Below are positions 1 through 64,000 of a stretch of DNA of 64,000 nt, in pieces; the first letter of the stretch is position 1; each line of letters starts with the position of its first letter. Source of the DNA: a virus; the IMG/VR virus record IMGVR_UViG_3300025853_000057, positions 12,565-76,564 of that record; one strand, given 5' to 3'. Made by a program: the position numbers and the translations under genes. The notes below the pieces were generated by a model, which saw only the letters and a program-made list of their open reading frames with translations, made no database searches and was not told where the DNA came from.

Positions 1-1
1 A

Positions 2-355
2 GGTATGCTTGTTGATGCAGGTGAATCCTTTTCTTCTTTTACCAATGTTATTAACTCCTATTATAATGAATATGAAAATGAGTATTTATTAAGTAGAGAG
101 CTGGACAATGTTGCAAATTTAGCTCTCATAGATAGTTCACATAAACCCTACTTAACTTTTAGAAATAAACCTATAAATTACGGTATTGATTATGAAAACA
201 AATTACTGGATACAACAGCAACCCTACCCCCAAGAGAATACGTTGAAACCTTATTCAAGCACTTATCAAAGTACTTACAAGACCTTGGTGAAAGAGAAAG
301 GATTGAAAGTACATCTCTCCCAAGAGATATTAGCGAAAATTTGGTATTTATGTAA
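2..355 (+). CDS. 3' part of a gene truncated by the window edge; unknown function (position upstream of JAB-ThiF would suit an E2-like protein, not verifiable)
   Basis: Frame open from the window start (GGT at 2-4, then ATG at 5); stop at 355; no diagnostic motif in the visible part. Confidence 0.5.
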   Translation, partial: GMLVDAGESFSSFTNVINSYYNEYENEYLLSRELDNVANLALIDSSHKPYLTFRNKPINYGIDYENKLLDTTATLPPREYVETLFKHLSKYLQDLGERERIESTSLPRDISENLVFM

Positions 356-1391
356 AAGTATCAATGACGTAGAATGGTCAGGTATAATCTTTTGTAAAAC
401 TGAAGGACATCCTATAAATCTTGATACTTTTAAGTTAGAGCCTATAGATATTCTTCCTATGCATAAGGGAGAGCCTTCATATACAGAGTTTGAGGTAGAT
501 GAATCTATTATTGATGCTTATGATAATAACCCTGTATTAGAAGATTGTAAAATGGGTATTATCCACTCTCATGTAGATATGAATGTATTCTTTAGTGGTA
601 CAGATACTTCTACTTTGCATAAGTACGCTGCTATGTCTAATTTCTGTATTTCCATCATTGTTAATAATGCTGGAGATGTTACAGGTAAAGTCGCTTATTT
701 GGTAAAAAACAAAACCAAATCTTATCTTTCTGAGTATATGAATGAAGATGGTAATTGGATTAGTTCTAAAGAAGAAGAAAATGAGGTAGAAAATAGTGTA
801 ATTGTAGAAGTACCTCTTACTTTTTCCTTTGACTTAGATAACCTATTTAATAATAGAGTAGATACCATTATTAAAAAAGCTCAGGAAGAAAAGAAAGTTG
901 TTGGATTTGGAAAAACAAAAACTGTTACACAAAGTTCATCATATAGTAATCCTTATAACTACTTCAATAATCAAGTACCTGCTAACACTGAATATAAATA
1001 CAGTAGATACGAATTACTTAATTTCATTTGTAAGCTTTTAGAAAATAATACTAACAGCCTTAATAGTGGTGTTTTAGTAGCCTTGGATAAGTTTTATAAA
1101 GAAGTTTTAGGTAAAGGTCTATGTAAAGCAGATGATATGGTAGATTGGTTTATTAACTCTATTGCCAGCAACCATGGAGGAAAATTCTTCCCTAGTACAG
1201 TTTCTCAAACTCAAGAAGCTGATTTTATAGGTCAGGCTTTAGATATTTTAGTAGAAGTAAGTTCAAATGATGCTATAGCAAAAGCAGATAAAGAAGATGT
1301 GCTGTCAGATTTATATGAAGCTTTAAACAGCATCTACTATGACGATGATGAAATTCTAGACGATGACTATGATTTCACACATGTGTACTAA
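186..1391 (+). CDS. JAB/MPN+ (JAMM) family Zn-metalloprotease with long C-terminal extension
   Basis: N-terminal VEWSG (catalytic Glu) and exact JAMM motif HSHVDMNVFFSGTD (HxH-x7-S-xx-D); the ATG at 192 may be the true start. Confidence 0.85.
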   Translation: MIMKTNYWIQQQPYPQENTLKPYSSTYQSTYKTLVKEKGLKVHLSQEILAKIWYLCKSINDVEWSGIIFCKTEGHPINLDTFKLEPIDILPMHKGEPSYTEFEVDESIIDAYDNNPVLEDCKMGIIHSHVDMNVFFSGTDTSTLHKYAAMSNFCISIIVNNAGDVTGKVAYLVKNKTKSYLSEYMNEDGNWISSKEEENEVENSVIVEVPLTFSFDLDNLFNNRVDTIIKKAQEEKKVVGFGKTKTVTQSSSYSNPYNYFNNQVPANTEYKYSRYELLNFICKLLENNTNSLNSGVLVALDKFYKEVLGKGLCKADDMVDWFINSIASNHGGKFFPSTVSQTQEADFIGQALDILVEVSSNDAIAKADKEDVLSDLYEALNSIYYDDDEILDDDYDFTHVY

Positions 1392-1405
1392 ATAAATAAA
1401 TAAAT

Positions 1406-2101
1406 ATGCAAAATTCTTATAACTCCCGTTTTAAGGATGCTGCATGGTTACCTACTGCCCAGTCCCTTGATGTAACTATCGGAGGGGCTGGGGGTATAGG
1501 TTCCATTGTAGCATTTCTTATGTCCAGAATAGGACCTAGGTCTATAACTTTATATGACAACGATACAGTAAACAGGCATAATTTATCTAATCAGCTTTTT
1601 GGCAAAGAGGATATGGATAAGTCTAAAGTAGAAGCAGTAATGAACTTATGTAAAAACTACTCACGTTATTTCATTAAAGCAGTTCCAGACTTATTTACTT
1701 TGCAAACACCTTCTACTCCAGTGATGTTTAGTTGTTTTGATAATATGGAAGCTAGAGAACAAATGTTTGAAGTATTTAAACAAAACTGTGATAAACACCA
1801 AGAAGAAGGTACACCTCCAATATTTATAGATGGTAGACTAACAGCAGAGCAGTTTTTCATATATGCAGTTACTCCAAATAGAATAGAGGATTATGAAAAA
1901 ACTCTATTTCCTAGTAGTGAAGCTGCAAACTTGCCTTGTGGTTTTAAAGGTACTACCCACAATAGCTTTATGATTGGCTCTAAGATGGTAGCTTTGTTTA
2001 CAAACCATTGCTTTAATATAGCTGTAGGAGAACATATTAGGGATGTTCCTTTTAGTGTAGAAAATGAAATCTTTAACATGCTAGAAACTGTAACATTATG
2101 A
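1406..2101 (+). CDS. ThiF/MoeB/E1-like adenylyltransferase
   Basis: GGAGGIGS nucleotide-binding loop, YDNDTVNRHNLSNQ, KSKVEA, CFDNMEAR, IDGR; Cys in ANLPCG is a candidate thioester residue; no CxxC Zn pairs. Confidence 0.9.
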   Translation: MQNSYNSRFKDAAWLPTAQSLDVTIGGAGGIGSIVAFLMSRIGPRSITLYDNDTVNRHNLSNQLFGKEDMDKSKVEAVMNLCKNYSRYFIKAVPDLFTLQTPSTPVMFSCFDNMEAREQMFEVFKQNCDKHQEEGTPPIFIDGRLTAEQFFIYAVTPNRIEDYEKTLFPSSEAANLPCGFKGTTHNSFMIGSKMVALFTNHCFNIAVGEHIRDVPFSVENEIFNMLETVTL

Positions 2102-2916
2102 TTAACATTGTACAAACTAGGAATATATATCCTCCTACTTATAAAATCAATACTGATAGGAGTAAAGTTATTTATGGTAAAAAAATTCTAGACAGAAATC
2201 TTTTGCAAAGAAGAGTATTTCTAAATCATAGTGAATATAATAGTTTGCCTTCTTTAGTTATAACTCCTACTTTTTATCAAATTGGAATAAGTATAAGTAT
2301 TAATGGGGGAGAACAATATACAGGAATAGCATTCTTGAAGAACCTTACAACTCTTCTTAAAGAAAACTTAAATGTCTTACTAACTCCTGACTTAGAGTTT
2401 AATAACAATTGTAAAGTACGTACTTATACTTCTACTCATCAGGTTAGGTTAGAAACCTTAGCTAATCCTTTTGATATTGTTAACAATGGTATCTGTTATG
2501 TACATGGGAGTTTACTTTACTTAGATTCATTATTAGCAGTTCCTTTAGCTGCTCTTACTATAGATAAATCTTATATGCAACTTCCTTTTATTTATTTCTT
2601 AGTAAGAGAAATATTAGGAGAGGAAAAAATGCAAGAATTAGGTCTAGGTCTAGATGAGTTTTTAAGTATTCCAGGTCTTTTTAAATTAGAAGTATCTAAC
2701 CCTCCTCTTTTAGATGAAGATTTTTTGTTAAGTAGCCAGCTAATAAAAAGCTTATGGAAAATGATAAAACATGCTCAAAAGATTGGTTTAGAAATTAAAG
2801 GCAGAGATGATATGAAAAAAGAAGACTATGTTTCAACCATACAAAATGATATTACATTTGATGAGTTTGTTGAATATGTAAAATCTAAAGTAGAAGAGGA
2901 GGAAGTAAATGCATAA
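2098..2916 (+). CDS. hypothetical protein
   Basis: 272-aa ORF with ATGA overlap to ThiF. Confidence 0.7.
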   Translation: MINIVQTRNIYPPTYKINTDRSKVIYGKKILDRNLLQRRVFLNHSEYNSLPSLVITPTFYQIGISISINGGEQYTGIAFLKNLTTLLKENLNVLLTPDLEFNNNCKVRTYTSTHQVRLETLANPFDIVNNGICYVHGSLLYLDSLLAVPLAALTIDKSYMQLPFIYFLVREILGEEKMQELGLGLDEFLSIPGLFKLEVSNPPLLDEDFLLSSQLIKSLWKMIKHAQKIGLEIKGRDDMKKEDYVSTIQNDITFDEFVEYVKSKVEEEEVNA

Positions 2917-3346
2917 ATTCTTTATACCAGGTAATGTACCTTCTCTTAAAAATTCTAAGGTAAAAACCTCAAGAGGGATTTTTCCTTCTAAAACAGTTGT
3001 AAGCTACTTAAAAGACCTGGGTATCAAAAGATACTCAGTAAGAGATAAAGTAGTAGAAGAATATGTTAGAAGGGAAAATCTCTTTAAAAAGTACTTAGCT
3101 ACTTTCCCTACTGAATTAGAGTATCCTATACACATGGGATTTCATTTTATTAGGAAGTCTAAAAGAGATTTTGACTTCAATAATGCTACACAAATAATTC
3201 AGGACTTGTTAGTAGCACACAACTATATAGAAGATGATTCTATGAGGTTTTTACTCCCTTATCCCCTACAAATTGAAGGTTTGTACTATTCCATAAATCC
3301 TAAGAACCCAGGAGTAATTTTAAAAGTTGATTATGACAGAAGATAA
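2909..3346 (+). CDS. RusA-like Holliday junction resolvase
   Basis: FIPGNVPSLKNS start, RDFDFNN...IQDLL...IEDDS acidic catalytic pattern. Confidence 0.7.
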   Translation: MHKFFIPGNVPSLKNSKVKTSRGIFPSKTVVSYLKDLGIKRYSVRDKVVEEYVRRENLFKKYLATFPTELEYPIHMGFHFIRKSKRDFDFNNATQIIQDLLVAHNYIEDDSMRFLLPYPLQIEGLYYSINPKNPGVILKVDYDRR

Positions 3347-3521
3347 AGTGATACCCCCATGCCCTGACCTTAGTAAAAAGGTGAAACACGTTTTAAATGA
3401 TAAGACTATCATTTATTTTAGTAGAAAGCTCTCACTAAAAGAGATAAAAGAAAGAATCAAGCTGTATGAAAAGAATGCAGAAAAAGTAACTAACTCAGTA
3501 ACAGTATATAAAAATGACTAA
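3327..3521 (+). CDS. small hypothetical protein
   Basis: 64-aa ORF filling the gap and overlapping both neighbours. Confidence 0.55.
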   Translation: MIMTEDKVIPPCPDLSKKVKHVLNDKTIIYFSRKLSLKEIKERIKLYEKNAEKVTNSVTVYKND

Positions 3522-4572
3522 TATTATTTCAGATAAATTATCCCATTTAAGCTTTAGTAAACTGGCTTTATTGGATAGAAGTCCTAAGGATTTTTATAAA
3601 AGATACATAGAGCAAGAAGAAGTTATTTCAGATAAACATGCTGTTAACTTAGGTTCTCTAGTAGACTGCTTACTTACTGAACCTGATAATCTTTACAGTA
3701 TTTTTAAAGTAGTTAGTCATAATGAGCCTACAAATCTAATGAAAGATTATACTGATTTATTTATAAGTTACTATAAAAATCTTATGGCTGACACAGATAG
3801 TGAGTTAAGTGATAGTGAGAAGCAGCTTGCTGCCCATGAAAGTGCTTATACTCATGGTACATTTAAAATTAGCTCAGATAAAGTTATAGAAAGGTTTAAC
3901 AAAGAGGCTAAAGATTATGCAATGGATATAGTAACTGCTGGAGATAAGATAATTGTAACGACTGAAGATTTCTTTAAAGCCAGTGCTTGTTCTACTGCTC
4001 TTTTAAATAACAAGTTTACTAAAGACTTTCTAAGCCAATACATTGTAGGAAACAAAGAAAAAATCTATCAACTAGAGGATACTTTTGAAATACTAGACAA
4101 CGGATTTCCTCTTACTTTTAAAGTTAAACTTGACTTAGTTATCATAGACCATGATAATAAAATTATTCAGCCGTTAGATATTAAGACTACAAGCAGTAGC
4201 CCTTATGCTTTTACTAAGTCTATGTATTCTTACAGGTATGATATTCAAGGAGCTTTATATTCCCACTACATTAATCATGTCTTTAAAGCTAGAAAAGGTC
4301 TAGAAGACTATAAAGTTTTTGACTTTAAATATATTGTAGTAAATGTAGACTATCCAAAAAATCCTCTAATATGGAAGCTTAGTTATAATGATAACAGAGC
4401 TGCCTTTGCAGGCAAACTAGCAGGCTACAATAGAGCAGGTATTTGGGAGCTTATTAATGACTTACACTGGCATTTAGAAAATGATTTGTGGGATTACTCA
4501 AGAGAGATTTATGAGAATAATGGTGTGATAGAAACTAGAATGCATAATGAGCCAGAAAGAACAGAAGAATAA
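3514..4572 (+). CDS. PD-(D/E)XK exonuclease (RecE/exonuclease VIII-like)
   Basis: LSFSKL...GSLVDCLL N-terminus; KVKLDLV...LDIKTT...YRYDIQGALY motifs. Confidence 0.8.
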   Translation: MTNIISDKLSHLSFSKLALLDRSPKDFYKRYIEQEEVISDKHAVNLGSLVDCLLTEPDNLYSIFKVVSHNEPTNLMKDYTDLFISYYKNLMADTDSELSDSEKQLAAHESAYTHGTFKISSDKVIERFNKEAKDYAMDIVTAGDKIIVTTEDFFKASACSTALLNNKFTKDFLSQYIVGNKEKIYQLEDTFEILDNGFPLTFKVKLDLVIIDHDNKIIQPLDIKTTSSSPYAFTKSMYSYRYDIQGALYSHYINHVFKARKGLEDYKVFDFKYIVVNVDYPKNPLIWKLSYNDNRAAFAGKLAGYNRAGIWELINDLHWHLENDLWDYSREIYENNGVIETRMHNEPERTEE

Positions 4573-5176
4573 AGCTTCTTTTCTTGTTCTACCTATGCTA
4601 GGCTTTAACAAAGATTTCTTTGGTTGGTCTAATAATCTAGTAAATTGTTACATTAAAGACTTAAATTATCCAGAATTTGATAATCACATTGTACTTATGT
4701 ATGAATACCCTGAGTTACTTAATGAAAGGGATATACAGAATATAGTAAAGCAGGAGGCTAATCTTAATGAGATAAATGAACATCTTGTTCATAGGTATGA
4801 ACCTTCAGTAAATAAATCTGTGTTTATTTATGATGTACCTAAGCAGTATCAAAGTGACTATGACTGGTTTAGGTATGGTAAATACTCTAAAATGTCTCCT
4901 AAATTTAAAGAGCAGATACTAGATTTTCATCATGGTTCTAATATAAAAGGTATTATAGGAGTTCTTTCTAGAAATCAGGTAATGCTAAGAAATTTACATA
5001 AGAACTTAGGTTGTATGAGTGAAGTATGCAAGTGTAAACATAACACTTATCTATCTTGTAGTAAATTTCAAGACTATATATTTGACTTTGATAAGTCAGA
5101 GATATGGTCTATTCCTGGAGATGAAGAAATACTTTATACCACTATTGAACCTATTAAAAATACAAAGGTAGAGTGA
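4547..5176 (+). CDS. hypothetical phage protein
   Basis: 209-aa coupled ORF; FLVLPML start and GKYSKMS motif; Cys cluster CMSEVCKC...C. Confidence 0.65.
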   Translation: MSQKEQKNKASFLVLPMLGFNKDFFGWSNNLVNCYIKDLNYPEFDNHIVLMYEYPELLNERDIQNIVKQEANLNEINEHLVHRYEPSVNKSVFIYDVPKQYQSDYDWFRYGKYSKMSPKFKEQILDFHHGSNIKGIIGVLSRNQVMLRNLHKNLGCMSEVCKCKHNTYLSCSKFQDYIFDFDKSEIWSIPGDEEILYTTIEPIKNTKVE

Positions 5177-5820
5177 GAAAAGAAACTGTAGAACAGTTAG
5201 GTGATTGGTATCAGAGGTTCCCTAAATTATGGGAATCCTCTGGTGTCAATCAGATTGTGAAAACCATTAGTGTAGAATATCAAAAGTATGTAATATACCC
5301 TGAGCCTAAACAAATATTTAGAGCTTTTGAATTATGTCAATACAATGATATTAAAGGAGTTATACTAGGTATGGACCCTTACAATAATGGTAGTGCTACA
5401 GGCTTGGCTTTTGGAGTTAAATCAGAACTCTATATAAATCCCAGCTTGGTAAAAATTAGAGAAGCTATAGAAAAAGAAATACATAATGGACTATGCTTAG
5501 ATTTTGATTATTCACTAGAATATTTAGCTAATCAAGGTGTGCTTTTGTTAAATAGTTTCCTAACAGTGAGAAGAAGAAGTCCTGGAAGTCATAGAACTGT
5601 ATGGTCAGACTTTACCAAGGGATTCTTAACTCAGTTATCTATAGTTAAACCAGATTTACTATGGTTTTTGTGGGGTAGAGATGCTCAAAGTTTTAAGCAA
5701 TACATATACCCTACACCAAATATCTATGAAGCAGAGCATCCAGCTTATGCAGCTAGAAATAGTAGACCATGGATAACTAACAATCAATTTGAAAAAACTA
5801 AACACATAATTAATTGGTAA
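5173..5820 (+). CDS. ung: uracil-DNA glycosylase (family 1)
   Basis: IYPEP, ILGMDPY, ATGLAF, PSL, QGVLLLN, PGSH, LWG, HPA motifs; GTG start overlapping upstream TGA. Confidence 0.92.
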   Translation: MRKETVEQLGDWYQRFPKLWESSGVNQIVKTISVEYQKYVIYPEPKQIFRAFELCQYNDIKGVILGMDPYNNGSATGLAFGVKSELYINPSLVKIREAIEKEIHNGLCLDFDYSLEYLANQGVLLLNSFLTVRRRSPGSHRTVWSDFTKGFLTQLSIVKPDLLWFLWGRDAQSFKQYIYPTPNIYEAEHPAYAARNSRPWITNNQFEKTKHIINW

Positions 5821-5821
5821 T

Positions 5822-6202
5822 ATGGAACATCTTATACATAAAATTATTGAGTTCCATGAGGCTTTTAACCAGCCTTATGCTAAGGATATAACTCCTGTAT
5901 CAGCTAAAGAAGCTGTACTAAGGTATGACTTAATGGCAGAAGAGAACAAAGAATACTTACTAGCTGCCTTAGATAAAGACCTAGAGGGTATTGCTGATGC
6001 TTTAGGAGATAAACTTTATATACTCTTAGGGACTATTATTAAGCATGGAATGCAGCACATTATTGTAAATGTATTTAATGAAATACACAAAAGCAACATG
6101 TCCAAGCTAGGAGAAGATGGTAAGCCTGTGTTAAGACAAGATGGTAAGATTCTTAAAGGACCTAACTACAGCCCCCCTAATTTAAAACAATTTGTAGAAT
6201 GA
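5822..6202 (+). CDS. MazG-like/PRA-PH all-alpha NTP pyrophosphohydrolase
   Basis: EFHEAF, EENKEY, IADALGD, EIHKSNMSKLGEDGKP...DGKILKGPNY. Confidence 0.88.
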   Translation: MEHLIHKIIEFHEAFNQPYAKDITPVSAKEAVLRYDLMAEENKEYLLAALDKDLEGIADALGDKLYILLGTIIKHGMQHIIVNVFNEIHKSNMSKLGEDGKPVLRQDGKILKGPNYSPPNLKQFVE

Positions 6203-6585
6203 AGACTTTGATTTTATTACTTCTGCCTTTAAGTATCTATAGTCAGACTATAGATTCTGTATGGGCAGAAATTAACAAACAAAGAATTAAAAAGCCAGAT
6301 ATAGTAATGAGGCAAGCAATGCTTGAAACTATGTGGCTTAAATGTAAAGATTGTAGTCTTAGGTTTAATAACATCTTTGGTTTTAGACATAAGACTGCTA
6401 TTAAAGAAGGAAATCCTCAAGGCTATCTAGAGTTTGAAACTTGGCAGGATTGTATTTACTATTACAAAAGCTGGCAAGAAGAAAAGTATGATTCAGGATG
6501 CTACTATGCTTTCTTAGAGGAAGTAGGCTATGCTGAATCACAGAAGTACTGTGAAACTTTAAAAGTGTTAAAGCGGAGATGGTGA
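6199..6585 (+). CDS. GH73/glucosaminidase-like muramidase with N-terminal signal peptide
   Basis: MKTLILLLLPLSIYS|Q signal; QAMLET, NNIFG, FETWQDC, GYA...Y motifs. Confidence 0.7.
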   Translation: MKTLILLLLPLSIYSQTIDSVWAEINKQRIKKPDIVMRQAMLETMWLKCKDCSLRFNNIFGFRHKTAIKEGNPQGYLEFETWQDCIYYYKSWQEEKYDSGCYYAFLEEVGYAESQKYCETLKVLKRRW

Positions 6586-6592
6586 GGTAAAT

Positions 6593-6625
6593 AAACAGCA
6601 GTAGGTTTTTATCTACTGCTGTTTT
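6593..6625. terminator. bidirectional intrinsic terminator between the convergent gene blocks
   Basis: AAACAGCAGTAG-8 nt-CTACTGCTGTTT 12-bp inverted repeat with A/T runs on both sides. Confidence 0.85.
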
Positions 6626-6633
6626 ACTTTTTA

Positions 6634-9600
6634 CTAAATTCTTAGGTTTTGCATTACTTTAATTAATTCATCAGGACTCATAATAGTTTCTATTCTTCCA
6701 GAACCTAAAAGTTTTAGAAATTTAGCTACTATTTTATAATCTCCTTTCTCCCATACTCCAGTATCTCTTTGGTAAGTTTCTAAAGGATTAAATAATTGTT
6801 TTATTAGTCTAATAGTCTTTTCTATAACAGTTTGAGCTGCCATAGGATTAGAAAAGGTTTTATAGTTTGCAATAGGATTAATAAAACCAAATAACTCTTG
6901 ATGCAGCCTAAGAGAGAATAGCAAAGGATAAGCCAGTAGTTTTTTATCTTCATCATCAGCTTCATCTGATAGTCTTGCTAAAATCATACTAATAATTCCT
7001 GTAACACTGATGAAAGCTAATTCAGCTCCTGCCCTACTAAGATTTCTTCTTTCTAAAGGTGTTAAGTTCTCACTTGAAGAAAAAGGAGATAACTGTATCA
7101 AGGTATCTTTAAGCTGTGAAGTTACTAGTCTAAAGAATGTATTATAGTAACCCTCAGTTGGTGCTCCTAATTCTTGGTCTAAACCATAGGTTTTAAACCT
7201 TTTCTTCATGCCCGATGGAAAAAATTTCCTGTACATCAACGCTAGTCTTCCCAGCCAATGTCTCTCTGCTGTAACTTTATCAAAGTTATTGTAAACTCCA
7301 TGCATCCTTTTATTGATAGCATGTAAAGAGTTCTGAATGTCCATATCTACTAAGCCATTAGCTGTAGGAGTTCCTTCAAGAGAAACTCCTTCCTTTAATC
7401 TTATAGCTCCATCAGGCCCTAATTCATAAGCATCTATTAAAGATATTTCTTTAGTTATACCTCCTATTTTCTGCTTTACTTTATTTCTTTTAAGCATGGC
7501 TAACATAGCTTGCACTTGAATAGCATGCTCCCCTTGATTTTGTAAAAAGAACCATGTATCTGTAGACCATGCTTTCTTCATAGCAGACATACTAACTTTT
7601 CTACCATATCTGTCTGTATATTCTCCTTGCATAGGGTCATATAACTCAATCAATTGGCCTATGAAAGAAGTAGCAGTAGGTTGAGTAAAATCTTTTACAT
7701 AGTTACCTATATTTCTAGCATAGTAAACCTTTGCCCATGCTACTTCTTTCTGATTAAAAAATTCATCAGAAGCAGCTTCTATCATTAACTGAGCATTAGC
7801 TTGTAGGGAGTTAGCAGCAGAACCTACAGGGTTACCTCCAATTTGAGTTTTAGAACCAAAACCCATCAAATTGGCAGCAAGTTTATTAAAGTCTACAACT
7901 TTACCTGCTATTGCAGTTTTAGATTCTAATTGTTGTACACCATATATTTGCATGTCCATAAATACCTCAAGAAGGGCTGCTATATTATTACCTCCATGCT
8001 TCTTAACATACTTATCCCAAGATGTGATACCTGCTTTCTTAGCTGCCTCACTAATAAATCTATTACCTAAAGCATCTGTTTTTAAAGGAGGATTCTGTTT
8101 AGTTGATTCTAAAGCTGCTGTACCTACTACAACACTTTCATTGGCTGCTTCAAATTTAAGAGAAGCCTGGTCAAACATAAGTACAGAAGATAGTAAGTCT
8201 AAAGAAACATCCTCTGCTGGCATGTTTTGTGTATATAAAACAGGAATAACTTTCTGTCCTTCTACTTTTTCTCCATAGATAAAAGCATCTTCTTCTGTGT
8301 ACTTAACTAGGTTTCTCCAGCTATATTTAGCATAATTGATAGCTCCGTTTTCTACTAGTCTATCTATATCAGATTTAGCTACAGAAGGAAGTATATACCC
8401 TCTTTTAGCTCTATCAGGAACTCTCTGCTGAGACTTAAAGTAAGTAGCTATTAGAAGGTCATAAAACTCCTTTTTATTCTTACTAGACTGTATCTGCTTA
8501 TACCTAGGGTCTGCATACTTTGCTCTGGAAGGTCTGGAAAAATCTCTTGAATAGTAAGTAACACCTTGTATTTCTACTTGGTTATTCTTTAACCAAAATT
8601 CAAATTGCTTTTCAGATATAACATTATCTTCTACTAGCTTTTTGTGTTCTTCAATAATAGTCTTTCTTCCCTTTTCTATAACCACTACTTCTCCTGTTTC
8701 AGGATTAGTAACTGTTCTATCTTCATAAGGTAGAGCTTCTGTATTTTCTTTGTACCAGCTTTGAATAAAAGCATTCTTCTGTGTAGGGTCAGTAATAGAT
8801 TCAGCCTGTTTATACATATTATTTAAGGCTTCATTGTATGCAGACATATCTACTTCTTGTACAAAAGCCATTTTATCTACAAGCTCTTTCTTCCCATGGT
8901 CATATACTTTAGTTCTAGTGTAAAAAGGCTTATAAAAAGATGAAGGTACATTTCTATTCTCTGAAGTACTAGTAGCATACTTCTTAAATCCTTTAGATGC
9001 TTTATGAGCAGTTCTTATAGATATCTGTCTAGCATTTTCATAGGCAGCTTTTAAGGTCTTAGCAAACAAAGCTACAATAGGATTACTACTAGATATAGCT
9101 GGAGTAAGTAAAAAGTCTAAGAAAGGTACATCTCTATTAGAGCCATCTTCTAATGCTTTTAGTATAGTATTGTATGTAACACCATCTTCACCTATTTCTT
9201 TTTCTAGAGTTTCAAGTCTTCTTTTAGTAAGCTTATATGCTCTAGAATCAGGGTCTAGCTTTCCTAACTTCTTCTTTAAAGATGTTATCTCTTCTATGTG
9301 CTTAATGTTAGCTTTCTTAGATATTGACTCAGACAGTAGTTTAGCTACTTGAGGATTCATTTCCTCATTATATATACTTTCAATTCTACTAAAAGCTGCT
9401 ACTATACTATTGGCTTTAGATAATGGAGTTCCTGGAGTTAAAGCTTCTTTACCTCCTATTTCCATATCTAAGAATGCTTGTATCTGGCTTACAATAGGCT
9501 TAAGCATATCTACTGTTTCTTTAGCCTTAACAAGCCTAGTAATCATTTCAGCTTTGTCTGCATTGTTACCTTCTTTAGCATCCCGTATAGTTTTCTCTAG

Positions 9601-10893
9601 CATTTTTAAGTCTCCAGGGAAATTCTTAGAGCCTCTAAGCTGGGCATATATAGTGTCAATAAATTGACTAATAGCTTTAGTCTTTTCTACAGTTTCTATA
9701 CTTTCCTTGAGCTGTTGAGTAATGTATTTTTCAGCTCTACTGTTTTTAGGATTTCTTTCTAATAGTAGAAGCCTGTTCTCTAATACCTGTTTAATTTTAT
9801 CTAGGAGCTTATCTGTTTGCTTAAATTTGCTAAAGTCTACATCCTCTTCAGTTACTTCATGTAACTCGTCTAAAAATTTCCTGTAAGCGTCTAAATAAAA
9901 TATAGGTTCAGGAGCTAACTCAGTAACAGTATTTTCTGAAGTGCTAGTAATATGCATAGGTATAATACCTAATTCATTTTGGTCACTAAAACTGTAACCT
10001 TGAGACATTGCTAGTCCTTTGTAAATAGATAGCTGTCCAGAGTGTTTATCTTTTCTAGAAGCTTTTTTACCTCCTTTGAACCTCCTATCATATTGGTTTT
10101 CAAATTTTCCTGTGTTGTAAGGAGCAAACCTTTTAGTATCAGGGTCATAGTTAGTAGGGTTAACACTACTCTTTAAATCAAAAATACGAATACTACCATC
10201 AGGGTCTACAACTACAATATCTGCTGTACCTGCTACTCCTTTTTCTACATTGAAAAATTTAATCTGAGATAATACTACTGAGTTAGGAAAAGACTTTACA
10301 AAGTTATTTAGTGCTTCATAGGCAGTATTAAAAGCTTTATCACTAAGCATTAGGTCATTACCCTCACTAATAGCAAATTGCTTTAAATCTTGTAAAGTAT
10401 CTCTTTCATTTTTTCCTAGAGTTATACTACTTAATATAAAGTCTATTTGGTTACCCCACTGTCTATTATCTTCATACAGAGTTTCATCACCATCAAAACC
10501 ATAGAACTCTTTATCAGAATTTTCTAGATATGTAGTAGCTCTTTCTAAAGGTGTTCCTGTAGCAGTATGTACATAAGTTTCATCATCCTTACTACTTACT
10601 TCTGTTTGTTGTAAAAGCAAACTTTCTATAACCTCCTTCATCTTTTTAGGAGGTTTATTCCCTGTTCTACTTTCGTAGTTTTCTAGCTGGTTTTGATAAT
10701 TCTGTATGTCACTAGGACTTAGTTGATTATATTCTGAACCAATTAAAGGATTTACCTTATCTAAAAATCCTTCTATTTCTTCTAAACTAGGTATCTCATA
10801 ACCATTAGCTATAAACAGTTTATAAGCTGAAAATACTCCTAGTGATTCTTCAAGTAGTCTCCATTCAGGAGTGTTTTTATTAGGACATGCCAT
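6634..10893 (-). CDS. large virion ejection/cargo protein with N-terminal PD-(D/E)XK nuclease domain
   Basis: 1419 aa; GVAGTADIV...FDLKSS...QLSIYK; hydrophobic C-terminal helices; follows the vRNAP gene as in crAss-like phages. Confidence 0.75.
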   Translation of the reverse strand: MACPNKNTPEWRLLEESLGVFSAYKLFIANGYEIPSLEEIEGFLDKVNPLIGSEYNQLSPSDIQNYQNQLENYESRTGNKPPKKMKEVIESLLLQQTEVSSKDDETYVHTATGTPLERATTYLENSDKEFYGFDGDETLYEDNRQWGNQIDFILSSITLGKNERDTLQDLKQFAISEGNDLMLSDKAFNTAYEALNNFVKSFPNSVVLSQIKFFNVEKGVAGTADIVVVDPDGSIRIFDLKSSVNPTNYDPDTKRFAPYNTGKFENQYDRRFKGGKKASRKDKHSGQLSIYKGLAMSQGYSFSDQNELGIIPMHITSTSENTVTELAPEPIFYLDAYRKFLDELHEVTEEDVDFSKFKQTDKLLDKIKQVLENRLLLLERNPKNSRAEKYITQQLKESIETVEKTKAISQFIDTIYAQLRGSKNFPGDLKMLEKTIRDAKEGNNADKAEMITRLVKAKETVDMLKPIVSQIQAFLDMEIGGKEALTPGTPLSKANSIVAAFSRIESIYNEEMNPQVAKLLSESISKKANIKHIEEITSLKKKLGKLDPDSRAYKLTKRRLETLEKEIGEDGVTYNTILKALEDGSNRDVPFLDFLLTPAISSSNPIVALFAKTLKAAYENARQISIRTAHKASKGFKKYATSTSENRNVPSSFYKPFYTRTKVYDHGKKELVDKMAFVQEVDMSAYNEALNNMYKQAESITDPTQKNAFIQSWYKENTEALPYEDRTVTNPETGEVVVIEKGRKTIIEEHKKLVEDNVISEKQFEFWLKNNQVEIQGVTYYSRDFSRPSRAKYADPRYKQIQSSKNKKEFYDLLIATYFKSQQRVPDRAKRGYILPSVAKSDIDRLVENGAINYAKYSWRNLVKYTEEDAFIYGEKVEGQKVIPVLYTQNMPAEDVSLDLLSSVLMFDQASLKFEAANESVVVGTAALESTKQNPPLKTDALGNRFISEAAKKAGITSWDKYVKKHGGNNIAALLEVFMDMQIYGVQQLESKTAIAGKVVDFNKLAANLMGFGSKTQIGGNPVGSAANSLQANAQLMIEAASDEFFNQKEVAWAKVYYARNIGNYVKDFTQPTATSFIGQLIELYDPMQGEYTDRYGRKVSMSAMKKAWSTDTWFFLQNQGEHAIQVQAMLAMLKRNKVKQKIGGITKEISLIDAYELGPDGAIRLKEGVSLEGTPTANGLVDMDIQNSLHAINKRMHGVYNNFDKVTAERHWLGRLALMYRKFFPSGMKKRFKTYGLDQELGAPTEGYYNTFFRLVTSQLKDTLIQLSPFSSSENLTPLERRNLSRAGAELAFISVTGIISMILARLSDEADDEDKKLLAYPLLFSLRLHQELFGFINPIANYKTFSNPMAAQTVIEKTIRLIKQLFNPLETYQRDTGVWEKGDYKIVAKFLKLLGSGRIETIMSPDELIKVMQNLRI

Positions 10894-13800
10894 TAGTTAC
10901 AATTATTAAGTAGTTCTAATACATCTGCATCATTTACATTTACAAATGTACTAAATAAAGTAGTAGCTCTATCTTCTGTAGATTCCATAGGAGCTTGCAG
11001 TTGATTATTTACAAACCCTCTAAATCCTTCTATATCTTTTTGAGAACCTAATATGTGAATTTGTTCTGGTTTTTCAACACCATATTGATTTAAAAATTCT
11101 CCTTGTTCAAACTGTTCTTCTGATAAACTTTGAATAAAATTTTTACTATAATTTTCTATAAATCCATCATCATTATTTACTTTATTAATATTATTATCAA
11201 TAAAAGTAGAAGGATTTTTTAAATTAATTATTGCAGTTATTGTTCTTGAAAGACTTTTAAAACCAGGTGTATTTAATTTACCAAAATAAATATAATCTGC
11301 TCCACTTTGATAGAAAGATTTATCAAACTTATCAAATTTTGCATTTGTTCCATGATAAACAATATCTTTTACTTTACTATCTGGAAATATAGTATCTAAA
11401 TATTGAGAGTATAGTTGTAGAGCTTGTTGTTTTTGTTGTGGGGTTATTTTAGATAACTCTAACTCAACTAAATTATTTGGTAATCCTGATTCTCCTTCTA
11501 TTTTCTGTGCTTGGCTTAACTCTAAATTTATAGTTATAAAATCTGTTAATCTTTCTTTTTCCTTATTTCCTATTAATACCTTTCTAATTTGTTTAGAAGT
11601 AATTTCATGCTTATACTTTAAATATGCTTCTAATTTTTTAGCACCTGTATATTCTTCTTCATTTAAAGGATTTTGGTCAGGATTTTCTGCTAAAAAGTCT
11701 ATAACATCTTTATATATTTCAATTTCTTTTTCTGTTAATCCAACAGTAGTTTCTAATTCAAATTTTAAATTACCTCTATTATTATATTCTTTTAAAGCTT
11801 CTTCAGCTTCTTCTTTTATAAAGAATATATCAGATTGGATATCTTCATCTATGTTTACTACAAAATAAGCAGTTCTAAACTGTTCAACATATTTTTTAAG
11901 TTTATTAACTTGCTCTTCTAACTGAGTAGCTTCTCCAATTTTAGTTTTAAAATCTTGAACTTTTAGTTCATTTATACCTTTAACAAACCCTAAAGCTTCA
12001 TATACTTGGTTAGCTAATTCAGGATTAGAATCAAATAGTTCTTGTACTCCTGGTTTGATAGTACCTCTAGCTTTTGGTGTACTTCTGTAAGTCCTATTAG
12101 CCAATCTTCCTAGGTTAACAGGATTATCTACTACTAACATAGAAGCTAAATCTTCTAATGTAGTCTCAGGATTTAGTTCAGAAGGTATAATAGCTTTTTT
12201 AGAATCAGCTAACAAGGATTTAATATACTCAGATACTTTTCTAAGGAAAGTCTTAATAGCATTCCATAAACCTTTTTCTTGTTTAACACTTTCTAAATCA
12301 GCAGCATATTGGCCTATAAGGTCTACAATAGCTTCTTCTACTTGTTCTTCATAAGATAACTCTGGGTAATTCTTTTGTACTCTAGCTAAAGTCTTTTTAC
12401 CTAGCTCAGAATTATTAACCTGTTTTGTTAAGTTTTTATAGAGCAGTGGATTTTGAAGTTTTACAATAGCTACAAAAGGGTGTGCAAATTCATGGAAAGG
12501 AGTATCTAGCCTAGCTTTATCAGGGTTTATTAAAACTCTACCATTTTTAAATTGTCCTAGTCCAGGAATAGAAGTGTCAAATTCCCAGTCTATGCCAAAC
12601 TTAGCGGATAGCTTATCTAGTAATGAAGAAAGTTGCTCTCTGTTTATTGTTTGTTTTTCTGAGGATTTAGATTGAAAGGGGTTTTTGCCTCCTAAATTCT
12701 TAAGTATACTTTCAATTTTATCTTTATTCTCGTTAATATCAGATAGGAAGCTATTAAACATAGGCTTCATAAAGTTTTTATTATCAGAATTAGGAAGTTG
12801 GTCAAATAGTTTAAGTAAATACTCTTTAGTTATTTCAGGACTTGGTTCTTCTTTCTTTTCTACAGGAGTTTTTTCAGTAGGAGTAGCTTTAGTCTCAGGC
12901 TTAACTTCAGCTTTAGACACACTACTAAGTTGGTTAAGGAAATTCTGTAACTCTGGACTAAGTGTAGTAGCTTCAGCTTGTTGCTCCTCAGCAGTAGTAG
13001 TAGTTTGCTCTTCTTTCTCTTCCCTTATATAGTCTAAAGCCTCTACTCCTGCATTAATATCCTCTATAGTCCAGAAGAAAGGAGATATTTCTTTAGTTAG
13101 TATAGGATTAACAGCTTTGTAATAAGCAGCTACTCCATTCACATCAGTACCTTCATTAAACAAGTTACCATCCTTATTTAGAGTAACTGTATCACTAGCT
13201 TCTGGAAGACCATCTTTAATACTTACTTTAGACCTCTGCTTTTGTACAGCATATAGTCTATATATTCTTGATGTAGGTATTCCCTCTGGAGAGAACTCAA
13301 CAATTTTAAAATATGCAGGATAGTTTAATTTACCATTAGAACCTTTACTTACAAGACCTGTACCCTTTATTGCTTGAGCGTTAATTCCCATCTTCATCTT
13401 ATCATTGCTACTAAAAGCTCCAGAAGGTTTTACTTCTACCCCAGCATATAAGTCAAATCTAATAACACCATTTCTATCATCCTTAAATACAGGAGAGTTT
13501 TGTTTTATAATTTGTATAAGCTGCTCTTTAGTAATATTCCCTGCTTCCTTATCTTGTTTAAGCTCTTCTACAAAAGCTTTAAACTCTTCATCCTTTGAGT
13601 AATCTTTAAAGAGATTCTTACTGCTAGTAGTTCTAAGGTCATAGCCATTAGGCTGATATCTAGCATAAAGGTCTACAAATTCTTGGATAAGTTCTCCTTT
13701 AGATATTCCAAATACTCTTACAAAGGTTTTATTAGATAACCCTGCAAATAAGTCTTGTACTTCATCAAGAGAATTAGAAATATTAGTTAAGTAATGAGGA

Positions 13801-16800
13801 GCTATCTGTCTTATGAAGCTATCATTTTTAAATAGTCCTCCATCTTTCATTAATAGGTAATAGAAAGCTCTAGCTGCAAATAGTCTAGCTTTAGGATTTT
13901 CAGAAGTGTAAAGCTCTCTAAAAGAATCCATAAGCTTTTGTACATAGTCAGAATTATTTTTAGTTCTAGTATTAAGACTCATCTTGTACAGAGAGTGGCC
14001 ATCTAATCTAGTAGCTTTATTCTTGAAAGGAATAACCTCAGGAAGCAATGCTCCAAGAAACTCATTACTTCCAACCTCATCTAAAGCAGATACCTCTGCA
14101 TACAACTCATGTAAATACGATGGGTCAAATAACTTAGTAAGATTTAAACCTTTTACTTTATTAGCATACTGATGCTTATAAGCCCTCATAGATAGGAAAG
14201 ACAGCAAAGATTTACGAATCTTTTTGGCTTTATCATCTATAGCCATAGTATTAGGTCTTAGAGAAGTTTTTAAAACTTCTACAATATCCTTTGCTGGTTT
14301 TGCTTCTAGTAAGAAGAACTTAGGAGATTCATGGTTAATAATAGCAGTCTGAGCTTTTAGATTAGTAGATAAGATTTTATCCTTCTTAACTAAGTCTAAA
14401 AGGTCAAGTGGATAGTCTCTAGCTGCATAGCCTTCTACATGCTCTATTGAATAGTCATTAAGATTTTGAGGGTTGCCATCCTTGCGTAGTACAACTCTAA
14501 GACCTAAGTTCTTAATAGACTCTTGAACATTATAATTCTCTGAAAATGTAGGTTTAGCTCCTTTAGCTAATCCTATAATGTCTGTAAAGTTCCTTAAGAA
14601 ATCTGATACTTCTTTAAACAGCTTAATGGTTTGTAAAGCATTAACTTGTATAAAGTTATATTGGGCTTCAGTTAATGTAGAAGAGGTGGGGTCTTGAGCA
14701 TATAGTAATGCTTGGATAAGGTTATCTTCAGTTAATGCTACTTCTTCAGTATCTTTTCCTTGGTATTCTCCTAGAGTTTTTGCTACTAACTTAAAAAAAC
14801 CTTGTGAGTACTCTCCTTCTTTAATAGGAGAGCTATCAGCATTAATGAGATTTACAAGCTGTACAACAGCAGGTTGCATACCTGATAATACAACTTCATT
14901 AAACCCTTTACCTAATCCCATTTGAGTAAGGCTAGTACCTAAAAGCTGATAAGCCATGTTAAACTTAGAAGCTTTAGGGTCTTTACCATTATCTGTCATG
15001 GCATTAAGATTCTGTCCTATGAGGTTATTAACCCTAATACCTACATTATTTAGGATAGAATCATCTTTTTGATTCCTTGATAATTTAAATCCTTTTGCAT
15101 ACTCTTTAAATGTTTCAGCTACTTCTTTAGCCTCCATCCATTCAGCACTTAGGCTAACTCCAGCTTTAGCTAATCTCTGAAATATGAGGTTAAATACAGC
15201 TACAGGTCCAATATTCTTTGTACCTGTAGCATTATTAACACTAGCATTTGTTTTGTTTAATGGGTCATAGATACCAGTAACTTCTGTGTTATCTTTAACT
15301 CCAGCTTCTCTAAGTCTTTTTTCTAATTTATCAAATGCTTCTGTAGAAGTAACCTCATTGGAAATATCTTCATTAGTATCATTATAAATGAAAGCTCCTG
15401 CAACAGGTACAAGAAGGTTATTTATTTCTGTAATAGTTAAAGGATTTATAGCTGAGATATTTCCCTTCTCAAAGCTACTTCTGTTAGCAGAGATTACCTC
15501 ACTGAACCTCTGGTTAAAAGCATCTTCTGAAGCTGAGTAACCTAGTTTATCTAATTGCTTAATAGATTCTTCAGTTCTTACAGTTCTAATAAAGTTTTTA
15601 GTGTTTTGTATCTTAGATTTATACTGATTTAAAACCCTTTGGATTTCCTTAAGATTTCCTCTAGCAACATTTTCTTCAAGCATTAGAGCTGTTAGCTCAC
15701 TAAAGTCCTTGATACCTTTAAGACTAGTATCTAGGTTATCATCACTTGTTTCTGTTACATCAGCATCTTCAATATTACCTTCTTCAAAAGCTTCATCTAT
15801 ACTAGATAGAATCTCAGCAATTTGTTGTTTAGCTTCCTCTGCACTAGGCTTAAGTTTATTAAGTTCAGACTTTAAATTATTTAGTGCTTCTAAAGCTTCT
15901 TGATATTTTTTATTCTTTAGAAGTGCTTCTTTGGTATTTTCTTTTACATCATATAGTTGAGATTTCTCTCTTATATATTCTTCTCTAGCTTGCTTAATAG
16001 CTTCTTCTACATTATCAGCTTTTAAGTACTGACCAAACCAATGTATTTTATCATTACTATCTATAAAGTAATCTACTACCCTTACATACTCTGCATCAAC
16101 GTCAAAGTCAGCACCAGAGAGTTTTAGAATTTCATAAGGCATAATAATTTCATTACCTGTTTCCATAGGTAAGAAATCTACTACCTTAAAGTAGCCCATT
16201 GAGTGTTTATCATCTGTAGGAATTCTAACACCATACATCTCTAAAATCTCAGGAGGAAGTTCATCTCCCTTCTTAAGATTTAAGTGTTCAGCAAACTGAG
16301 CAGAAATCTTAATTTCTGTGTAGTATTTACCATCAGCATCTTTCTTTCTATAAGCTAATCTTCTAGTTGTTACTTTACCTGCATACTTAGAAGGATTGCT
16401 TCTAAATTCTTTATCAGTAATAATTTTACCATCTAGCTCCATTACACCAGTACCATGGTCTGTTCTAAGAGTAAACTTATGCCCAGGAGCTTTATTCTTT
16501 AGCACATTTTTAGATACAAAGCTTAGGAACATTGACTCCAACTTATCAATGGTACTAGGCATATTTAAGTTGTACTTAGGTAAATCTTCAGCTCCTTCCA
16601 TAGCAGATACCATCTCAATTAAATAGGAATCTGCACCTGTCTGCATTAAGCTTTCTTTAAAGAGCTTTAGAAGATATGTGTACCTAGGCTTATCATTAGA
16701 AGAAATAATCTTCTGCATCTCTTTAAAACCTTCTTCAGTTCTAAGAGATACAAGGTTTTCAAAAGCATCTTGCAAGTCACCTAAAGTAGTAGTTGTGCCA

Positions 16801-19800
16801 AATACAGATACTTTAGTTGTACTTTTCTGCTCTGAAAATAATAATGCCAAAGCCTGAATAGGGTCTATAATTTTAGACTTGAGGTTATCTGTTTTAACTT
16901 GCTCTTTAAAAGCTTCATCGTCTACATCAAATCCTTCAGAATCTACAATAAATCCTACTTCATTATTACCAGAGATTGAGCCTACATTAATCTTAGCTCC
17001 TTTCATTGAAGAGTCATAAGCTAGAATATCTGTACCAGTACTTTCTAAGTAATTTAAAGTATCATGGTTTAATCTCTCAGAAGGTATAGGTTTCCAAATA
17101 GCATGGATTTGCTTATATAACTCTTGCATTCTATTTACATCATTTACCCTTCTTGCATCAAAAAGTAAATCATATAGATAGTCTAGCTGCTCTCTATCTT
17201 CCTTTGTCTCTACATAAGAAGTCTGGCTTCTTAGTAAGGTAACAATAGAAGTTTTATCATAGAACCAACGGTTAGTACCTACAATTTTTCTAGGCATAAC
17301 TAAGGCTCCTGCATCCTTTAGAGTTTTAATCTCTGAAGGAGTAAGCTTATAACCTTTTTCTAATCTGTTATAGATTTCATCAACAGCTTTAGTTTTCTTA
17401 CCTAGTGAAGTCAAATACTTTCTTCTGTACCAACTTAATGTTCCTATGTTTTGTGCATCTGTAGTATCTTGTGAATCAAGGTCTTTTATATTAGCTGCAT
17501 CAACACTATCTTTATCAAATCTATCTTTAGCTTCTACAGACCTAACTACAGCTACTTTAGTAGTACCTGTACCTAATGGAGGTCCAGCAGCAATTGTTTT
17601 AGACATTCTTTTGATAAAGTCTACCATATCCTTATAGCTCATCTTTAGGTTACCATGTATAAGGTTTCCAAAAGCCATTGAGCCTAGCATATCATTAAAG
17701 AAGTATTCTTTGAGCCTTGTTATATTAACTGTACCATCATTCTTTTCATAGAATTTAGGCAGCATTTTGTTTTTGTATACTGTTACTGTTTCTGCTTCTT
17801 CAGCAACAGCTTCTTCAGATTTTTCCTCTTCTTGAGTTTTTTTCTCATCACTAGTAGTCTCTTCTTTTCTAATAAGACTTCTAGCAGGAGAAGCAAGTGT
17901 TTCTAAGTATTGACCAAAAAGGTCTTGAGCATAAGACTGAATAAAAGGTTCTAACCTTTCTTTAGTCAAAGGCTTGCCCTCTCTAGCATCAGCTAATAAC
18001 TGTTGATAAAGTTCAGGACTATATTTCTGTAGTGCAGCTTTATACAAGAAGAAATCATGGCCTTTACCTTTTGTATAGTCTTTAGTACCATCTTCTCTTA
18101 GTTTGTAGTGGTAACCTTCAATATCAAAAACAGGATTACCATTATTGTCTACACCATCATTTTCTAAAATAAACTTAATCTCTTGCTGTACATTAGCTAA
18201 ATCCTCATACTCCTGTAGTATGTCTCTAAACAAAAACTCTACACCTAAAGTATTTAATTCCCCATCTCTGTTAACAAATTCATGTACAGGAAGATTAGTA
18301 GCTGTTTGAGTATTTTTATCAGAGTTTACTTGTGTAATAAAAGGTGCTAGAGTTCTTTCTTTAGCTCTATTATCTTTAGCCAAGCCTCTTGCTCCAGGAA
18401 GTCTAAATAGTTTTCTAAGTTTATTGCCTATACTTTCAGCAAACATACTTAGTTTAACTAAGTCTATGCCTCCTCCATCTAGCTCTGCATAGGATGAAGC
18501 ATCACTATTTTTGTAAGTATCTTCTACAAATTCAGCTTCTCCATCTACTTCCACTTCAGATAATGAAGTAGTTCTAAGACCATCCATTAAGAATGTCTGT
18601 AGCTGCTTTAACACAGCTAAGGAGTAAGCTTCATTATCTTCTGTTATTAAAGTGCTAGTAGTGTTACCATCACTATTAACTTGATACTCTACACCATTTA
18701 GGTATGGGTTATGTTTAATAGCTTGATAAAACTTCTTAGCTATATAGTAAGGATAAGGAGTACCTTCATACTTAAACATCTCTTGAGCTATTAAAGCTCC
18801 TTCATCATCAGATACTTTATCTCTAATAGCTCTAAGTAATTCCTTAGCAGTTTCTGTTCTTTTGTTCCACTTCTTAGTCTCAGATATTAGATATGTTTTT
18901 TGAATGAAAGAATATATATCCTGACCTTTAGCATTTTGGAAAGTAGTAGTACCTACAGATTCATCAAATACAGCATTGTTTTCTGCAATAGCCTGCAATC
19001 TACCAATGGCCCCTCTATCTGTTTTAGTATCACTTTCATTTAGATTCTTTACAAATGGATTGTTTTGTGCAGCTATAGAAGAACTTAAACCTGTTAAATC
19101 ATCTTTAGTTAAAGGCTTTACATCAGAAAATAAATACACTTCTTCTAGTAAACCTTCATAAAAATCTTTTTCATTAGGTGTTTCAGGTTTAGATATATAC
19201 TGCTCAAGAGTGTTAACATGATTACTTAGGATGCTAAATCTTATATACCCTTCAGATAGATTTATACCTAAATCACTAAAAGCATTTTTAATAGATTGAA
19301 TAGCATTACTTAGGTTTTCTTCACTTTCTATATTTTCAGAGTCGGTAAAAACACTTCTAATGTTTTTAATTAGCTCTAAGTTCTCTTCTCTATACTGCAT
19401 ATTATTTCTACCACTATTGATGAAAGCTTTAGCCCATTCATTAAACTGGGTTATATTAACATCTCTAGTGTTAGACTTAAATGTTTTAAAGTCCTTTTTA
19501 GCTTTATCATAAAGGACTACTAACTGCTCTGCTTTATCCAAAGCAAATGCAGAAGCAAAAGTAGAGAACAAAGCAGACTGCTGTAATACTTCAATATCTT
19601 TTTGTAACTCAGAGTCTCTAGAATCAAAATTCTCAAAGCCTAAGTCCTCTAATTGTAAGTTTATATTTGTAGTTAGGTGGTCATAGAAAGCAGCTACATT
19701 ACTATTGGTTCTAGCTAAATTTTTAAGCTTAGAAAGCATATCTTTAGGGTGAGTACTTTGCAAACCTCTTTGTACAGCAGTATAGATAGTATAAGGGTTT

Positions 19801-22800
19801 GAAGCCATTTGGAATTTATCATTAGATAAATCTGCTAATTCTCCAAAACCAAATTCATCAATAGCTTGAGAAGAGAAAGCTATAAACTTTCTCATTTCTT
19901 TAGACAGTTGTACAAATCCTCCTACCTCTGCAATGTTTACATCAAAAGCTCTTTCAGGAGCATCATCAGCAAAGCTTTCTTCCTGAGCATTTTCTTCTAC
20001 AGTATTAATATCAAATACTTGAAGCCTCATTTCTATTTCATCAGTGAGAAGTTTTTCATTCTCAGGAATACTTAAAGACTTAGAAATATTACGAATCTTA
20101 CCTACAATTTGAACAGCTTTAGGCTTATTAGATTTTACCAAAGCATCTATCTCAGTTCTAAAATTTTCTACAGAATAGTAGTTACTAGACATATCCCTTA
20201 TTAGGTCTAATATATCTCTTTTAGACAAAGAGCCTTTTTCAGACTTTAGCTGTAGAGCTTTGATAGCTAAAGTATTTATAATCCTTTCACTTTGGTCTTT
20301 ATTAAGAAATCCTCTTTCAAGAGACTTAGTTTGATTATTGTAATAAGGTTCTCTTTTAAGTAAAGCAAACGCAGGTTTCCTAAAACTTTGGAGCTTGTTA
20401 TAAGGCTTTGCTGTTCTAAATTTACCTGAATAAATATCTTGGAATAAAATGTCTAAGTCATTCTTATTAGACTTTACAAACCCTAATAGCTTCTTAATCT
20501 TATGATATAGTATTCCTAGAATACCTTTAGGCTTCTGCTCTTGTTCTAAAGCATACTTTTTAAAAGCTTCTGCCATTTGTTCTTCTAACCATAGTTTCTC
20601 TAACTCTAATCTAGTTAGGTCAGCAAACATCGAAGAAGAGTTTCTAAGGTCATTTAGGTCTTGTAATGTAGGATTACCATAGGCTTTTCTAGCTGCAAAA
20701 TAGTAACTGTTTATTTGAGTAGGACTTAACAAAGTTCTAAATACTGCATGGAAAGCCTCATGGTACTCAGTTCCTACACCTGCTTTTTTAGATAGGTAAA
20801 TTACATTGTTATAAAAAGCTCCCCATGTAATACCATTATTTCTTACATTATTTAGTAAGTTCCTAACATCATCCATAGAGAAAATCCCATTAGGATTCTC
20901 TGGAGTTCTCATGTTAAGCATTCTGGCTAAAGTTTGTTCAGCCTTTTTAATGTCTATCTTTTCTTTAGCTTCTGTTTGACTAATACTAAAAGGAGCTTCA
21001 TCTCCTTCATCTTTAGACTTTAGTTCTGCAAGCCTTCTTTCTAACTCTATATGCTCAGGAGAATTTTCTACTAAAGTTCCTAAAGCTAATCCTTCATCTA
21101 TCTGATTTTGTAAATTTCCAATAGTATCTTGAGGAATATTCTGTTGAGTAGGAGTACTTTCTAAAGGAGCTAGTTCTGCATTAGCTTTTGCTAATCTTTC
21201 TTCTGCAATAGCCTTGTATTTATTATATTGAGCATTTATAAATTCTTCAGCTTGTTCATAAGAATCAAAAAAAGTAACTTCTACTTCAGCTCTTTCAGTA
21301 AGGTTTCCATCTGCGTCAACTTCTGCTGGTTTATGAATTTTTGTAATTACGTCAACTCCCTCTTGTGTGGTATCTTTACGCTCGTCTTTAAAGTCTCTTA
21401 CATCATAAATATTTCCAACATCGTGTTTTTGCCCAACATTAAATTTTGGATGATTAGCATTTGGATTTAATTTAGATTCTACATTATCTAATTGCCTTTG
21501 AGCTTTTTCTACATCATCTTTAGTATCTGTAGCTGTAGATTCTGGTTTTTCTCCACCTGGGACAGCTTCACCTGAACTTAATAATAACCTACCTTTAATT
21601 GCAGAACGTAGCTCTGCAATATCCTCATCTGTAAGGCCATGTTGCTGTTTCAATGCTTGAAGAAGCATATCTACTTGAGCTTTATCCTTTAGCTGCTCAA
21701 TAGGTATTCCTTTAATTTTCTCTTTAAATGCTTGTTTAGCTTTATCTCTGTCAGACTTAGAAGTGTCTTGACCAGATTCTTCTTTTTCTACTTTTTTCTT
21801 ATATGTTCTGCTTCTAGCATTTAAAGTAAGTTTAAATACAGGAGCAGAATGTAGTTTAATTTGAGAAAGGTTTTCTGCTGTATTTTCATCATTTACAGCA
21901 TCAATCTTTTTTAGAATATTACCTATTTTAATAACCTTACCAGCAGTATCAAGTACTCCTTGGTTTTCAGGGTTTTTCTCATGGTAGTATTTTATTTGAC
22001 CATTAATCTTTTCAATTAAAGTCTTTAAGCTTTTAATCTCTTCGTTAAAGAAATATAGCTTACCATCCTTTACAGATAACTTTAAGTTAATAAAAGCTTT
22101 AAAAGCTTTTTCCTTACTTCCAGGAGAGGAAAGCTGCAACTGTACTTTAACAGTATCATTATCTTCATAAGACACTACTGAAATCTCTGCTTCTGAAGAA
22201 TTAGACTTAATGTAATTTCCATCTTTATCTTGAGCAGAAGTCTTTATAGATAAGAATAAGTTATTACCTGAAGAATCTTTAACAGTAACAGGTTTTATCT
22301 CTTCTCCTTCTTTTCTAGACTTTTTGTTAGTAACCTGCTCTTCTGCTGCTTTTAAAATACCATCTACTATTTCAGGAACACCATCTTCTTCTAGAGGAGC
22401 TGTTACTGAAGGAAATCCTAAAGAAGCCATTCCTACAGTACCTTTAGTACTGCCAGGATATAGAAGAGCAAATTGGCTGTTTACACCCTCTAAATTAGGA
22501 TTAGCCTTTATACTATTTTCATATAAAGTTTGTATAGCTCTGTAAGCTTTATCTTCTTCATTTAGTAATCTCCAAGAGTTTCCTTCTTTTACATATATGT
22601 CTAAGCGGTCTGCTCTTCTACTAACTACAATAGTATCAGATTTAGATACTTCTTTACCTTTCTCTTTGTAAGAATAGGCTACACTTACTTCTTTCTTAGA
22701 ATTATCTAAGTATTCTTCTAAAGAAGGTCTGTTCTCTAAAAGCTCATCTTTTAAACTATTATAGCCAAATCTAGATTTTACAAAGAATGTCTTCTTAATG

Positions 22801-25800
22801 AACTCTGGAGTTATTTCTTCACCCTTGGTTAACTTATCAAATAAGCTAACCATAGCATTGAAGTTCTCAGTAAATACTTCTCCTTGCTTAGTAAGGACAA
22901 GATTTCCATTCTCTATAGCAACAAAAGAAGGATTTAAAAGCTTTACATGGTTAAAATTATCTATACTGAACTTTGAACCATCAGGCATAGTAAACCTGTT
23001 AGGGTCAGCTAAACCTCCTATCCTTACCTTCTTACCTTTGTATGTTACATATACATAAGCTCCTTTACCTGTCTGTCCTGTAACACCTTTAGTAATTTGA
23101 ATAGCAGGATTTCTATCACTAGAAAATTGCACACCACCTTCTGCATAGTCTTCTATAACTACAGTCATAGACTTAGCTATTTCAGCAGGAGTCATATTTC
23201 CTAAAGCTTCTTTACCTTCAGCATCTACAAAATCATCAGATATAAATACTTCAGATATGCTAGAAGAAGTAAACAGAATAGGAAGACTTTTTTCAGAAGT
23301 AGGAGAATTTTCTAAGTTTTTAATTAAAGCTTCTATATCACCAATAAATTTTTGCAGTTTTCCAGACTCTAAATACTCATTAAAAGCTGCTTGGTTTTCA
23401 GTACCAGTAAGACCAGCTCTACGCTTTAAAGCTTCTAACTTTTCTTTAGCATATTTTAACTTAGCTTTAGTCTTACCAATTTTTACATCTAAAGTATCTT
23501 CTTTAGTGTAACTAGGAGGCATGCCTTCATTAAACTCTTTAATCCATGCAGCTACAGCAGGATTTGCTTGTTCCTGCTCTTGACCTAAGTCAGGTAGTTC
23601 TTCTTCTTCCTCAGTAGGAGTTTCAGCAGTCATAGAACCATCAGGGTCACTAATAGAAGCTTTGTTAAGACGCTTGCCTATAGTATCATATAGTTTCTCT
23701 TGAACATTTCTAAGTTTATATTCTTGAGCTACCATAGGATTTACGCTAATACCAGCAGTAGTCATACCTAAATCAGAAGCTGCTTGCTCTTCTATAGCTG
23801 TAAACTTAGCAGCTTCATCTAAAAGCTCTTTAATACTATCATTAAAAGCTTCAGCTCCTTTCTTACTAGCTAGTCTATTAACTTCATTAACAAACATTTG
23901 CCTTCTAGCAGCAAGCTTTTCTAAGTCTTTTAATTTTTGCTCTATATCAAATTTATTATCAAAATAATACTTTTCTACTTCTTTCTTTAAGTTAATTACA
24001 TTATCTACTTCTTCTTTAAAAGCATCAAAGTCCAAGTAAGATGCTTCTATATCTGCTTTTTTAGTATTAGCTTTTCTAGCTTCATATTCTCTTTCAACTA
24101 AAACATCTACCCTAGCTCTTTGTTTTTCTACTTTAGCAGTAGCTTCTTCTATAGCTTTTTCATTAGGGCTTTTCTTAAGTTGTTCTTTAGTAAGTTTAGC
24201 TTCAGCTTCTTGAAGGCTATTTAATTCTTCTTCATAGGTATTTAACCACCCTTTACTACCTTTTACTGCGTTATTAAAACGCATAGCATCCATTAGACTT
24301 CTTTCGTCTATATTTAAGTTTTCAGCTATTTCCTTAGCTAAAGATGCTTCTCTTTCATCTAAGTTGTCTACAGAAGACATACTATAGGCTAAAGCTCTTC
24401 TAATGTCCTCATTAAAAGCAGAACCTACTGTCTTAGCTTTATTTATATTTTTTCTTATAGACCTTGCTCTTGTAAGCAAGCTTTGTTTTACTTCATCTTT
24501 TCTACGAGAAATATCTTCGTCTGACATATTTTCATAGCCAAACATGCTCATAAAATCTTCATCACTAAGCTCTGAGGTATATTCCTCAATCATAGTTTCA
24601 ACAGCTTGGTAATCTCCAAGTCTCATTCTAAACTCTACTTCAGAGAAGAAGGCTTCATGTTCAGCGTTTTTAGCACTAAACATATCTCCACTCTCTAGAG
24701 CTTCACTATATTCTTGATTAGCTTTATGTTGAGAAGCTACTTTTTCAACTAAGGCTTTTATTCTGTCTTTAGGATTAGAAGCATCAGCTTCTAAAATATA
24801 TTCATCTCTAAGAGGGTCTAATTTATCTTTACCTAGAGATTCCCAAATACCTCCTTGCCATCCTAAACCTTTGCCTGTAGAAGAAGGTCCTACAAAACCT
24901 GCACCACCAATGATAGCACCAAGAATACCTTCTTTCCAACCTTCTTTAGAACCATAAGTTTCTGCAAGACCTTTAGCAAAAGATTCTGCTAAATCTACTT
25001 GTTCTTGTTTGTTCTCTACATCTAAGTATCCTGCTACATAGTCTAAAGCTGTAGCATTGATAGTACCTTGACCCATTTCTTCAAAGATGCCTTCTGCTAC
25101 AGGTCTTTCTGCTACATTATATACTTTGTTAAAAGCTTTTCTATAGTTGCTTTGATAATCAGATTTTTTAATATACTCCTGTTTCTTAAGTTCTTCTATA
25201 GGAGTGTTAGTCCTTTTAGAAGCTCTAGCTAATTGTTTGTTAGATAGGTTTTCTGTCTTTGTTAAACCCTTAGCTACTTTATCTTTTTCTTGTTTTAATG
25301 CTCTACCTATTTTTCCTGGAAGTTTAGGACCAAATGTAGTAGGTAGTGTAATCATGTTACCTACACTAACTAAAGCTGAGTTAGCTGCAAATACACCATT
25401 AGCTACATTATAGATTTTATCCATAGCTTCAGCTAACTCAACTTCTGAAGGCTCTCTACCATTTTCTTTTATAAAGTCTTCAATAAATTGAGTTCTAGCT
25501 TCATCTGCATAGTGCCTAGCTTCTACACCAGCTTCATAGAATGTACCAGTACCTATCTTCCTTAAACCTCCTAATACCTCGTCTGCTGTATTTAAGTTGC
25601 CTAGTGTGTTTAATCTTCTAGTAGCATCTCCTACCTTAGAAGTTTTAGTGAAAGCTTTTAAAGCTCTAGTGGTTCTACCTAATGCGACAGGAGTAGCCAT
25701 ACCTGCTGTTAGCATTTCTGTAAGTACAGCACCAGCTACAAAAGACATACCTGATAATACATCATTAGCCCAAAAGTTAGCTGTAAACATTTCTCGTAAT

Positions 25801-26372
25801 AGGCTATAATCTTCAACTTCCTTTCTTACATAGTTAGGAAGATACTCATCCATAGCAGCATTAGCATCATCTAAAGCTCTTTGGAATGCATTATCATAAA
25901 CATTCTTAAAACTTCCTGTAGCTGCCCCATAGACTAATCCAGGAATCATAAGTAAACCTCCAGCTACATTAGTTGCTGTTTTTCCTAAAAACTTAATACT
26001 CCCATTAGCCCATTGGTCTGCTACAGATTGGTCTTCTGCAAACAGGTCTTCAATATCTGCACCTATATATGGAGTTTGTCCAGTTTTTTCTACATACTCT
26101 CTATACCTTTCAGCAGCTTCACCTGTTAACCTCTTAGGTTTAAAAGCAGGGTCTGCTGGAGATAATATAGGTTCTTCTCCTGTAGATTCAAAGAAGTCTT
26201 GTTCAGGGTAAGCTTCTTCAAATTCTTTAATTCTTTCATATTGTTTGAATTGTTCCTCCATTGGAGAAACATTAGGAGCATAAGTATTAAAGAAAGCATC
26301 ATCATTAGTATTACCAGCATTAGGATTATCAATGTATTCCCATTCGCCAGTAGCTTCGTTAAATTCCCACAT
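10893..26372 (-). CDS. giant virion-packaged RNA polymerase polyprotein (phi14:2 gp66-like) with two zincin HExxH domains and a C-terminal ADP-ribosyltransferase-like domain
   Basis: 5159 aa; GVRIPTDDKHSM and GADFDVD catalytic motif (16095-16109); HEAFH (~20750) and HEFAH (~12485); VYHGT...FDKF...YF (~11350). Confidence 0.9.
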   Translation of the reverse strand: MWEFNEATGEWEYIDNPNAGNTNDDAFFNTYAPNVSPMEEQFKQYERIKEFEEAYPEQDFFESTGEEPILSPADPAFKPKRLTGEAAERYREYVEKTGQTPYIGADIEDLFAEDQSVADQWANGSIKFLGKTATNVAGGLLMIPGLVYGAATGSFKNVYDNAFQRALDDANAAMDEYLPNYVRKEVEDYSLLREMFTANFWANDVLSGMSFVAGAVLTEMLTAGMATPVALGRTTRALKAFTKTSKVGDATRRLNTLGNLNTADEVLGGLRKIGTGTFYEAGVEARHYADEARTQFIEDFIKENGREPSEVELAEAMDKIYNVANGVFAANSALVSVGNMITLPTTFGPKLPGKIGRALKQEKDKVAKGLTKTENLSNKQLARASKRTNTPIEELKKQEYIKKSDYQSNYRKAFNKVYNVAERPVAEGIFEEMGQGTINATALDYVAGYLDVENKQEQVDLAESFAKGLAETYGSKEGWKEGILGAIIGGAGFVGPSSTGKGLGWQGGIWESLGKDKLDPLRDEYILEADASNPKDRIKALVEKVASQHKANQEYSEALESGDMFSAKNAEHEAFFSEVEFRMRLGDYQAVETMIEEYTSELSDEDFMSMFGYENMSDEDISRRKDEVKQSLLTRARSIRKNINKAKTVGSAFNEDIRRALAYSMSSVDNLDEREASLAKEIAENLNIDERSLMDAMRFNNAVKGSKGWLNTYEEELNSLQEAEAKLTKEQLKKSPNEKAIEEATAKVEKQRARVDVLVEREYEARKANTKKADIEASYLDFDAFKEEVDNVINLKKEVEKYYFDNKFDIEQKLKDLEKLAARRQMFVNEVNRLASKKGAEAFNDSIKELLDEAAKFTAIEEQAASDLGMTTAGISVNPMVAQEYKLRNVQEKLYDTIGKRLNKASISDPDGSMTAETPTEEEEELPDLGQEQEQANPAVAAWIKEFNEGMPPSYTKEDTLDVKIGKTKAKLKYAKEKLEALKRRAGLTGTENQAAFNEYLESGKLQKFIGDIEALIKNLENSPTSEKSLPILFTSSSISEVFISDDFVDAEGKEALGNMTPAEIAKSMTVVIEDYAEGGVQFSSDRNPAIQITKGVTGQTGKGAYVYVTYKGKKVRIGGLADPNRFTMPDGSKFSIDNFNHVKLLNPSFVAIENGNLVLTKQGEVFTENFNAMVSLFDKLTKGEEITPEFIKKTFFVKSRFGYNSLKDELLENRPSLEEYLDNSKKEVSVAYSYKEKGKEVSKSDTIVVSRRADRLDIYVKEGNSWRLLNEEDKAYRAIQTLYENSIKANPNLEGVNSQFALLYPGSTKGTVGMASLGFPSVTAPLEEDGVPEIVDGILKAAEEQVTNKKSRKEGEEIKPVTVKDSSGNNLFLSIKTSAQDKDGNYIKSNSSEAEISVVSYEDNDTVKVQLQLSSPGSKEKAFKAFINLKLSVKDGKLYFFNEEIKSLKTLIEKINGQIKYYHEKNPENQGVLDTAGKVIKIGNILKKIDAVNDENTAENLSQIKLHSAPVFKLTLNARSRTYKKKVEKEESGQDTSKSDRDKAKQAFKEKIKGIPIEQLKDKAQVDMLLQALKQQHGLTDEDIAELRSAIKGRLLLSSGEAVPGGEKPESTATDTKDDVEKAQRQLDNVESKLNPNANHPKFNVGQKHDVGNIYDVRDFKDERKDTTQEGVDVITKIHKPAEVDADGNLTERAEVEVTFFDSYEQAEEFINAQYNKYKAIAEERLAKANAELAPLESTPTQQNIPQDTIGNLQNQIDEGLALGTLVENSPEHIELERRLAELKSKDEGDEAPFSISQTEAKEKIDIKKAEQTLARMLNMRTPENPNGIFSMDDVRNLLNNVRNNGITWGAFYNNVIYLSKKAGVGTEYHEAFHAVFRTLLSPTQINSYYFAARKAYGNPTLQDLNDLRNSSSMFADLTRLELEKLWLEEQMAEAFKKYALEQEQKPKGILGILYHKIKKLLGFVKSNKNDLDILFQDIYSGKFRTAKPYNKLQSFRKPAFALLKREPYYNNQTKSLERGFLNKDQSERIINTLAIKALQLKSEKGSLSKRDILDLIRDMSSNYYSVENFRTEIDALVKSNKPKAVQIVGKIRNISKSLSIPENEKLLTDEIEMRLQVFDINTVEENAQEESFADDAPERAFDVNIAEVGGFVQLSKEMRKFIAFSSQAIDEFGFGELADLSNDKFQMASNPYTIYTAVQRGLQSTHPKDMLSKLKNLARTNSNVAAFYDHLTTNINLQLEDLGFENFDSRDSELQKDIEVLQQSALFSTFASAFALDKAEQLVVLYDKAKKDFKTFKSNTRDVNITQFNEWAKAFINSGRNNMQYREENLELIKNIRSVFTDSENIESEENLSNAIQSIKNAFSDLGINLSEGYIRFSILSNHVNTLEQYISKPETPNEKDFYEGLLEEVYLFSDVKPLTKDDLTGLSSSIAAQNNPFVKNLNESDTKTDRGAIGRLQAIAENNAVFDESVGTTTFQNAKGQDIYSFIQKTYLISETKKWNKRTETAKELLRAIRDKVSDDEGALIAQEMFKYEGTPYPYYIAKKFYQAIKHNPYLNGVEYQVNSDGNTTSTLITEDNEAYSLAVLKQLQTFLMDGLRTTSLSEVEVDGEAEFVEDTYKNSDASSYAELDGGGIDLVKLSMFAESIGNKLRKLFRLPGARGLAKDNRAKERTLAPFITQVNSDKNTQTATNLPVHEFVNRDGELNTLGVEFLFRDILQEYEDLANVQQEIKFILENDGVDNNGNPVFDIEGYHYKLREDGTKDYTKGKGHDFFLYKAALQKYSPELYQQLLADAREGKPLTKERLEPFIQSYAQDLFGQYLETLASPARSLIRKEETTSDEKKTQEEEKSEEAVAEEAETVTVYKNKMLPKFYEKNDGTVNITRLKEYFFNDMLGSMAFGNLIHGNLKMSYKDMVDFIKRMSKTIAAGPPLGTGTTKVAVVRSVEAKDRFDKDSVDAANIKDLDSQDTTDAQNIGTLSWYRRKYLTSLGKKTKAVDEIYNRLEKGYKLTPSEIKTLKDAGALVMPRKIVGTNRWFYDKTSIVTLLRSQTSYVETKEDREQLDYLYDLLFDARRVNDVNRMQELYKQIHAIWKPIPSERLNHDTLNYLESTGTDILAYDSSMKGAKINVGSISGNNEVGFIVDSEGFDVDDEAFKEQVKTDNLKSKIIDPIQALALLFSEQKSTTKVSVFGTTTTLGDLQDAFENLVSLRTEEGFKEMQKIISSNDKPRYTYLLKLFKESLMQTGADSYLIEMVSAMEGAEDLPKYNLNMPSTIDKLESMFLSFVSKNVLKNKAPGHKFTLRTDHGTGVMELDGKIITDKEFRSNPSKYAGKVTTRRLAYRKKDADGKYYTEIKISAQFAEHLNLKKGDELPPEILEMYGVRIPTDDKHSMGYFKVVDFLPMETGNEIIMPYEILKLSGADFDVDAEYVRVVDYFIDSNDKIHWFGQYLKADNVEEAIKQAREEYIREKSQLYDVKENTKEALLKNKKYQEALEALNNLKSELNKLKPSAEEAKQQIAEILSSIDEAFEEGNIEDADVTETSDDNLDTSLKGIKDFSELTALMLEENVARGNLKEIQRVLNQYKSKIQNTKNFIRTVRTEESIKQLDKLGYSASEDAFNQRFSEVISANRSSFEKGNISAINPLTITEINNLLVPVAGAFIYNDTNEDISNEVTSTEAFDKLEKRLREAGVKDNTEVTGIYDPLNKTNASVNNATGTKNIGPVAVFNLIFQRLAKAGVSLSAEWMEAKEVAETFKEYAKGFKLSRNQKDDSILNNVGIRVNNLIGQNLNAMTDNGKDPKASKFNMAYQLLGTSLTQMGLGKGFNEVVLSGMQPAVVQLVNLINADSSPIKEGEYSQGFFKLVAKTLGEYQGKDTEEVALTEDNLIQALLYAQDPTSSTLTEAQYNFIQVNALQTIKLFKEVSDFLRNFTDIIGLAKGAKPTFSENYNVQESIKNLGLRVVLRKDGNPQNLNDYSIEHVEGYAARDYPLDLLDLVKKDKILSTNLKAQTAIINHESPKFFLLEAKPAKDIVEVLKTSLRPNTMAIDDKAKKIRKSLLSFLSMRAYKHQYANKVKGLNLTKLFDPSYLHELYAEVSALDEVGSNEFLGALLPEVIPFKNKATRLDGHSLYKMSLNTRTKNNSDYVQKLMDSFRELYTSENPKARLFAARAFYYLLMKDGGLFKNDSFIRQIAPHYLTNISNSLDEVQDLFAGLSNKTFVRVFGISKGELIQEFVDLYARYQPNGYDLRTTSSKNLFKDYSKDEEFKAFVEELKQDKEAGNITKEQLIQIIKQNSPVFKDDRNGVIRFDLYAGVEVKPSGAFSSNDKMKMGINAQAIKGTGLVSKGSNGKLNYPAYFKIVEFSPEGIPTSRIYRLYAVQKQRSKVSIKDGLPEASDTVTLNKDGNLFNEGTDVNGVAAYYKAVNPILTKEISPFFWTIEDINAGVEALDYIREEKEEQTTTTAEEQQAEATTLSPELQNFLNQLSSVSKAEVKPETKATPTEKTPVEKKEEPSPEITKEYLLKLFDQLPNSDNKNFMKPMFNSFLSDINENKDKIESILKNLGGKNPFQSKSSEKQTINREQLSSLLDKLSAKFGIDWEFDTSIPGLGQFKNGRVLINPDKARLDTPFHEFAHPFVAIVKLQNPLLYKNLTKQVNNSELGKKTLARVQKNYPELSYEEQVEEAIVDLIGQYAADLESVKQEKGLWNAIKTFLRKVSEYIKSLLADSKKAIIPSELNPETTLEDLASMLVVDNPVNLGRLANRTYRSTPKARGTIKPGVQELFDSNPELANQVYEALGFVKGINELKVQDFKTKIGEATQLEEQVNKLKKYVEQFRTAYFVVNIDEDIQSDIFFIKEEAEEALKEYNNRGNLKFELETTVGLTEKEIEIYKDVIDFLAENPDQNPLNEEEYTGAKKLEAYLKYKHEITSKQIRKVLIGNKEKERLTDFITINLELSQAQKIEGESGLPNNLVELELSKITPQQKQQALQLYSQYLDTIFPDSKVKDIVYHGTNAKFDKFDKSFYQSGADYIYFGKLNTPGFKSLSRTITAIINLKNPSTFIDNNINKVNNDDGFIENYSKNFIQSLSEEQFEQGEFLNQYGVEKPEQIHILGSQKDIEGFRGFVNNQLQAPMESTEDRATTLFSTFVNVNDADVLELLNNCN

Positions 26373-26400
26373 ATATTATTACTTAGATAAAAGTAGAATA

Positions 26401-26408
26401 CGAATTTA
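26401..26408 (-). promoter_or_regulatory. putative Bacteroidota-type -7 promoter element (TAAATTCG) upstream of vRNAP
   Basis: One-mismatch variant of TAnnTTTG about 30 nt before the ATG; similar motifs in other intergenic gaps. Confidence 0.4.
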
Positions 26409-26430
26409 AACAAAATATGTTACTTAGCTA

Positions 26431-26793
26431 TCAATAGTTAAACTCTACATGATAGTGAGGAACATTACCTTTTACTTCATGGTATAAGACTTCAGCACCA
26501 TATTTAGCTTTCCAAGCTTTACCTTCAGGAGTTAATAACCAGTCCCAAAATTTTAAACCTTCGTCATCATCTCTAATATCTATAGCTTTACCAGCTACAT
26601 GAGGAGGATTTTTAGGTGCAGAAGATGAATCATCTTCATATAAGGCATCTTGCTCTTCTTGAGTTCTATAGCCACTGGTAACAGTAATACCAAAAGGTAT
26701 TTCTTCTGTAGGTGACTTTAAATAGTCAGTTATAGACTGCTGTACTTCAGCAGTTTTATATTTTACCTTCTGTCTCTTGCCTGAGGTCTCTGC
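26431..26793 (-). CDS. peptidase M15 (LAS Zn DD/LD-peptidase) domain, predicted -1 frameshift extension of the 857-aa protein
   Basis: 120 sense codons read by hand: ...GITVTSGYRTQEEQDALY...PHVAGKAIDIR...PHYHVEFNY*; no ATG/GTG/TTG in frame; in-frame TAG just upstream of the slippery site. Confidence 0.85.
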   Translation of the reverse strand, partial: AETSGKRQKVKYKTAEVQQSITDYLKSPTEEIPFGITVTSGYRTQEEQDALYEDDSSSAPKNPPHVAGKAIDIRDDDEGLKFWDWLLTPEGKAWKAKYGAEVLYHEVKGNVPHYHVEFNY

Positions 26794-29336
26794 TTTCCCA
26801 CACTACTGGAGGAACCTCCTTGTCCTCCAGCTAATAAAGTTCCTAAATACCCTAGATAAGTTCTAGCATCATCAGCATTTTTAATATTTGTTGGGTCTAA
26901 GACTTTACCTTGAGCATTTCTAATACTACTTACCTCTATTACTTCACCATTAGGGGCAGTTACATTAACTTTAATAGTAGCTTGTGCAGTTCTAGTAAAG
27001 TTGTATATATATCCTCTAGTATCTCTAATAGGAACAGAAATGCTTTCTGTATTTGTAGGGTCTAATGTAAACATAGTATCATAGGCAATATCTAAAGTGC
27101 CTAATTCACTTTCATTAAACATTAGATTTGTTCTTAATAGATAAGATGCATCTCTTACTCTGGCATCATTATCTTTAGACATCTGTATAATAACTTCCCT
27201 AAAAGCAGGAGCTTCTGTATCTATTAAAGTTTCAAATGTAGCTGTCTTACCATCTTCATCTGTTACAACAATAAGATTTGTAGCTTGTCCACTAGAGTTA
27301 GCATTTATATAAGCAGCAGTTACTTTTGGATTATCTCCAAGTCCTCTATCTGCAAATATTTTTTCTAATGAGTTGTTTCTTTCATCCTTACCATCTCCAC
27401 CAGCAGCCTTTTGCAGGTCTACTAATAAAAGATTAGGGTCGTCATTATATTTTTCTTTTAAGTTACTTAAAAAATTACCTACAGCTCCTTTTTTACCAGA
27501 GCTACCAATGTTTATTTCTCTAATTCCTATCCTCTCACGTTCAGATTCACTTTGAAGTTTTTCTACATTTTTCGTAAATTTAGATGTAAAACCTACAATA
27601 TCTGCTAAAGGTTTAGTTAAGGTAAAGGTATTAGTACCTGTATAATTGTACTGCTCAGTTACAAATCTCCAAGCTCCTTCCTTGCTATCATATTTTAAAA
27701 TCCCTAAGTCTTTTAATTGAGATAAACCTTCACTATTTTCTACTTGTAAGTTAGAGTATTTCTGATGTAGTAAGTTTCTAGTAGCAAAATCTCTATTCAT
27801 TAGAGACCTTTTATCAAAACCAGTTTCTTTAGATACTAACTCTAAACCACTAAAAGACTTTTTAATAATTTCATCACTTAAACCAGACTGTTTACCAGCT
27901 TCTGTAAATATAGTTTCAAGCCGTTCTGCTTTTTCTGAAGCTTGCTTAAAGGTACTATAATTTGTAAGAATACTATTTACAACATCTAAATCCCCTGTTC
28001 CTATATTTGGATTTTGTTTTAAGTCTACTATAGTCTGAAGCATTTCAGTTTGTAGAGATTCTACTTCATCTCTATTAAAACCAAATTGGGTCTGTAACCT
28101 ACCGCCTTCTTTAAAATAGTCATAAGGATTAGCCATCATTTCTACAAAAGTGTCGGGTAAATTGTAAGCTTGCTGTAATCTTGCAGCTAGTTCAGGATTA
28201 CTATTTTTTACTTCTTCATACTTTTTAATTAACAATTCATCAGCTCTTTCTTCAAAACTTCCTGTAAAAGCTTCTCTAAGTAAAGGAGCATATTCTGGGT
28301 TTGTCATAGCGTTACCTACTGCTGTGGATACATAAGTAAGAAGGTTAGAATAAGACTCTTGTTCAATTTCTTGAGCTACAGTAAGGTTTTTAGAAATATC
28401 AACATCCTGAGTAGAAGCTCCAGTACTTACCATCTCTAAAGAGTAGTTATCATCTTCATCACTTCCAGTACCTCTACTTCCACCTCCAGGTACATTAGTA
28501 GCTTTTCCAGGAATATCTTCTTCATTTCTATAGAAGCCTTTAGATGCTACACCTGTAACCAGATTTTTAATATCTTCAAAAGAGTTTAAACCTAAAAATT
28601 CTTTTATATAACGATACTGGTCTTTATCTCCTTGTAGTACTCTATTAGTATATTCATCAATTGCTTCTTGAGTAAAAGTATTATCTAAATTTAAGTTAGT
28701 TATTTTTTTCCCATCAGGTGTTAACCAGATTAATTTACCTTTCTCATCGTAGCTATAACTACCTTCTCCATAGATTTTTTTTATAGAAGGTTTTAAGTAA
28801 CTAAGTAATTCGGTTGAAACAGTTTCTTCTACTTTATCTTCAATAGGAGTTTTAATATCTGCTTCAGAAATTTCAGAAGGGTCTTTCCATCCCCATTGAC
28901 CTGTAACAGGGTCTTGCTTCATTAAGTCAGCAAAGTAAAGAGATGCTGCGTTAGGCTTTCCTAAGTAAGGAGCTACATTAGCTTCATATAATTTATAATG
29001 CTTTCTAATCCTATTAAGCTCAGGGTCAGTCATAAATTCTCTATTCAAAGCTCCTAGCTGACCTGTAACTCTACCATAAGAGCCTTTATTTTTTTCAAGC
29101 TCTTCTTCTAAATTAGCTATAGAAGTGCTAAACTTATCTCTATAAGCTTGAGCCATACCTGTTTCTTCATGCCAAGGAGCAGCCTCTATAGCAAACTCTG
29201 ATGTTCCTAATTGAGTTCTAGCAGTATCTAAACCCTTCTGCTTAGTTTCCAGGTTTTGCTGCATGAACTCCAAAGGCATATCTATGAATTGAGATTCATA
29301 GGGAGTATCTACTGGTCGTATAAATCTAACTGCCAT
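26763..29336 (-). CDS. virion ejection/cargo protein
   Basis: 857 aa; MAVRF...YESQFIDMP N-terminus; lies between the cargo polyprotein and vRNAP; ends in a flexible GGQGGSSSS linker. Confidence 0.7.
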   Translation of the reverse strand: MAVRFIRPVDTPYESQFIDMPLEFMQQNLETKQKGLDTARTQLGTSEFAIEAAPWHEETGMAQAYRDKFSTSIANLEEELEKNKGSYGRVTGQLGALNREFMTDPELNRIRKHYKLYEANVAPYLGKPNAASLYFADLMKQDPVTGQWGWKDPSEISEADIKTPIEDKVEETVSTELLSYLKPSIKKIYGEGSYSYDEKGKLIWLTPDGKKITNLNLDNTFTQEAIDEYTNRVLQGDKDQYRYIKEFLGLNSFEDIKNLVTGVASKGFYRNEEDIPGKATNVPGGGSRGTGSDEDDNYSLEMVSTGASTQDVDISKNLTVAQEIEQESYSNLLTYVSTAVGNAMTNPEYAPLLREAFTGSFEERADELLIKKYEEVKNSNPELAARLQQAYNLPDTFVEMMANPYDYFKEGGRLQTQFGFNRDEVESLQTEMLQTIVDLKQNPNIGTGDLDVVNSILTNYSTFKQASEKAERLETIFTEAGKQSGLSDEIIKKSFSGLELVSKETGFDKRSLMNRDFATRNLLHQKYSNLQVENSEGLSQLKDLGILKYDSKEGAWRFVTEQYNYTGTNTFTLTKPLADIVGFTSKFTKNVEKLQSESERERIGIREINIGSSGKKGAVGNFLSNLKEKYNDDPNLLLVDLQKAAGGDGKDERNNSLEKIFADRGLGDNPKVTAAYINANSSGQATNLIVVTDEDGKTATFETLIDTEAPAFREVIIQMSKDNDARVRDASYLLRTNLMFNESELGTLDIAYDTMFTLDPTNTESISVPIRDTRGYIYNFTRTAQATIKVNVTAPNGEVIEVSSIRNAQGKVLDPTNIKNADDARTYLGYLGTLLAGGQGGSSSSVGKQRPQARDRR
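26793..26799 (-). other. -1 programmed ribosomal frameshift slippery heptamer G GGA AAG
   Basis: X XXY YYZ in the correct phase (GTG GGA AAG), nine codons before the TAA of the 857-aa ORF; same heptamer as lambda G/T. Confidence 0.8.
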
Positions 29337-29340
29337 TTTA

Positions 29341-32300
29341 CTATTTTATTTCTGTGTAAGTACCATCAGGATTTTTCTTATATCTTCTACCATCATCTGT
29401 TTCAATAATATTCTCATAAGTAGCAAGTCCTGAAGGAGCTAATTTAGGAATTAATTGCCCATTTACCACATCATATCCTATTATGCTAAAATCACCTGTT
29501 TTCATGCTATTAACAATCATATCTTGCATTCGTTTAGCTCCCATGTCTTTAGAAAATCCTTGGACATTACTACCTATACCTTCTGCTCCTTTCATACCTA
29601 GCTGCCATCTGTTAGCTATAGATTGGTCTTTAAGTAAAGCATTCTTTTCAGCTTGTGCAGCAGCTAATTGAGCTTCTTGGTTAGCAATGCCAATGTTACT
29701 AGTATCTATACCATATCTAGTTTTAGCTAAAGCCTCTCCTAAGTTCATAGCCATACTAGGACTAGCTACTGCCATATTAGATAAATAAGAACCTTGTGTA
29801 GGTGCACCTCTTCTAAAGCCCTCTCTAGTATTAGCTAAAGCTTGGTTACCAGCAGCTTGTTGTAAAGCTACAGGAGTATAATCATACCTTTGAAGTTTAG
29901 GAGCAGCAGTATAAGTAGGGTCTGGAGCAAAAGCAGCAGCAGCTATATTACTTAGAGGCCCTACCATAGAACCTGCTGCACCAGCAATGTAAGTATCCAT
30001 AGGAGATTTATAATCTTTAGGGCCTTTTAAAGTAGGCTTACGTTTTTGTGGTTTTTCAAAAGAAAGAGCTTTAAATTCTTCTAAAGAAGGGCCTTTAACA
30101 GTATAATCTAAAGAAGTAGGTATTTTTATAGGCTGCGAAGTAGGTATTTTTATAGGCTGCATTAATGAGCTAGATTGATTACTATTTTTACTAAAGTACT
30201 GGGGAGCAAAAGCTTTAACTTCATTTACTCTCTTAGTCCACTCAGGTAAATTAGTATTAGCTCCTGTTGTATTCCTATAACTTCTAATTTTTTCAGCAGC
30301 AAATGGGTCATTTAAAGCATCACCCATTGCCATAACATCAGCACCATATTTTCCCCAAGCTTCGTCTACTTTAGCAGGGTCTAATTTCCCTTGTGAATAC
30401 ATTTGAAGTTTTTGTTCAGGAGTTAACTTCCCGGCTGCTACCATCATAGATGCTCTAGGGTCTTCACTATTAAAAGCAAAATCAAAAGCCATAGCTTGTT
30501 GTGAATCAGGCATTTCATAAAGACCATATTTATTAAAATATTGATTTATACCAGCATTAATAGCTTGATTTCTACCTTCTTCAGTGTTAGCATATTGTGT
30601 GGCTCCAGGTTGTGTAAATCCATAATTAGAGTAACCTAATCTAGTTTCTCGGTCTAAAGTATTACCTACAATATCATATATTCTATCATAGTCATCAGGA
30701 GTTGATACTTTTTCTGTAGAATACATATTTTCAGGAACTAAATTTCCTTGATTTTGCTGAGGAAACAACTTATCACCCATTTGTTTAATTACTCTGCCTC
30801 CATATCTCATCATACCAGGGGGTTGAGCTTGTGGAGGCATTTGCTGTTGCATAGCAGGTTGTTGTTGTCCTTGCATTTGTTGGGCTACCATTTCTACTAT
30901 TTGAACAGCTTGCTGTTGTGGTACTCCCATTTCAATTAACTTTCCTACAACTTGCTCAGGTGCTACATTTTGTTGCAGCATTTGTGCTACTTGCTGAATA
31001 ATCTGCTGTGCAGCTTCTTCTTGACCTCCACCTTGTTGTGGCATTTGTTGTGGTTGCATCATGTCTCCTCCCATTTGGTAGTAACCTCCATCTTCTTTTG
31101 CAAAATTTCTAGCAAAGTTAGCTTTTTTTCTCATAGCTGGGGAGTACTTACCTTCAGGTGCATTTAAAATAGTACTAGCTGCTTCTTGTACACCCATACC
31201 CATTTTAGAAGCTTGGGCTTTAAAAGTACCTCTTTTAGAAGGGTCTATATGAATACCACCTTGAGCATACATCATAGGGCCACCATAGTTATACATAGCA
31301 GGTTCCATATCCATATAACCACCATCTTCCCAAGTAGCTCTAGCATAAGCTCTAAAGTATGGATTCTTAGCTAAGTTCTTTTTATGTCTAGCGTAGAAAG
31401 CTTTCTTACCATATTTAGATTTACCTCTTTCTCCTAGCTTAGGGTCACCAAAGTATTTCTTAGTTCCATCAGGACCAGTAACTACGTGAGTTTTTCCTTT
31501 TCTGTCATTAGACCTTCTAACAGTATAACCACCTTTTCCATACTCCATAGTATCATCATAATCCATATATCCACCTACTTCCATATTAGATTTAATTTTT
31601 GCCTGTACATATTCAGGCAAAGCTCTAAAGCCAGGATTATCAAAACTACCACCTTCAGCATAGTAACCACCATAAGCTTTTTCAGCAGCTTTAATCTTAC
31701 GTTCTTGCTCAAGCATTTGCTTAGTAGGTTTTTTACCACTACCTCTATTAGCTCTGATGTTATCCCATAAGCCTCTTCTAGAATAAGAGCCATCAGCTCT
31801 TTTAATCATTTGACCACCTCTTGCCATTTTTTCTTCTACAAAAGGTGCTTGTGTTTGTATAGGCTGGTCTACTAACATTTGTTGAGAACCATCAGCACCT
31901 GTAACCATTATAGGGTCATTATTATTTGTAGGAACTACTTGTGTAGGTCCACTGCCAGGAAAAGCAATACTATTAGCATCAGGATACATATTATATCCAG
32001 CTTGTTGTTCTTCAGGTGAAGCTGCTACAACATTCTTTTGCTCTTCTAATTGCCTGTCTATATTATGGGCTTTAATAAGCTTCTTCATCTCACTATCTAT
32101 GAAATTTAAGGTAAGCTTATCATTAGGACGAAGTTTATCTCCTCCCTGTTTTTTAATAGCTTTACTTATGTCTGCATAAGATTTACCAGCATACTTTTCA
32201 GAAATACCTGCTTCTCTTAAAGCTGTTTTAGAGGCTTTAATTTTTTCAGACATTACATAGTTTTCTGGAGTGTAAATAGTTTCAGGACCTTCTACTTCTA

Positions 32301-34416
32301 CATCTGGGCCTTGACCATTATTAGGTAAAGTAACACCACCTTCTGCATGTGAAGGGCCTCCTATTTCTGTTAAACCTAAGTTTTGATTTAACATTTGCCC
32401 TCCTTGTTGATATCTAAATCTGCCTCCTCTAGAAGCCATAAATGTTTTCATATCTTTAAAATTACCCATTAATCCTGGAATTTGTTGTATAGCTTGTCCA
32501 ACAGCATCTCCTTCAGGGCTTCCTGAGAAACCTGAAACTGCTTTACCTGCTCCTTTTACAGATTGAGTTACTGCTTGCTCAGGGGATGCTATACCTAAAG
32601 CTGCACCACCTATAGCACCTACTGCATTACCTACACCTGCATAACCTTGTTGTTGTTGTGCAGCTTCTCCTGTAGTTCCTGCTGCTCCTTGTAGAGCTTT
32701 AAAGCCCATATCTGTAAGCTCATCAGTAGCTCCCTTTGTAGCAGCATCTAATAAACCTTCACCTACACCATATAAACCTGCCATAACATCTTCAAACACA
32801 GAAGGCTCATCTACAGCACCTCTTCTCATTCTATCTCTGTTTAAGAATGAAGCACTAGTAGGTGTAGTTAAAGAACCACCCCTTTCTTTTTTATTTTTTC
32901 CTTTAAGATAGTTTGATTTTACCGCATATTCAGGAGTTGTTCCATATTTATTATAAAAATCTCTATCTGTATATATTATTTCTTTACCATCTTCAATTAC
33001 TGACCACCTAGTTCCATCTTTTGTCCCTATCATTGTGGGTGTTGGAACAGTAAATTGTTGTGGTTCATAATCACTAGAAGTAGGTTTTTGATTAGTAGAA
33101 CTTTGATAAGTTTCCCAAGCAGCTTGTGAGTTAGGACCCCATATACCATCTATTTTACCTGTATATAATCCAGCTTCTTTTAATAGTTCTTGTTTTTTAG
33201 CATTTTCATATTCTTTAGTACTTTTTATAATTACTTTTTGTGCTGGTTTTTTAAAGAAAGGGTATGTTGCTCTATTTCCTTTATTTTCATAAGACTCCCA
33301 TGTTGGGTTATTTGTATTTGATTGTGGATACTCTACATTTATATGTCTTAAATGTCCAGATTTATTAACAGCATCAATAACTGCATTTTTATAAATAAGA
33401 CTTTTATTATGCAAATCTAAACTATCTGCATAAGCTTGATACCTTTCCATTCCTGCTGGGTCATTAGGGTCTACATACATAGTAGGTCTGCCACCTCTTT
33501 GAAGTTTTATTCTACCACCTAATTCTTTAAAACTATCATATCCTTCTTGTATAGATTTATCTTTAGCTTTTTGTACACTAGTTCTAAAGCTTTTCCTATT
33601 TCCTGGAACTTCTACATTTTTATGGCCTTGTAACCATAAATCTTCTAATGATAGCCTACCCTCAGCATAATCTTTAAGTACTGCTCTTGACTGAGATAGA
33701 TTTATTAAAAATAAAACATATTGCTGTCTTGGAGAAAGTTCAGTTGCAGATTTAGCTTTTAGTATCTCAGGGTCAGGTTTAAGCTTTAATTTATTAGCTA
33801 CTATTTTATATCTATTTTGAGCAGTCTCTAAAGAATCGTTTTCAAACTGAAATATACCTCTTCCTGGACCACCTCCATGTTGTAGTTGTCCAGGGTCCAT
33901 TGTACCAGCAGATTCATGGTAACCAATAGTATCAGCCGTTCTTCCCCAGAAATCTCTAGTACCACCTCTAGTATCTACTAAAAAATCTAATGAGTTTTCT
34001 AAATCTAAAACGTCAGATTTTTTCTTTTCTTCATATTGAGCTTTTTGTAATTCACCACCTGTTTGTTTTTTATCTACATATTGTAATTGGTTATCTCCAA
34101 AGTAACCTTCAACATTTGGAACTACATCAAAACGTCTATTGTTTTCTGGATTTAGTGCATAACCTTGCATGTACTCCATCCAAGCTGTAGGGTGTTGTTT
34201 AGATTTTAACCACATACCATTAGTACTATCTACTGATGGCCAATGACCTGTTTCATCTGGGGTATAACCTAACTCTAATGCTTTCTGCATGTTGTAAGTA
34301 CCACCACCCTGCATAACAACAGGATTAAGACCTAGAGCTTTCCTAAAAGACATCTCTCCAGGATAATCAGATTCCTTTTTCCTTCTAACAGGTTTTTTAA
34401 TTCTTTTCTTAGCCAT
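29341..34416 (-). CDS. modular virion cargo polyprotein with xxGG-delimited modules (lysozyme-like, PG-binding, GH108-like, basic peptides, Gln/Met-rich)
   Basis: 1691 aa; HES...GPGRGIFQFE; LYTGKIDGIWGPNS; GPSHAEGG; NYGFT...PDSQQAMAFDFAFNS...WTKRV; about 18 xxxGG motifs. Confidence 0.7.
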   Translation of the reverse strand: MAKKRIKKPVRRKKESDYPGEMSFRKALGLNPVVMQGGGTYNMQKALELGYTPDETGHWPSVDSTNGMWLKSKQHPTAWMEYMQGYALNPENNRRFDVVPNVEGYFGDNQLQYVDKKQTGGELQKAQYEEKKKSDVLDLENSLDFLVDTRGGTRDFWGRTADTIGYHESAGTMDPGQLQHGGGPGRGIFQFENDSLETAQNRYKIVANKLKLKPDPEILKAKSATELSPRQQYVLFLINLSQSRAVLKDYAEGRLSLEDLWLQGHKNVEVPGNRKSFRTSVQKAKDKSIQEGYDSFKELGGRIKLQRGGRPTMYVDPNDPAGMERYQAYADSLDLHNKSLIYKNAVIDAVNKSGHLRHINVEYPQSNTNNPTWESYENKGNRATYPFFKKPAQKVIIKSTKEYENAKKQELLKEAGLYTGKIDGIWGPNSQAAWETYQSSTNQKPTSSDYEPQQFTVPTPTMIGTKDGTRWSVIEDGKEIIYTDRDFYNKYGTTPEYAVKSNYLKGKNKKERGGSLTTPTSASFLNRDRMRRGAVDEPSVFEDVMAGLYGVGEGLLDAATKGATDELTDMGFKALQGAAGTTGEAAQQQQGYAGVGNAVGAIGGAALGIASPEQAVTQSVKGAGKAVSGFSGSPEGDAVGQAIQQIPGLMGNFKDMKTFMASRGGRFRYQQGGQMLNQNLGLTEIGGPSHAEGGVTLPNNGQGPDVEVEGPETIYTPENYVMSEKIKASKTALREAGISEKYAGKSYADISKAIKKQGGDKLRPNDKLTLNFIDSEMKKLIKAHNIDRQLEEQKNVVAASPEEQQAGYNMYPDANSIAFPGSGPTQVVPTNNNDPIMVTGADGSQQMLVDQPIQTQAPFVEEKMARGGQMIKRADGSYSRRGLWDNIRANRGSGKKPTKQMLEQERKIKAAEKAYGGYYAEGGSFDNPGFRALPEYVQAKIKSNMEVGGYMDYDDTMEYGKGGYTVRRSNDRKGKTHVVTGPDGTKKYFGDPKLGERGKSKYGKKAFYARHKKNLAKNPYFRAYARATWEDGGYMDMEPAMYNYGGPMMYAQGGIHIDPSKRGTFKAQASKMGMGVQEAASTILNAPEGKYSPAMRKKANFARNFAKEDGGYYQMGGDMMQPQQMPQQGGGQEEAAQQIIQQVAQMLQQNVAPEQVVGKLIEMGVPQQQAVQIVEMVAQQMQGQQQPAMQQQMPPQAQPPGMMRYGGRVIKQMGDKLFPQQNQGNLVPENMYSTEKVSTPDDYDRIYDIVGNTLDRETRLGYSNYGFTQPGATQYANTEEGRNQAINAGINQYFNKYGLYEMPDSQQAMAFDFAFNSEDPRASMMVAAGKLTPEQKLQMYSQGKLDPAKVDEAWGKYGADVMAMGDALNDPFAAEKIRSYRNTTGANTNLPEWTKRVNEVKAFAPQYFSKNSNQSSSLMQPIKIPTSQPIKIPTSLDYTVKGPSLEEFKALSFEKPQKRKPTLKGPKDYKSPMDTYIAGAAGSMVGPLSNIAAAAFAPDPTYTAAPKLQRYDYTPVALQQAAGNQALANTREGFRRGAPTQGSYLSNMAVASPSMAMNLGEALAKTRYGIDTSNIGIANQEAQLAAAQAEKNALLKDQSIANRWQLGMKGAEGIGSNVQGFSKDMGAKRMQDMIVNSMKTGDFSIIGYDVVNGQLIPKLAPSGLATYENIIETDDGRRYKKNPDGTYTEIK
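30113..30160. repeat. perfect 24-nt tandem duplication (QPIKIPTS x2)
   Basis: gaagtaggtatttttataggctgc occurs twice head to tail. Confidence 0.95.
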
Positions 34417-37400
34417 TAGAATACACTTAAAGTGACATTAGTATTAAAAGCATTTAACCTAAAGTTCCTGTTATTAGAATTGTTATAGAAGACTTTAATC
34501 TTAACATAAACATCCCTAAGATAAGGCTTTATAGGCAATGGACTATTGTAATCATTAATCATATTAATTCTCCAAGTTCTTTCTCTTCTTACTACATTTT
34601 GTTGTGGAGTAAGAAGGGTTAAGGAGTTTTGAGTACTTTGGTAATCATTGTAAAGCAAGATTCCTGTTATAGTCTCTAAAGGAATATCTATACCATTATT
34701 ATCAAATACCTCTGTCCAAAACTCTAATGTATCAATACGAAAAGTAGGAAGTTTAGTTGCATCTGGGAAGTTAACAATAAACTCAGCTTCAGATGTTGTA
34801 GGATTTTTACCATAAAATTTACCATAATCTCCTTCATTATGTAAATAGACAGAATTGCTGGTATCAAAAGGATTAGCAGAAAGTAGTCTTTTACCAGTAG
34901 GAAGATATAGGTTAGGAGTAAAAGTATAAAAGGATTCAAAAGCTTGAAGCATCTCATTAAACCCTATGGTAAATTTGTAAGTAATAGCTTGCTTGTTTTG
35001 AAGAGCTGTTATAGTACCACTTACTACACTAACAGCTAAAGTAGTCTGGTTAATAGATTCTACCTTATATACATTGTTTCCTATATAGAATATATCACCT
35101 TTATTTAGAACTTGTATAGAAGATGGTGATACATTGGTCATAGTATATATAGTAGGGCTACCTGCACTTATGGAAAAAGTATCAAAGTTTATAGCTATCT
35201 TATTAAGAAAAGTCATGTAAGCCTTATTGTATACACTATCATAAACTCCATGTATACCGTTATTAAGTAAAACTTTATCTGTATCTAATATATCTCCTTC
35301 TAATTTCTTTCTAAAGAAGGCAGAAAGTCCTTTAACATCAGATAAACTTTCTAACATAGGACCTGCTTTAGATTCACCAATACGAAAGAATCTTTTAATC
35401 CTAGAATCAAAGAAATACACAGCTCCAGGCCCTGTTATTACAGAGTGTTGATGGAAGCAGCCATATTCTTTTGATAAGTAATCATATCTAGCTAGTATAG
35501 TACCTGTACCTACTTGAAAGATAGCTCCAGTAGCAGAATCAGGCAAAGCTGTTTGTTCTTGTGAACTTACTATAGATACTCCTCTGTCTTGCAGAGTAAA
35601 AAGTCTTTCTTTAAGATTGGTTATTTTATTTATAGGCCCATAATTACCTTCTAATGGAAGATAATTATTTACTAAGTATCTTCTCCAATTATCCTGTATT
35701 TCTCTATCAAATTTTTCTTCAGATACCCACACCCAATTAGGATGTTCTTCATCTGTTAAAAAGTTAAAAGGTCTAGGAAAGTATTTCTTAATATTGTTTT
35801 CTTGAGAGTATGCTCTATTATATTCAGGAGCCTCAGCTAAGAATTTAGCAAATTCAGGCCCAGCAGCTCCAGCAGCAATGTTTTGTATAGTAGCTGTAGT
35901 GTCTGAAGTAAAAACTTGCTCATTATTCCATAAATCCCCATGTCTGTAGGCTATGTTAAACTCTGTTTCACAAGGGAAGCAGATAGCTAAAGCAGACATT
36001 CTTGTAGAAGCAGGGTCATAAATAGCTCCTAATCCAGAGGCAGATGCTATAGTTCCAGAAGAAGGATAGCTATAATCTTCTTTCCAATGGAAGAAAGTTA
36101 AAGTAGTATCGTAGTAGCTAGTGTAAATATCCCCATTATACACTTTAATAGATTGTGTAGAGGCTACTATATCTATAGGAAAGAAGTCAGATGCTGCTAT
36201 ATATTCATTGTTATATCTAGAAGCTCTCCAAGGCCCCCCATATTGTCCAGTATTATACCTACATAAAGCTACTATTCTAAAGTAGGGGTCTTTAGTAGTT
36301 TCATTATATAGAGGGTAATCTATATGACTATTATTAAAAGGAGTATCAGGTAATTGACAACTGCCTCCAAATCTACAGAATAAAGACTTAGTACCAAATG
36401 ATGATAACTCAAAGTCGGCATTACTTTTAAAACACTCAATACCTATATGATGGTAATCTAAAGCTAACATAGTAGGAGAGAAGCTAGAAGGTATAATACC
36501 TTCAATATCTACTTCTTGTTGGTTTAGTAGGGTTACTATATTTCTACCATTATCAAATACTGAAGTATATTTAACTAAGAAAGCTCCTGAAGCTTTAGTG
36601 TTATTATCTACATAATCTGCCCAATAGCATACTCCTTGATTAAAAAGCTCTCTACCAGTAGAATCATTTACCCCTGTATAATAAGTATCAGCATCAGCTC
36701 CAGGTGGAGGGCCAGGAACAGTAGGTAAATCTCTAGAAAAAGAATAAAGAGATAACAGCTTTATATGCGTAGCATCATTAGTTTGATACTCATTAAAATC
36801 TAGTTCAGGGAATTTTATAATTCCTAATGAGTTTTCCCTAGTTACTCTAGTAGCAGCAGTAGTATCTCCATGTTCTCCTGGAACACCATAAATATAACCA
36901 AGACCTGTTTCTCCTTCACTAAAATCATTGTTTATAAAATGAACTGGGGAGTTATGGTTTGAGTCAGCAAAAGAAGCTAAAGATAAACAATCAGCTTTAT
37001 CTCCATTTATACGTACTCTACTTCTTAAGGCTCCAAATAAAGCTCCAGTGCCTAGTCTAGTTTTATCTTTCTTTTGTCTTTCTACTCTTACTACTCTAAA
37101 TCCTGTAATATCAGAAGGTAGATTAGTAAAAGTGAATTCTATACCAATAGACTTAGTATTAATTCTTTTATCTCCTGCACCATCATCTAGGTATTCTGAT
37201 AAGTCAAATGCATCTAAATCTCCAGCAGGAGCCTCCCAAGGTTCAGGTATTCTAATATCTGAAATCCATTTAATAAAGGATTCTTCTCCCTTGTCATTGT
37301 AAAATACTACACCATACCTATAAACTTCTCCTCTAGCATGACCTGCATATACTGTAGACCTTAATGGATTTTTATATCCAGACCATCCATCTTGAGGATA

Positions 37401-39176
37401 TGCAAATCCTGCTAAAGAAGGAGTTCCTAAGTTATCAGAACCACTGCTAGTATTTAGATTATTAACAAAAGGAGAGTTTATTAAGTTATAATTCTTTAAG
37501 TTAGTAGAAGCAACAGTACCATTAAATGCAAAATCCATAGTACTGTCTGCTCTTAAAGATTGTGTAACAAACTTATAAGATACATTAGCTCCTTCACCTC
37601 CTATAGTAACTCCATCTTCTTGAAACTTAGATTGGTGGCTATTCAACCAGTTATCATAGTTTCCTCCAGGTACTAATCCAAAGATAGTGCCTGATTCATC
37701 ATTATAAGCATTTACTGCATCTTCGTCATCATCTAATGCATGAAGAGCAGTTATATCAGCAGGAATGGTAGCATCAAAGTCTTGAAAGCTGCCATCTCTA
37801 GAATAAAGTCTACAAAGTTGGGATGAATTAAATCTGTAGGCTCTAGCCTCATAATCTAAATCAAATGTTCTAGACCTAGTGTTAGCAGGATATAACCTAT
37901 TTTTCTTTTGTGTAAAGGTTTTAACTCTATCAAAAAAGATTAAAGGATTTACAAATTCTTCTACACTAATAGCTATTTTATCCTCACCTCCTGTTATAGT
38001 AAAAGACATTGAGTCTCCATCAATAGGAAGGTCAAACACAGCATTTATAGTAGGTACATTTTCTACTTGATACTGTACTAAAACTACTCTAATAAAATCA
38101 TATTTTAAGTCAATATGATTAATAGTAGTTTGTATAGATTTACCTGATATAGTACCTACAGGTGCACCTTCATAGTTAGCATACTGATTAGAAGATATAA
38201 CAGAATCTGTAAGAGGTACTAATTTACTTACAGGAGCATAAGCTGTTATAGCACCATCATTACTGTAAAGCTGGTAGGAAATTTGATATGTACCTACTTC
38301 TAGTAATCCTCCTGCAAGCACTCCTTCAATAATAGGAGTACTCATATCTACTGAAGGCTTCCAATCTAAAAGCTCTTTAGGAACAGCAGGACATTGAGGA
38401 TTATAAACATTTAATGCTCTAGGATGATTATAATTATCAGTCCAATAGAAAGTACCTCGTAAGGAAGACTCTTTTCTGCCTAGTGCTTCTCTATAAACCT
38501 CATGGGCTAAAGAAAAATCTAAAATGTTGTTATATTTTAAATGCTCAGATGCAACCAAAGAAGTACCTGATGCCCCTATAATAGATTCTGTAGAATCATC
38601 GTACTGCAATACCCATACTTGGCCAGCAGTATTAGAAGGTGTTTCAGATGTATTGGTATTACTTGTAGTAAGAAGAATAATTTCTTCTTCTAAGGTTCCC
38701 CATCCTATAATGGAAAGATTAGATTGTGCAGTTACTACAGTAGCTACTGCTAAACTTCCTGAAGTTACAGAAGGGCTAGGATTTAAAGAATATCCTTGTA
38801 TTACTACTTCTTGAGAGTTATAATAAACTCCATACTCTCCTGCTGCTATATCTGCTGCTATAGTAGCATTAGCAATTATAGCGTCATAAACATCAATAGG
38901 GTCAGTAGTAGCAGCTAAAGAAATATTTACATTAGTGCCATTTATTACAAGTACTGCATTTGTACTACCAGTAATAGTAATGGAATAAAAAGGCTGAATA
39001 TCAGGAATACTAAACTCTAGCTTATTTCCTTTATGATTAGAAATAATACCAGTAGACTGTCCTGTATTTGTAACTAAATCTATATCTAAAGCATTGAATA
39101 AATGCTGGTTATCATTATTAGATATAGATAAATCTTGGTTTAAACCTTTTATATATGAACTTGTAATCTTAGGCAT
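34416..39176 (-). CDS. tail hub/stabilization (muzzle-like) protein
   Basis: 1586 aa; KGLNQD start, YWTDNYN, GEVYRYGVVFY, YGPINKI, RRERTWR; position typical of crAss-like phages. Confidence 0.75.
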   Translation of the reverse strand: MPKITSSYIKGLNQDLSISNNDNQHLFNALDIDLVTNTGQSTGIISNHKGNKLEFSIPDIQPFYSITITGSTNAVLVINGTNVNISLAATTDPIDVYDAIIANATIAADIAAGEYGVYYNSQEVVIQGYSLNPSPSVTSGSLAVATVVTAQSNLSIIGWGTLEEEIILLTTSNTNTSETPSNTAGQVWVLQYDDSTESIIGASGTSLVASEHLKYNNILDFSLAHEVYREALGRKESSLRGTFYWTDNYNHPRALNVYNPQCPAVPKELLDWKPSVDMSTPIIEGVLAGGLLEVGTYQISYQLYSNDGAITAYAPVSKLVPLTDSVISSNQYANYEGAPVGTISGKSIQTTINHIDLKYDFIRVVLVQYQVENVPTINAVFDLPIDGDSMSFTITGGEDKIAISVEEFVNPLIFFDRVKTFTQKKNRLYPANTRSRTFDLDYEARAYRFNSSQLCRLYSRDGSFQDFDATIPADITALHALDDDEDAVNAYNDESGTIFGLVPGGNYDNWLNSHQSKFQEDGVTIGGEGANVSYKFVTQSLRADSTMDFAFNGTVASTNLKNYNLINSPFVNNLNTSSGSDNLGTPSLAGFAYPQDGWSGYKNPLRSTVYAGHARGEVYRYGVVFYNDKGEESFIKWISDIRIPEPWEAPAGDLDAFDLSEYLDDGAGDKRINTKSIGIEFTFTNLPSDITGFRVVRVERQKKDKTRLGTGALFGALRSRVRINGDKADCLSLASFADSNHNSPVHFINNDFSEGETGLGYIYGVPGEHGDTTAATRVTRENSLGIIKFPELDFNEYQTNDATHIKLLSLYSFSRDLPTVPGPPPGADADTYYTGVNDSTGRELFNQGVCYWADYVDNNTKASGAFLVKYTSVFDNGRNIVTLLNQQEVDIEGIIPSSFSPTMLALDYHHIGIECFKSNADFELSSFGTKSLFCRFGGSCQLPDTPFNNSHIDYPLYNETTKDPYFRIVALCRYNTGQYGGPWRASRYNNEYIAASDFFPIDIVASTQSIKVYNGDIYTSYYDTTLTFFHWKEDYSYPSSGTIASASGLGAIYDPASTRMSALAICFPCETEFNIAYRHGDLWNNEQVFTSDTTATIQNIAAGAAGPEFAKFLAEAPEYNRAYSQENNIKKYFPRPFNFLTDEEHPNWVWVSEEKFDREIQDNWRRYLVNNYLPLEGNYGPINKITNLKERLFTLQDRGVSIVSSQEQTALPDSATGAIFQVGTGTILARYDYLSKEYGCFHQHSVITGPGAVYFFDSRIKRFFRIGESKAGPMLESLSDVKGLSAFFRKKLEGDILDTDKVLLNNGIHGVYDSVYNKAYMTFLNKIAINFDTFSISAGSPTIYTMTNVSPSSIQVLNKGDIFYIGNNVYKVESINQTTLAVSVVSGTITALQNKQAITYKFTIGFNEMLQAFESFYTFTPNLYLPTGKRLLSANPFDTSNSVYLHNEGDYGKFYGKNPTTSEAEFIVNFPDATKLPTFRIDTLEFWTEVFDNNGIDIPLETITGILLYNDYQSTQNSLTLLTPQQNVVRRERTWRINMINDYNSPLPIKPYLRDVYVKIKVFYNNSNNRNFRLNAFNTNVTLSVF

Positions 39177-39186
39177 TATACTAATT

Positions 39187-40131
39187 TTAATAAGCTAATC
39201 TACTGCTAAATCCTCCTAAAGTACTGACTCTAGGATGATTATACCTTTCTTCTGGATGCTGTAGATTACCAAAGAATCTCTTATGTTCAAATACTTTAGG
39301 AAGTGACCTAAGCCTTTGATTTTTGTAAGACTCCCATTCATCTAAATTCTTAGGCATCTTACCTTCATTCTTAGCTTTCTGATAATAAAGAGACAGGTAT
39401 CCTTTAAACTCTTCATACTTACCTTGAGTGTATTTATCTGTAAGATATAGCTGAAAAGCTATTTTATTACCTATATACCATGTAACATAATTAATTACAG
39501 ACTGGTTATCTGGAATCATAGGTAACCCATTTTCATCTGTAGGCACAGCTTTATAAGCCATAGCTACTTTGCCCTCTTTGAATGAGGTAAAAATGTAGTT
39601 ATTGTTTACAGTATAGGTTAAATCAGAGTTCATTCTGAAATCTATATCTGTACCATGGTATGTTTTATAAAAGGTATTGGTGTCCCAACGCATAGGCATA
39701 AAAGTATAGCACTTTTTATCAGAGCTTACTTTATTTGCATCATTTTGAGAACATACTAAAGAATTACATAAAGAAGTTCCATCTCCTACAGTACAAGTTT
39801 GGTCAGTATTATAATCTACATAGACGATACCTGAAACTATAGCTTTAGCAGTACTAGGATGTACCTCTACAGCACTAGCAGTTTGAGTGATAGAAAATAA
39901 GTCACAAGGAAGCTTTCCTCTACCATCTTCAATGTGAATAAAATCTTTATGGCCTAATTCTTTGTTACCATCTGTAACTTTATCTACATAGAAGCAAGGA
40001 ACTTTTAGCTCTCTTAAAGCTTCTCCTATCCATTCTAAAACATCGTTAAACTGTAAAGTATAGTCCCATCCAAAATCTCTGTACATTTTATCAATAACAG
40101 AGCTGGATGAAACCATTAATCCATTGTACAT
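39187..40131 (-). CDS. tail ring/tubular protein
   Basis: EWIGEAL, Y.VNNNYIFTSFKEGKV...Y...PTDENGLPMIPD motifs. Confidence 0.7.
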   Translation of the reverse strand: MYNGLMVSSSSVIDKMYRDFGWDYTLQFNDVLEWIGEALRELKVPCFYVDKVTDGNKELGHKDFIHIEDGRGKLPCDLFSITQTASAVEVHPSTAKAIVSGIVYVDYNTDQTCTVGDGTSLCNSLVCSQNDANKVSSDKKCYTFMPMRWDTNTFYKTYHGTDIDFRMNSDLTYTVNNNYIFTSFKEGKVAMAYKAVPTDENGLPMIPDNQSVINYVTWYIGNKIAFQLYLTDKYTQGKYEEFKGYLSLYYQKAKNEGKMPKNLDEWESYKNQRLRSLPKVFEHKRFFGNLQHPEERYNHPRVSTLGGFSSRLAY

Positions 40132-40132
40132 A

Positions 40133-40423
40133 TTATCCCATGTTTTTAATTACTGAAAGAAGCTTCTTAAGATTTTCAGATTTTTCTTCTTTAACCATAT
40201 CATCAGGAGGATTATCAGAAGCCATTGCAAAGGTTTCTACCTTTTTACCATCATACATGTAGTCTGAACCTCCTTCTTTAGGCATTTCTCTGACATCTTT
40301 AAATACTAAATAACCCCCATCTTTAAGCTCATAAGTGCAGATGTGAGTAACAGTATTACCTGTTTTTTCTGTTTTTTCTACTTTAGTTTTGTAGTAACAT
40401 TCGCTTATGTGTGACATAATCAA
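40133..40423 (-). CDS. hypothetical protein
   Basis: 96-aa coupled ORF. Confidence 0.6.
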   Translation of the reverse strand: MIMSHISECYYKTKVEKTEKTGNTVTHICTYELKDGGYLVFKDVREMPKEGGSDYMYDGKKVETFAMASDNPPDDMVKEEKSENLKKLLSVIKNMG

Positions 40424-40953
40424 TAATTTATTTCAAAATAATCAACTTCTATGTTATTCTTTAAGATATAACTTAGATGTCTGTCCAGTTTTCTAACTGG
40501 GTTAAACTTATATACGGATTTATTTTTAAAAGGTTGTTTTCTTTTGTCCCATACAAACTTATACAAATATCCTTTAGTGTGTTTGTTCAAATGGTACACT
40601 TTTCTTTTTTCTTCTTTAGCTTCAGGGTCAGATTGCCAAAGTTTTAAAGTATTAGCCCAGTCTATTCTTATATGACTCTTCCTAATGTCTAAATCTCCGT
40701 TAGGTTTAAACTTTACTTTAGGCTTGTATTTCTTTACAAAAATGCTGCCTATCTTAGGAAAACTTAATATGTAAGTGTTATAGAGTATACGTTCTGTAAG
40801 AGTCTCTATAACTCCTTTATTGTCTTTAGAGCTAAATAAAAATTTGACATAAGTTTTGTAATCTACAGGATTTTCAGTAGTACTCCTATAGTACTTATAA
40901 ATATCCTTAGTGATATAATCTTTTGGTATTTTAACTTTTCCTCTTTTGAACAT
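40420..40953 (-). CDS. basic IHF/HU-like protein of the crAss-like structural module
   Basis: Very basic; FPKIGSIFVKK, IDWANT, YHLNKHTKGY.YKF.W. Confidence 0.6.
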   Translation of the reverse strand: MFKRGKVKIPKDYITKDIYKYYRSTTENPVDYKTYVKFLFSSKDNKGVIETLTERILYNTYILSFPKIGSIFVKKYKPKVKFKPNGDLDIRKSHIRIDWANTLKLWQSDPEAKEEKRKVYHLNKHTKGYLYKFVWDKRKQPFKNKSVYKFNPVRKLDRHLSYILKNNIEVDYFEINY

Positions 40954-40963
40954 GTATTATAGT

Positions 40964-41677
40964 TTAAGCTTTACCTCCTGGAGGCATAGGGTCTATTCTA
41001 TTATCCTGAGCATCATTAGAATTATCTTCTGGAGTACTTAGTTTAATGTTTAAGTCAGTAGCTAATATATCTTTTTTACAGTAATCCCAAAGTCTCTCCT
41101 CTAAAGGAAACTGTGCATCAGGACTCCAACAAGGGTTATTATCACAAGATATGAATTTAGCTGCATCTCTAGGGTCTCTAAAGATGCCTCTAACTGTAAT
41201 CTTTTCAAGTAGGGGGTATTCTATTGTATTTTTAGAAATAAGATACAAATAGTCATTGTACAAAAACACTCCTACAGATTCTCTATCATATCTACCATTG
41301 CCAAAAAACTCTGCTCTTCTGTAGGGGATAACATTGAAAGGTAAATTAATAACTCCTACTGGAGACACTTTATCAATAAGCTCTCCATCAGATAGATTTA
41401 AGAAAGAAGGCAAGGGGTTTTCAGTTCTAAGAATAAGGCATCCTGTAGATACCTCACAACACTCTGCTTGGTCTACTAGTTTTACAGGTACACAACTAAG
41501 TGTTTGATAGTATAAATTAGGTATAGATTTATTAAATCTATTGTAGGTATTTTCAAACCACTTTACTCTCTTATTGATAATAAATTCATCAATAATACGA
41601 TAGTCTAGTTTGCTATCATCACTATATTGATTAATAAGCTCTAGTAGCTCAAATCTAAGCTCGTTTAATGTTTTCAT
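40964..41677 (-). CDS. tail ring/tubular protein
   Basis: TLNEL...SDDS N-terminus, YQTLSCVP..LVD..ECC, RGIFRDP. Confidence 0.65.
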   Translation of the reverse strand: MKTLNELRFELLELINQYSDDSKLDYRIIDEFIINKRVKWFENTYNRFNKSIPNLYYQTLSCVPVKLVDQAECCEVSTGCLILRTENPLPSFLNLSDGELIDKVSPVGVINLPFNVIPYRRAEFFGNGRYDRESVGVFLYNDYLYLISKNTIEYPLLEKITVRGIFRDPRDAAKFISCDNNPCWSPDAQFPLEERLWDYCKKDILATDLNIKLSTPEDNSNDAQDNRIDPMPPGGKA

Positions 41678-42834
41678 TATATATGTACTAATAAGTTAGC
41701 AGCTAATCCTTTTTCCTTGGTAAATATATAGCTTTCTGCTGTTTTAGGAACACCTAAGTAACCACACTCATGCTCCCATTTACCTGTATCAGATAAAGCT
41801 CTTAAAAAAGACACAGTACATCCTTTTAAGTCTAAGGATGTTCTATGTTGATAAGTTTCTTTATGATGTATATCTCCACAAAAATGATGGATATAATCTA
41901 TATCAGGCATCTGAAATTTATTCTCAATCATAATTACAGAAGGCAATTCTCTAATATAGTTTTTCTCCTTATCTCCATGGCTAAAGCCTAGTAGGTTAGA
42001 ACCATAGGTAATATACTTCCTAGACTTAGTAGTATCATCAACACATACAGCACCATTATTTTCATAGGTAGCTTTTAGCATCTGCCCTAAATAGAAAAGT
42101 TTATCTGCATCATGGTTGCTCATTACCATTACTACATGCACATTGCAGTACTTAGCTGCTTTATCTATACATCTTCTAATAGTATGGTAACCTTGAATAA
42201 AACTCTTTTTCCAAAAAGGATTAGAGTCTTGTGGAGTACCTTTTACTGTAGTATTACGACCATCATTAGCATTAAAGAAATCATTACCTACAGGAAATAT
42301 AAGCAGCTCAGGATTGTAAACTAAGCTTTGTGCTAACAGTTTATCAAAAGCATCTTCAAAAGTACTACAGTTATCTTCTACAGAACCTTTAGGATTAGTT
42401 TCATCTACCAATACTAACTTATCAATATGAGCATCATACAGGTTAATAACAGCTACACTATCTCCTTTGTTAGGCTTTATCTTAGGATTATGTGTAGGTA
42501 TTTCATAAGATGATACTACTTCTCTAAAATCTTCTAATAAGCTTTCTTTGTTGTTATACCACTGCTTCTTAGTATTTACGCTAAATCTCTTTTCTCCTTT
42601 AAAGTTTTGCCAGAATTTAACTGTATCAATATCATCTAGTTTAAGACCATTTTCTTTAATAAATGTTTTGAATTCAGATAGAGTTTCTTCTGCCTCATCT
42701 ACATTAATGGTTTTTGCTACTGCTTTTACCTCTTCTACTGTACAGTTATGCCTTTCTGCAAACCTTTTCCATTTACAGTTCTTTAAATAAGAAGGGTAAA
42801 GTTCTAGTAGAGTTTTAATTTTGTTCGAATCCAT
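41677..42834 (-). CDS. calcineurin-like metallophosphoesterase
   Basis: DAH, GNDFF, SNHD, SHGD, GDIHH motifs. Confidence 0.85.
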   Translation of the reverse strand: MDSNKIKTLLELYPSYLKNCKWKRFAERHNCTVEEVKAVAKTINVDEAEETLSEFKTFIKENGLKLDDIDTVKFWQNFKGEKRFSVNTKKQWYNNKESLLEDFREVVSSYEIPTHNPKIKPNKGDSVAVINLYDAHIDKLVLVDETNPKGSVEDNCSTFEDAFDKLLAQSLVYNPELLIFPVGNDFFNANDGRNTTVKGTPQDSNPFWKKSFIQGYHTIRRCIDKAAKYCNVHVVMVMSNHDADKLFYLGQMLKATYENNGAVCVDDTTKSRKYITYGSNLLGFSHGDKEKNYIRELPSVIMIENKFQMPDIDYIHHFCGDIHHKETYQHRTSLDLKGCTVSFLRALSDTGKWEHECGYLGVPKTAESYIFTKEKGLAANLLVHI

Positions 42835-42845
42835 TGTTAATATGT

Positions 42846-43274
42846 TTAGTTAACAGCTACAATAACAAGTGATGTGAGAGCTATTGTAGCTACAGCACCT
42901 CCTAAAAAAGAAAAAAACCTACTTCTTTTGTTCTTTTTTCGTAGGCTTTGGTTGTCTTCTTCAAGAAGTTCATTTACTTTAATACGTGTATCTAACTGTT
43001 TTGTTAGATTTTCATTCTGTTGTATTATATTGTCTAATACGTCTTGATACCTGTAGAAAGCTATATCACATAAAGTTAGGCTATATTCTAACGAATCTAT
43101 AATTATGTCTTTACTTTCTGAGTGTGCAAGCTCTCTATTTATCTCTTTAAGTTGAGGATAGGTAATAGCAACTATAGTATCTTCATTCAATAGAATCTCT
43201 CTTGGATAACCATTCTGTGAGAAACAGTAAAGACTCATTATTAGAAAGATTGTAAACAGAATCAGCTTTTTCAT
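42846..43274 (-). CDS. putative spanin component (N-terminal signal, coiled coil, C-terminal TM)
   Basis: Hydrophobic N- and C-termini; overlaps upstream ORF by 92 nt; in lysis cluster. Confidence 0.5.
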   Translation of the reverse strand: MKKLILFTIFLIMSLYCFSQNGYPREILLNEDTIVAITYPQLKEINRELAHSESKDIIIDSLEYSLTLCDIAFYRYQDVLDNIIQQNENLTKQLDTRIKVNELLEEDNQSLRKKNKRSRFFSFLGGAVATIALTSLVIVAVN

Positions 43275-43530
43275 TACTTTGTTGCTTTATAATTATGATA
43301 GACTCTCTAGTAGCTTTTAGCTTATTAAGAGTTTCAATTAAAGAGTCTCTTAAACTTATTTCTTGGCGTTTAAGCAGAAAATACTTTTTGTTTAATAGCT
43401 GAATAGAATCATTATAGGATTCTATGGTTTTTAAATTTTCAGTATTTCTACGTTCTAAGAAGTTAAGATAAAAGCTGATAGCAGCAGTAATTAACAAGAC
43501 CACTGCTATTTCTAAATGCTTTCTAGTCAT
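43183..43530 (-). CDS. putative inner-membrane spanin (Rz-like)
   Basis: N-terminal TM followed by a coiled coil; overlapped gene pair in lysis cluster. Confidence 0.5.
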   Translation of the reverse strand: MTRKHLEIAVVLLITAAISFYLNFLERRNTENLKTIESYNDSIQLLNKKYFLLKRQEISLRDSLIETLNKLKATRESIIIIKQQSNEKADSVYNLSNNESLLFLTEWLSKRDSIE

Positions 43531-43652
43531 CTGCCTTGACCTTTATATTTCTTAGGTCTTTCTTCTTTGGGCCCATATTTACGCTTAGGCTTGTTTACCT
43601 TTTTAGCACCAAAAGATACTTTTTGAGAATCATTTTTAGAATTTTTTGCCAT
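43527..43652 (-). CDS. 41-aa basic peptide ending KKYKGQGR (absent from the ORF track)
   Basis: MAKNSKNDSQKVSFGAKKVNKPKRKYGPKEERPKKYKGQGR*; A-rich start context; ATGA overlap with the next gene. Confidence 0.75.
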   Translation of the reverse strand: MAKNSKNDSQKVSFGAKKVNKPKRKYGPKEERPKKYKGQGR

Positions 43653-43673
43653 TGTTGTATTGTTTAGTTTAAC

Positions 43674-43681
43674 CAAATATA
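43674..43681 (-). promoter_or_regulatory. putative -7 promoter element TATATTTG
   Basis: Exact TAnnTTTG match 21 nt upstream of the 41-aa ORF. Confidence 0.4.
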
Positions 43682-43685
43682 CAAA

Positions 43686-44168
43686 CTAATCTTCTTTGAA
43701 GGACTTTACCTCTGTAAAGATTTTCTTTATACCTCTAATAAAAGCAAAAATTCTATCTGTAATACCTTTACCTGTGGCCCATTTAATCTTTTCATCTACA
43801 CTAGAATACTCTATAGAAACAAGTAGAAGACATGCTAGAGACGTTATTAAATGTTCTTTAGGAAAATACATCATTACTGTTTCATTTAAGACTAGAGAAT
43901 CTAAGATATAAGTAAACAAGAGGGCTATTGAATAAGCTATGATTTTATTAGTTAGTCCTATTCTAGTCTTTTTGCTAGTAATAAGCTCTCCTTTTTTCTT
44001 AGCATACCATCTGCCTACATAGGTATCAATAAGAGTAGCAAATATCACTACAATAATCAAAGGTACTAAAGGAGCAAAAAAACTTATTAGCATTGAAAAA
44101 AAGGATAGAATTGTTGTTTTTAAGTTAAAAGATTCCATTTTATTTATATTTATCTTTGAATTTTCCAA
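43686..44168 (-). CDS. holin
   Basis: Multiple TM segments, D...G pattern, E.SS.DE motif, next to endolysin. Confidence 0.7.
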   Translation of the reverse strand: MENSKININKMESFNLKTTILSFFSMLISFFAPLVPLIIVVIFATLIDTYVGRWYAKKKGELITSKKTRIGLTNKIIAYSIALLFTYILDSLVLNETVMMYFPKEHLITSLACLLLVSIEYSSVDEKIKWATGKGITDRIFAFIRGIKKIFTEVKSFKED

Positions 44169-44635
44169 GTTGCTTCTTTAGCTGCAATAGCCTCATAAGT
44201 TGCTAAATATAGGTCTTTATAAGCATCTTGACTTCGACCTACAAAGTTTTTACCTTTGGTTTTACCTGGTAGTAAACACCCGTGTGTATGAGTGTTTTTA
44301 TTACCAGGGTGTACCATAATCCATTTAAACCCTTCAACAGGGTCTAAACAAATACACCCTTTATTAAAGTGCCAAGGATATTTATTCTCATTCTGACCAT
44401 ACCTGCGATAGTGTTTTCCCTGCTTCCTATGCCAAGGATTATAGGTATAGGCAGGTATTGCAGTATTACCCCATATCTTTCCCTCTCCTTTATCATCAAA
44501 ATCACCATCACCATTCTTATCCATTAACTCCCTCACAGGGTCTTCCAAGATATAACATTGAAACACACCATCAATGTAGAGTTCACTGATGGTGCTTATT
44601 TCAGTTTTTTCAACTGCGTATTGTTCAATTTTCAT
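44150..44635 (-). CDS. endolysin, DUF5675-type (L,D-peptidase-like)
   Basis: TISELYIDG...CYILED, TAIPA, IMVHPGN...THGCLLPG. Confidence 0.75.
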   Translation of the reverse strand: MKIEQYAVEKTEISTISELYIDGVFQCYILEDPVRELMDKNGDGDFDDKGEGKIWGNTAIPAYTYNPWHRKQGKHYRRYGQNENKYPWHFNKGCICLDPVEGFKWIMVHPGNKNTHTHGCLLPGKTKGKNFVGRSQDAYKDLYLATYEAIAAKEATWKIQR

Positions 44636-44900
44636 CTTGAATTGGCTCTATTGGTTCAGGAGGTGCAGGAGCTACCCAAGGAATAAGGGGCAACTCTTTA
44701 ACCCATTCAAAGTCAGGGTTGACGCAGTTAGCCATTTCCTCTACTGAAATAATCCAGTTAGCAGGTTCATTCCCATCTAAGACAGGATTAAAGTAGCTGT
44801 TGGGTGCATATTGTTGTCCTACCAGTTGGTCTTTTTGTTCAGTGGTTAATAAACCAACCCATTTGTTTTCTTCTCCTTCTGGTATTTCATTCAGTTTCAT
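44625..44900 (-). CDS. small tail-fibre-associated protein
   Basis: 91 aa directly after the fibre gene; YFNP...WIIS.EE...WVK.LPLI. Confidence 0.5.
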   Translation of the reverse strand: MKLNEIPEGEENKWVGLLTTEQKDQLVGQQYAPNSYFNPVLDGNEPANWIISVEEMANCVNPDFEWVKELPLIPWVAPAPPEPIEPIQDEN

Positions 44901-44914
44901 AATCTTAATTTATT

Positions 44915-46576
44915 TTATACATTTCGATTAAGTGCAGTCATAAAGGCTTCAACGGTTGCCTTCAAGGCGTCTGCCTCTGTTTGGGTGCTAACTCCAGTTG
45001 TTATTAAGGCGTAGCCAAAAGCTAAGGGTTGGAAAGTATTTACACCTTGGCTATAACTTAAATAAGTCCTATGAGCCAATCCTGGAACTATTTGTGCGCT
45101 TGTGTTATATTGCTGATTGATGTCGCCATTTTGAGTGAATTTAACTCCCTTAGCATACAAATCCCAACCTCCACCTTGTGCAATAGATTTATATCTGGTC
45201 GTACCAAAGAACCCACCAGTTGAGGGAGGCACTAAGCTACCATCCGGTGTTGTAATTGCATAATAGTAGTCGCCGTGAACACCATAGGTTCTATTCTGTA
45301 TGTACTGGGTTGTAAGTTGATATGAATTAATTAAACCTCCCTCAAATCTCTGGTCGAAATAACCTCGATAAAGACTGTATTGAGTATAATTAGTCGGAGC
45401 AAGATTCTTGGTTTCGTAAACCCAGATTGAATTATTACGGTCATCAGGTAATTCATTCGGTGCAAAAAAATCAAAGTAGGCGTTAGTACCATTCCCCTCT
45501 GCTCCAATGGAGCTAAATATCATACCACCATAAAAGTTGATAGAGCTTGCAGGGTTTTGACCTTCAATACCTTGTTGAGCTGCATTTGTTCCAATAAAAG
45601 GAAGCAGCCTAACGCAACCCGTCCACCAGTCATAAGTGCTGTTGTTGGGGCCTTGTCCCTTAAGGTCTAAGAAATGGTTAGTGATAGCAGTTTTTTCTGA
45701 AGCACTCACGGTATAACCTGCCGAATCCAATGCGTCAATATACGCTTGGGCGTCTGCGTCTACTATTCTGCCCAGGGCTGTCATAAAGGCTTCAACGCAA
45801 GCCCTCAAAGCGGCTTCCTCGGTTGTGGTGCTTATTCCTGTTGTAACAAGGGCGTAGGCATGCTCGTTGGCTGAGTACCCATAAGGTTCAAGCGTTGCTC
45901 TGCTTGATGCAAGCCCATAAATATCAATGCCTGGATTCGTAAAAGTATCAAACTCCCTTTGGTATCTTGTGCCCCTTACATAAGCGTCAAAACCTATATT
46001 TTGAAATTTAGTAATACCCACAAAGTTGGCGCCGTTTGTTATAGTGCCTACTGCTGTCACTAATGTCTGCCCCGCAGCAGTCGCAAATAAGCGGTCACCA
46101 GAATATCGGCTTTGTATTCTTATAGGCTGATTTGCATCTGCGGAAAAATCCCACTTTGCCTCGACAATGTTTTTCCTTTTGTACACCCATGCGCTCCAAT
46201 CATTCACATCGGTAAGCTCGGAGGGATTGAAAAAAACATAATAGCCATTCGTGCCATTACCCTCTACTCCTGTGCTGTTGTGCGTTACACCGCCAGCAAA
46301 GGTAGTGCTATTTGCAGGTGATTCCGCTTTGATACCTTGCTGCGCTGCTGTCGTACCAATGAAAGGCAATAAGCGAACAATGCCAGTCCACCAGTCGTAG
46401 GTGCTGTTGTTTGGCCCTGTTCCTTTCAAATCTAAAAAATGGTCATTGATAGCCACTTCTTCCTCACTGCTAACTGTATACCCTGCTGCATCCAAAGCAT
46501 TAATATACGCCTGTGCGTCAGGGTCGTTACTACCTCCTGCTACAGCACTTAATATATTTCTATATCTACCAGGCAT
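44915..46576 (-). CDS. putative receptor-binding/tail fibre protein with two tandem homologous domains
   Basis: Two ~255-280-aa units, each D.DAQAYI.ALD.AGYTVS ... VEAFMTAL.R; visibly CpG/GC-richer than the flanks. Confidence 0.65.
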   Translation of the reverse strand: MPGRYRNILSAVAGGSNDPDAQAYINALDAAGYTVSSEEEVAINDHFLDLKGTGPNNSTYDWWTGIVRLLPFIGTTAAQQGIKAESPANSTTFAGGVTHNSTGVEGNGTNGYYVFFNPSELTDVNDWSAWVYKRKNIVEAKWDFSADANQPIRIQSRYSGDRLFATAAGQTLVTAVGTITNGANFVGITKFQNIGFDAYVRGTRYQREFDTFTNPGIDIYGLASSRATLEPYGYSANEHAYALVTTGISTTTEEAALRACVEAFMTALGRIVDADAQAYIDALDSAGYTVSASEKTAITNHFLDLKGQGPNNSTYDWWTGCVRLLPFIGTNAAQQGIEGQNPASSINFYGGMIFSSIGAEGNGTNAYFDFFAPNELPDDRNNSIWVYETKNLAPTNYTQYSLYRGYFDQRFEGGLINSYQLTTQYIQNRTYGVHGDYYYAITTPDGSLVPPSTGGFFGTTRYKSIAQGGGWDLYAKGVKFTQNGDINQQYNTSAQIVPGLAHRTYLSYSQGVNTFQPLAFGYALITTGVSTQTEADALKATVEAFMTALNRNV

Positions 46577-46580
46577 TTTA

Positions 46581-46934
46581 CTAGTTATTGAACCAATATT
46601 CTACTCTAGTACCTGAAGTCCATTCTGCATAAATTAAATTAAGACTTCCAGCAGTATAACTACCTGAGCCTATATTAACCCAGCCAGCAGGAAATGTAGG
46701 AGTAGTGCCATCATTATGATAAATCTTCTGTATTACTCCTATTCTAGCTCCAGTAAGGTCATCTGTAATATTTCCTGTTGCAGGAGAAGCTACTGTATTA
46801 TAAACAGCAGGAGCATCAAAAGCTATCTGAGTACCAGTTCTAGCTATTGTCTTTACTTCAAAGGTAGAAGTATCTATAGACTCTCCAGATTTATAAACAG
46901 AGGTTTGCTTATTTACATTTACATACTTAGCCAT
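46581..46934 (-). CDS. small virion/tail-associated protein
   Basis: 117 aa beta-rich; PTFPAGW, LNLIYAEW. Confidence 0.55.
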   Translation of the reverse strand: MAKYVNVNKQTSVYKSGESIDTSTFEVKTIARTGTQIAFDAPAVYNTVASPATGNITDDLTGARIGVIQKIYHNDGTTPTFPAGWVNIGSGSYTAGSLNLIYAEWTSGTRVEYWFNN

Positions 46935-46936
46935 AA

Positions 46937-47284
46937 TTACTTAAGATAAGTGATGAATAAAGTAGTGGTATTAGAAGACTCTTCAATTACTCTAAACTTT
47001 TGAATATTAGCTGCTTCAGTAATTACAAATTCATCATTGTCAAGTCTAGCAATACCTGTACCAGCAGCAGGAGTAGAGCCATCATAAGTATATCTAAGGA
47101 CTTTACCAGTACCATTAGAATCTACATAGATATGAACAGCAGTTGCCTGAGACTTAGTACCTGTAAGGTCAATAAACTTAACTGTATTGTTTACAGTAAT
47201 AGTGTCTGAGTCAAAAGCTTTTAGTCCATTTACAGTAGCTTCTTTAGTTTTAAAAGCATTTCTATTTAAAAATCCTTGTGCCAT
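46937..47284 (-). CDS. small virion structural protein
   Basis: 115 aa beta-rich; LRYTYDGSTPAAGTG motif. Confidence 0.55.
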   Translation of the reverse strand: MAQGFLNRNAFKTKEATVNGLKAFDSDTITVNNTVKFIDLTGTKSQATAVHIYVDSNGTGKVLRYTYDGSTPAAGTGIARLDNDEFVITEAANIQKFRVIEESSNTTTLFITYLK

Positions 47285-47295
47285 TTTAAATTATT

Positions 47296-47571
47296 TTAAC
47301 AATTACAATCTTCTGTTAATTCCATAGCATGATGAACAATGCTACAAATTTCTTGTTCAGTTAGACAATTTACATCATCTAGTGTTTGGTCTTGCTCTAG
47401 AGTAGTAACATAACAGTATAAAGACTTAATATACTCTCTAACTACCAACATTCTAACTTCAAGTTCAGGACACTTTCTTCCTAACTTATATTTGTCGGTA
47501 AGCTGTTGAGCTAAATCTGAGTACTTACATTGTAGGTACTGAATATACTTTATTCTACATTGTTCTGTCAT
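47296..47571 (-). CDS. Cys-rich small structural protein
   Basis: 91 aa; NCLTEQEIC, ends DCNC. Confidence 0.6.
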   Translation of the reverse strand: MTEQCRIKYIQYLQCKYSDLAQQLTDKYKLGRKCPELEVRMLVVREYIKSLYCYVTTLEQDQTLDDVNCLTEQEICSIVHHAMELTEDCNC

Positions 47572-47581
47572 TGGTAGATGG

Positions 47582-48256
47582 TTAAGACTTTCTTAGTATA
47601 TACTCTACAGTTAAATATTCAGCAGTTATTTCTCCTAAATTTTCAGAACCTAAAAATACATAAAAATCTGAATTATCAAAGTTGACAGGAGCTAACGCAG
47701 CTTTGTTTATGTTTTTAAGTAGGAACACGTTACCCTCAGAAGGAACATTATAGTAAGAGGTTCCAAATTCAGCAGTATCACTACTAAAGCATGAATAGCC
47801 TGTAACATTAAATGTAGTATCACTCTGTCTGTCAAAGAAAAGCTCTATATATAAATAAGCATCACTTCTAAGAGTTCCATCATAAACAGCTACAGGAGAA
47901 GAATTAGTCATAGCTACAGTAGTGTTTATGTAAACACCTAACTCTCCACTTCCTACTTGTCCTACTTCAGCTAATTTAAACATAGCTCTAATCTTAAGTC
48001 TATCTTCATTTTTAGTTATTTCTGAAGTATTAGATACAAGTACTCCTGGAGTATAAGTTCTTCTAGTACCTTCTACAGGTCCTATGCTGAAAGAAGTTAC
48101 AGTATCAATTACATTACCTGCATCAGCACCATCAGAACCATCAGCACCTGCTGGGCCTGTAGGCCCTTGGGGTCCTGTAGGTCCTGCAATAGAAGGGACT
48201 ACTATAGTAGAACAATCGTTGCAGTTACAGTTAGATATATTGGAGCAATTACACAT
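47582..48256 (-). CDS. short collagen-like fibre protein with Cys-rich N-terminus
   Basis: MCNCSNISNCNCNDC, then GPTGPQGPTGPAGADGSDGAD. Confidence 0.7.
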   Translation of the reverse strand: MCNCSNISNCNCNDCSTIVVPSIAGPTGPQGPTGPAGADGSDGADAGNVIDTVTSFSIGPVEGTRRTYTPGVLVSNTSEITKNEDRLKIRAMFKLAEVGQVGSGELGVYINTTVAMTNSSPVAVYDGTLRSDAYLYIELFFDRQSDTTFNVTGYSCFSSDTAEFGTSYYNVPSEGNVFLLKNINKAALAPVNFDNSDFYVFLGSENLGEITAEYLTVEYILRKS

Positions 48257-48273
48257 AGTTATATTCTATATCG

Positions 48274-48840
48274 TTAGCAGCAGCATTTTTGGATGCTACA
48301 TATTTTATTAACTTGGTTAAGTAAGTCAGTAGCTTGAGCTTCTTTGCCACAAGCAAATGCTGACTTAGCAGCATAAAGAAGGGCTTCAGCTTGCTTATAA
48401 TAATCCCAATAAGTAAGCCAATTACAGCCACACATTTCTTCTTTAAACTTGGTTTTCATTTTTTCTACACAGCAATCTGCTTTACATGTAGAAAACATTT
48501 TTACAGTTACTTCATGCTCTAAAGGTACAGATACATCTTCTACAAAATACTTAATACTATAAATACCATCGTTGAAAGTTATATCATCTATGGTATCTAT
48601 AATAAAAGAACCATTAACTATAGAAGCTCCTTGTACTGCTGCTGTAACATCATAGTTTACAGCAGTACCTGAAGGAGGAGTAATAGTTAATGTAGCTGTA
48701 TCTACATTAGCAAGAACCATATTAGGGCTTCCCCATCCAGTAGGATTGGTAGATACATTATAAGCTCCTGTGATGTCAGATACTTCTAACTTAGTACACT
48801 TTTCTTTAAAGCAAGCAGATATTTTTAACTCTAAGGCCAT
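48274..48840 (-). CDS. structural protein (beta-rich N-domain, Cys-rich C-terminus)
   Basis: DITGAY...NPTGWG, DGIYSIKY, CKADCC, ends KCCC. Confidence 0.65.
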   Translation of the reverse strand: MALELKISACFKEKCTKLEVSDITGAYNVSTNPTGWGSPNMVLANVDTATLTITPPSGTAVNYDVTAAVQGASIVNGSFIIDTIDDITFNDGIYSIKYFVEDVSVPLEHEVTVKMFSTCKADCCVEKMKTKFKEEMCGCNWLTYWDYYKQAEALLYAAKSAFACGKEAQATDLLNQVNKICSIQKCCC

Positions 48841-48887
48841 ACATAATCATATTACGAATTATCAATAAAATAGTTCCAATAACTACT

Positions 48888-48919
48888 AAAAAAGGGCAGC
48901 CCATTACAGGCTACCCTTT
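48888..48919 (-). terminator. intrinsic terminator after the 428-aa structural gene
   Basis: Minus strand AAAGGGTAGCC-loop-GGCTGCCCTTT followed by further Ts. Confidence 0.8.
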
Positions 48920-48937
48920 CCAGTAGCATTGCTATGA

Positions 48938-50224
48938 TTACAGATTACCTGCCTGAGCTGTAAGATTAGTAAAGTTACTAATGTAAGTGTCTAGTACATC
49001 TACTGTACTAGTGGCAGCACCTACATAAGAAGTATCAAATGTATTTGCAACATTGCCATCCAAAGCACAAGCTACACAAAGCTGCGCTCTAAAGTCAGTG
49101 TTAGTCAAAGCACGATTAGGCTTACTAAGTACCAATTCTAAAGTAGAGTGGTTTTGAGTAGTTACCAAATCAGTTTGAACAGTAGTAGGAGGGAACTCAG
49201 TGTAAGTGAAGATTTGTCCTTGGTTTCTCCAAGAAGAAGCTTCAAGAGTTCTCATTTGCTCATAAGTACCATGTCCAATGAAAGCATCAACAGCAGTAGT
49301 CAATGGAGTACTTCCTGCATTTTTAATACCCAATTGGAAAGTTACCAAGCTATAAGGACGAGAATCCAAAATAAAAGGTTGGTTAAGACCTGTTACACGA
49401 ATACCTAAGTCATTACCAGTTTGAAGAGTACCTTGAACAACTCTGTGAATAGCTACACCAACAGCAGTATCTCCTTGGAAAGCTGTATCTAAGGTAAGGT
49501 CATTACCAGTAATAGCTGTAATTTGATAAATTTCATCAGTTACAGTAGATTGAGAACCTACTCTAATATAATCACCTACAGCAGCAGCAGCAGCAATGTT
49601 AGGAGCATTGAGGATAGCATTACTTCCATTGGTTACAGTTACGTTATCTGTAGTAGCCACACCAGGAGTAGAAGTTACTCTTTCAATTAAAACAGGTCTG
49701 CGAGTCCAGTAAGAGATTTGTCTTACAGCTTGTCTGTAAAGGCCATTAGCTACTTCTTCTTGAGTGGCAGAACCATCAGAAAGATAATCAAACAGCACAG
49801 GAGCCATAAGAGCAGAAGCTTCTTGAGAAGCCAACTCATAAAAAGAAATTACTCCAGTGTAATAGTTGTCATTGATAGCATCAATAGCACCTACACCAGT
49901 AGCAGCATTATATCCATAGTAAGATACTTGCTGTACTTTAGCTTGGTACTCTCTGCCTACATATCTAAGGATGTCGTCAGAGGTAAACACTTGGGATTGC
50001 CATAGTTCTTCATTAGCACCACGCCCCATTACAAGTTTAATGGAATCAGCAGTAAGAACGGTAGCTGTATCTAGAATTCTGTTACTAGCGTCAGTAACAA
50101 CAATTTCACCTTGAGCAAGAATACCAGGACTTACTACAGTACCTGCGGTAGCTCCAGCACTCCTAGCAACATCTGCTCCAGCGAAAAACTTAAAATTATC
50201 TAGAATTTGCGGTTGAGAAATCAT
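48938..50224 (-). CDS. abundant virion structural protein (auxiliary capsid-like)
   Basis: 428 aa Ala/Thr/Val-rich, followed by its own terminator, downstream of MCP. Confidence 0.6.
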   Translation of the reverse strand: MISQPQILDNFKFFAGADVARSAGATAGTVVSPGILAQGEIVVTDASNRILDTATVLTADSIKLVMGRGANEELWQSQVFTSDDILRYVGREYQAKVQQVSYYGYNAATGVGAIDAINDNYYTGVISFYELASQEASALMAPVLFDYLSDGSATQEEVANGLYRQAVRQISYWTRRPVLIERVTSTPGVATTDNVTVTNGSNAILNAPNIAAAAAVGDYIRVGSQSTVTDEIYQITAITGNDLTLDTAFQGDTAVGVAIHRVVQGTLQTGNDLGIRVTGLNQPFILDSRPYSLVTFQLGIKNAGSTPLTTAVDAFIGHGTYEQMRTLEASSWRNQGQIFTYTEFPPTTVQTDLVTTQNHSTLELVLSKPNRALTNTDFRAQLCVACALDGNVANTFDTSYVGAATSTVDVLDTYISNFTNLTAQAGNL

Positions 50225-50251
50225 GTTTTTAAAGATTTAAGGTTATAATAA

Positions 50252-50680
50252 TTATCCGATTTTTACGATGTTAAACAGTACAGTTACTTGAAGAGTACCA
50301 TCAAAAGAAGCAATAGTAGCTCCAGGAGCAGAAATATCAATTCCTTTTCCAGCATATACTTCAGCAGAAGCACTTAGTTGTACACCATTAGATGCAGTAT
50401 AAGTAGCAGCAGTAGCTCCAGTAGCAAGTACAAGATTAGAATTAGTATCAGCACCTACAGCATCCAAAGCAATAAGAGGAGTAGTATCACCTGTATACAC
50501 CAAGGCAATAGGGTCATTAGCACATGAACCTACAGCAGTACCAGAGGTTTTAGCTACAATTAGGTTTTGTGGAATCAAAGCATATCCAGATTGAGGTGCT
50601 GGAACTACATTGATGGGGGTACTGCCAAGTGCATTTACTTGAGCAGCAGTTAGAGTTACAGTTCTTGCAAAAGTTTTCAT
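50252..50680 (-). CDS. putative capsid decoration protein
   Basis: 142 aa; LTAAQVNAL.STP..VVPAP..GY pattern. Confidence 0.5.
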   Translation of the reverse strand: MKTFARTVTLTAAQVNALGSTPINVVPAPQSGYALIPQNLIVAKTSGTAVGSCANDPIALVYTGDTTPLIALDAVGADTNSNLVLATGATAATYTASNGVQLSASAEVYAGKGIDISAPGATIASFDGTLQVTVLFNIVKIG

Positions 50681-50735
50681 TGCGTTTTATTTATTTATTT
50701 GATTTGTGGGTATATACGTTTGTTTTTTAAAAAAG

Positions 50736-51524
50736 TTATTCTACCTTATCAGAACTTAGTTGTAAATCTTGAGAAGGCTGAGATAAAGCTTCTTTAAGCA
50801 TCTTAACTGCTACAGTTACAATAGGTCTATGAGTAGATTCATCTAATTCACAGTTTTGCATGTTGACAGGAGTTACAAAATTATTTAAATCTACTTTTAT
50901 AGGCTTAGGTACTCTAAGGTATCTAAGGTTATATTGAGTAACATTAAAAGTACCATCTGTAATAAGTTCATGTCTTTTTCCTGTTCTATTAGTTATAAAC
51001 TCATACCCATTGGAAGCTGTAGTAGTTTGAGAATTATATCCAGTATTAGCTCTAGTGTAAGACACTCTCCATACTATACCTTCTGAGCCATTAAAGTAAG
51101 GCTTTTTAAAAGGATTGGTTTTGCTTCTATTGAAGTCATTATGAGAAATTACAAATACTGGTAAATCTGCATCTTGATTAGTAACACAATCTTTAAGATT
51201 AATAATACATCTTTCCCAGACTGTATACATAAAATCTAAAGGTAACTCAGCAAAAGCACCATTAGGCAAATTTTCAGTATTTGTAGTAAAAGCAGAAATA
51301 GATGCAGAGGCTAACAAAGGCGACAGCCCCTGCATTCTAATTTCTGTTTCTTCTAAACCCTCCTTTTTGAGATTCAATATTGAAGATATTCTAGTATGAA
51401 CAAAATGATTCTGGGCATTAGTTAATATAATATTAGCTTGTCCTTCCTGAATACCAGGAGCACCAGCAGAGTTAAGTTTTTCATACTCAACTAAAACTAA
51501 TTGCCACATTTCATTTGCTGTCAT
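50736..51524 (-). CDS. head-tail adaptor/ring protein
   Basis: MTANEM start, NPFKKP, YLRVP, CELDESTH..IV..AV; two genes after MCP. Confidence 0.65.
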   Translation of the reverse strand: MTANEMWQLVLVEYEKLNSAGAPGIQEGQANIILTNAQNHFVHTRISSILNLKKEGLEETEIRMQGLSPLLASASISAFTTNTENLPNGAFAELPLDFMYTVWERCIINLKDCVTNQDADLPVFVISHNDFNRSKTNPFKKPYFNGSEGIVWRVSYTRANTGYNSQTTTASNGYEFITNRTGKRHELITDGTFNVTQYNLRYLRVPKPIKVDLNNFVTPVNMQNCELDESTHRPIVTVAVKMLKEALSQPSQDLQLSSDKVE

Positions 51525-52468
51525 TACAATACAGAGTTAGCTACTTGATATTCTAGTTTTTTGCGGAACTCTACTTTTTCAGCATTGTTAATCAAGGAAA
51601 TAACATCACCTAATCCACCTAGAGGCTCATCTCCCATTGAGGAGTATTTGTTACCTACTTTTTTAAGTGCTCCAGCTCTCACAGCTTTAAAGATGAGAAT
51701 CTTATCTTCTCTATTTTCATCTTTAATGTTTTCTAAGAAAAGCTTGGGATTAGTTTCTGCTACTTCATACACTAGATTAAACAGTACTTCAGTAGAGGCA
51801 GTTTTGGAAAGAACATTGTTTGGGTCTTTAACAATAAGGAACTCCATTAGAGCATCTCTATTGTCTTTCATTTTATTAAACTCTTCAATAGCCTTAAGAC
51901 GAAGGTTAATTTCTTCTTTCTTACGGTCTACAGATACTTTTTCATCAACTAAAGCAAACCAGTAGCTAGGTTTAGAATTTCTCTCTTCCCAAGAAGGAGC
52001 AATATACCTGTCATTGGTTTTAAGGACTCTCCATTCAATATTTTGCCAAACATTTGACAAATCTAAGGTAGTACCCTCTTTAGATAGTTTAACTGAAAAA
52101 GGCTTTTTTCCTTTGTTATTAGGCCCTTCTGAAACCCAACCAGACCAAAAGTTTTTAGTCTCCTTAGTAAAAGACAAGTCATAACCTGTAATTCTATTAA
52201 AGAACTCTAACTCAGTCATAGGTTCATCAGGGAATTGGGGAGTAATTACTTTTTGTATGTTATCAAAAATAGGTAAAAACTCTCCAGTAGTTTTGTCTCT
52301 TTTTAATTCTAGAGACCTAGACATTCCTTCGATAATAAAACCTTCAGGAAGCTGTTCCACTTGTTGATTAACAAATGTTCTTGTTTCTACAGGTACTACA
52401 CGTACAGTACGCTGTCTTAGAAAATCCTTATTTGGATATTCACTCTTTTTTTCTGTAGTTCTGGGCAT
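51524..52468 (-). CDS. conserved crAss-like protein immediately downstream of MCP
   Basis: 314 aa; NFW, LDLS, IAPS motifs; synteny. Confidence 0.6.
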   Translation of the reverse strand: MPRTTEKKSEYPNKDFLRQRTVRVVPVETRTFVNQQVEQLPEGFIIEGMSRSLELKRDKTTGEFLPIFDNIQKVITPQFPDEPMTELEFFNRITGYDLSFTKETKNFWSGWVSEGPNNKGKKPFSVKLSKEGTTLDLSNVWQNIEWRVLKTNDRYIAPSWEERNSKPSYWFALVDEKVSVDRKKEEINLRLKAIEEFNKMKDNRDALMEFLIVKDPNNVLSKTASTEVLFNLVYEVAETNPKLFLENIKDENREDKILIFKAVRAGALKKVGNKYSSMGDEPLGGLGDVISLINNAEKVEFRKKLEYQVANSVL

Positions 52469-52497
52469 AGCAATTTATTTAAGTTAAATATGCTTGC

Positions 52498-52521
52498 AAA
52501 AGTGGGGATTTCTCCCCACTT
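52498..52521 (-). terminator. intrinsic terminator after MCP
   Basis: Minus strand AAGTGGGGA-GAAA-TCCCCACTT then TT (GNRA tetraloop). Confidence 0.85.
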
Positions 52522-52539
52522 AAGCAAACAAACAACAGA

Positions 52540-54072
52540 TTAGATGTTATAAGGCATCCACACAAGTTTAGTTGGGTCTTCAACAACACAACCAGTCCAT
52601 TCCATACCATGTACTTCATAAGCATCTACAGGGCTAGTAGTCATAGCAGAACCTGCATTTACTTTGCTAGTATATGGAGAGAAGGGGTCACGCATACCAG
52701 GAATATATTTAAATACTCCATTTTCAAGACCTTTAACAGTAAGACGATGAATACCAGGGTCACCCAAGAACTCACCATTAGCCATTTTATGTCCACCACG
52801 GATTAACATGTGACGAGAAGCATTAAGACCATATCCAGATGGATGTTTTTCTTTGTAACGCTCTACATCATCAAAGAAAGGTCTGTGCTTAACCATAATG
52901 TTAACACCATTGTAAGACTTAAACTGGGTGTAAACACCTTGATAAGTCAAACCTTGGCTTCCCATGTCTCCATTTTTCTGTACTCTTTCAGTAACAAAGT
53001 TAGGAGTATATTGAGTGGAACGGTTTTCAATCCATTCAGAAATGTCTCTCTTACCATAAGCACCAGTCTCAATAACTACATAGTACTCATCTTGCATTTT
53101 GTAAGCCAAGCCCATTTCAATGGTCATGTCTACAATTTTATCAAGGTTAAGAGTAGAATAAGGGTGGATATTGGTGTTAGCAATTTGCTTAAACATACCA
53201 GCAAAAGTCTGGATAGTACAGCCATTACGGTCATCAATACCATAGTAAATCTCATTCTGAGTGTAGTTCTTATGAGAGAACAAGAAAGCTCTAGCTTGTT
53301 GCTTCTTAAATTGGTAAAGAGCTACCATATCATAGAAGTTAACAAAAGCACCAGTGTAAGGCTTAGGATTCTTAGGGTCAGTGGGGTCAGGGAATCCAAA
53401 AGCAAGAGGTACGTTTTTACCTTCAGCAATCATGTTACCATCTACTTTGTACATCATACGTTGTAGGGCAGCACGAGCTTTAAGTTCCATAAAGGTAGTA
53501 AAGTGGGCTTGAGTACCACTCATAGAACGCTCACCAGATTGGAAGTTAGTTTCCTTAGACCAACGAGTACCAATGCTCAATTCACTAGAAGGAACAGAAC
53601 GATTAGAAGGGTCGTCAGTAATAAGCACTACTTCATACTTCCAACGATTAGGAGCTTCTTCTTCTACACTCTTAATTTGAATGTAGTAATCATCAGGATT
53701 GTGTCCTACAATTACATCATTAATATCGAAGAAACGCTCTCCAAAAATCATAAACCAACGAGCTTGGTTAATACCTACAGAAGCAGGTTTAGAACCAGTG
53801 GTGTCATACCAGTCAAGAAGCTGGACAGTTTTATTGTTGTTACCAGCTACTCTCCAATGATAAAACTTATTTTCAGTGTCGAGAACCTTAGTAGGAAACT
53901 CGTTCATAAAGTTTACATAATCATCAGAAGGTAGAGTTTGGAAAATTCTACGATACATATCAGAAGCCAATTGAGGCTCAATCATGCCTAGCTCTCCCAA
54001 GTGGGGAACTTTAAGAGGTCCATTAAATGTTTTAGGACCATACCTTGCGACTAGCGGAAATAATTCAGTCAT
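52540..54072 (-). CDS. major capsid protein (crAss-like)
   Basis: 510 aa; order TerL-portal-scaffold-MCP; YIPGMRDPF and VDAYEVH motifs; followed by a terminator. Confidence 0.88.
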   Translation of the reverse strand: MTELFPLVARYGPKTFNGPLKVPHLGELGMIEPQLASDMYRRIFQTLPSDDYVNFMNEFPTKVLDTENKFYHWRVAGNNNKTVQLLDWYDTTGSKPASVGINQARWFMIFGERFFDINDVIVGHNPDDYYIQIKSVEEEAPNRWKYEVVLITDDPSNRSVPSSELSIGTRWSKETNFQSGERSMSGTQAHFTTFMELKARAALQRMMYKVDGNMIAEGKNVPLAFGFPDPTDPKNPKPYTGAFVNFYDMVALYQFKKQQARAFLFSHKNYTQNEIYYGIDDRNGCTIQTFAGMFKQIANTNIHPYSTLNLDKIVDMTIEMGLAYKMQDEYYVVIETGAYGKRDISEWIENRSTQYTPNFVTERVQKNGDMGSQGLTYQGVYTQFKSYNGVNIMVKHRPFFDDVERYKEKHPSGYGLNASRHMLIRGGHKMANGEFLGDPGIHRLTVKGLENGVFKYIPGMRDPFSPYTSKVNAGSAMTTSPVDAYEVHGMEWTGCVVEDPTKLVWMPYNI

Positions 54073-54096
54073 TGTTTTAGTGTTTAATTATTGGTT

Positions 54097-55341
54097 TTAA
54101 TCTTGAGAACTTGCGTATTTTTTAGAAAGGGTTGCCCATTTTTTAAGGTGGTCTTCTTTTTCTTCATCAAACTCAATTGAATCTGAAGAACTATAACCAC
54201 TTGTTTTTCTCCTAATGTTATCATTTTGAACTGCTTTTTCCAGTTGCTTAATTGCTTCATTTTTTCCTAAACTGGAAATAGCTGAAAAATCAGGAACAAA
54301 ATCTTTTTTACGGGCATCATATTTGAAAAGACCCATAGTATGATACAACCTAAGTAAGGCATCAAACTTGTTAGGGTCTACTTCTCTGGTAGCTAGAATA
54401 GGATTAACTTTTTTGCCATCTTGAGTTTGTACTAAAGAATACTCCTTCATCCAGTTATCTTTCATTTTTTTAGTGAGCTTAATTCCTCCAATTTCTTCAG
54501 TAGAATTAAGGTACTCTTGCAACTCTTCAGCTTGCCTAGCATAAAACTCTCTAGTTTGCTGCTCTTGGTGAGCAAGCTTTTGTTTTTCGTAGTCTTCTGC
54601 CTTTTGCAAGAGTTCATTAAACTCAGGAATAATTTCTAAAGCATCATCTACTAAGCTTCCTACCTCTTCTTTTTTATCTACTTCTTTCTTAATTCTTTCT
54701 TCAGAAAAAGCAGTAGTATGTCTTAGGTATTCAGCATACAGATTTTTAGCTTTGTTAGGGTCTTCAATAAGAGCATCCTCTGTAATATTTTCAGAGAGCT
54801 TATAGCCTTTTATAATAGAAGAAGCTGCTTCTTCAGACAAGCCACTTTCCATTAAGTCTACAAACTTCTGTTGTAGAGGAGTTAGGTTATTTTGAATATA
54901 ATCTTCAGCTAACTGCTCTGCATTTTTGGTAGCGTAAGTATCAAGGTACTCTAGGAAAGCTTCTGGAGTATCTTCAAACTCCTCTTCATTAAAGTCTTCA
55001 AAACCTCCTGTTTTTTCTTGCATAGCTTTAATAATAGCTGCATACTTTTTAGCAGAAGATTTGGGAGAACTATCAGAGGTTTCTTTAGGTTTGTCTGTTG
55101 ATGATTCTGTAGATGCAGTTGAAGAACTATTCTCATCTGTAGAATTATCTAAATCAGTAATAGGTACTAAACCACTTTTATCTCCTTCAGTGTCGTTAGA
55201 AGAAGTATCAGCAGTTTTATTATTATCATCAGCGTTATTATCAGTATTAGTAGGTTCAGTACTACTACTGTTTTCAGCTTCCGATAAGCTCATTAGAGGT
55301 TGTTCCTCTACTTGCAAAGAATTTAAAAAATCTAGTGCCAT
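54097..55341 (-). CDS. putative capsid scaffolding protein
   Basis: Acidic, low-complexity N-terminus plus helical body, directly upstream of MCP. Confidence 0.65.
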   Translation of the reverse strand: MALDFLNSLQVEEQPLMSLSEAENSSSTEPTNTDNNADDNNKTADTSSNDTEGDKSGLVPITDLDNSTDENSSSTASTESSTDKPKETSDSSPKSSAKKYAAIIKAMQEKTGGFEDFNEEEFEDTPEAFLEYLDTYATKNAEQLAEDYIQNNLTPLQQKFVDLMESGLSEEAASSIIKGYKLSENITEDALIEDPNKAKNLYAEYLRHTTAFSEERIKKEVDKKEEVGSLVDDALEIIPEFNELLQKAEDYEKQKLAHQEQQTREFYARQAEELQEYLNSTEEIGGIKLTKKMKDNWMKEYSLVQTQDGKKVNPILATREVDPNKFDALLRLYHTMGLFKYDARKKDFVPDFSAISSLGKNEAIKQLEKAVQNDNIRRKTSGYSSSDSIEFDEEKEDHLKKWATLSKKYASSQD

Positions 55342-55365
55342 AATCTAAGTTGTTGTTTTATACTA

Positions 55366-55373
55366 CGAAATTA
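55366..55373 (-). promoter_or_regulatory. putative -7 promoter element TAATTTCG upstream of scaffold/MCP
   Basis: TAnnTTTG variant about 25 nt before the ATG in a 111-nt intergenic gap. Confidence 0.45.
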
Positions 55374-55452
55374 TATAAAAGTTACATTTTTAAGTGCTAC
55401 TTGTTTCTATTGTGTGGAAAGTATATAGCAATTATATATAACTTATATACGG

Positions 55453-55845
55453 TTATGATAGGTTTTTAAGTTTATATAGTGTAGACTGGATTAAAGTTTT
55501 TACCTCATCTACTTGATTTAGTAGGGCTGAATCTGTAAAAATCTTTTTATTCTCATCTATATATTTGAGAAGTTCTTGTAAGTGGCTTACAGCATTTTGA
55601 TTAGAAGATGCAGGAATTTCAAGTTTAATAAGTCCATGTAAACCTTGGTAAGCTTCTACAAATGAATCTATAAAATCTAAGAGAGAATCATAGTAGGAGT
55701 TTAAAGCTTTGTGTTCTGCATAGCTAGTTGTAGCTAAGTGAGCTAAGTGAGTAATATCTCTAGATTGAAATAACTTAGCTATAAACTTCTCAGGAGAAGC
55801 TTTTGAAAACTTTACATTTTGTAACTCTTTTATAATATCTTCCAT
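55453..55845 (-). CDS. ferritin/Dps-like four-helix protein (DUF5856-like)
   Basis: HLAHLATTSYAEHKAL..YY....D...EAYQG; ends YKL..L. Confidence 0.75.
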   Translation of the reverse strand: MEDIIKELQNVKFSKASPEKFIAKLFQSRDITHLAHLATTSYAEHKALNSYYDSLLDFIDSFVEAYQGLHGLIKLEIPASSNQNAVSHLQELLKYIDENKKIFTDSALLNQVDEVKTLIQSTLYKLKNLS

Positions 55846-55850
55846 TGTAA

Positions 55851-58367
55851 TTATTTTTTAATTGATTTCTTTTCTCCAGCTACAGGATTTTTAAGTTTTA
55901 TTTTTTCTACTTCTTTTGCAGTATCAGATTTTAGTTTCTCAATGCGTTCTTGAGTTCTTAGTTTTTCCTTTTCTACATTTATTTTTTCTCTTTCTATAGC
56001 TGCTTTAGTAGAAAGTTCTAGTTTCTTATCTGCTTCTTTAGCAGATATTTCTCTATCTTTTTGGTAAAGCTTTTCTAGTTCTATAGGGTCAGGAATACCA
56101 TCATTATCTAAATCCATGTTTTCCTTTCTACTATATGTTTGTATGGTAGCTATTTGAAGTCTTGTAGCATTTTCAGAATCTATCTTATACTTTTCAAGTT
56201 CTAGTTTCTGTCTCTCTATATTAAGTTTTTCCATCTGTAGCTGAGTCTCAGCTTGGACTTCTTCTTTCTTAGCTGCTAAAACTCTTTCCTCACTTTGTTG
56301 CTGCATTTGCAGCATTTCTTCTCTTCTACGTTTTAGAGTTCTAGCAGCATCTTGAACGCTTTCTGTTTTGACTAAGTTAATCAAGTCTGCTGCATCAGCA
56401 GTACCAGCAGCAATAGCTTGTTGGAAATTAGACTCTAGCATCTGTAGCAATCTTGCATCTTCAGAAGACCTAGATACTTGCAAGTCAAAGTCAGCTAATA
56501 GTATTGCTGAAATTTCTTCATCTGTAATAACTTCTTTAGAAAAGTCATCCATTAAGTAAGCTAATCTCTTAGGGTTCTTTTTTAGAATGCTAATACCTAT
56601 ATCTAGTATTCTTCTAAGACATCTCTCTTTGAAAAACTCGTTTTTAGCAAACCACCTTTCTGTAGTTAAGGCAGATTGGCTTACAGACCTTTCTACATTT
56701 CCTACTAATTCTGTAGAACTAATGGCTCCCTGTCTTTGCTGAGTTACTCCAGATACTATGTCCATAGTTTGAACAATATTATTCAGTACATTATTAAGCA
56801 CTTGTATAGGGCCACTTTGATTAGCAGACAGTCTATTAGGAGTAATAGTATTAAATGTGCCAGCAGACTGCATACCTTTAGGAGTCATTACATCTGCTGT
56901 AGGGTCCATAGGCATAAATGCAGTAGAGGTTACATAGTTCAAAAACTCATGTAAAGTCATATTATCTGGTATCATACTAGTTGGAAACTGTACAATATCA
57001 GGTAACATTAGATTGACTAGTATCTGTCTTTTATAGTCAAATATGTTGTATAAGTAATCATAAGGTTTTATAATATCCATCAAAGACTGGGCTCTAGAGG
57101 AATTTGTATTATAAAACTGAATTACTACAGGAGGTGGCTGTCTTGAAATATTATCTAAAGAATTAGATAAATAAGGTATAGGTTGAGCTTTTAAATATAT
57201 GTTAGCTCCAATCTTATAACCTCTCCACCATTCATTAATCCATTCTATTTTATGAACTTCTTCTCCTATTGATGCATCAGGCTTATACTTTTGGTGTTCA
57301 TACCTTAAGTTTTCTACTCCATTTTCATCAAGACTCTTAATAACCAGTACTTTCCTTTTAGACCTCCAGATACAATGCATCAGTCTAATGTTACCTCTTG
57401 CATCAAAGTAACTTGAAAACATAGGTAGGTCTAAATCCCCTAGAGGCATTACTTCTTGAACTCTAGCAGTAGCAGAATCTGTAGGAATAGCTAATTCTCC
57501 TACATGACCATACATAGGATAAGTAAAATAAGGCTGAGGCCCTGAGTTATAACCTCTATAATCTTCTAACTCTTTAATCTGTGCAGGAGTTAGCTCATCA
57601 TGGAATAAATCTACTAAAGAAGATATAGTGTGATAGGTTACTTCTACTAAAGCCTCAAGACCACTTTCATCAGTGGCATGCCCATTCATAATAGTAAATA
57701 TTCTAGTAGGGTCACCTTTTCTTATAGAAATTTCTCCTCCTAGCTCTTCTATAAAGCAGTACTGCTCTGCTGCAATTAAAGCATCTTCAAAAGCTGCATC
57801 AAATACTCTGTCTTTGATATTGTAGTACTTATAAAGGTACTTAAGCAATTTATTAGCTCCTCTTTCTGCAATATCAAAGAAGGAAGAATTTGTGTACTCT
57901 TCTAATTCCTTTAATCTTCGTTCTGCTTTTTGAGGGTCATAATTAGGATTTTGAATCTGTTCTATAAAAAAGTTAATGTATTCTTTAGTCTTAAGCTCTT
58001 CTACTTCTCTAATACCTTCTTGGTCTACAGAACTTCTAATAACTCTAAAGTCAAATTTTCTTTTTATATGCTCACCTACCAATAGGTCAATCTTAGAATT
58101 ACCAATACCTTTATGTTCCATTCTAGCTGGAAAAGTTCCTAACCCTAATCCATAAGGGTCAACAACCTTTTCAACATCATTCATATTTAGAATGCCTCTT
58201 TTAAGGTTATAGTTAGTAACCTTATTGTAGTAAGAGTTTTTAATTTGCCTGTTTTCAAAAAGGACTAATCCTTCAAAAGCATCTATATTATCTTTCTGCC
58301 ATTTAGTTTTAGCCTTCTCTGAATCAGATACCATCTGACTAGGAGCTACAAATACCCTATTATACAT
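55851..58367 (-). CDS. portal protein
   Basis: 838 aa following TerL; EWINEWW.G.KIG, SGVTQQRQG...ELVGNVERS, coiled-coil C-terminus. Confidence 0.88.
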   Translation of the reverse strand: MYNRVFVAPSQMVSDSEKAKTKWQKDNIDAFEGLVLFENRQIKNSYYNKVTNYNLKRGILNMNDVEKVVDPYGLGLGTFPARMEHKGIGNSKIDLLVGEHIKRKFDFRVIRSSVDQEGIREVEELKTKEYINFFIEQIQNPNYDPQKAERRLKELEEYTNSSFFDIAERGANKLLKYLYKYYNIKDRVFDAAFEDALIAAEQYCFIEELGGEISIRKGDPTRIFTIMNGHATDESGLEALVEVTYHTISSLVDLFHDELTPAQIKELEDYRGYNSGPQPYFTYPMYGHVGELAIPTDSATARVQEVMPLGDLDLPMFSSYFDARGNIRLMHCIWRSKRKVLVIKSLDENGVENLRYEHQKYKPDASIGEEVHKIEWINEWWRGYKIGANIYLKAQPIPYLSNSLDNISRQPPPVVIQFYNTNSSRAQSLMDIIKPYDYLYNIFDYKRQILVNLMLPDIVQFPTSMIPDNMTLHEFLNYVTSTAFMPMDPTADVMTPKGMQSAGTFNTITPNRLSANQSGPIQVLNNVLNNIVQTMDIVSGVTQQRQGAISSTELVGNVERSVSQSALTTERWFAKNEFFKERCLRRILDIGISILKKNPKRLAYLMDDFSKEVITDEEISAILLADFDLQVSRSSEDARLLQMLESNFQQAIAAGTADAADLINLVKTESVQDAARTLKRRREEMLQMQQQSEERVLAAKKEEVQAETQLQMEKLNIERQKLELEKYKIDSENATRLQIATIQTYSRKENMDLDNDGIPDPIELEKLYQKDREISAKEADKKLELSTKAAIEREKINVEKEKLRTQERIEKLKSDTAKEVEKIKLKNPVAGEKKSIKK

Positions 58368-58368
58368 A

Positions 58369-60393
58369 TTATTCTATTTCAGTTTGAGGAGTGAAATGCT
58401 TCATCCAAATATCTTGATTATCTCTTTTTTGTTTAAACTTATCAAAATAAGAACCAGTTTTCTTTTTTAGCGGAGATTCATGGATAGATAAACGATTAAA
58501 CTCTTGCAAAGTTACATCATACCAAGCTATCATTAACATAGCAGATACTCTATCAAAGTTAGCCCTAGGATTAGGATTCCATGCTATTAGCTCTTTTAAT
58601 AAACCTACTGACCTAATAGTACTTAACATCAATTCTTCAGATTCTTCAGATATAGTTTCTGTTAACCATGCTTTTAAATACTCTAATCCCCTTTCTTTAA
58701 CAGCTTTAGACATAATAATACCTTTAGAACTATTTGTATTAGGTCTCCAAGTATTTCTATCTCTTAAGTTATAAGGAGTGTCAGCTAACAAATGTAAAGC
58801 TTTTTTCTTTTCAAAATGAGAGTATAAACCTGTAATGTTAGCTTCATACATAGCTGTAGCTTCATAGTAAATTATAAGCTTTCTACATATTTCGTAAAAT
58901 CTTTCTGTGCTTTCAGGTCTTCCTGAGTATTCAGCTACAATCCTTCTGGTTAATCTGTCAAATACAAATATTGAACCTATAGATTCAGAAGCAGCAGAAT
59001 CATACCTGTAAGGGTCAATACCTGCAATATATCTACCTACATTAATTTCTCCAGCATCTCCCAGTCTAGGAGTTTCATATATCTCTATTAAACCTTCTTC
59101 TGCTTTTTGTACAGGGTAATCTCTATAAGGAGAACCACTTTGAACATCTACCCACTTTAGAGAACCTTCTTCAAAATTAAGATGCCCTACACTATGCTTG
59201 TCTAACTCTATAGAGTCATCCATTTTAGAGAGTACAAGTTTTAACTCAGTAATAGGAAAAAAGAAAGAGTGGCTTTGTAAGAAAGCTTCTTTAGGAGATA
59301 AAGGATACTGAGTAACAGAGTCAATTTTAGCTTGCTGGTCTGCTCCTTGTTCTGCTCTTTTTCTTAAATCAAAAATAGACTGTCTGGCTATATCTTCTAA
59401 GGAATTACCAAAGTCATCTATCATTGTTTTTCCTTTCCATTCAGGATGCTCTTTGTTAATATCTTTATAAGTACCAAAACGCATCCTAGTAGCTGGAATA
59501 AAGAATCCACATTGAGTTCCCTTAGAATCTTCATCCCATATATTATCAAATGCTAAAAAGTTGTACTTATCAGGATTAAAAAACATCTCTGCAAACTCCT
59601 GAGTACCACCTTCCATATCACCTCCAGTACCTTGGATAATAGGCACACCAATTAAATCATCTCCATCTTTCCAACAAGGTTCTGATATATTATATGACTG
59701 TAATAAACCTGGCCATTTACCTGCCTCTTCAAATAGAAACAAGTTACTAGATTTACCAATAGCTGCAAATGGGTTATCTTTAAAAGTAAAAGAATGTATC
59801 TCAGACATATATCCTGCCCAAGCTACTACACCATCTACTGTTTTCTTGTATCTAGCTTTTACAAAATCCTTGGTATTAGGATTTCTTTCCTTGCCCCACT
59901 CTGTATGTAAGTCTAAAAAGTTGAGGTCATCTAAAGACATCCTCATTGTATTCTCAGACAACTGCGATTGGTAAGCACCTATAATACATTTAGCATTTCT
60001 ATAAAAGCTAAATTCATGTGCAATAATAGCAGCAGATTTATATGAAAAACCAATACGTCTAGGCTTAACTAAAGCAATACCTTTCTGTTCTTTTCTAGCC
60101 TTTTCTACAAAAGTAAAATACTCTAAATCTACATCAGTAAATAAAGGAAACCCACTACTTTTTCTTCCAGTATTAGGATTTTTTAGCTCAATTTGAGTGT
60201 AGTTAAGATAAAAGTAATAAGACCCTGGTATGTACAGGTTACCATGTGTAAAGCCCTCTTTACATCTTCTAGTTTCTTCTTCCCAAAACTCATCAAACTG
60301 ATATGTACCATAAGGGTACTTGGTATAAGTACCATGCTCTGTAAAGTAATGGGCAGCTTCTTGAAAATATTTAGGTGCTACACTAATCTTCAT
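58369..60393 (-). CDS. terL: terminase large subunit
   Basis: Walker A KPRRIGFS, Walker B FLFEEAG, GTGG, nuclease GIDPY and NFDRV. Confidence 0.93.
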   Translation of the reverse strand: MKISVAPKYFQEAAHYFTEHGTYTKYPYGTYQFDEFWEEETRRCKEGFTHGNLYIPGSYYFYLNYTQIELKNPNTGRKSSGFPLFTDVDLEYFTFVEKARKEQKGIALVKPRRIGFSYKSAAIIAHEFSFYRNAKCIIGAYQSQLSENTMRMSLDDLNFLDLHTEWGKERNPNTKDFVKARYKKTVDGVVAWAGYMSEIHSFTFKDNPFAAIGKSSNLFLFEEAGKWPGLLQSYNISEPCWKDGDDLIGVPIIQGTGGDMEGGTQEFAEMFFNPDKYNFLAFDNIWDEDSKGTQCGFFIPATRMRFGTYKDINKEHPEWKGKTMIDDFGNSLEDIARQSIFDLRKRAEQGADQQAKIDSVTQYPLSPKEAFLQSHSFFFPITELKLVLSKMDDSIELDKHSVGHLNFEEGSLKWVDVQSGSPYRDYPVQKAEEGLIEIYETPRLGDAGEINVGRYIAGIDPYRYDSAASESIGSIFVFDRLTRRIVAEYSGRPESTERFYEICRKLIIYYEATAMYEANITGLYSHFEKKKALHLLADTPYNLRDRNTWRPNTNSSKGIIMSKAVKERGLEYLKAWLTETISEESEELMLSTIRSVGLLKELIAWNPNPRANFDRVSAMLMIAWYDVTLQEFNRLSIHESPLKKKTGSYFDKFKQKRDNQDIWMKHFTPQTEIE

Positions 60394-60898
60394 ACTTCCT
60401 AGTCCTTTTCTCTCCAGACCTTCTACTTGAACTAGAAGCTTTTTCCTTATTTACAGCATCTTCTAAAGTAGAAAGCTGAGATACTAATTTAGAAGTGCTT
60501 TCTATAGTTTTTAAAATAGGAGGTAGAGATTTATTATCAATCTCTGTATCTGTTAAATACCTAGCTACATCATCTATCTTACTCTTTACACTAGCTAAAA
60601 GCCTTTGTGTAGGGGTTTCAGACATTTCTAAAAATTTTTGAACAGCAGCTTTTAGTTGCTCATTGTTTTTCACTTCCCCTTTAAGCATGTCTTTAGAAAC
60701 AAGTTCAATCCTTTTATGCTCAGGAAAGTTACTATAGGGACTTGCTGAATCATAAATAAAATAGATGTAAGCAAATTGCTTAAAAGCTAATTCCTTAGTT
60801 TTAGAAGTATCTTTAGCCCATAGAGCTTCAAACTCTGGGATTAGAAGAATAGCTTCATCAAAAACTACTTTGTTGTTATTTAGATTGAATATCTTCAT
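60383..60898 (-). CDS. protein upstream of TerL (possible terminase small subunit)
   Basis: 171 aa helical; overlaps the TerL start. Confidence 0.5.
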   Translation of the reverse strand: MKIFNLNNNKVVFDEAILLIPEFEALWAKDTSKTKELAFKQFAYIYFIYDSASPYSNFPEHKRIELVSKDMLKGEVKNNEQLKAAVQKFLEMSETPTQRLLASVKSKIDDVARYLTDTEIDNKSLPPILKTIESTSKLVSQLSTLEDAVNKEKASSSSRRSGEKRTRKYED

Positions 60899-61130
60899 TT
60901 TTCTTCATTTTATTGCTCCTTAATTTTTCAATCATTCTTTTATGAGGATAAAAAGTTCCTAAGTCTTTTATATATACAGACTTATAAGAATCTAAATCTT
61001 CTATATTTCCCTCTTCTATAACTTCAGATATGAATCTAGGCACACTTTTAAATATATCTTCAGCCTGGCCTAAAGTAAGACCAAGCTCTTTAGCTTTTTC
61101 TTGTAGTATACGTTTAAGAATTACATCCAT
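60876..61130 (-). CDS. HU/IHF-like DNA-binding protein
   Basis: AKELGLT...AEDI, VYIKDLGTF. Confidence 0.6.
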   Translation of the reverse strand: MDVILKRILQEKAKELGLTLGQAEDIFKSVPRFISEVIEEGNIEDLDSYKSVYIKDLGTFYPHKRMIEKLRSNKMKKNEDIQSK

Positions 61131-61717
61131 GATTCTAAAGGAGGTTCTTCATTAAAATACTTATCAAAATCACTTCTAGGGTCAAAAGGTTGAGGGTCTA
61201 CTTCATCTAAATCATCTACAGGAAGGTTATCCTCTACAACAGAGGAAGTAGAATCTGAACTATCTTCCACTTCAATAGGTTGTACAGGTTCATTAACTTC
61301 AGCAGTCGGTTCATCATTTGCAGGCTTAGTATCCTCTTGAGGTGTTTCAGCTTGTAAGCTAGAATTAAATTGTACTTGTAATGATTGCTCTGGGTAAATG
61401 ATAAACCTTTCATTTATAGAATTATTTTCAATTACATTTTTCTTACGAAGCTTATTTAAATAGGTTTCCAATTTGTGTGTAGAAACATCAAACTCCTTCT
61501 TAATCTTTGACTTAATTGTAGTAGAAAATAATAAATCCATCCTTACATCAGCTTCTTTAATAGTCTTGTATTTATCATTGTAATAAATCAAGTAAGACAA
61601 TATCTCTAATTCAGCTTGAGTAAGTTGACTCTTACCTAAAGTCCAGTTAATAGAAGCAAGCCATACTTGAAAAAGTTGGATTCTCTCTTGAACAGGTATA
61701 TTAAAATTCTTAACCAT
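61121..61717 (-). CDS. putative winged-helix DNA-binding protein with acidic tail
   Basis: LTQAELEIL...YLNKLRKKNVI pattern; D/E/P-rich C-terminus. Confidence 0.45.
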   Translation of the reverse strand: MVKNFNIPVQERIQLFQVWLASINWTLGKSQLTQAELEILSYLIYYNDKYKTIKEADVRMDLLFSTTIKSKIKKEFDVSTHKLETYLNKLRKKNVIENNSINERFIIYPEQSLQVQFNSSLQAETPQEDTKPANDEPTAEVNEPVQPIEVEDSSDSTSSVVEDNLPVDDLDEVDPQPFDPRSDFDKYFNEEPPLESWM

Positions 61718-61719
61718 AG

Positions 61720-61920
61720 TTATTTTGTTTTTTCTATCCCAAAGGTAGCGTTCTTAAATATACGAATTTGATTTGACAAATAATGCCTTATTTCTCCTCC
61801 ATTGCATAACGCTACACACCATACATCATTTTCAAATGTACCTCCATCTCTCACATATATAGCATAGCCTTCCAATCCATCAATAGTAACTACTGGAATA
61901 GGTTGTTTAAATTCTAGCAT
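61720..61920 (-). CDS. small hypothetical protein
   Basis: 66 aa in a tightly packed operon. Confidence 0.6.
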   Translation of the reverse strand: MLEFKQPIPVVTIDGLEGYAIYVRDGGTFENDVWCVALCNGGEIRHYLSNQIRIFKNATFGIEKTK

Positions 61921-61925
61921 AGTAC

Positions 61926-62144
61926 TTATTCCAAATGAACATTATACCCATCTAATGTGCCTAAAAACTCCTCTTTTATTCTTTCATAGATAGCTAACTC
62001 ATCTTCAGGTAAATCTTCATATTTTATCTTCTTACGAAGATGTTGATTAAAATCCCATAGAGCAGCATAGGCATTGCCAGCATTTACAGCTTGCTTAAAC
62101 TCTACCTCTTCTCTAGGTAGTTCAAATTTTAGTATACCTTCCAT
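61926..62144 (-). CDS. small hypothetical protein
   Basis: 72 aa; LKFELP.E...F, LR..IKY. Confidence 0.6.
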   Translation of the reverse strand: MEGILKFELPREEVEFKQAVNAGNAYAALWDFNQHLRKKIKYEDLPEDELAIYERIKEEFLGTLDGYNVHLE

Positions 62145-62148
62145 AACA

Positions 62149-62334
62149 TTATCTGTTTTGTTTCATTTCTTTACGCTTCTCTTCTAACTTTAAGCATTCA
62201 GAAGTTTCAATCCATGTGCAGCCTTTTAAACATGGAGCGCCATTAGCAGCACATAGTAGAGTAGCATCATACTTCTCATCTAAACCTTCAGGTTTAGGAG
62301 ACTCTCCATTCATATTAGTGAAGTTTTTTCCCAT
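62149..62334 (-). CDS. small hypothetical protein with four Cys
   Basis: 61 aa in a packed operon. Confidence 0.5.
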   Translation of the reverse strand: MGKNFTNMNGESPKPEGLDEKYDATLLCAANGAPCLKGCTWIETSECLKLEEKRKEMKQNR

Positions 62335-62503
62335 TGTATTTAGTTTTATTGTATCCTGCTTCTAGTGCAGAGTCTAAAGTTTGTTTGTGGTTAAAATCAG
62401 TTACCTTAGATAACCTTAAAACTCTAAGTTCCTTTTTAAGGAACTCTAAAGTTTTTTCTAGAGCTTCTATACGCTCTTCTAATTCCTTCTCTTTATTTTC
62501 CAT
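62315..62503 (-). CDS. small coiled-coil protein
   Basis: 62 aa; LEERIEALEKTLEFLKKEL. Confidence 0.55.
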   Translation of the reverse strand: MENKEKELEERIEALEKTLEFLKKELRVLRLSKVTDFNHKQTLDSALEAGYNKTKYNGKKLH

Positions 62504-62801
62504 AAAATCCTTTTATTACTGGTGTAGCTTGTTTCTTTAATCTAGAAAGTTCTTCAAAACTATGATTTACTATCAAGTTTCCTAAAGTAGAATGGTTTAT
62601 AATACACCTATTCTTGTATATCCTACCTTTATCATTATAGGCTTCCTTAAAAGCTATTATATCTGTAGGAAGTACATCCATCTTAGTAACAAAACCTATC
62701 CTTATAGGTTTACTTTTAACGTCAATAGGTACACCATCCTCATTATAAACAGGTTCTTCCTGATAAAGAAACTCTAAACATTTAAGAATCATAAAATCCA
62801 A
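62493..62801 (-). CDS. hypothetical protein
   Basis: About 100 aa, overlapping neighbours. Confidence 0.55.
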   Translation of the reverse strand: MDFMILKCLEFLYQEEPVYNEDGVPIDVKSKPIRIGFVTKMDVLPTDIIAFKEAYNDKGRIYKNRCIINHSTLGNLIVNHSFEELSRLKKQATPVIKGFYGK

Positions 62802-62967
62802 AATTAAGAGTTACAATGTGCACCTTATGGGTATTTGAATACTGTAAAGCAACTTCAAACCACATGTGGCTATATGTCAAACTACTTTTCTCAATAGCTT
62901 TAAATAGAGCCTGATAATAGTTTAAAGCTTTATTTAACTCTACAAATTCAAATACCCTTGGTTGCAT
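62782..62967 (-). CDS. small hypothetical protein
   Basis: 61 aa, overlapping neighbours. Confidence 0.5.
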   Translation of the reverse strand: MQPRVFEFVELNKALNYYQALFKAIEKSSLTYSHMWFEVALQYSNTHKVHIVTLNFGFYDS

Positions 62968-63148
62968 CTATCTTGGGATATACATTTATCTCTAAAAACC
63001 ATCCAGCTTTAGTAGAAAAAATAAATTCAGTATAGTAATACTGCTCTTTTTTACTGTCTAAAACAAAATTAATCTTGTTCTTAACAGTTAAGAGACGTTC
63101 TAAGTCATCTCCAAAGAATAAAGTATTAAGCTGATTTATTCTGTTCAC
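62948..63148 (-). CDS. small hypothetical protein
   Basis: 66 aa, overlapping neighbours. Confidence 0.5.
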   Translation of the reverse strand: MNRINQLNTLFFGDDLERLLTVKNKINFVLDSKKEQYYYTEFIFSTKAGWFLEINVYPKIDATKGI

Positions 63149-63584
63149 TATTAACTAGAATTTCTCTGAGAAGACTCCAAGCATGCTGCTCATTAGAAGC
63201 TTCTACAGTGTGGTCTTGTTCTCTAGGGTCTTTTGGGTTTCCTACAAGTCCTTCATATTTAAACTCATATTTACCTTGAGCTTCTTTAGTAGGCTCTTCT
63301 ACAGTATCTAGTTTATGCTTCCTAGTAATAGGATGGAAAATATAAAGGGCTTTTTCCTCAATATTAATAATAGCTTCATCATGTACTAAATAGTAATTCT
63401 GAATCTCATCTAGAATGTCCTCTTCATAAATCTCTCCCATAGATTCCTTAAACTGTTCAATAATAACATTATTCACAAATCTAAGATTAGCCAATTCATT
63501 GTAAACTTCCATTAGTCGTCTACTCATACCTTCAGCTAAAGAATCAATTTTGTGGTGTAAAGCTTGTGCTTTTGTCTGTTCCAT
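63126..63584 (-). CDS. hypothetical protein, first gene of the minus-strand block
   Basis: 152 aa, preceded by an AT-rich leader and a TAnnTTTG element. Confidence 0.6.
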   Translation of the reverse strand: MEQTKAQALHHKIDSLAEGMSRRLMEVYNELANLRFVNNVIIEQFKESMGEIYEEDILDEIQNYYLVHDEAIINIEEKALYIFHPITRKHKLDTVEEPTKEAQGKYEFKYEGLVGNPKDPREQDHTVEASNEQHAWSLLREILVNSEQNKSA

Positions 63585-63609
63585 ATTAAAAATTTAATTA
63601 ATGTTTAAG

Positions 63610-63617
63610 CAAATCTA
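63610..63617 (-). promoter_or_regulatory. putative -7 promoter element TAGATTTG at the head of the packaging operon
   Basis: Exact Bacteroidota TAnnTTTG match 25 nt upstream of the ATG at 63584. Confidence 0.5.
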
Positions 63618-63841
63618 TAAATAAATTCTGGTATATAGAATAAAAGAAGATGAGATTATAGCATATAGGTAAATAAGTTCTTAAAAAATGTTAAAAATGA
63701 AACAAATGTCATTTGTGGAACGTATTAAAGCCATGCTTGCAGCTATTTTAGTTTAATACTACGCTCCATTGCATTACCTCGTTACACTTAGGGGAAGGTG
63801 TATTATTAAAGAGGAAACCCCTTTCTTGAGTTTATTGTAGT

Positions 63842-63970
63842 TACCCCCCCCTATATTTAAGTTTGTAAAAATACCCCCCCCCTACCCCTGGGGGTTTTTA
63901 GTACCCCCCCGTACTATAAAATTTTTTGGTGTATGTAAGTGGGTTCCTATCATAAAACATCCCCCCTACC
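63842..63970. repeat. phased TAC(C)n homopolymer repeats in non-coding DNA
   Basis: C-runs start at 63844 (C8), 63874 (C9), 63904 (C7) and 63961 (C6). Confidence 0.85.
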
Positions 63971-64000
63971 TAGTGTTGTACTAAAACTAATAAGTTATGA

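What the first reader, a model, noticed from the sequence alone, without database searches (positions are those of the whole stretch)
26431..26830. Hidden -1 frameshift adds an M15 peptidoglycan peptidase to a virion ejection protein
Seen: the apparent gap between the 857-aa gene and vRNAP is a 120-codon open frame (AETSGKRQKVKYKTAEVQQSITDYLKSPTEEIPFGITVTSGYRTQEEQDALYEDDSSSAPKNPPHVAGKAIDIRDDDEGLKFWDWLLTPEGKAWKAKYGAEVLYHEVKGNVPHYHVEFNY*). It has no ATG/GTG/TTG and is closed by TAG two codons upstream of an in-phase G GGA AAG heptamer (26799-26793) in the 857-aa ORF. The heptamer follows a GGQGGSSSS linker. An AGGAGG lies about 15 nt upstream, inside a CTGGAGGA/TCCTCCAG hairpin. Known: TSGYR, HxxGxAxD and HxH are M15/LAS Zn-peptidase signatures; GGGAAAG is the lambda G/T slip site; upstream internal SD-like sequences can stimulate -1 shifts. 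Inference: two isoforms (857 aa and about 968 aa) are made, so only some of the ejected subunits carry a wall-cutting enzyme. Standard gene callers would miss this.
Basis: partly seen in the sequence, partly recalled or inferred. Interest (0 to 1): 0.9.

Follow-up and report, generated by a model that had tools for sequence, protein, structure and literature searches.

The report
Frameshift adds wall peptidase to phage cargo
In an uncultured crAss-like phage, the gene for a large protein packed in the virion ends on a slippery sequence, so some ribosomes very probably slip back one base and append a small cell-wall-cutting enzyme; distant relatives keep the same slip site, which gene callers miss.

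Summary
The minus-strand 857-aa ORF (29336-26763) carries an in-phase G_GGA_AAG at 26799-26793, 9 codons before its stop. The -1 frame is open from there for 122 codons (to 26434) with no ATG, GTG or TTG.

The same layout appears in all 9 loci (8 lineages) for which I could get DNA, with upstream-protein identity as low as 23%. Each has the in-phase GGGAAAG, a GGAGGT 9, 12 or 15 nt upstream, a 0-frame stop 7-12 codons later, and a long open -1 frame. Twenty-nine of 32 full-length family proteins end in GG..GK plus a short tail.

The window's extension folds (pLDDT 83) as a LAS/M15-type zinc peptidase with H-x6-D and H-x-H motifs. In two lineages a different, possibly SLT-like, domain takes its place, and in one the extension is 695 aa.

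Pfam identifies the two upstream genes as the crassvirus muzzle protein and cargo protein 1, so the 857-aa gene sits in the cargo block. A separate holin cassette lies elsewhere.

Best reading: programmed -1 ribosomal frameshifting gives 857-aa and 968-aa isoforms (confidence 0.85). An assembly error is excluded. Independent initiation is unlikely. The roles of the SD-like motif and the hairpin are unproven.

I found no published description. This scan has reported the same phenomenon in five other genomes.

The parts
26763..29336 (-). 0-frame gene, 857 aa (short isoform). It is the putative virion cargo protein in the position of crassvirus cargo protein 2.
   Evidence: ORF list and translation. 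32 full-length homologs. It lies between a crAss_CARG1-containing gene and the giant RNAP-like gene. It has no Pfam or PHROG hit of its own.
26793..26799 (-). Slippery heptamer G_GGA_AAG in 0-frame phase, the proposed -1 shift site.
   Evidence: It is identical and in phase in L001, L002, L003, L007, L009, L010, L011 and L024. The preceding codon varies (V, M, G or P) but always ends in G. P(NNG GGA AAG given Gly-Lys) = 0.012 per lineage from this genome's codon usage.
26815..26820 (-). SD-like AGGAGG, 15 nt 5' of the heptamer. A second GGAGG lies at 26824-26828.
   Evidence: GGAGGT is invariant in all 9 loci at spacings of 9, 12 or 15 nt. The Gly-Gly it encodes is invariant in the 16-protein alignment. 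Its function is inferred only.
26806..26830 (-). Possible 8-bp hairpin CTGGAGGA / TCCTCCAG with a 9-nt loop that holds the second GGAGG.
   Evidence: MFE -15.1 kcal/mol, z -3.0 in the window. 78.6% of cells are paired across loci, with an A-U/U-A swap at one pair. In the relatives z is only -0.1 to -1.5, and L011 has no hairpin.
26434..26799 (-). -1 frame extension, 122 codons from the heptamer; 120 residues are new after Gly-Lys. It is a LAS/M15-like zinc peptidase domain. The stop TGA lies at 26433-26431.
   Evidence: Translation. AF2 pLDDT 82.9 with residues 10-123 folded. Top structural matches are ChiX 5opz (Z 7.1) and LysECD7 8q2g (Z 7.0), and all 50 listed entries have the LAS/Hedgehog/DD-peptidase fold. 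Weak HMM hits are VanY E 6e-4 and phrog_465 endolysin 5.5e-6.
26578..26601 (-). H-x6-D motif (HVAGKAID), the putative zinc ligands His68 and Asp75 of the -1 product.
   Evidence: Invariant in the 19-sequence alignment.
26449..26457 (-). H-x-H motif (HYH; His116 and His118), the putative catalytic and zinc-ligand histidines.
   Evidence: Invariant in the 19-sequence alignment.
29341..34416 (-). Context: 1691-aa gene with a crassvirus cargo protein 1 domain.
   Evidence: PF25725 crAss_CARG1, E 1e-8, 35.8 bits against cut-off 27.
34416..39176 (-). Context: crassvirus muzzle protein, 1586 aa.
   Evidence: PF25731 crAss_MUZ, E 1.7e-135. phrog_28748 virion structural protein.
10893..26372 (-). Context: giant 5159-aa gene downstream, in the position of the crassvirus RNAP-related cargo genes.
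   Evidence: ORF list. A DFDVD motif lies at residue 3422. It hits phrog_32390, of unknown function. No PDB sequence hit, so the RNAP identity was not verified here.

Best explanation
Proposed mechanism: programmed -1 ribosomal frameshifting at G_GGA_AAG near the 3' end of a crAss-like phage cargo-protein gene. Most ribosomes read on for 9 codons and stop, giving the 857-aa form. A fraction slip back one base on the heptamer (the tRNA-Gly and tRNA-Lys re-pair on GGG AAA). These ribosomes continue in the -1 frame for 120 more residues, giving a 968-aa form whose C-terminal extension is a small LAS/M15-type zinc peptidase.

Shown here:
- the recoding cassette is conserved at nucleotide level;
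- the linker is under coding constraint in the -1 frame;
- the extension has the LAS fold and the zinc motifs;
- the gene lies in the cargo block.

Inferred:
- the shift actually happens, and at a low, fixed ratio;
- both forms are packaged;
- the peptidase cuts peptidoglycan locally during entry rather than at lysis.

In relatives the same cassette joins other domains to the protein. It therefore acts as a conserved junction behind which the enzymatic module is exchangeable.
For: 1. Conserved cassette. All 9 loci with DNA (window, L001, L002, L003, L007, L009, L010, L011, L024; 8 lineages) have the in-phase GGGAAAG. Upstream-protein identity is 78% at the closest and 23-46% for the others. 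In each, the 0-frame stops 7-12 codons later and the -1 frame stays open for 119-695 codons.
2. Selection on nucleotides, not amino acids. The codon before the heptamer varies (V, M, G, P) but always ends in G, Gly is always GGA and Lys always AAG. The chance per lineage from this genome's codon usage is 0.012.
3. Protein tails. 29 of 32 full-length family proteins end in GG..GK plus a short tail.
4. The linker is coding. Spacer and linker lengths differ between lineages only by whole codons. The chance of 22 or more open -1 codons is 0.02 in this genome. KV.YK..EVQ is conserved upstream of any start codon. Window-versus-L007 differences in the 12-codon linker fall at codon positions 1/2/3 as 3/0/5.
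5. The fold needs the linker. Residues 10-33 of the AF2 model have pLDDT 83-89, and the alignments to the 125-133-aa endolysins LysECD7 and ChiX start at model residue 2-9. A product started at residue 23 would therefore be truncated.
6. No ATG, GTG or TTG in the window's -1 frame.
7. Whole-collection pattern scan. GGAGGTNCCTC-N3-9-GGGAAAG matched 9 places in all of IMG/VR, and 5 of them lie at this position of this gene family.
8. Internal negative control. The genome's other in-phase GGGAAAG is followed by only 5 open -1 codons.
9. Context. The two upstream genes are the muzzle protein and cargo protein 1, and a DUF5675 gene overlaps a holin gene elsewhere. The M15 domain is therefore not next to the holin gene.
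Against: - No direct evidence of the shifted protein.
- No conserved downstream stimulatory structure.
- The hairpin exceeds shuffles clearly only in the window.
- Start contexts lack SD and the terminase's relatives infect Bacteroidota. If the host is a Bacteroidia, its ribosomes are reported blind to SD, and the prfB shift there works without SD-ASD pairing (PMC10798248). The conserved GGAGG may then not act as an SD.
- Many relatives have a Met at the position of the window's Ile23, and gene callers-102-aa ORFs from it.
- Pfam M15-type models score below their gathering cut-offs.
- Structural Z of about 7 is middling on the tool's own scale.
- I found no in-frame fused homolog.
- Three family members lack the GK tail, and no DNA was available for them.
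Confidence: 0.85

Rival explanations
1. The peptidase is a separate small gene, translated by independent initiation inside the -1 frame. In relatives it would start at the Met aligned with the window's Ile23, and in the window at the non-canonical ATA or by termination-reinitiation after the 0-frame TAA. On this reading the heptamer is incidental.
For: Gene callers report 98-102-aa ORFs in many relatives, most starting at the aligned Met (MTDYL, MTPYL, MTPKL and similar). L007 has ATG there. Stand-alone M15 endolysins of 127-129 aa exist in other phages (L004, L005).
Against: - The Met count is biased, because only ORFs with a start get called.
- In DNA loci found without gene calling, the aligned residue is I, I, M, K, A, I or V.
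- The window, L001 and L011 have no canonical start anywhere in the frame.
- It does not explain the invariant in-phase heptamer. Nor does it explain the always -1 frame relation, the open and conserved linker upstream of the Met, or the short 0-frame tails.
- A product starting at residue 23 would lack a folded N-terminal strand and helix.
- The L009, L010 and L024 extensions have other domains behind the same cassette.
- Both routes could coexist in lineages that have the Met.
Confidence: 0.08
2. The frames are really one: a 1-nt assembly or sequencing error, or a recent inactivating indel (pseudogene), split an originally in-frame fusion.
For: A single-base change near short G and A runs would fuse the frames. 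Notes from other windows of this scan say that some relatives encode the fusion in frame (e1-3422350, e1-6021674). I could not reproduce that here.
Against: Nine independently assembled loci from different samples have the same -1 offset at the same heptamer, although they differ at most other positions. A decaying pseudogene would not keep 119-695 open codons, invariant zinc motifs and third-position-biased substitutions. Raw reads could not be examined.
Confidence: 0.02
3. The frame change is made at the RNA level, by transcriptional slippage of the RNA polymerase on the G/A runs, not by the ribosome.
For: The result (a subset of products in the -1 frame) would look the same in genome sequence. 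The phage probably brings its own unusual RNA polymerase.
Against: From established knowledge, known slippage sites are homopolymer runs of about 7-9 or more. Here the runs are G3-G5 and A3. What is conserved is the phase of the heptamer relative to the 0 frame. That matters for tRNA re-pairing but not for a polymerase.
Confidence: 0.03

Closest known systems
Phage lambda G/GT tail-assembly-chaperone -1 frameshift, and the conserved tail-chaperone frameshifts of long-tailed phages (Levin et al. 1993; Xu, Hendrix and Duda 2004; own knowledge)
   Same: The heptamer G_GGA_AAG is identical. The shift lies near the 3' end of a virion-module gene and gives a minor C-terminally extended isoform at a fixed ratio. 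The shift site is conserved while the sequences around it diverge. No strong downstream structure is needed.
   Different: The gene family, the virus order (crAss-like podovirus) and the role all differ. Here the extension is an enzyme (LAS/M15 peptidase, or another domain in relatives) on a putative packaged cargo protein, not a tape-measure-binding chaperone domain. There is a conserved GGAGGT 9-15 nt upstream.
T7/T3 gene 10A/10B, and Ig-like domains added to phage capsid or tail proteins by -1 frameshifts (Condron et al. 1991; Fraser et al. 2006; own knowledge)
   Same: A -1 shift close to the stop of a structural gene yields a sub-stoichiometric longer virion protein with an added C-terminal module.
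   Different: Those additions are non-enzymatic surface domains on capsid or tail proteins. Here the addition is a predicted peptidoglycan hydrolase on an internal cargo protein, and the appended module is swapped between lineages.
E. coli dnaX -1 frameshift (A_AAA_AAG with an SD-like element 10 nt upstream and a 3' hairpin; Larsen et al. 1994; own knowledge)
   Same: An internal SD-like GGAGG lies 9-15 nt upstream of a ..A_AAG slip site. That is the spacing range reported to favour -1 shifts.
   Different: There is no conserved 3' hairpin. The likely host phylum (Bacteroidota) has ribosomes reported blind to SD (PMC10798248), so this mode of stimulation is unproven here.
Virion-associated peptidoglycan hydrolases on ejected or internal proteins, e.g. 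the T7 gp16 lytic transglycosylase domain (own knowledge), and the crassvirus cargo proteins gp45/gp46 of PhicrAss001 (PMC10172136)
   Same: A wall-degrading domain is carried by a protein that is packaged and expected to leave the virion ahead of the DNA. The gene sits between cargo protein 1 and the RNAP-related cargo genes, as gp46 does.
   Different: In the known cases the enzyme domain is in frame and present on every copy. The PhicrAss001 paper mentions no peptidoglycan, peptidase or frameshift. Sequence homology of the 857-aa protein to gp46 was not shown here.
Small M15/LAS endolysins: LysECD7 (8q2g), Serratia ChiX (5opz), T5 L-alanoyl-D-glutamate peptidase (2mxz)
   Same: Similar size (about 115-135 aa), the same fold (Z 7.0-7.1), and H-x6-D plus a C-terminal His motif.
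   Different: Sequence identity is 13-21%. Pfam models score below their cut-offs. The domain is not a free lysis protein next to a holin but a start-less extension of a structural gene.

Membership tests
Programmed -1 ribosomal frameshift site (X_XXY_YYZ type) | Slippery heptamer X_XXY_YYZ in phase with the upstream (0) frame | tested here: met
   G_GGA_AAG at 26799-26793, read as GTG GGA AAG in the 0 frame.
Programmed -1 ribosomal frameshift site (X_XXY_YYZ type) | Long open -1 frame starting at the heptamer, without its own start, encoding a real protein domain | tested here: met
   122 open codons with no ATG, GTG or TTG. The maximum off-frame run in this genome's genes is 50 codons. The domain folds with pLDDT 83.
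Programmed -1 ribosomal frameshift site (X_XXY_YYZ type) | Conservation of site, phase and frame relation in diverged homologs | tested here: met
   9 of 9 loci, 8 lineages, upstream-protein identity down to 23%. 29 of 32 protein tails carry GG..GK. Codon-level probability is 0.012 per lineage.
Programmed -1 ribosomal frameshift site (X_XXY_YYZ type) | Stimulatory element (3' structure or 5' SD-like sequence) shown to act | tested here: inconclusive
   GGAGGT is invariant 9, 12 or 15 nt upstream. No conserved 3' structure. The hairpin has z -3.0 in the window only. Host ribosomes may ignore SD (PMC10798248).
Programmed -1 ribosomal frameshift site (X_XXY_YYZ type) | Trans-frame protein product observed | not testable with these tools
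Peptidase M15 / LAS zinc peptidases | Score above the curated threshold of a family HMM | tested here: inconclusive
   VanY PF02557 scores 20.0 bits against cut-off 25, and Peptidase_M15_2 scores 16 against 27. phrog_465 endolysin has E 5.5e-6. A profile of the domain reaches proteins that carry PF02557/PF05951, at E 3.9e-6 and 2.8e-4.
Peptidase M15 / LAS zinc peptidases | Zinc-binding and catalytic motifs H-x(3-6)-D and H-x-H | tested here: met
   His68, Asp75, His116 and His118 are invariant in 19 sequences.
Peptidase M15 / LAS zinc peptidases | Hedgehog/DD-peptidase (LAS) fold | tested here: met
   All 50 listed VIA matches have this fold. The best are 5opz Z 7.1 (112 residues aligned) and 8q2g Z 7.0 (rmsd 3.5, 101 residues aligned). 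Foldseek probability is 0.97-0.99 with E about 1e-2. Z is middling on the tool's own scale.
Peptidase M15 / LAS zinc peptidases | Peptidoglycan peptidase activity and bond specificity | not testable with these tools
   Needs an enzyme assay.
Crassvirus virion cargo proteins | Gene in the muzzle - cargo 1 - cargo 2 - RNAP-related block | tested here: met
   crAss_MUZ E 1.7e-135 and crAss_CARG1 E 1e-8 on the two upstream genes. The giant ORF with DFDVD lies downstream. The gene order is that described in PMC10172136.
Crassvirus virion cargo proteins | Sequence or structural homology to PhicrAss001 gp46 (cargo protein 2) | tested here: inconclusive
   No Pfam, PHROG or NCBIfam hit. The family profile has no PDB sequence hit. 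No tblastn hit in 50,697 GenBank phage records.
Crassvirus virion cargo proteins | Presence in virions and ejection into the host | not testable with these tools
   Needs virion MS or infection experiments.

The most novel reading that the evidence does not exclude
The GGAGGT-spacer-G_GGA_AAG cassette is an ancient, order-wide recoding socket of environmental crAss-like phages. It would be a fixed frameshift junction at the end of one cargo gene, behind which different entry enzymes are plugged in and exchanged: M15 peptidase, an SLT-like domain, or a peptidase plus a 560-aa module. Each virion would then carry only a few enzyme-armed copies. Its conserved 5' element (the GGAGG pair with a CCUCC partner) would stimulate slippage in hosts whose ribosomes are otherwise blind to Shine-Dalgarno sequences. 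That would be a new kind of 5' frameshift stimulator, or evidence that elongating Bacteroidia ribosomes can use their anti-SD.
Probability: 0.3. Interest if true: 0.85.

Novelty: new variant of a known kind. Interest (0 to 1): 0.72.

Why it matters
- **Annotation.** It would be the first recoding event described for Crassvirales-like phages. It affects annotation directly: the enzyme domain is either missed or called as a truncated orphan ORF of about 100 aa.
- **Entry biology.** The PhicrAss001 structure paper discusses no wall-degrading activity among the cargo proteins. This finding names a candidate wall-degrading cargo enzyme and suggests that its dose per virion is set translationally.
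- **Evolution.** The cassette marks a module boundary where domains are swapped. This is a natural example of a ratio-controlled optional domain on a packaged protein.
- **Translation in Bacteroidota.** A strictly conserved SD-like element in a phage whose own genes lack SD gives a clean test case for whether, and when, Bacteroidia ribosomes use their anti-SD during elongation.

Tried and rejected
- **GenBank phages.** No match for the DNA, the peptidase or the 857-aa protein.
- **In-frame fused homologs.** A search of longer proteins with the peptidase found none. The distant homologs L013 and L014 (991 and 1033 aa, no GK tail) have no Pfam domain and no profile match to the peptidase. This is weak evidence of absence.
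- **GTDB genomes.** No relative of the 857-aa family.
- **Alternative extension domain (L009 P0022, L024 P0057).** No Pfam, PHROG, NCBIfam or PDB sequence hit. The single-sequence AF2 model is poor (pLDDT 51.5) and its Foldseek matches are meaningless. The only lead is ESM Atlas neighbours that carry SLT (score 0.93, 160 shared features). No catalytic Glu is evident.
- **3' stimulatory structure.** None is shared between loci.
- **Upstream hairpin.** Pairing and one A-U/U-A swap are seen. Folding energies are not above shuffles outside the window, and the swap could follow from Ser/Thr and Gly codon choice. It is not claimed as functional.
- **Giant downstream gene as vRNAP.** Only a DFDVD motif and synteny support this. 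There is no PDB or Pfam hit.
- **Stop-codon reassignment.** Considered and rejected, because all long ORFs are intact under table 11.
- **Transcriptional slippage.** Rejected, because the homopolymer runs are short.


Full report
**1. Observation**

- The 857-aa ORF runs 29336..26763 and ends ...GGQGGSSSSVGKQRPQARDRR, with TAA at 26765-26763.
- The codons GTG GGA AAG place the heptamer G_GGA_AAG at 26799-26793 in 0-frame phase.
- In the -1 frame a TAG (26805-26803) lies two codons upstream. From the heptamer the frame stays open for 122 codons to TGA at 26433-26431, with no ATG, GTG or TTG.
- AGGAGG is at 26820-26815, 15 nt upstream of the heptamer, and a second GGAGG is at 26828-26824.
- CTGGAGGA (26830-26823) and TCCTCCAG (26813-26806) are perfect inverted repeats.
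- A slip would give 848 + 120 = 968 aa.

This is not chance.
- In the -1 frame of five large genes of this genome, open runs average 5 codons and never exceed 50.
- In-phase GGGAAAG occurs twice in 22,253 codons.
- The other copy (window 44483) is followed by only 5 open -1 codons, which makes it a useful internal negative control.

**2. Context**

The record is a single 76,564-bp virus contig with 33% GC and no tRNA genes.
- PHROGs identify the portal, large terminase and major head proteins.
- The terminase is about 35% identical to Crassvirales terminases from Bacteroides, Flavobacterium and Cellulophaga phages.
- The 1586-aa gene is the crassvirus muzzle protein (PF25731, E 1.7e-135). The 1691-aa gene carries the crassvirus cargo protein 1 domain (PF25725, E 1e-8).
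- The 857-aa gene follows them and precedes a 5159-aa gene with a DFDVD motif.

This matches the order muzzle gp44, cargo 1 gp45, cargo 2 gp46, RNAP-related gp47 described for PhicrAss001. That paper mentions no peptidoglycan, peptidase or frameshift (PMC10172136). 'Virion cargo or ejection protein' is therefore supported by synteny. Homology to gp46 is not shown.

A DUF5675 gene (E 1.4e-19) overlaps a holin gene (PF05105, above its cut-off) at 43686-44635. This looks like the lysis cassette, and the M15 domain is not part of it.

Gene starts in the window have A/T-rich upstream regions and no SD, as expected for Bacteroidota hosts.

**3. Comparative test of the frameshift**

DNA was obtained for eight further loci:

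| Locus | Identity to window (basis) | -1 frame product | How found |
|---|---|---|---|
| L001 | 78% (upstream protein) | M15-like, about 120 aa | |
| L007 | 77% (peptidase) | M15-like | |
| L002 | 58% (peptidase) | M15-like | |
| L003 | 60% (peptidase) | M15-like | |
| L009 | about 30% (upstream protein) | other domain, 185 aa | |
| L010 | 37% (upstream protein) | M15-like plus about 560 aa (695 aa in all) | |
| L011 | 28% (upstream protein) | M15-like | |
| L024 | 23% (upstream protein) | other domain, 171 aa | pattern scan, |

In all nine loci, window included:
- an ORF of about 840-890 aa ends 7-12 codons after an in-phase GGGAAAG;
- the -1 frame is open from the heptamer for 119-695 codons;
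- GGAGGT lies 9, 12 or 15 nt upstream.

The codon before the heptamer encodes V, M, G or P but always ends in G. Gly is always GGA and Lys always AAG. From this genome's codon usage (NNG 0.107, GGA 0.36, AAG 0.30), a Gly-Lys pair would be spelled this way with probability 0.012 per lineage.

At protein level, 29 of 32 full-length family members, some with E-values as weak as 2.6e-4 in the search with the 857-aa protein, end in GG..GK plus a short and variable tail. The exceptions are P0017, P0035 and P0038.

The pattern GGAGGTNCCTC-N3-9-GGGAAAG occurs at only 9 places in all of IMG/VR. Five of them lie at this position of this gene family.

Nine independent assemblies with the same -1 offset exclude an assembly error.

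**4. Is the linker translated?**

The rival reading is an independent small gene. Gene callers do report 98-102-aa ORFs in relatives, most starting at a Met aligned with the window's Ile23 (ATA). That sample is biased, because only frames with a start get called. In loci found by tblastn or by pattern, the aligned residue is I, I, M, K, A, I or V.

Upstream of that position:
- the -1 frame is open in every lineage, where the chance of 22 or more open codons is 0.02;
- length differences between lineages are whole codons;
- KV.YK..EVQ is conserved;
- window-versus-L007 substitutions in the 12 linker codons fall at positions 1/2/3 as 3/0/5, with 5 synonymous and 3 non-synonymous codon changes. 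This is the same style as in the domain proper.

The AF2 model built on 19 sequences (pLDDT 82.9) has residues 10-33 folded as a strand and two helices with pLDDT 83-89. Structural alignments to the 125-133-aa enzymes LysECD7 and ChiX begin at model residue 2-9. A product started at residue 23 would therefore lack part of the fold.

Independent initiation may coexist in lineages that have the Met. It cannot explain the cassette.

**5. What the extension is**

- *Sequence.* Models give only weak hits: VanY at 20 bits against a cut-off of 25, phrog_465 endolysin at E 5.5e-6, MepK at E 1.6e-3. A profile of the domain reaches proteins that carry PF02557/PF05951, at E 3.9e-6 and 2.8e-4.
- *Motifs.* His68, Asp75 (H-x6-D), His116 and His118 (H-x-H) are invariant in 19 sequences.
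- *Fold.* All top Foldseek and VIA matches have the LAS/Hedgehog/DD-peptidase fold. They include ChiX 5opz (Z 7.1), LysECD7 8q2g (Z 7.0, rmsd 3.5 over 101 residues), VldE, the Streptomyces DD-peptidase 1lbu, VanXY, VanY and LdcB.

I file it as a LAS/M15-like zinc peptidase by fold and motifs. It is not a member of any specific Pfam family, and its bond specificity is unknown.

In L009 and L024 the same cassette is followed by a different, helical domain of 171-185 aa. Its only lead is ESM Atlas neighbours that carry SLT. This is not established. In L010 the peptidase is followed by about 560 further residues with no family hit.

The junction is thus conserved while the appended module varies.

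**6. Mechanism, and what remains open**

The heptamer is the one used by lambda G/GT (own knowledge), which works without a strong stimulator. I found no shared 3' structure.

The invariant GGAGGT at 9-15 nt matches the spacing reported to favour -1 shifts in E. coli dnaX-type sites (own knowledge). However, Bacteroidia ribosomes sequester the anti-SD, and prfB frameshifting in Flavobacterium johnsoniae normally proceeds without SD-ASD pairing (PMC10798248). Its role here is therefore an open question.

The upstream hairpin shows 78.6% pairing across loci and an A-U/U-A swap. Its folding energy exceeds shuffles only in the window (z -3.0). In the relatives z is -0.1 to -1.5, and L011 has no hairpin. 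I do not claim it as functional.

Shift efficiency, packaging of both isoforms, and use of the peptidase at entry are all inferences.

**7. Novelty**

Full-text searches found no paper that links crAss-like phages with a frameshift or slippery site at this gene. They also found none that couples programmed frameshifting with a virion-associated peptidoglycan hydrolase.

The kind of event is well known: a -1 shift near the end of a phage structural gene that makes a minor extended isoform. New here are the gene, the virus order, the enzymatic nature of the appended module, its exchange between lineages, and the conserved 5' SD-like element in an SD-less phage.

This scan has already reported the same phenomenon on other DNA (e1-5324723, e1-3422350, e1-5851580, e1-6004519, e1-6021674). 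Two of those notes mention in-frame fused relatives, which I could not find here.

**8. Limits**

- No experimental data exist for any of these phages.

**Verdict:** observation confirmed; interpretation supported; programmed -1 frameshift at confidence 0.85.

Noticed in passing
window 43686-44635 (-): Probable lysis cassette. A 161-aa DUF5675 protein (PF18925, E 1.4e-19) overlaps by 19 nt a 160-aa holin (PF05105, 27.8 bits against cut-off 22.2). DUF5675 may be this phage's endolysin.
   Followed up: partly
window 44477-44483 (-): The genome's only other in-phase GGGAAAG lies inside the DUF5675 gene. The -1 frame closes after 5 codons, so it is a chance site and serves as a negative control.
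   Followed up: yes
L009:4047-4601 (+) and L024:1158-1670 (-): In two lineages the same frameshift cassette is followed by a different helical domain of 171-185 aa (shared motifs ALGKYD and YL(A/T)H.LG..GA) instead of the M15 peptidase. ESM Atlas neighbours carry SLT. No HMM or structural confirmation was obtained.
   Followed up: partly
L010:4341-6425 (+): Here the -1 frame runs for 695 codons: an M15-like domain, then a Pro/Ala/Lys-rich linker, then about 450 further residues with no family hit. It is a much larger frameshift-appended module.
   Followed up: partly
window 29262-29336 (-), residues 1-25 of the 857-aa protein: The N-terminal 25 or so residues (MAVRF..P..TPYESQF..MPL.FM) are almost invariant across a family that is otherwise 23-35% identical. 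This may be a packaging, targeting or docking signal.
   Followed up: no
proteins P0017, P0035, P0038 (no DNA available): Three family members lack the Gly-Lys of the heptamer in their tails (..ASNPQNF.., ..SMGEPLG.., ..SVEKDLEVLQ). They may use another slip site or have lost the shift.
   Followed up: no
window 10893-26372 (-): The giant 5159-aa ORF has HEAFH (aa 1871), DFDVD (aa 3422) and HEFAH (aa 4627). It also has a sub-threshold ART-PolyVal hit near the C-terminus (E 2.6e-4, 22 bits against cut-off 31).
   Followed up: partly
window, all gene starts listed: No Shine-Dalgarno sequences precede the genes; the upstream regions are A/T-rich. GGAGG is nevertheless over-represented on the coding strand (56 on the coding strand against 27 on the other).
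   Followed up: partly
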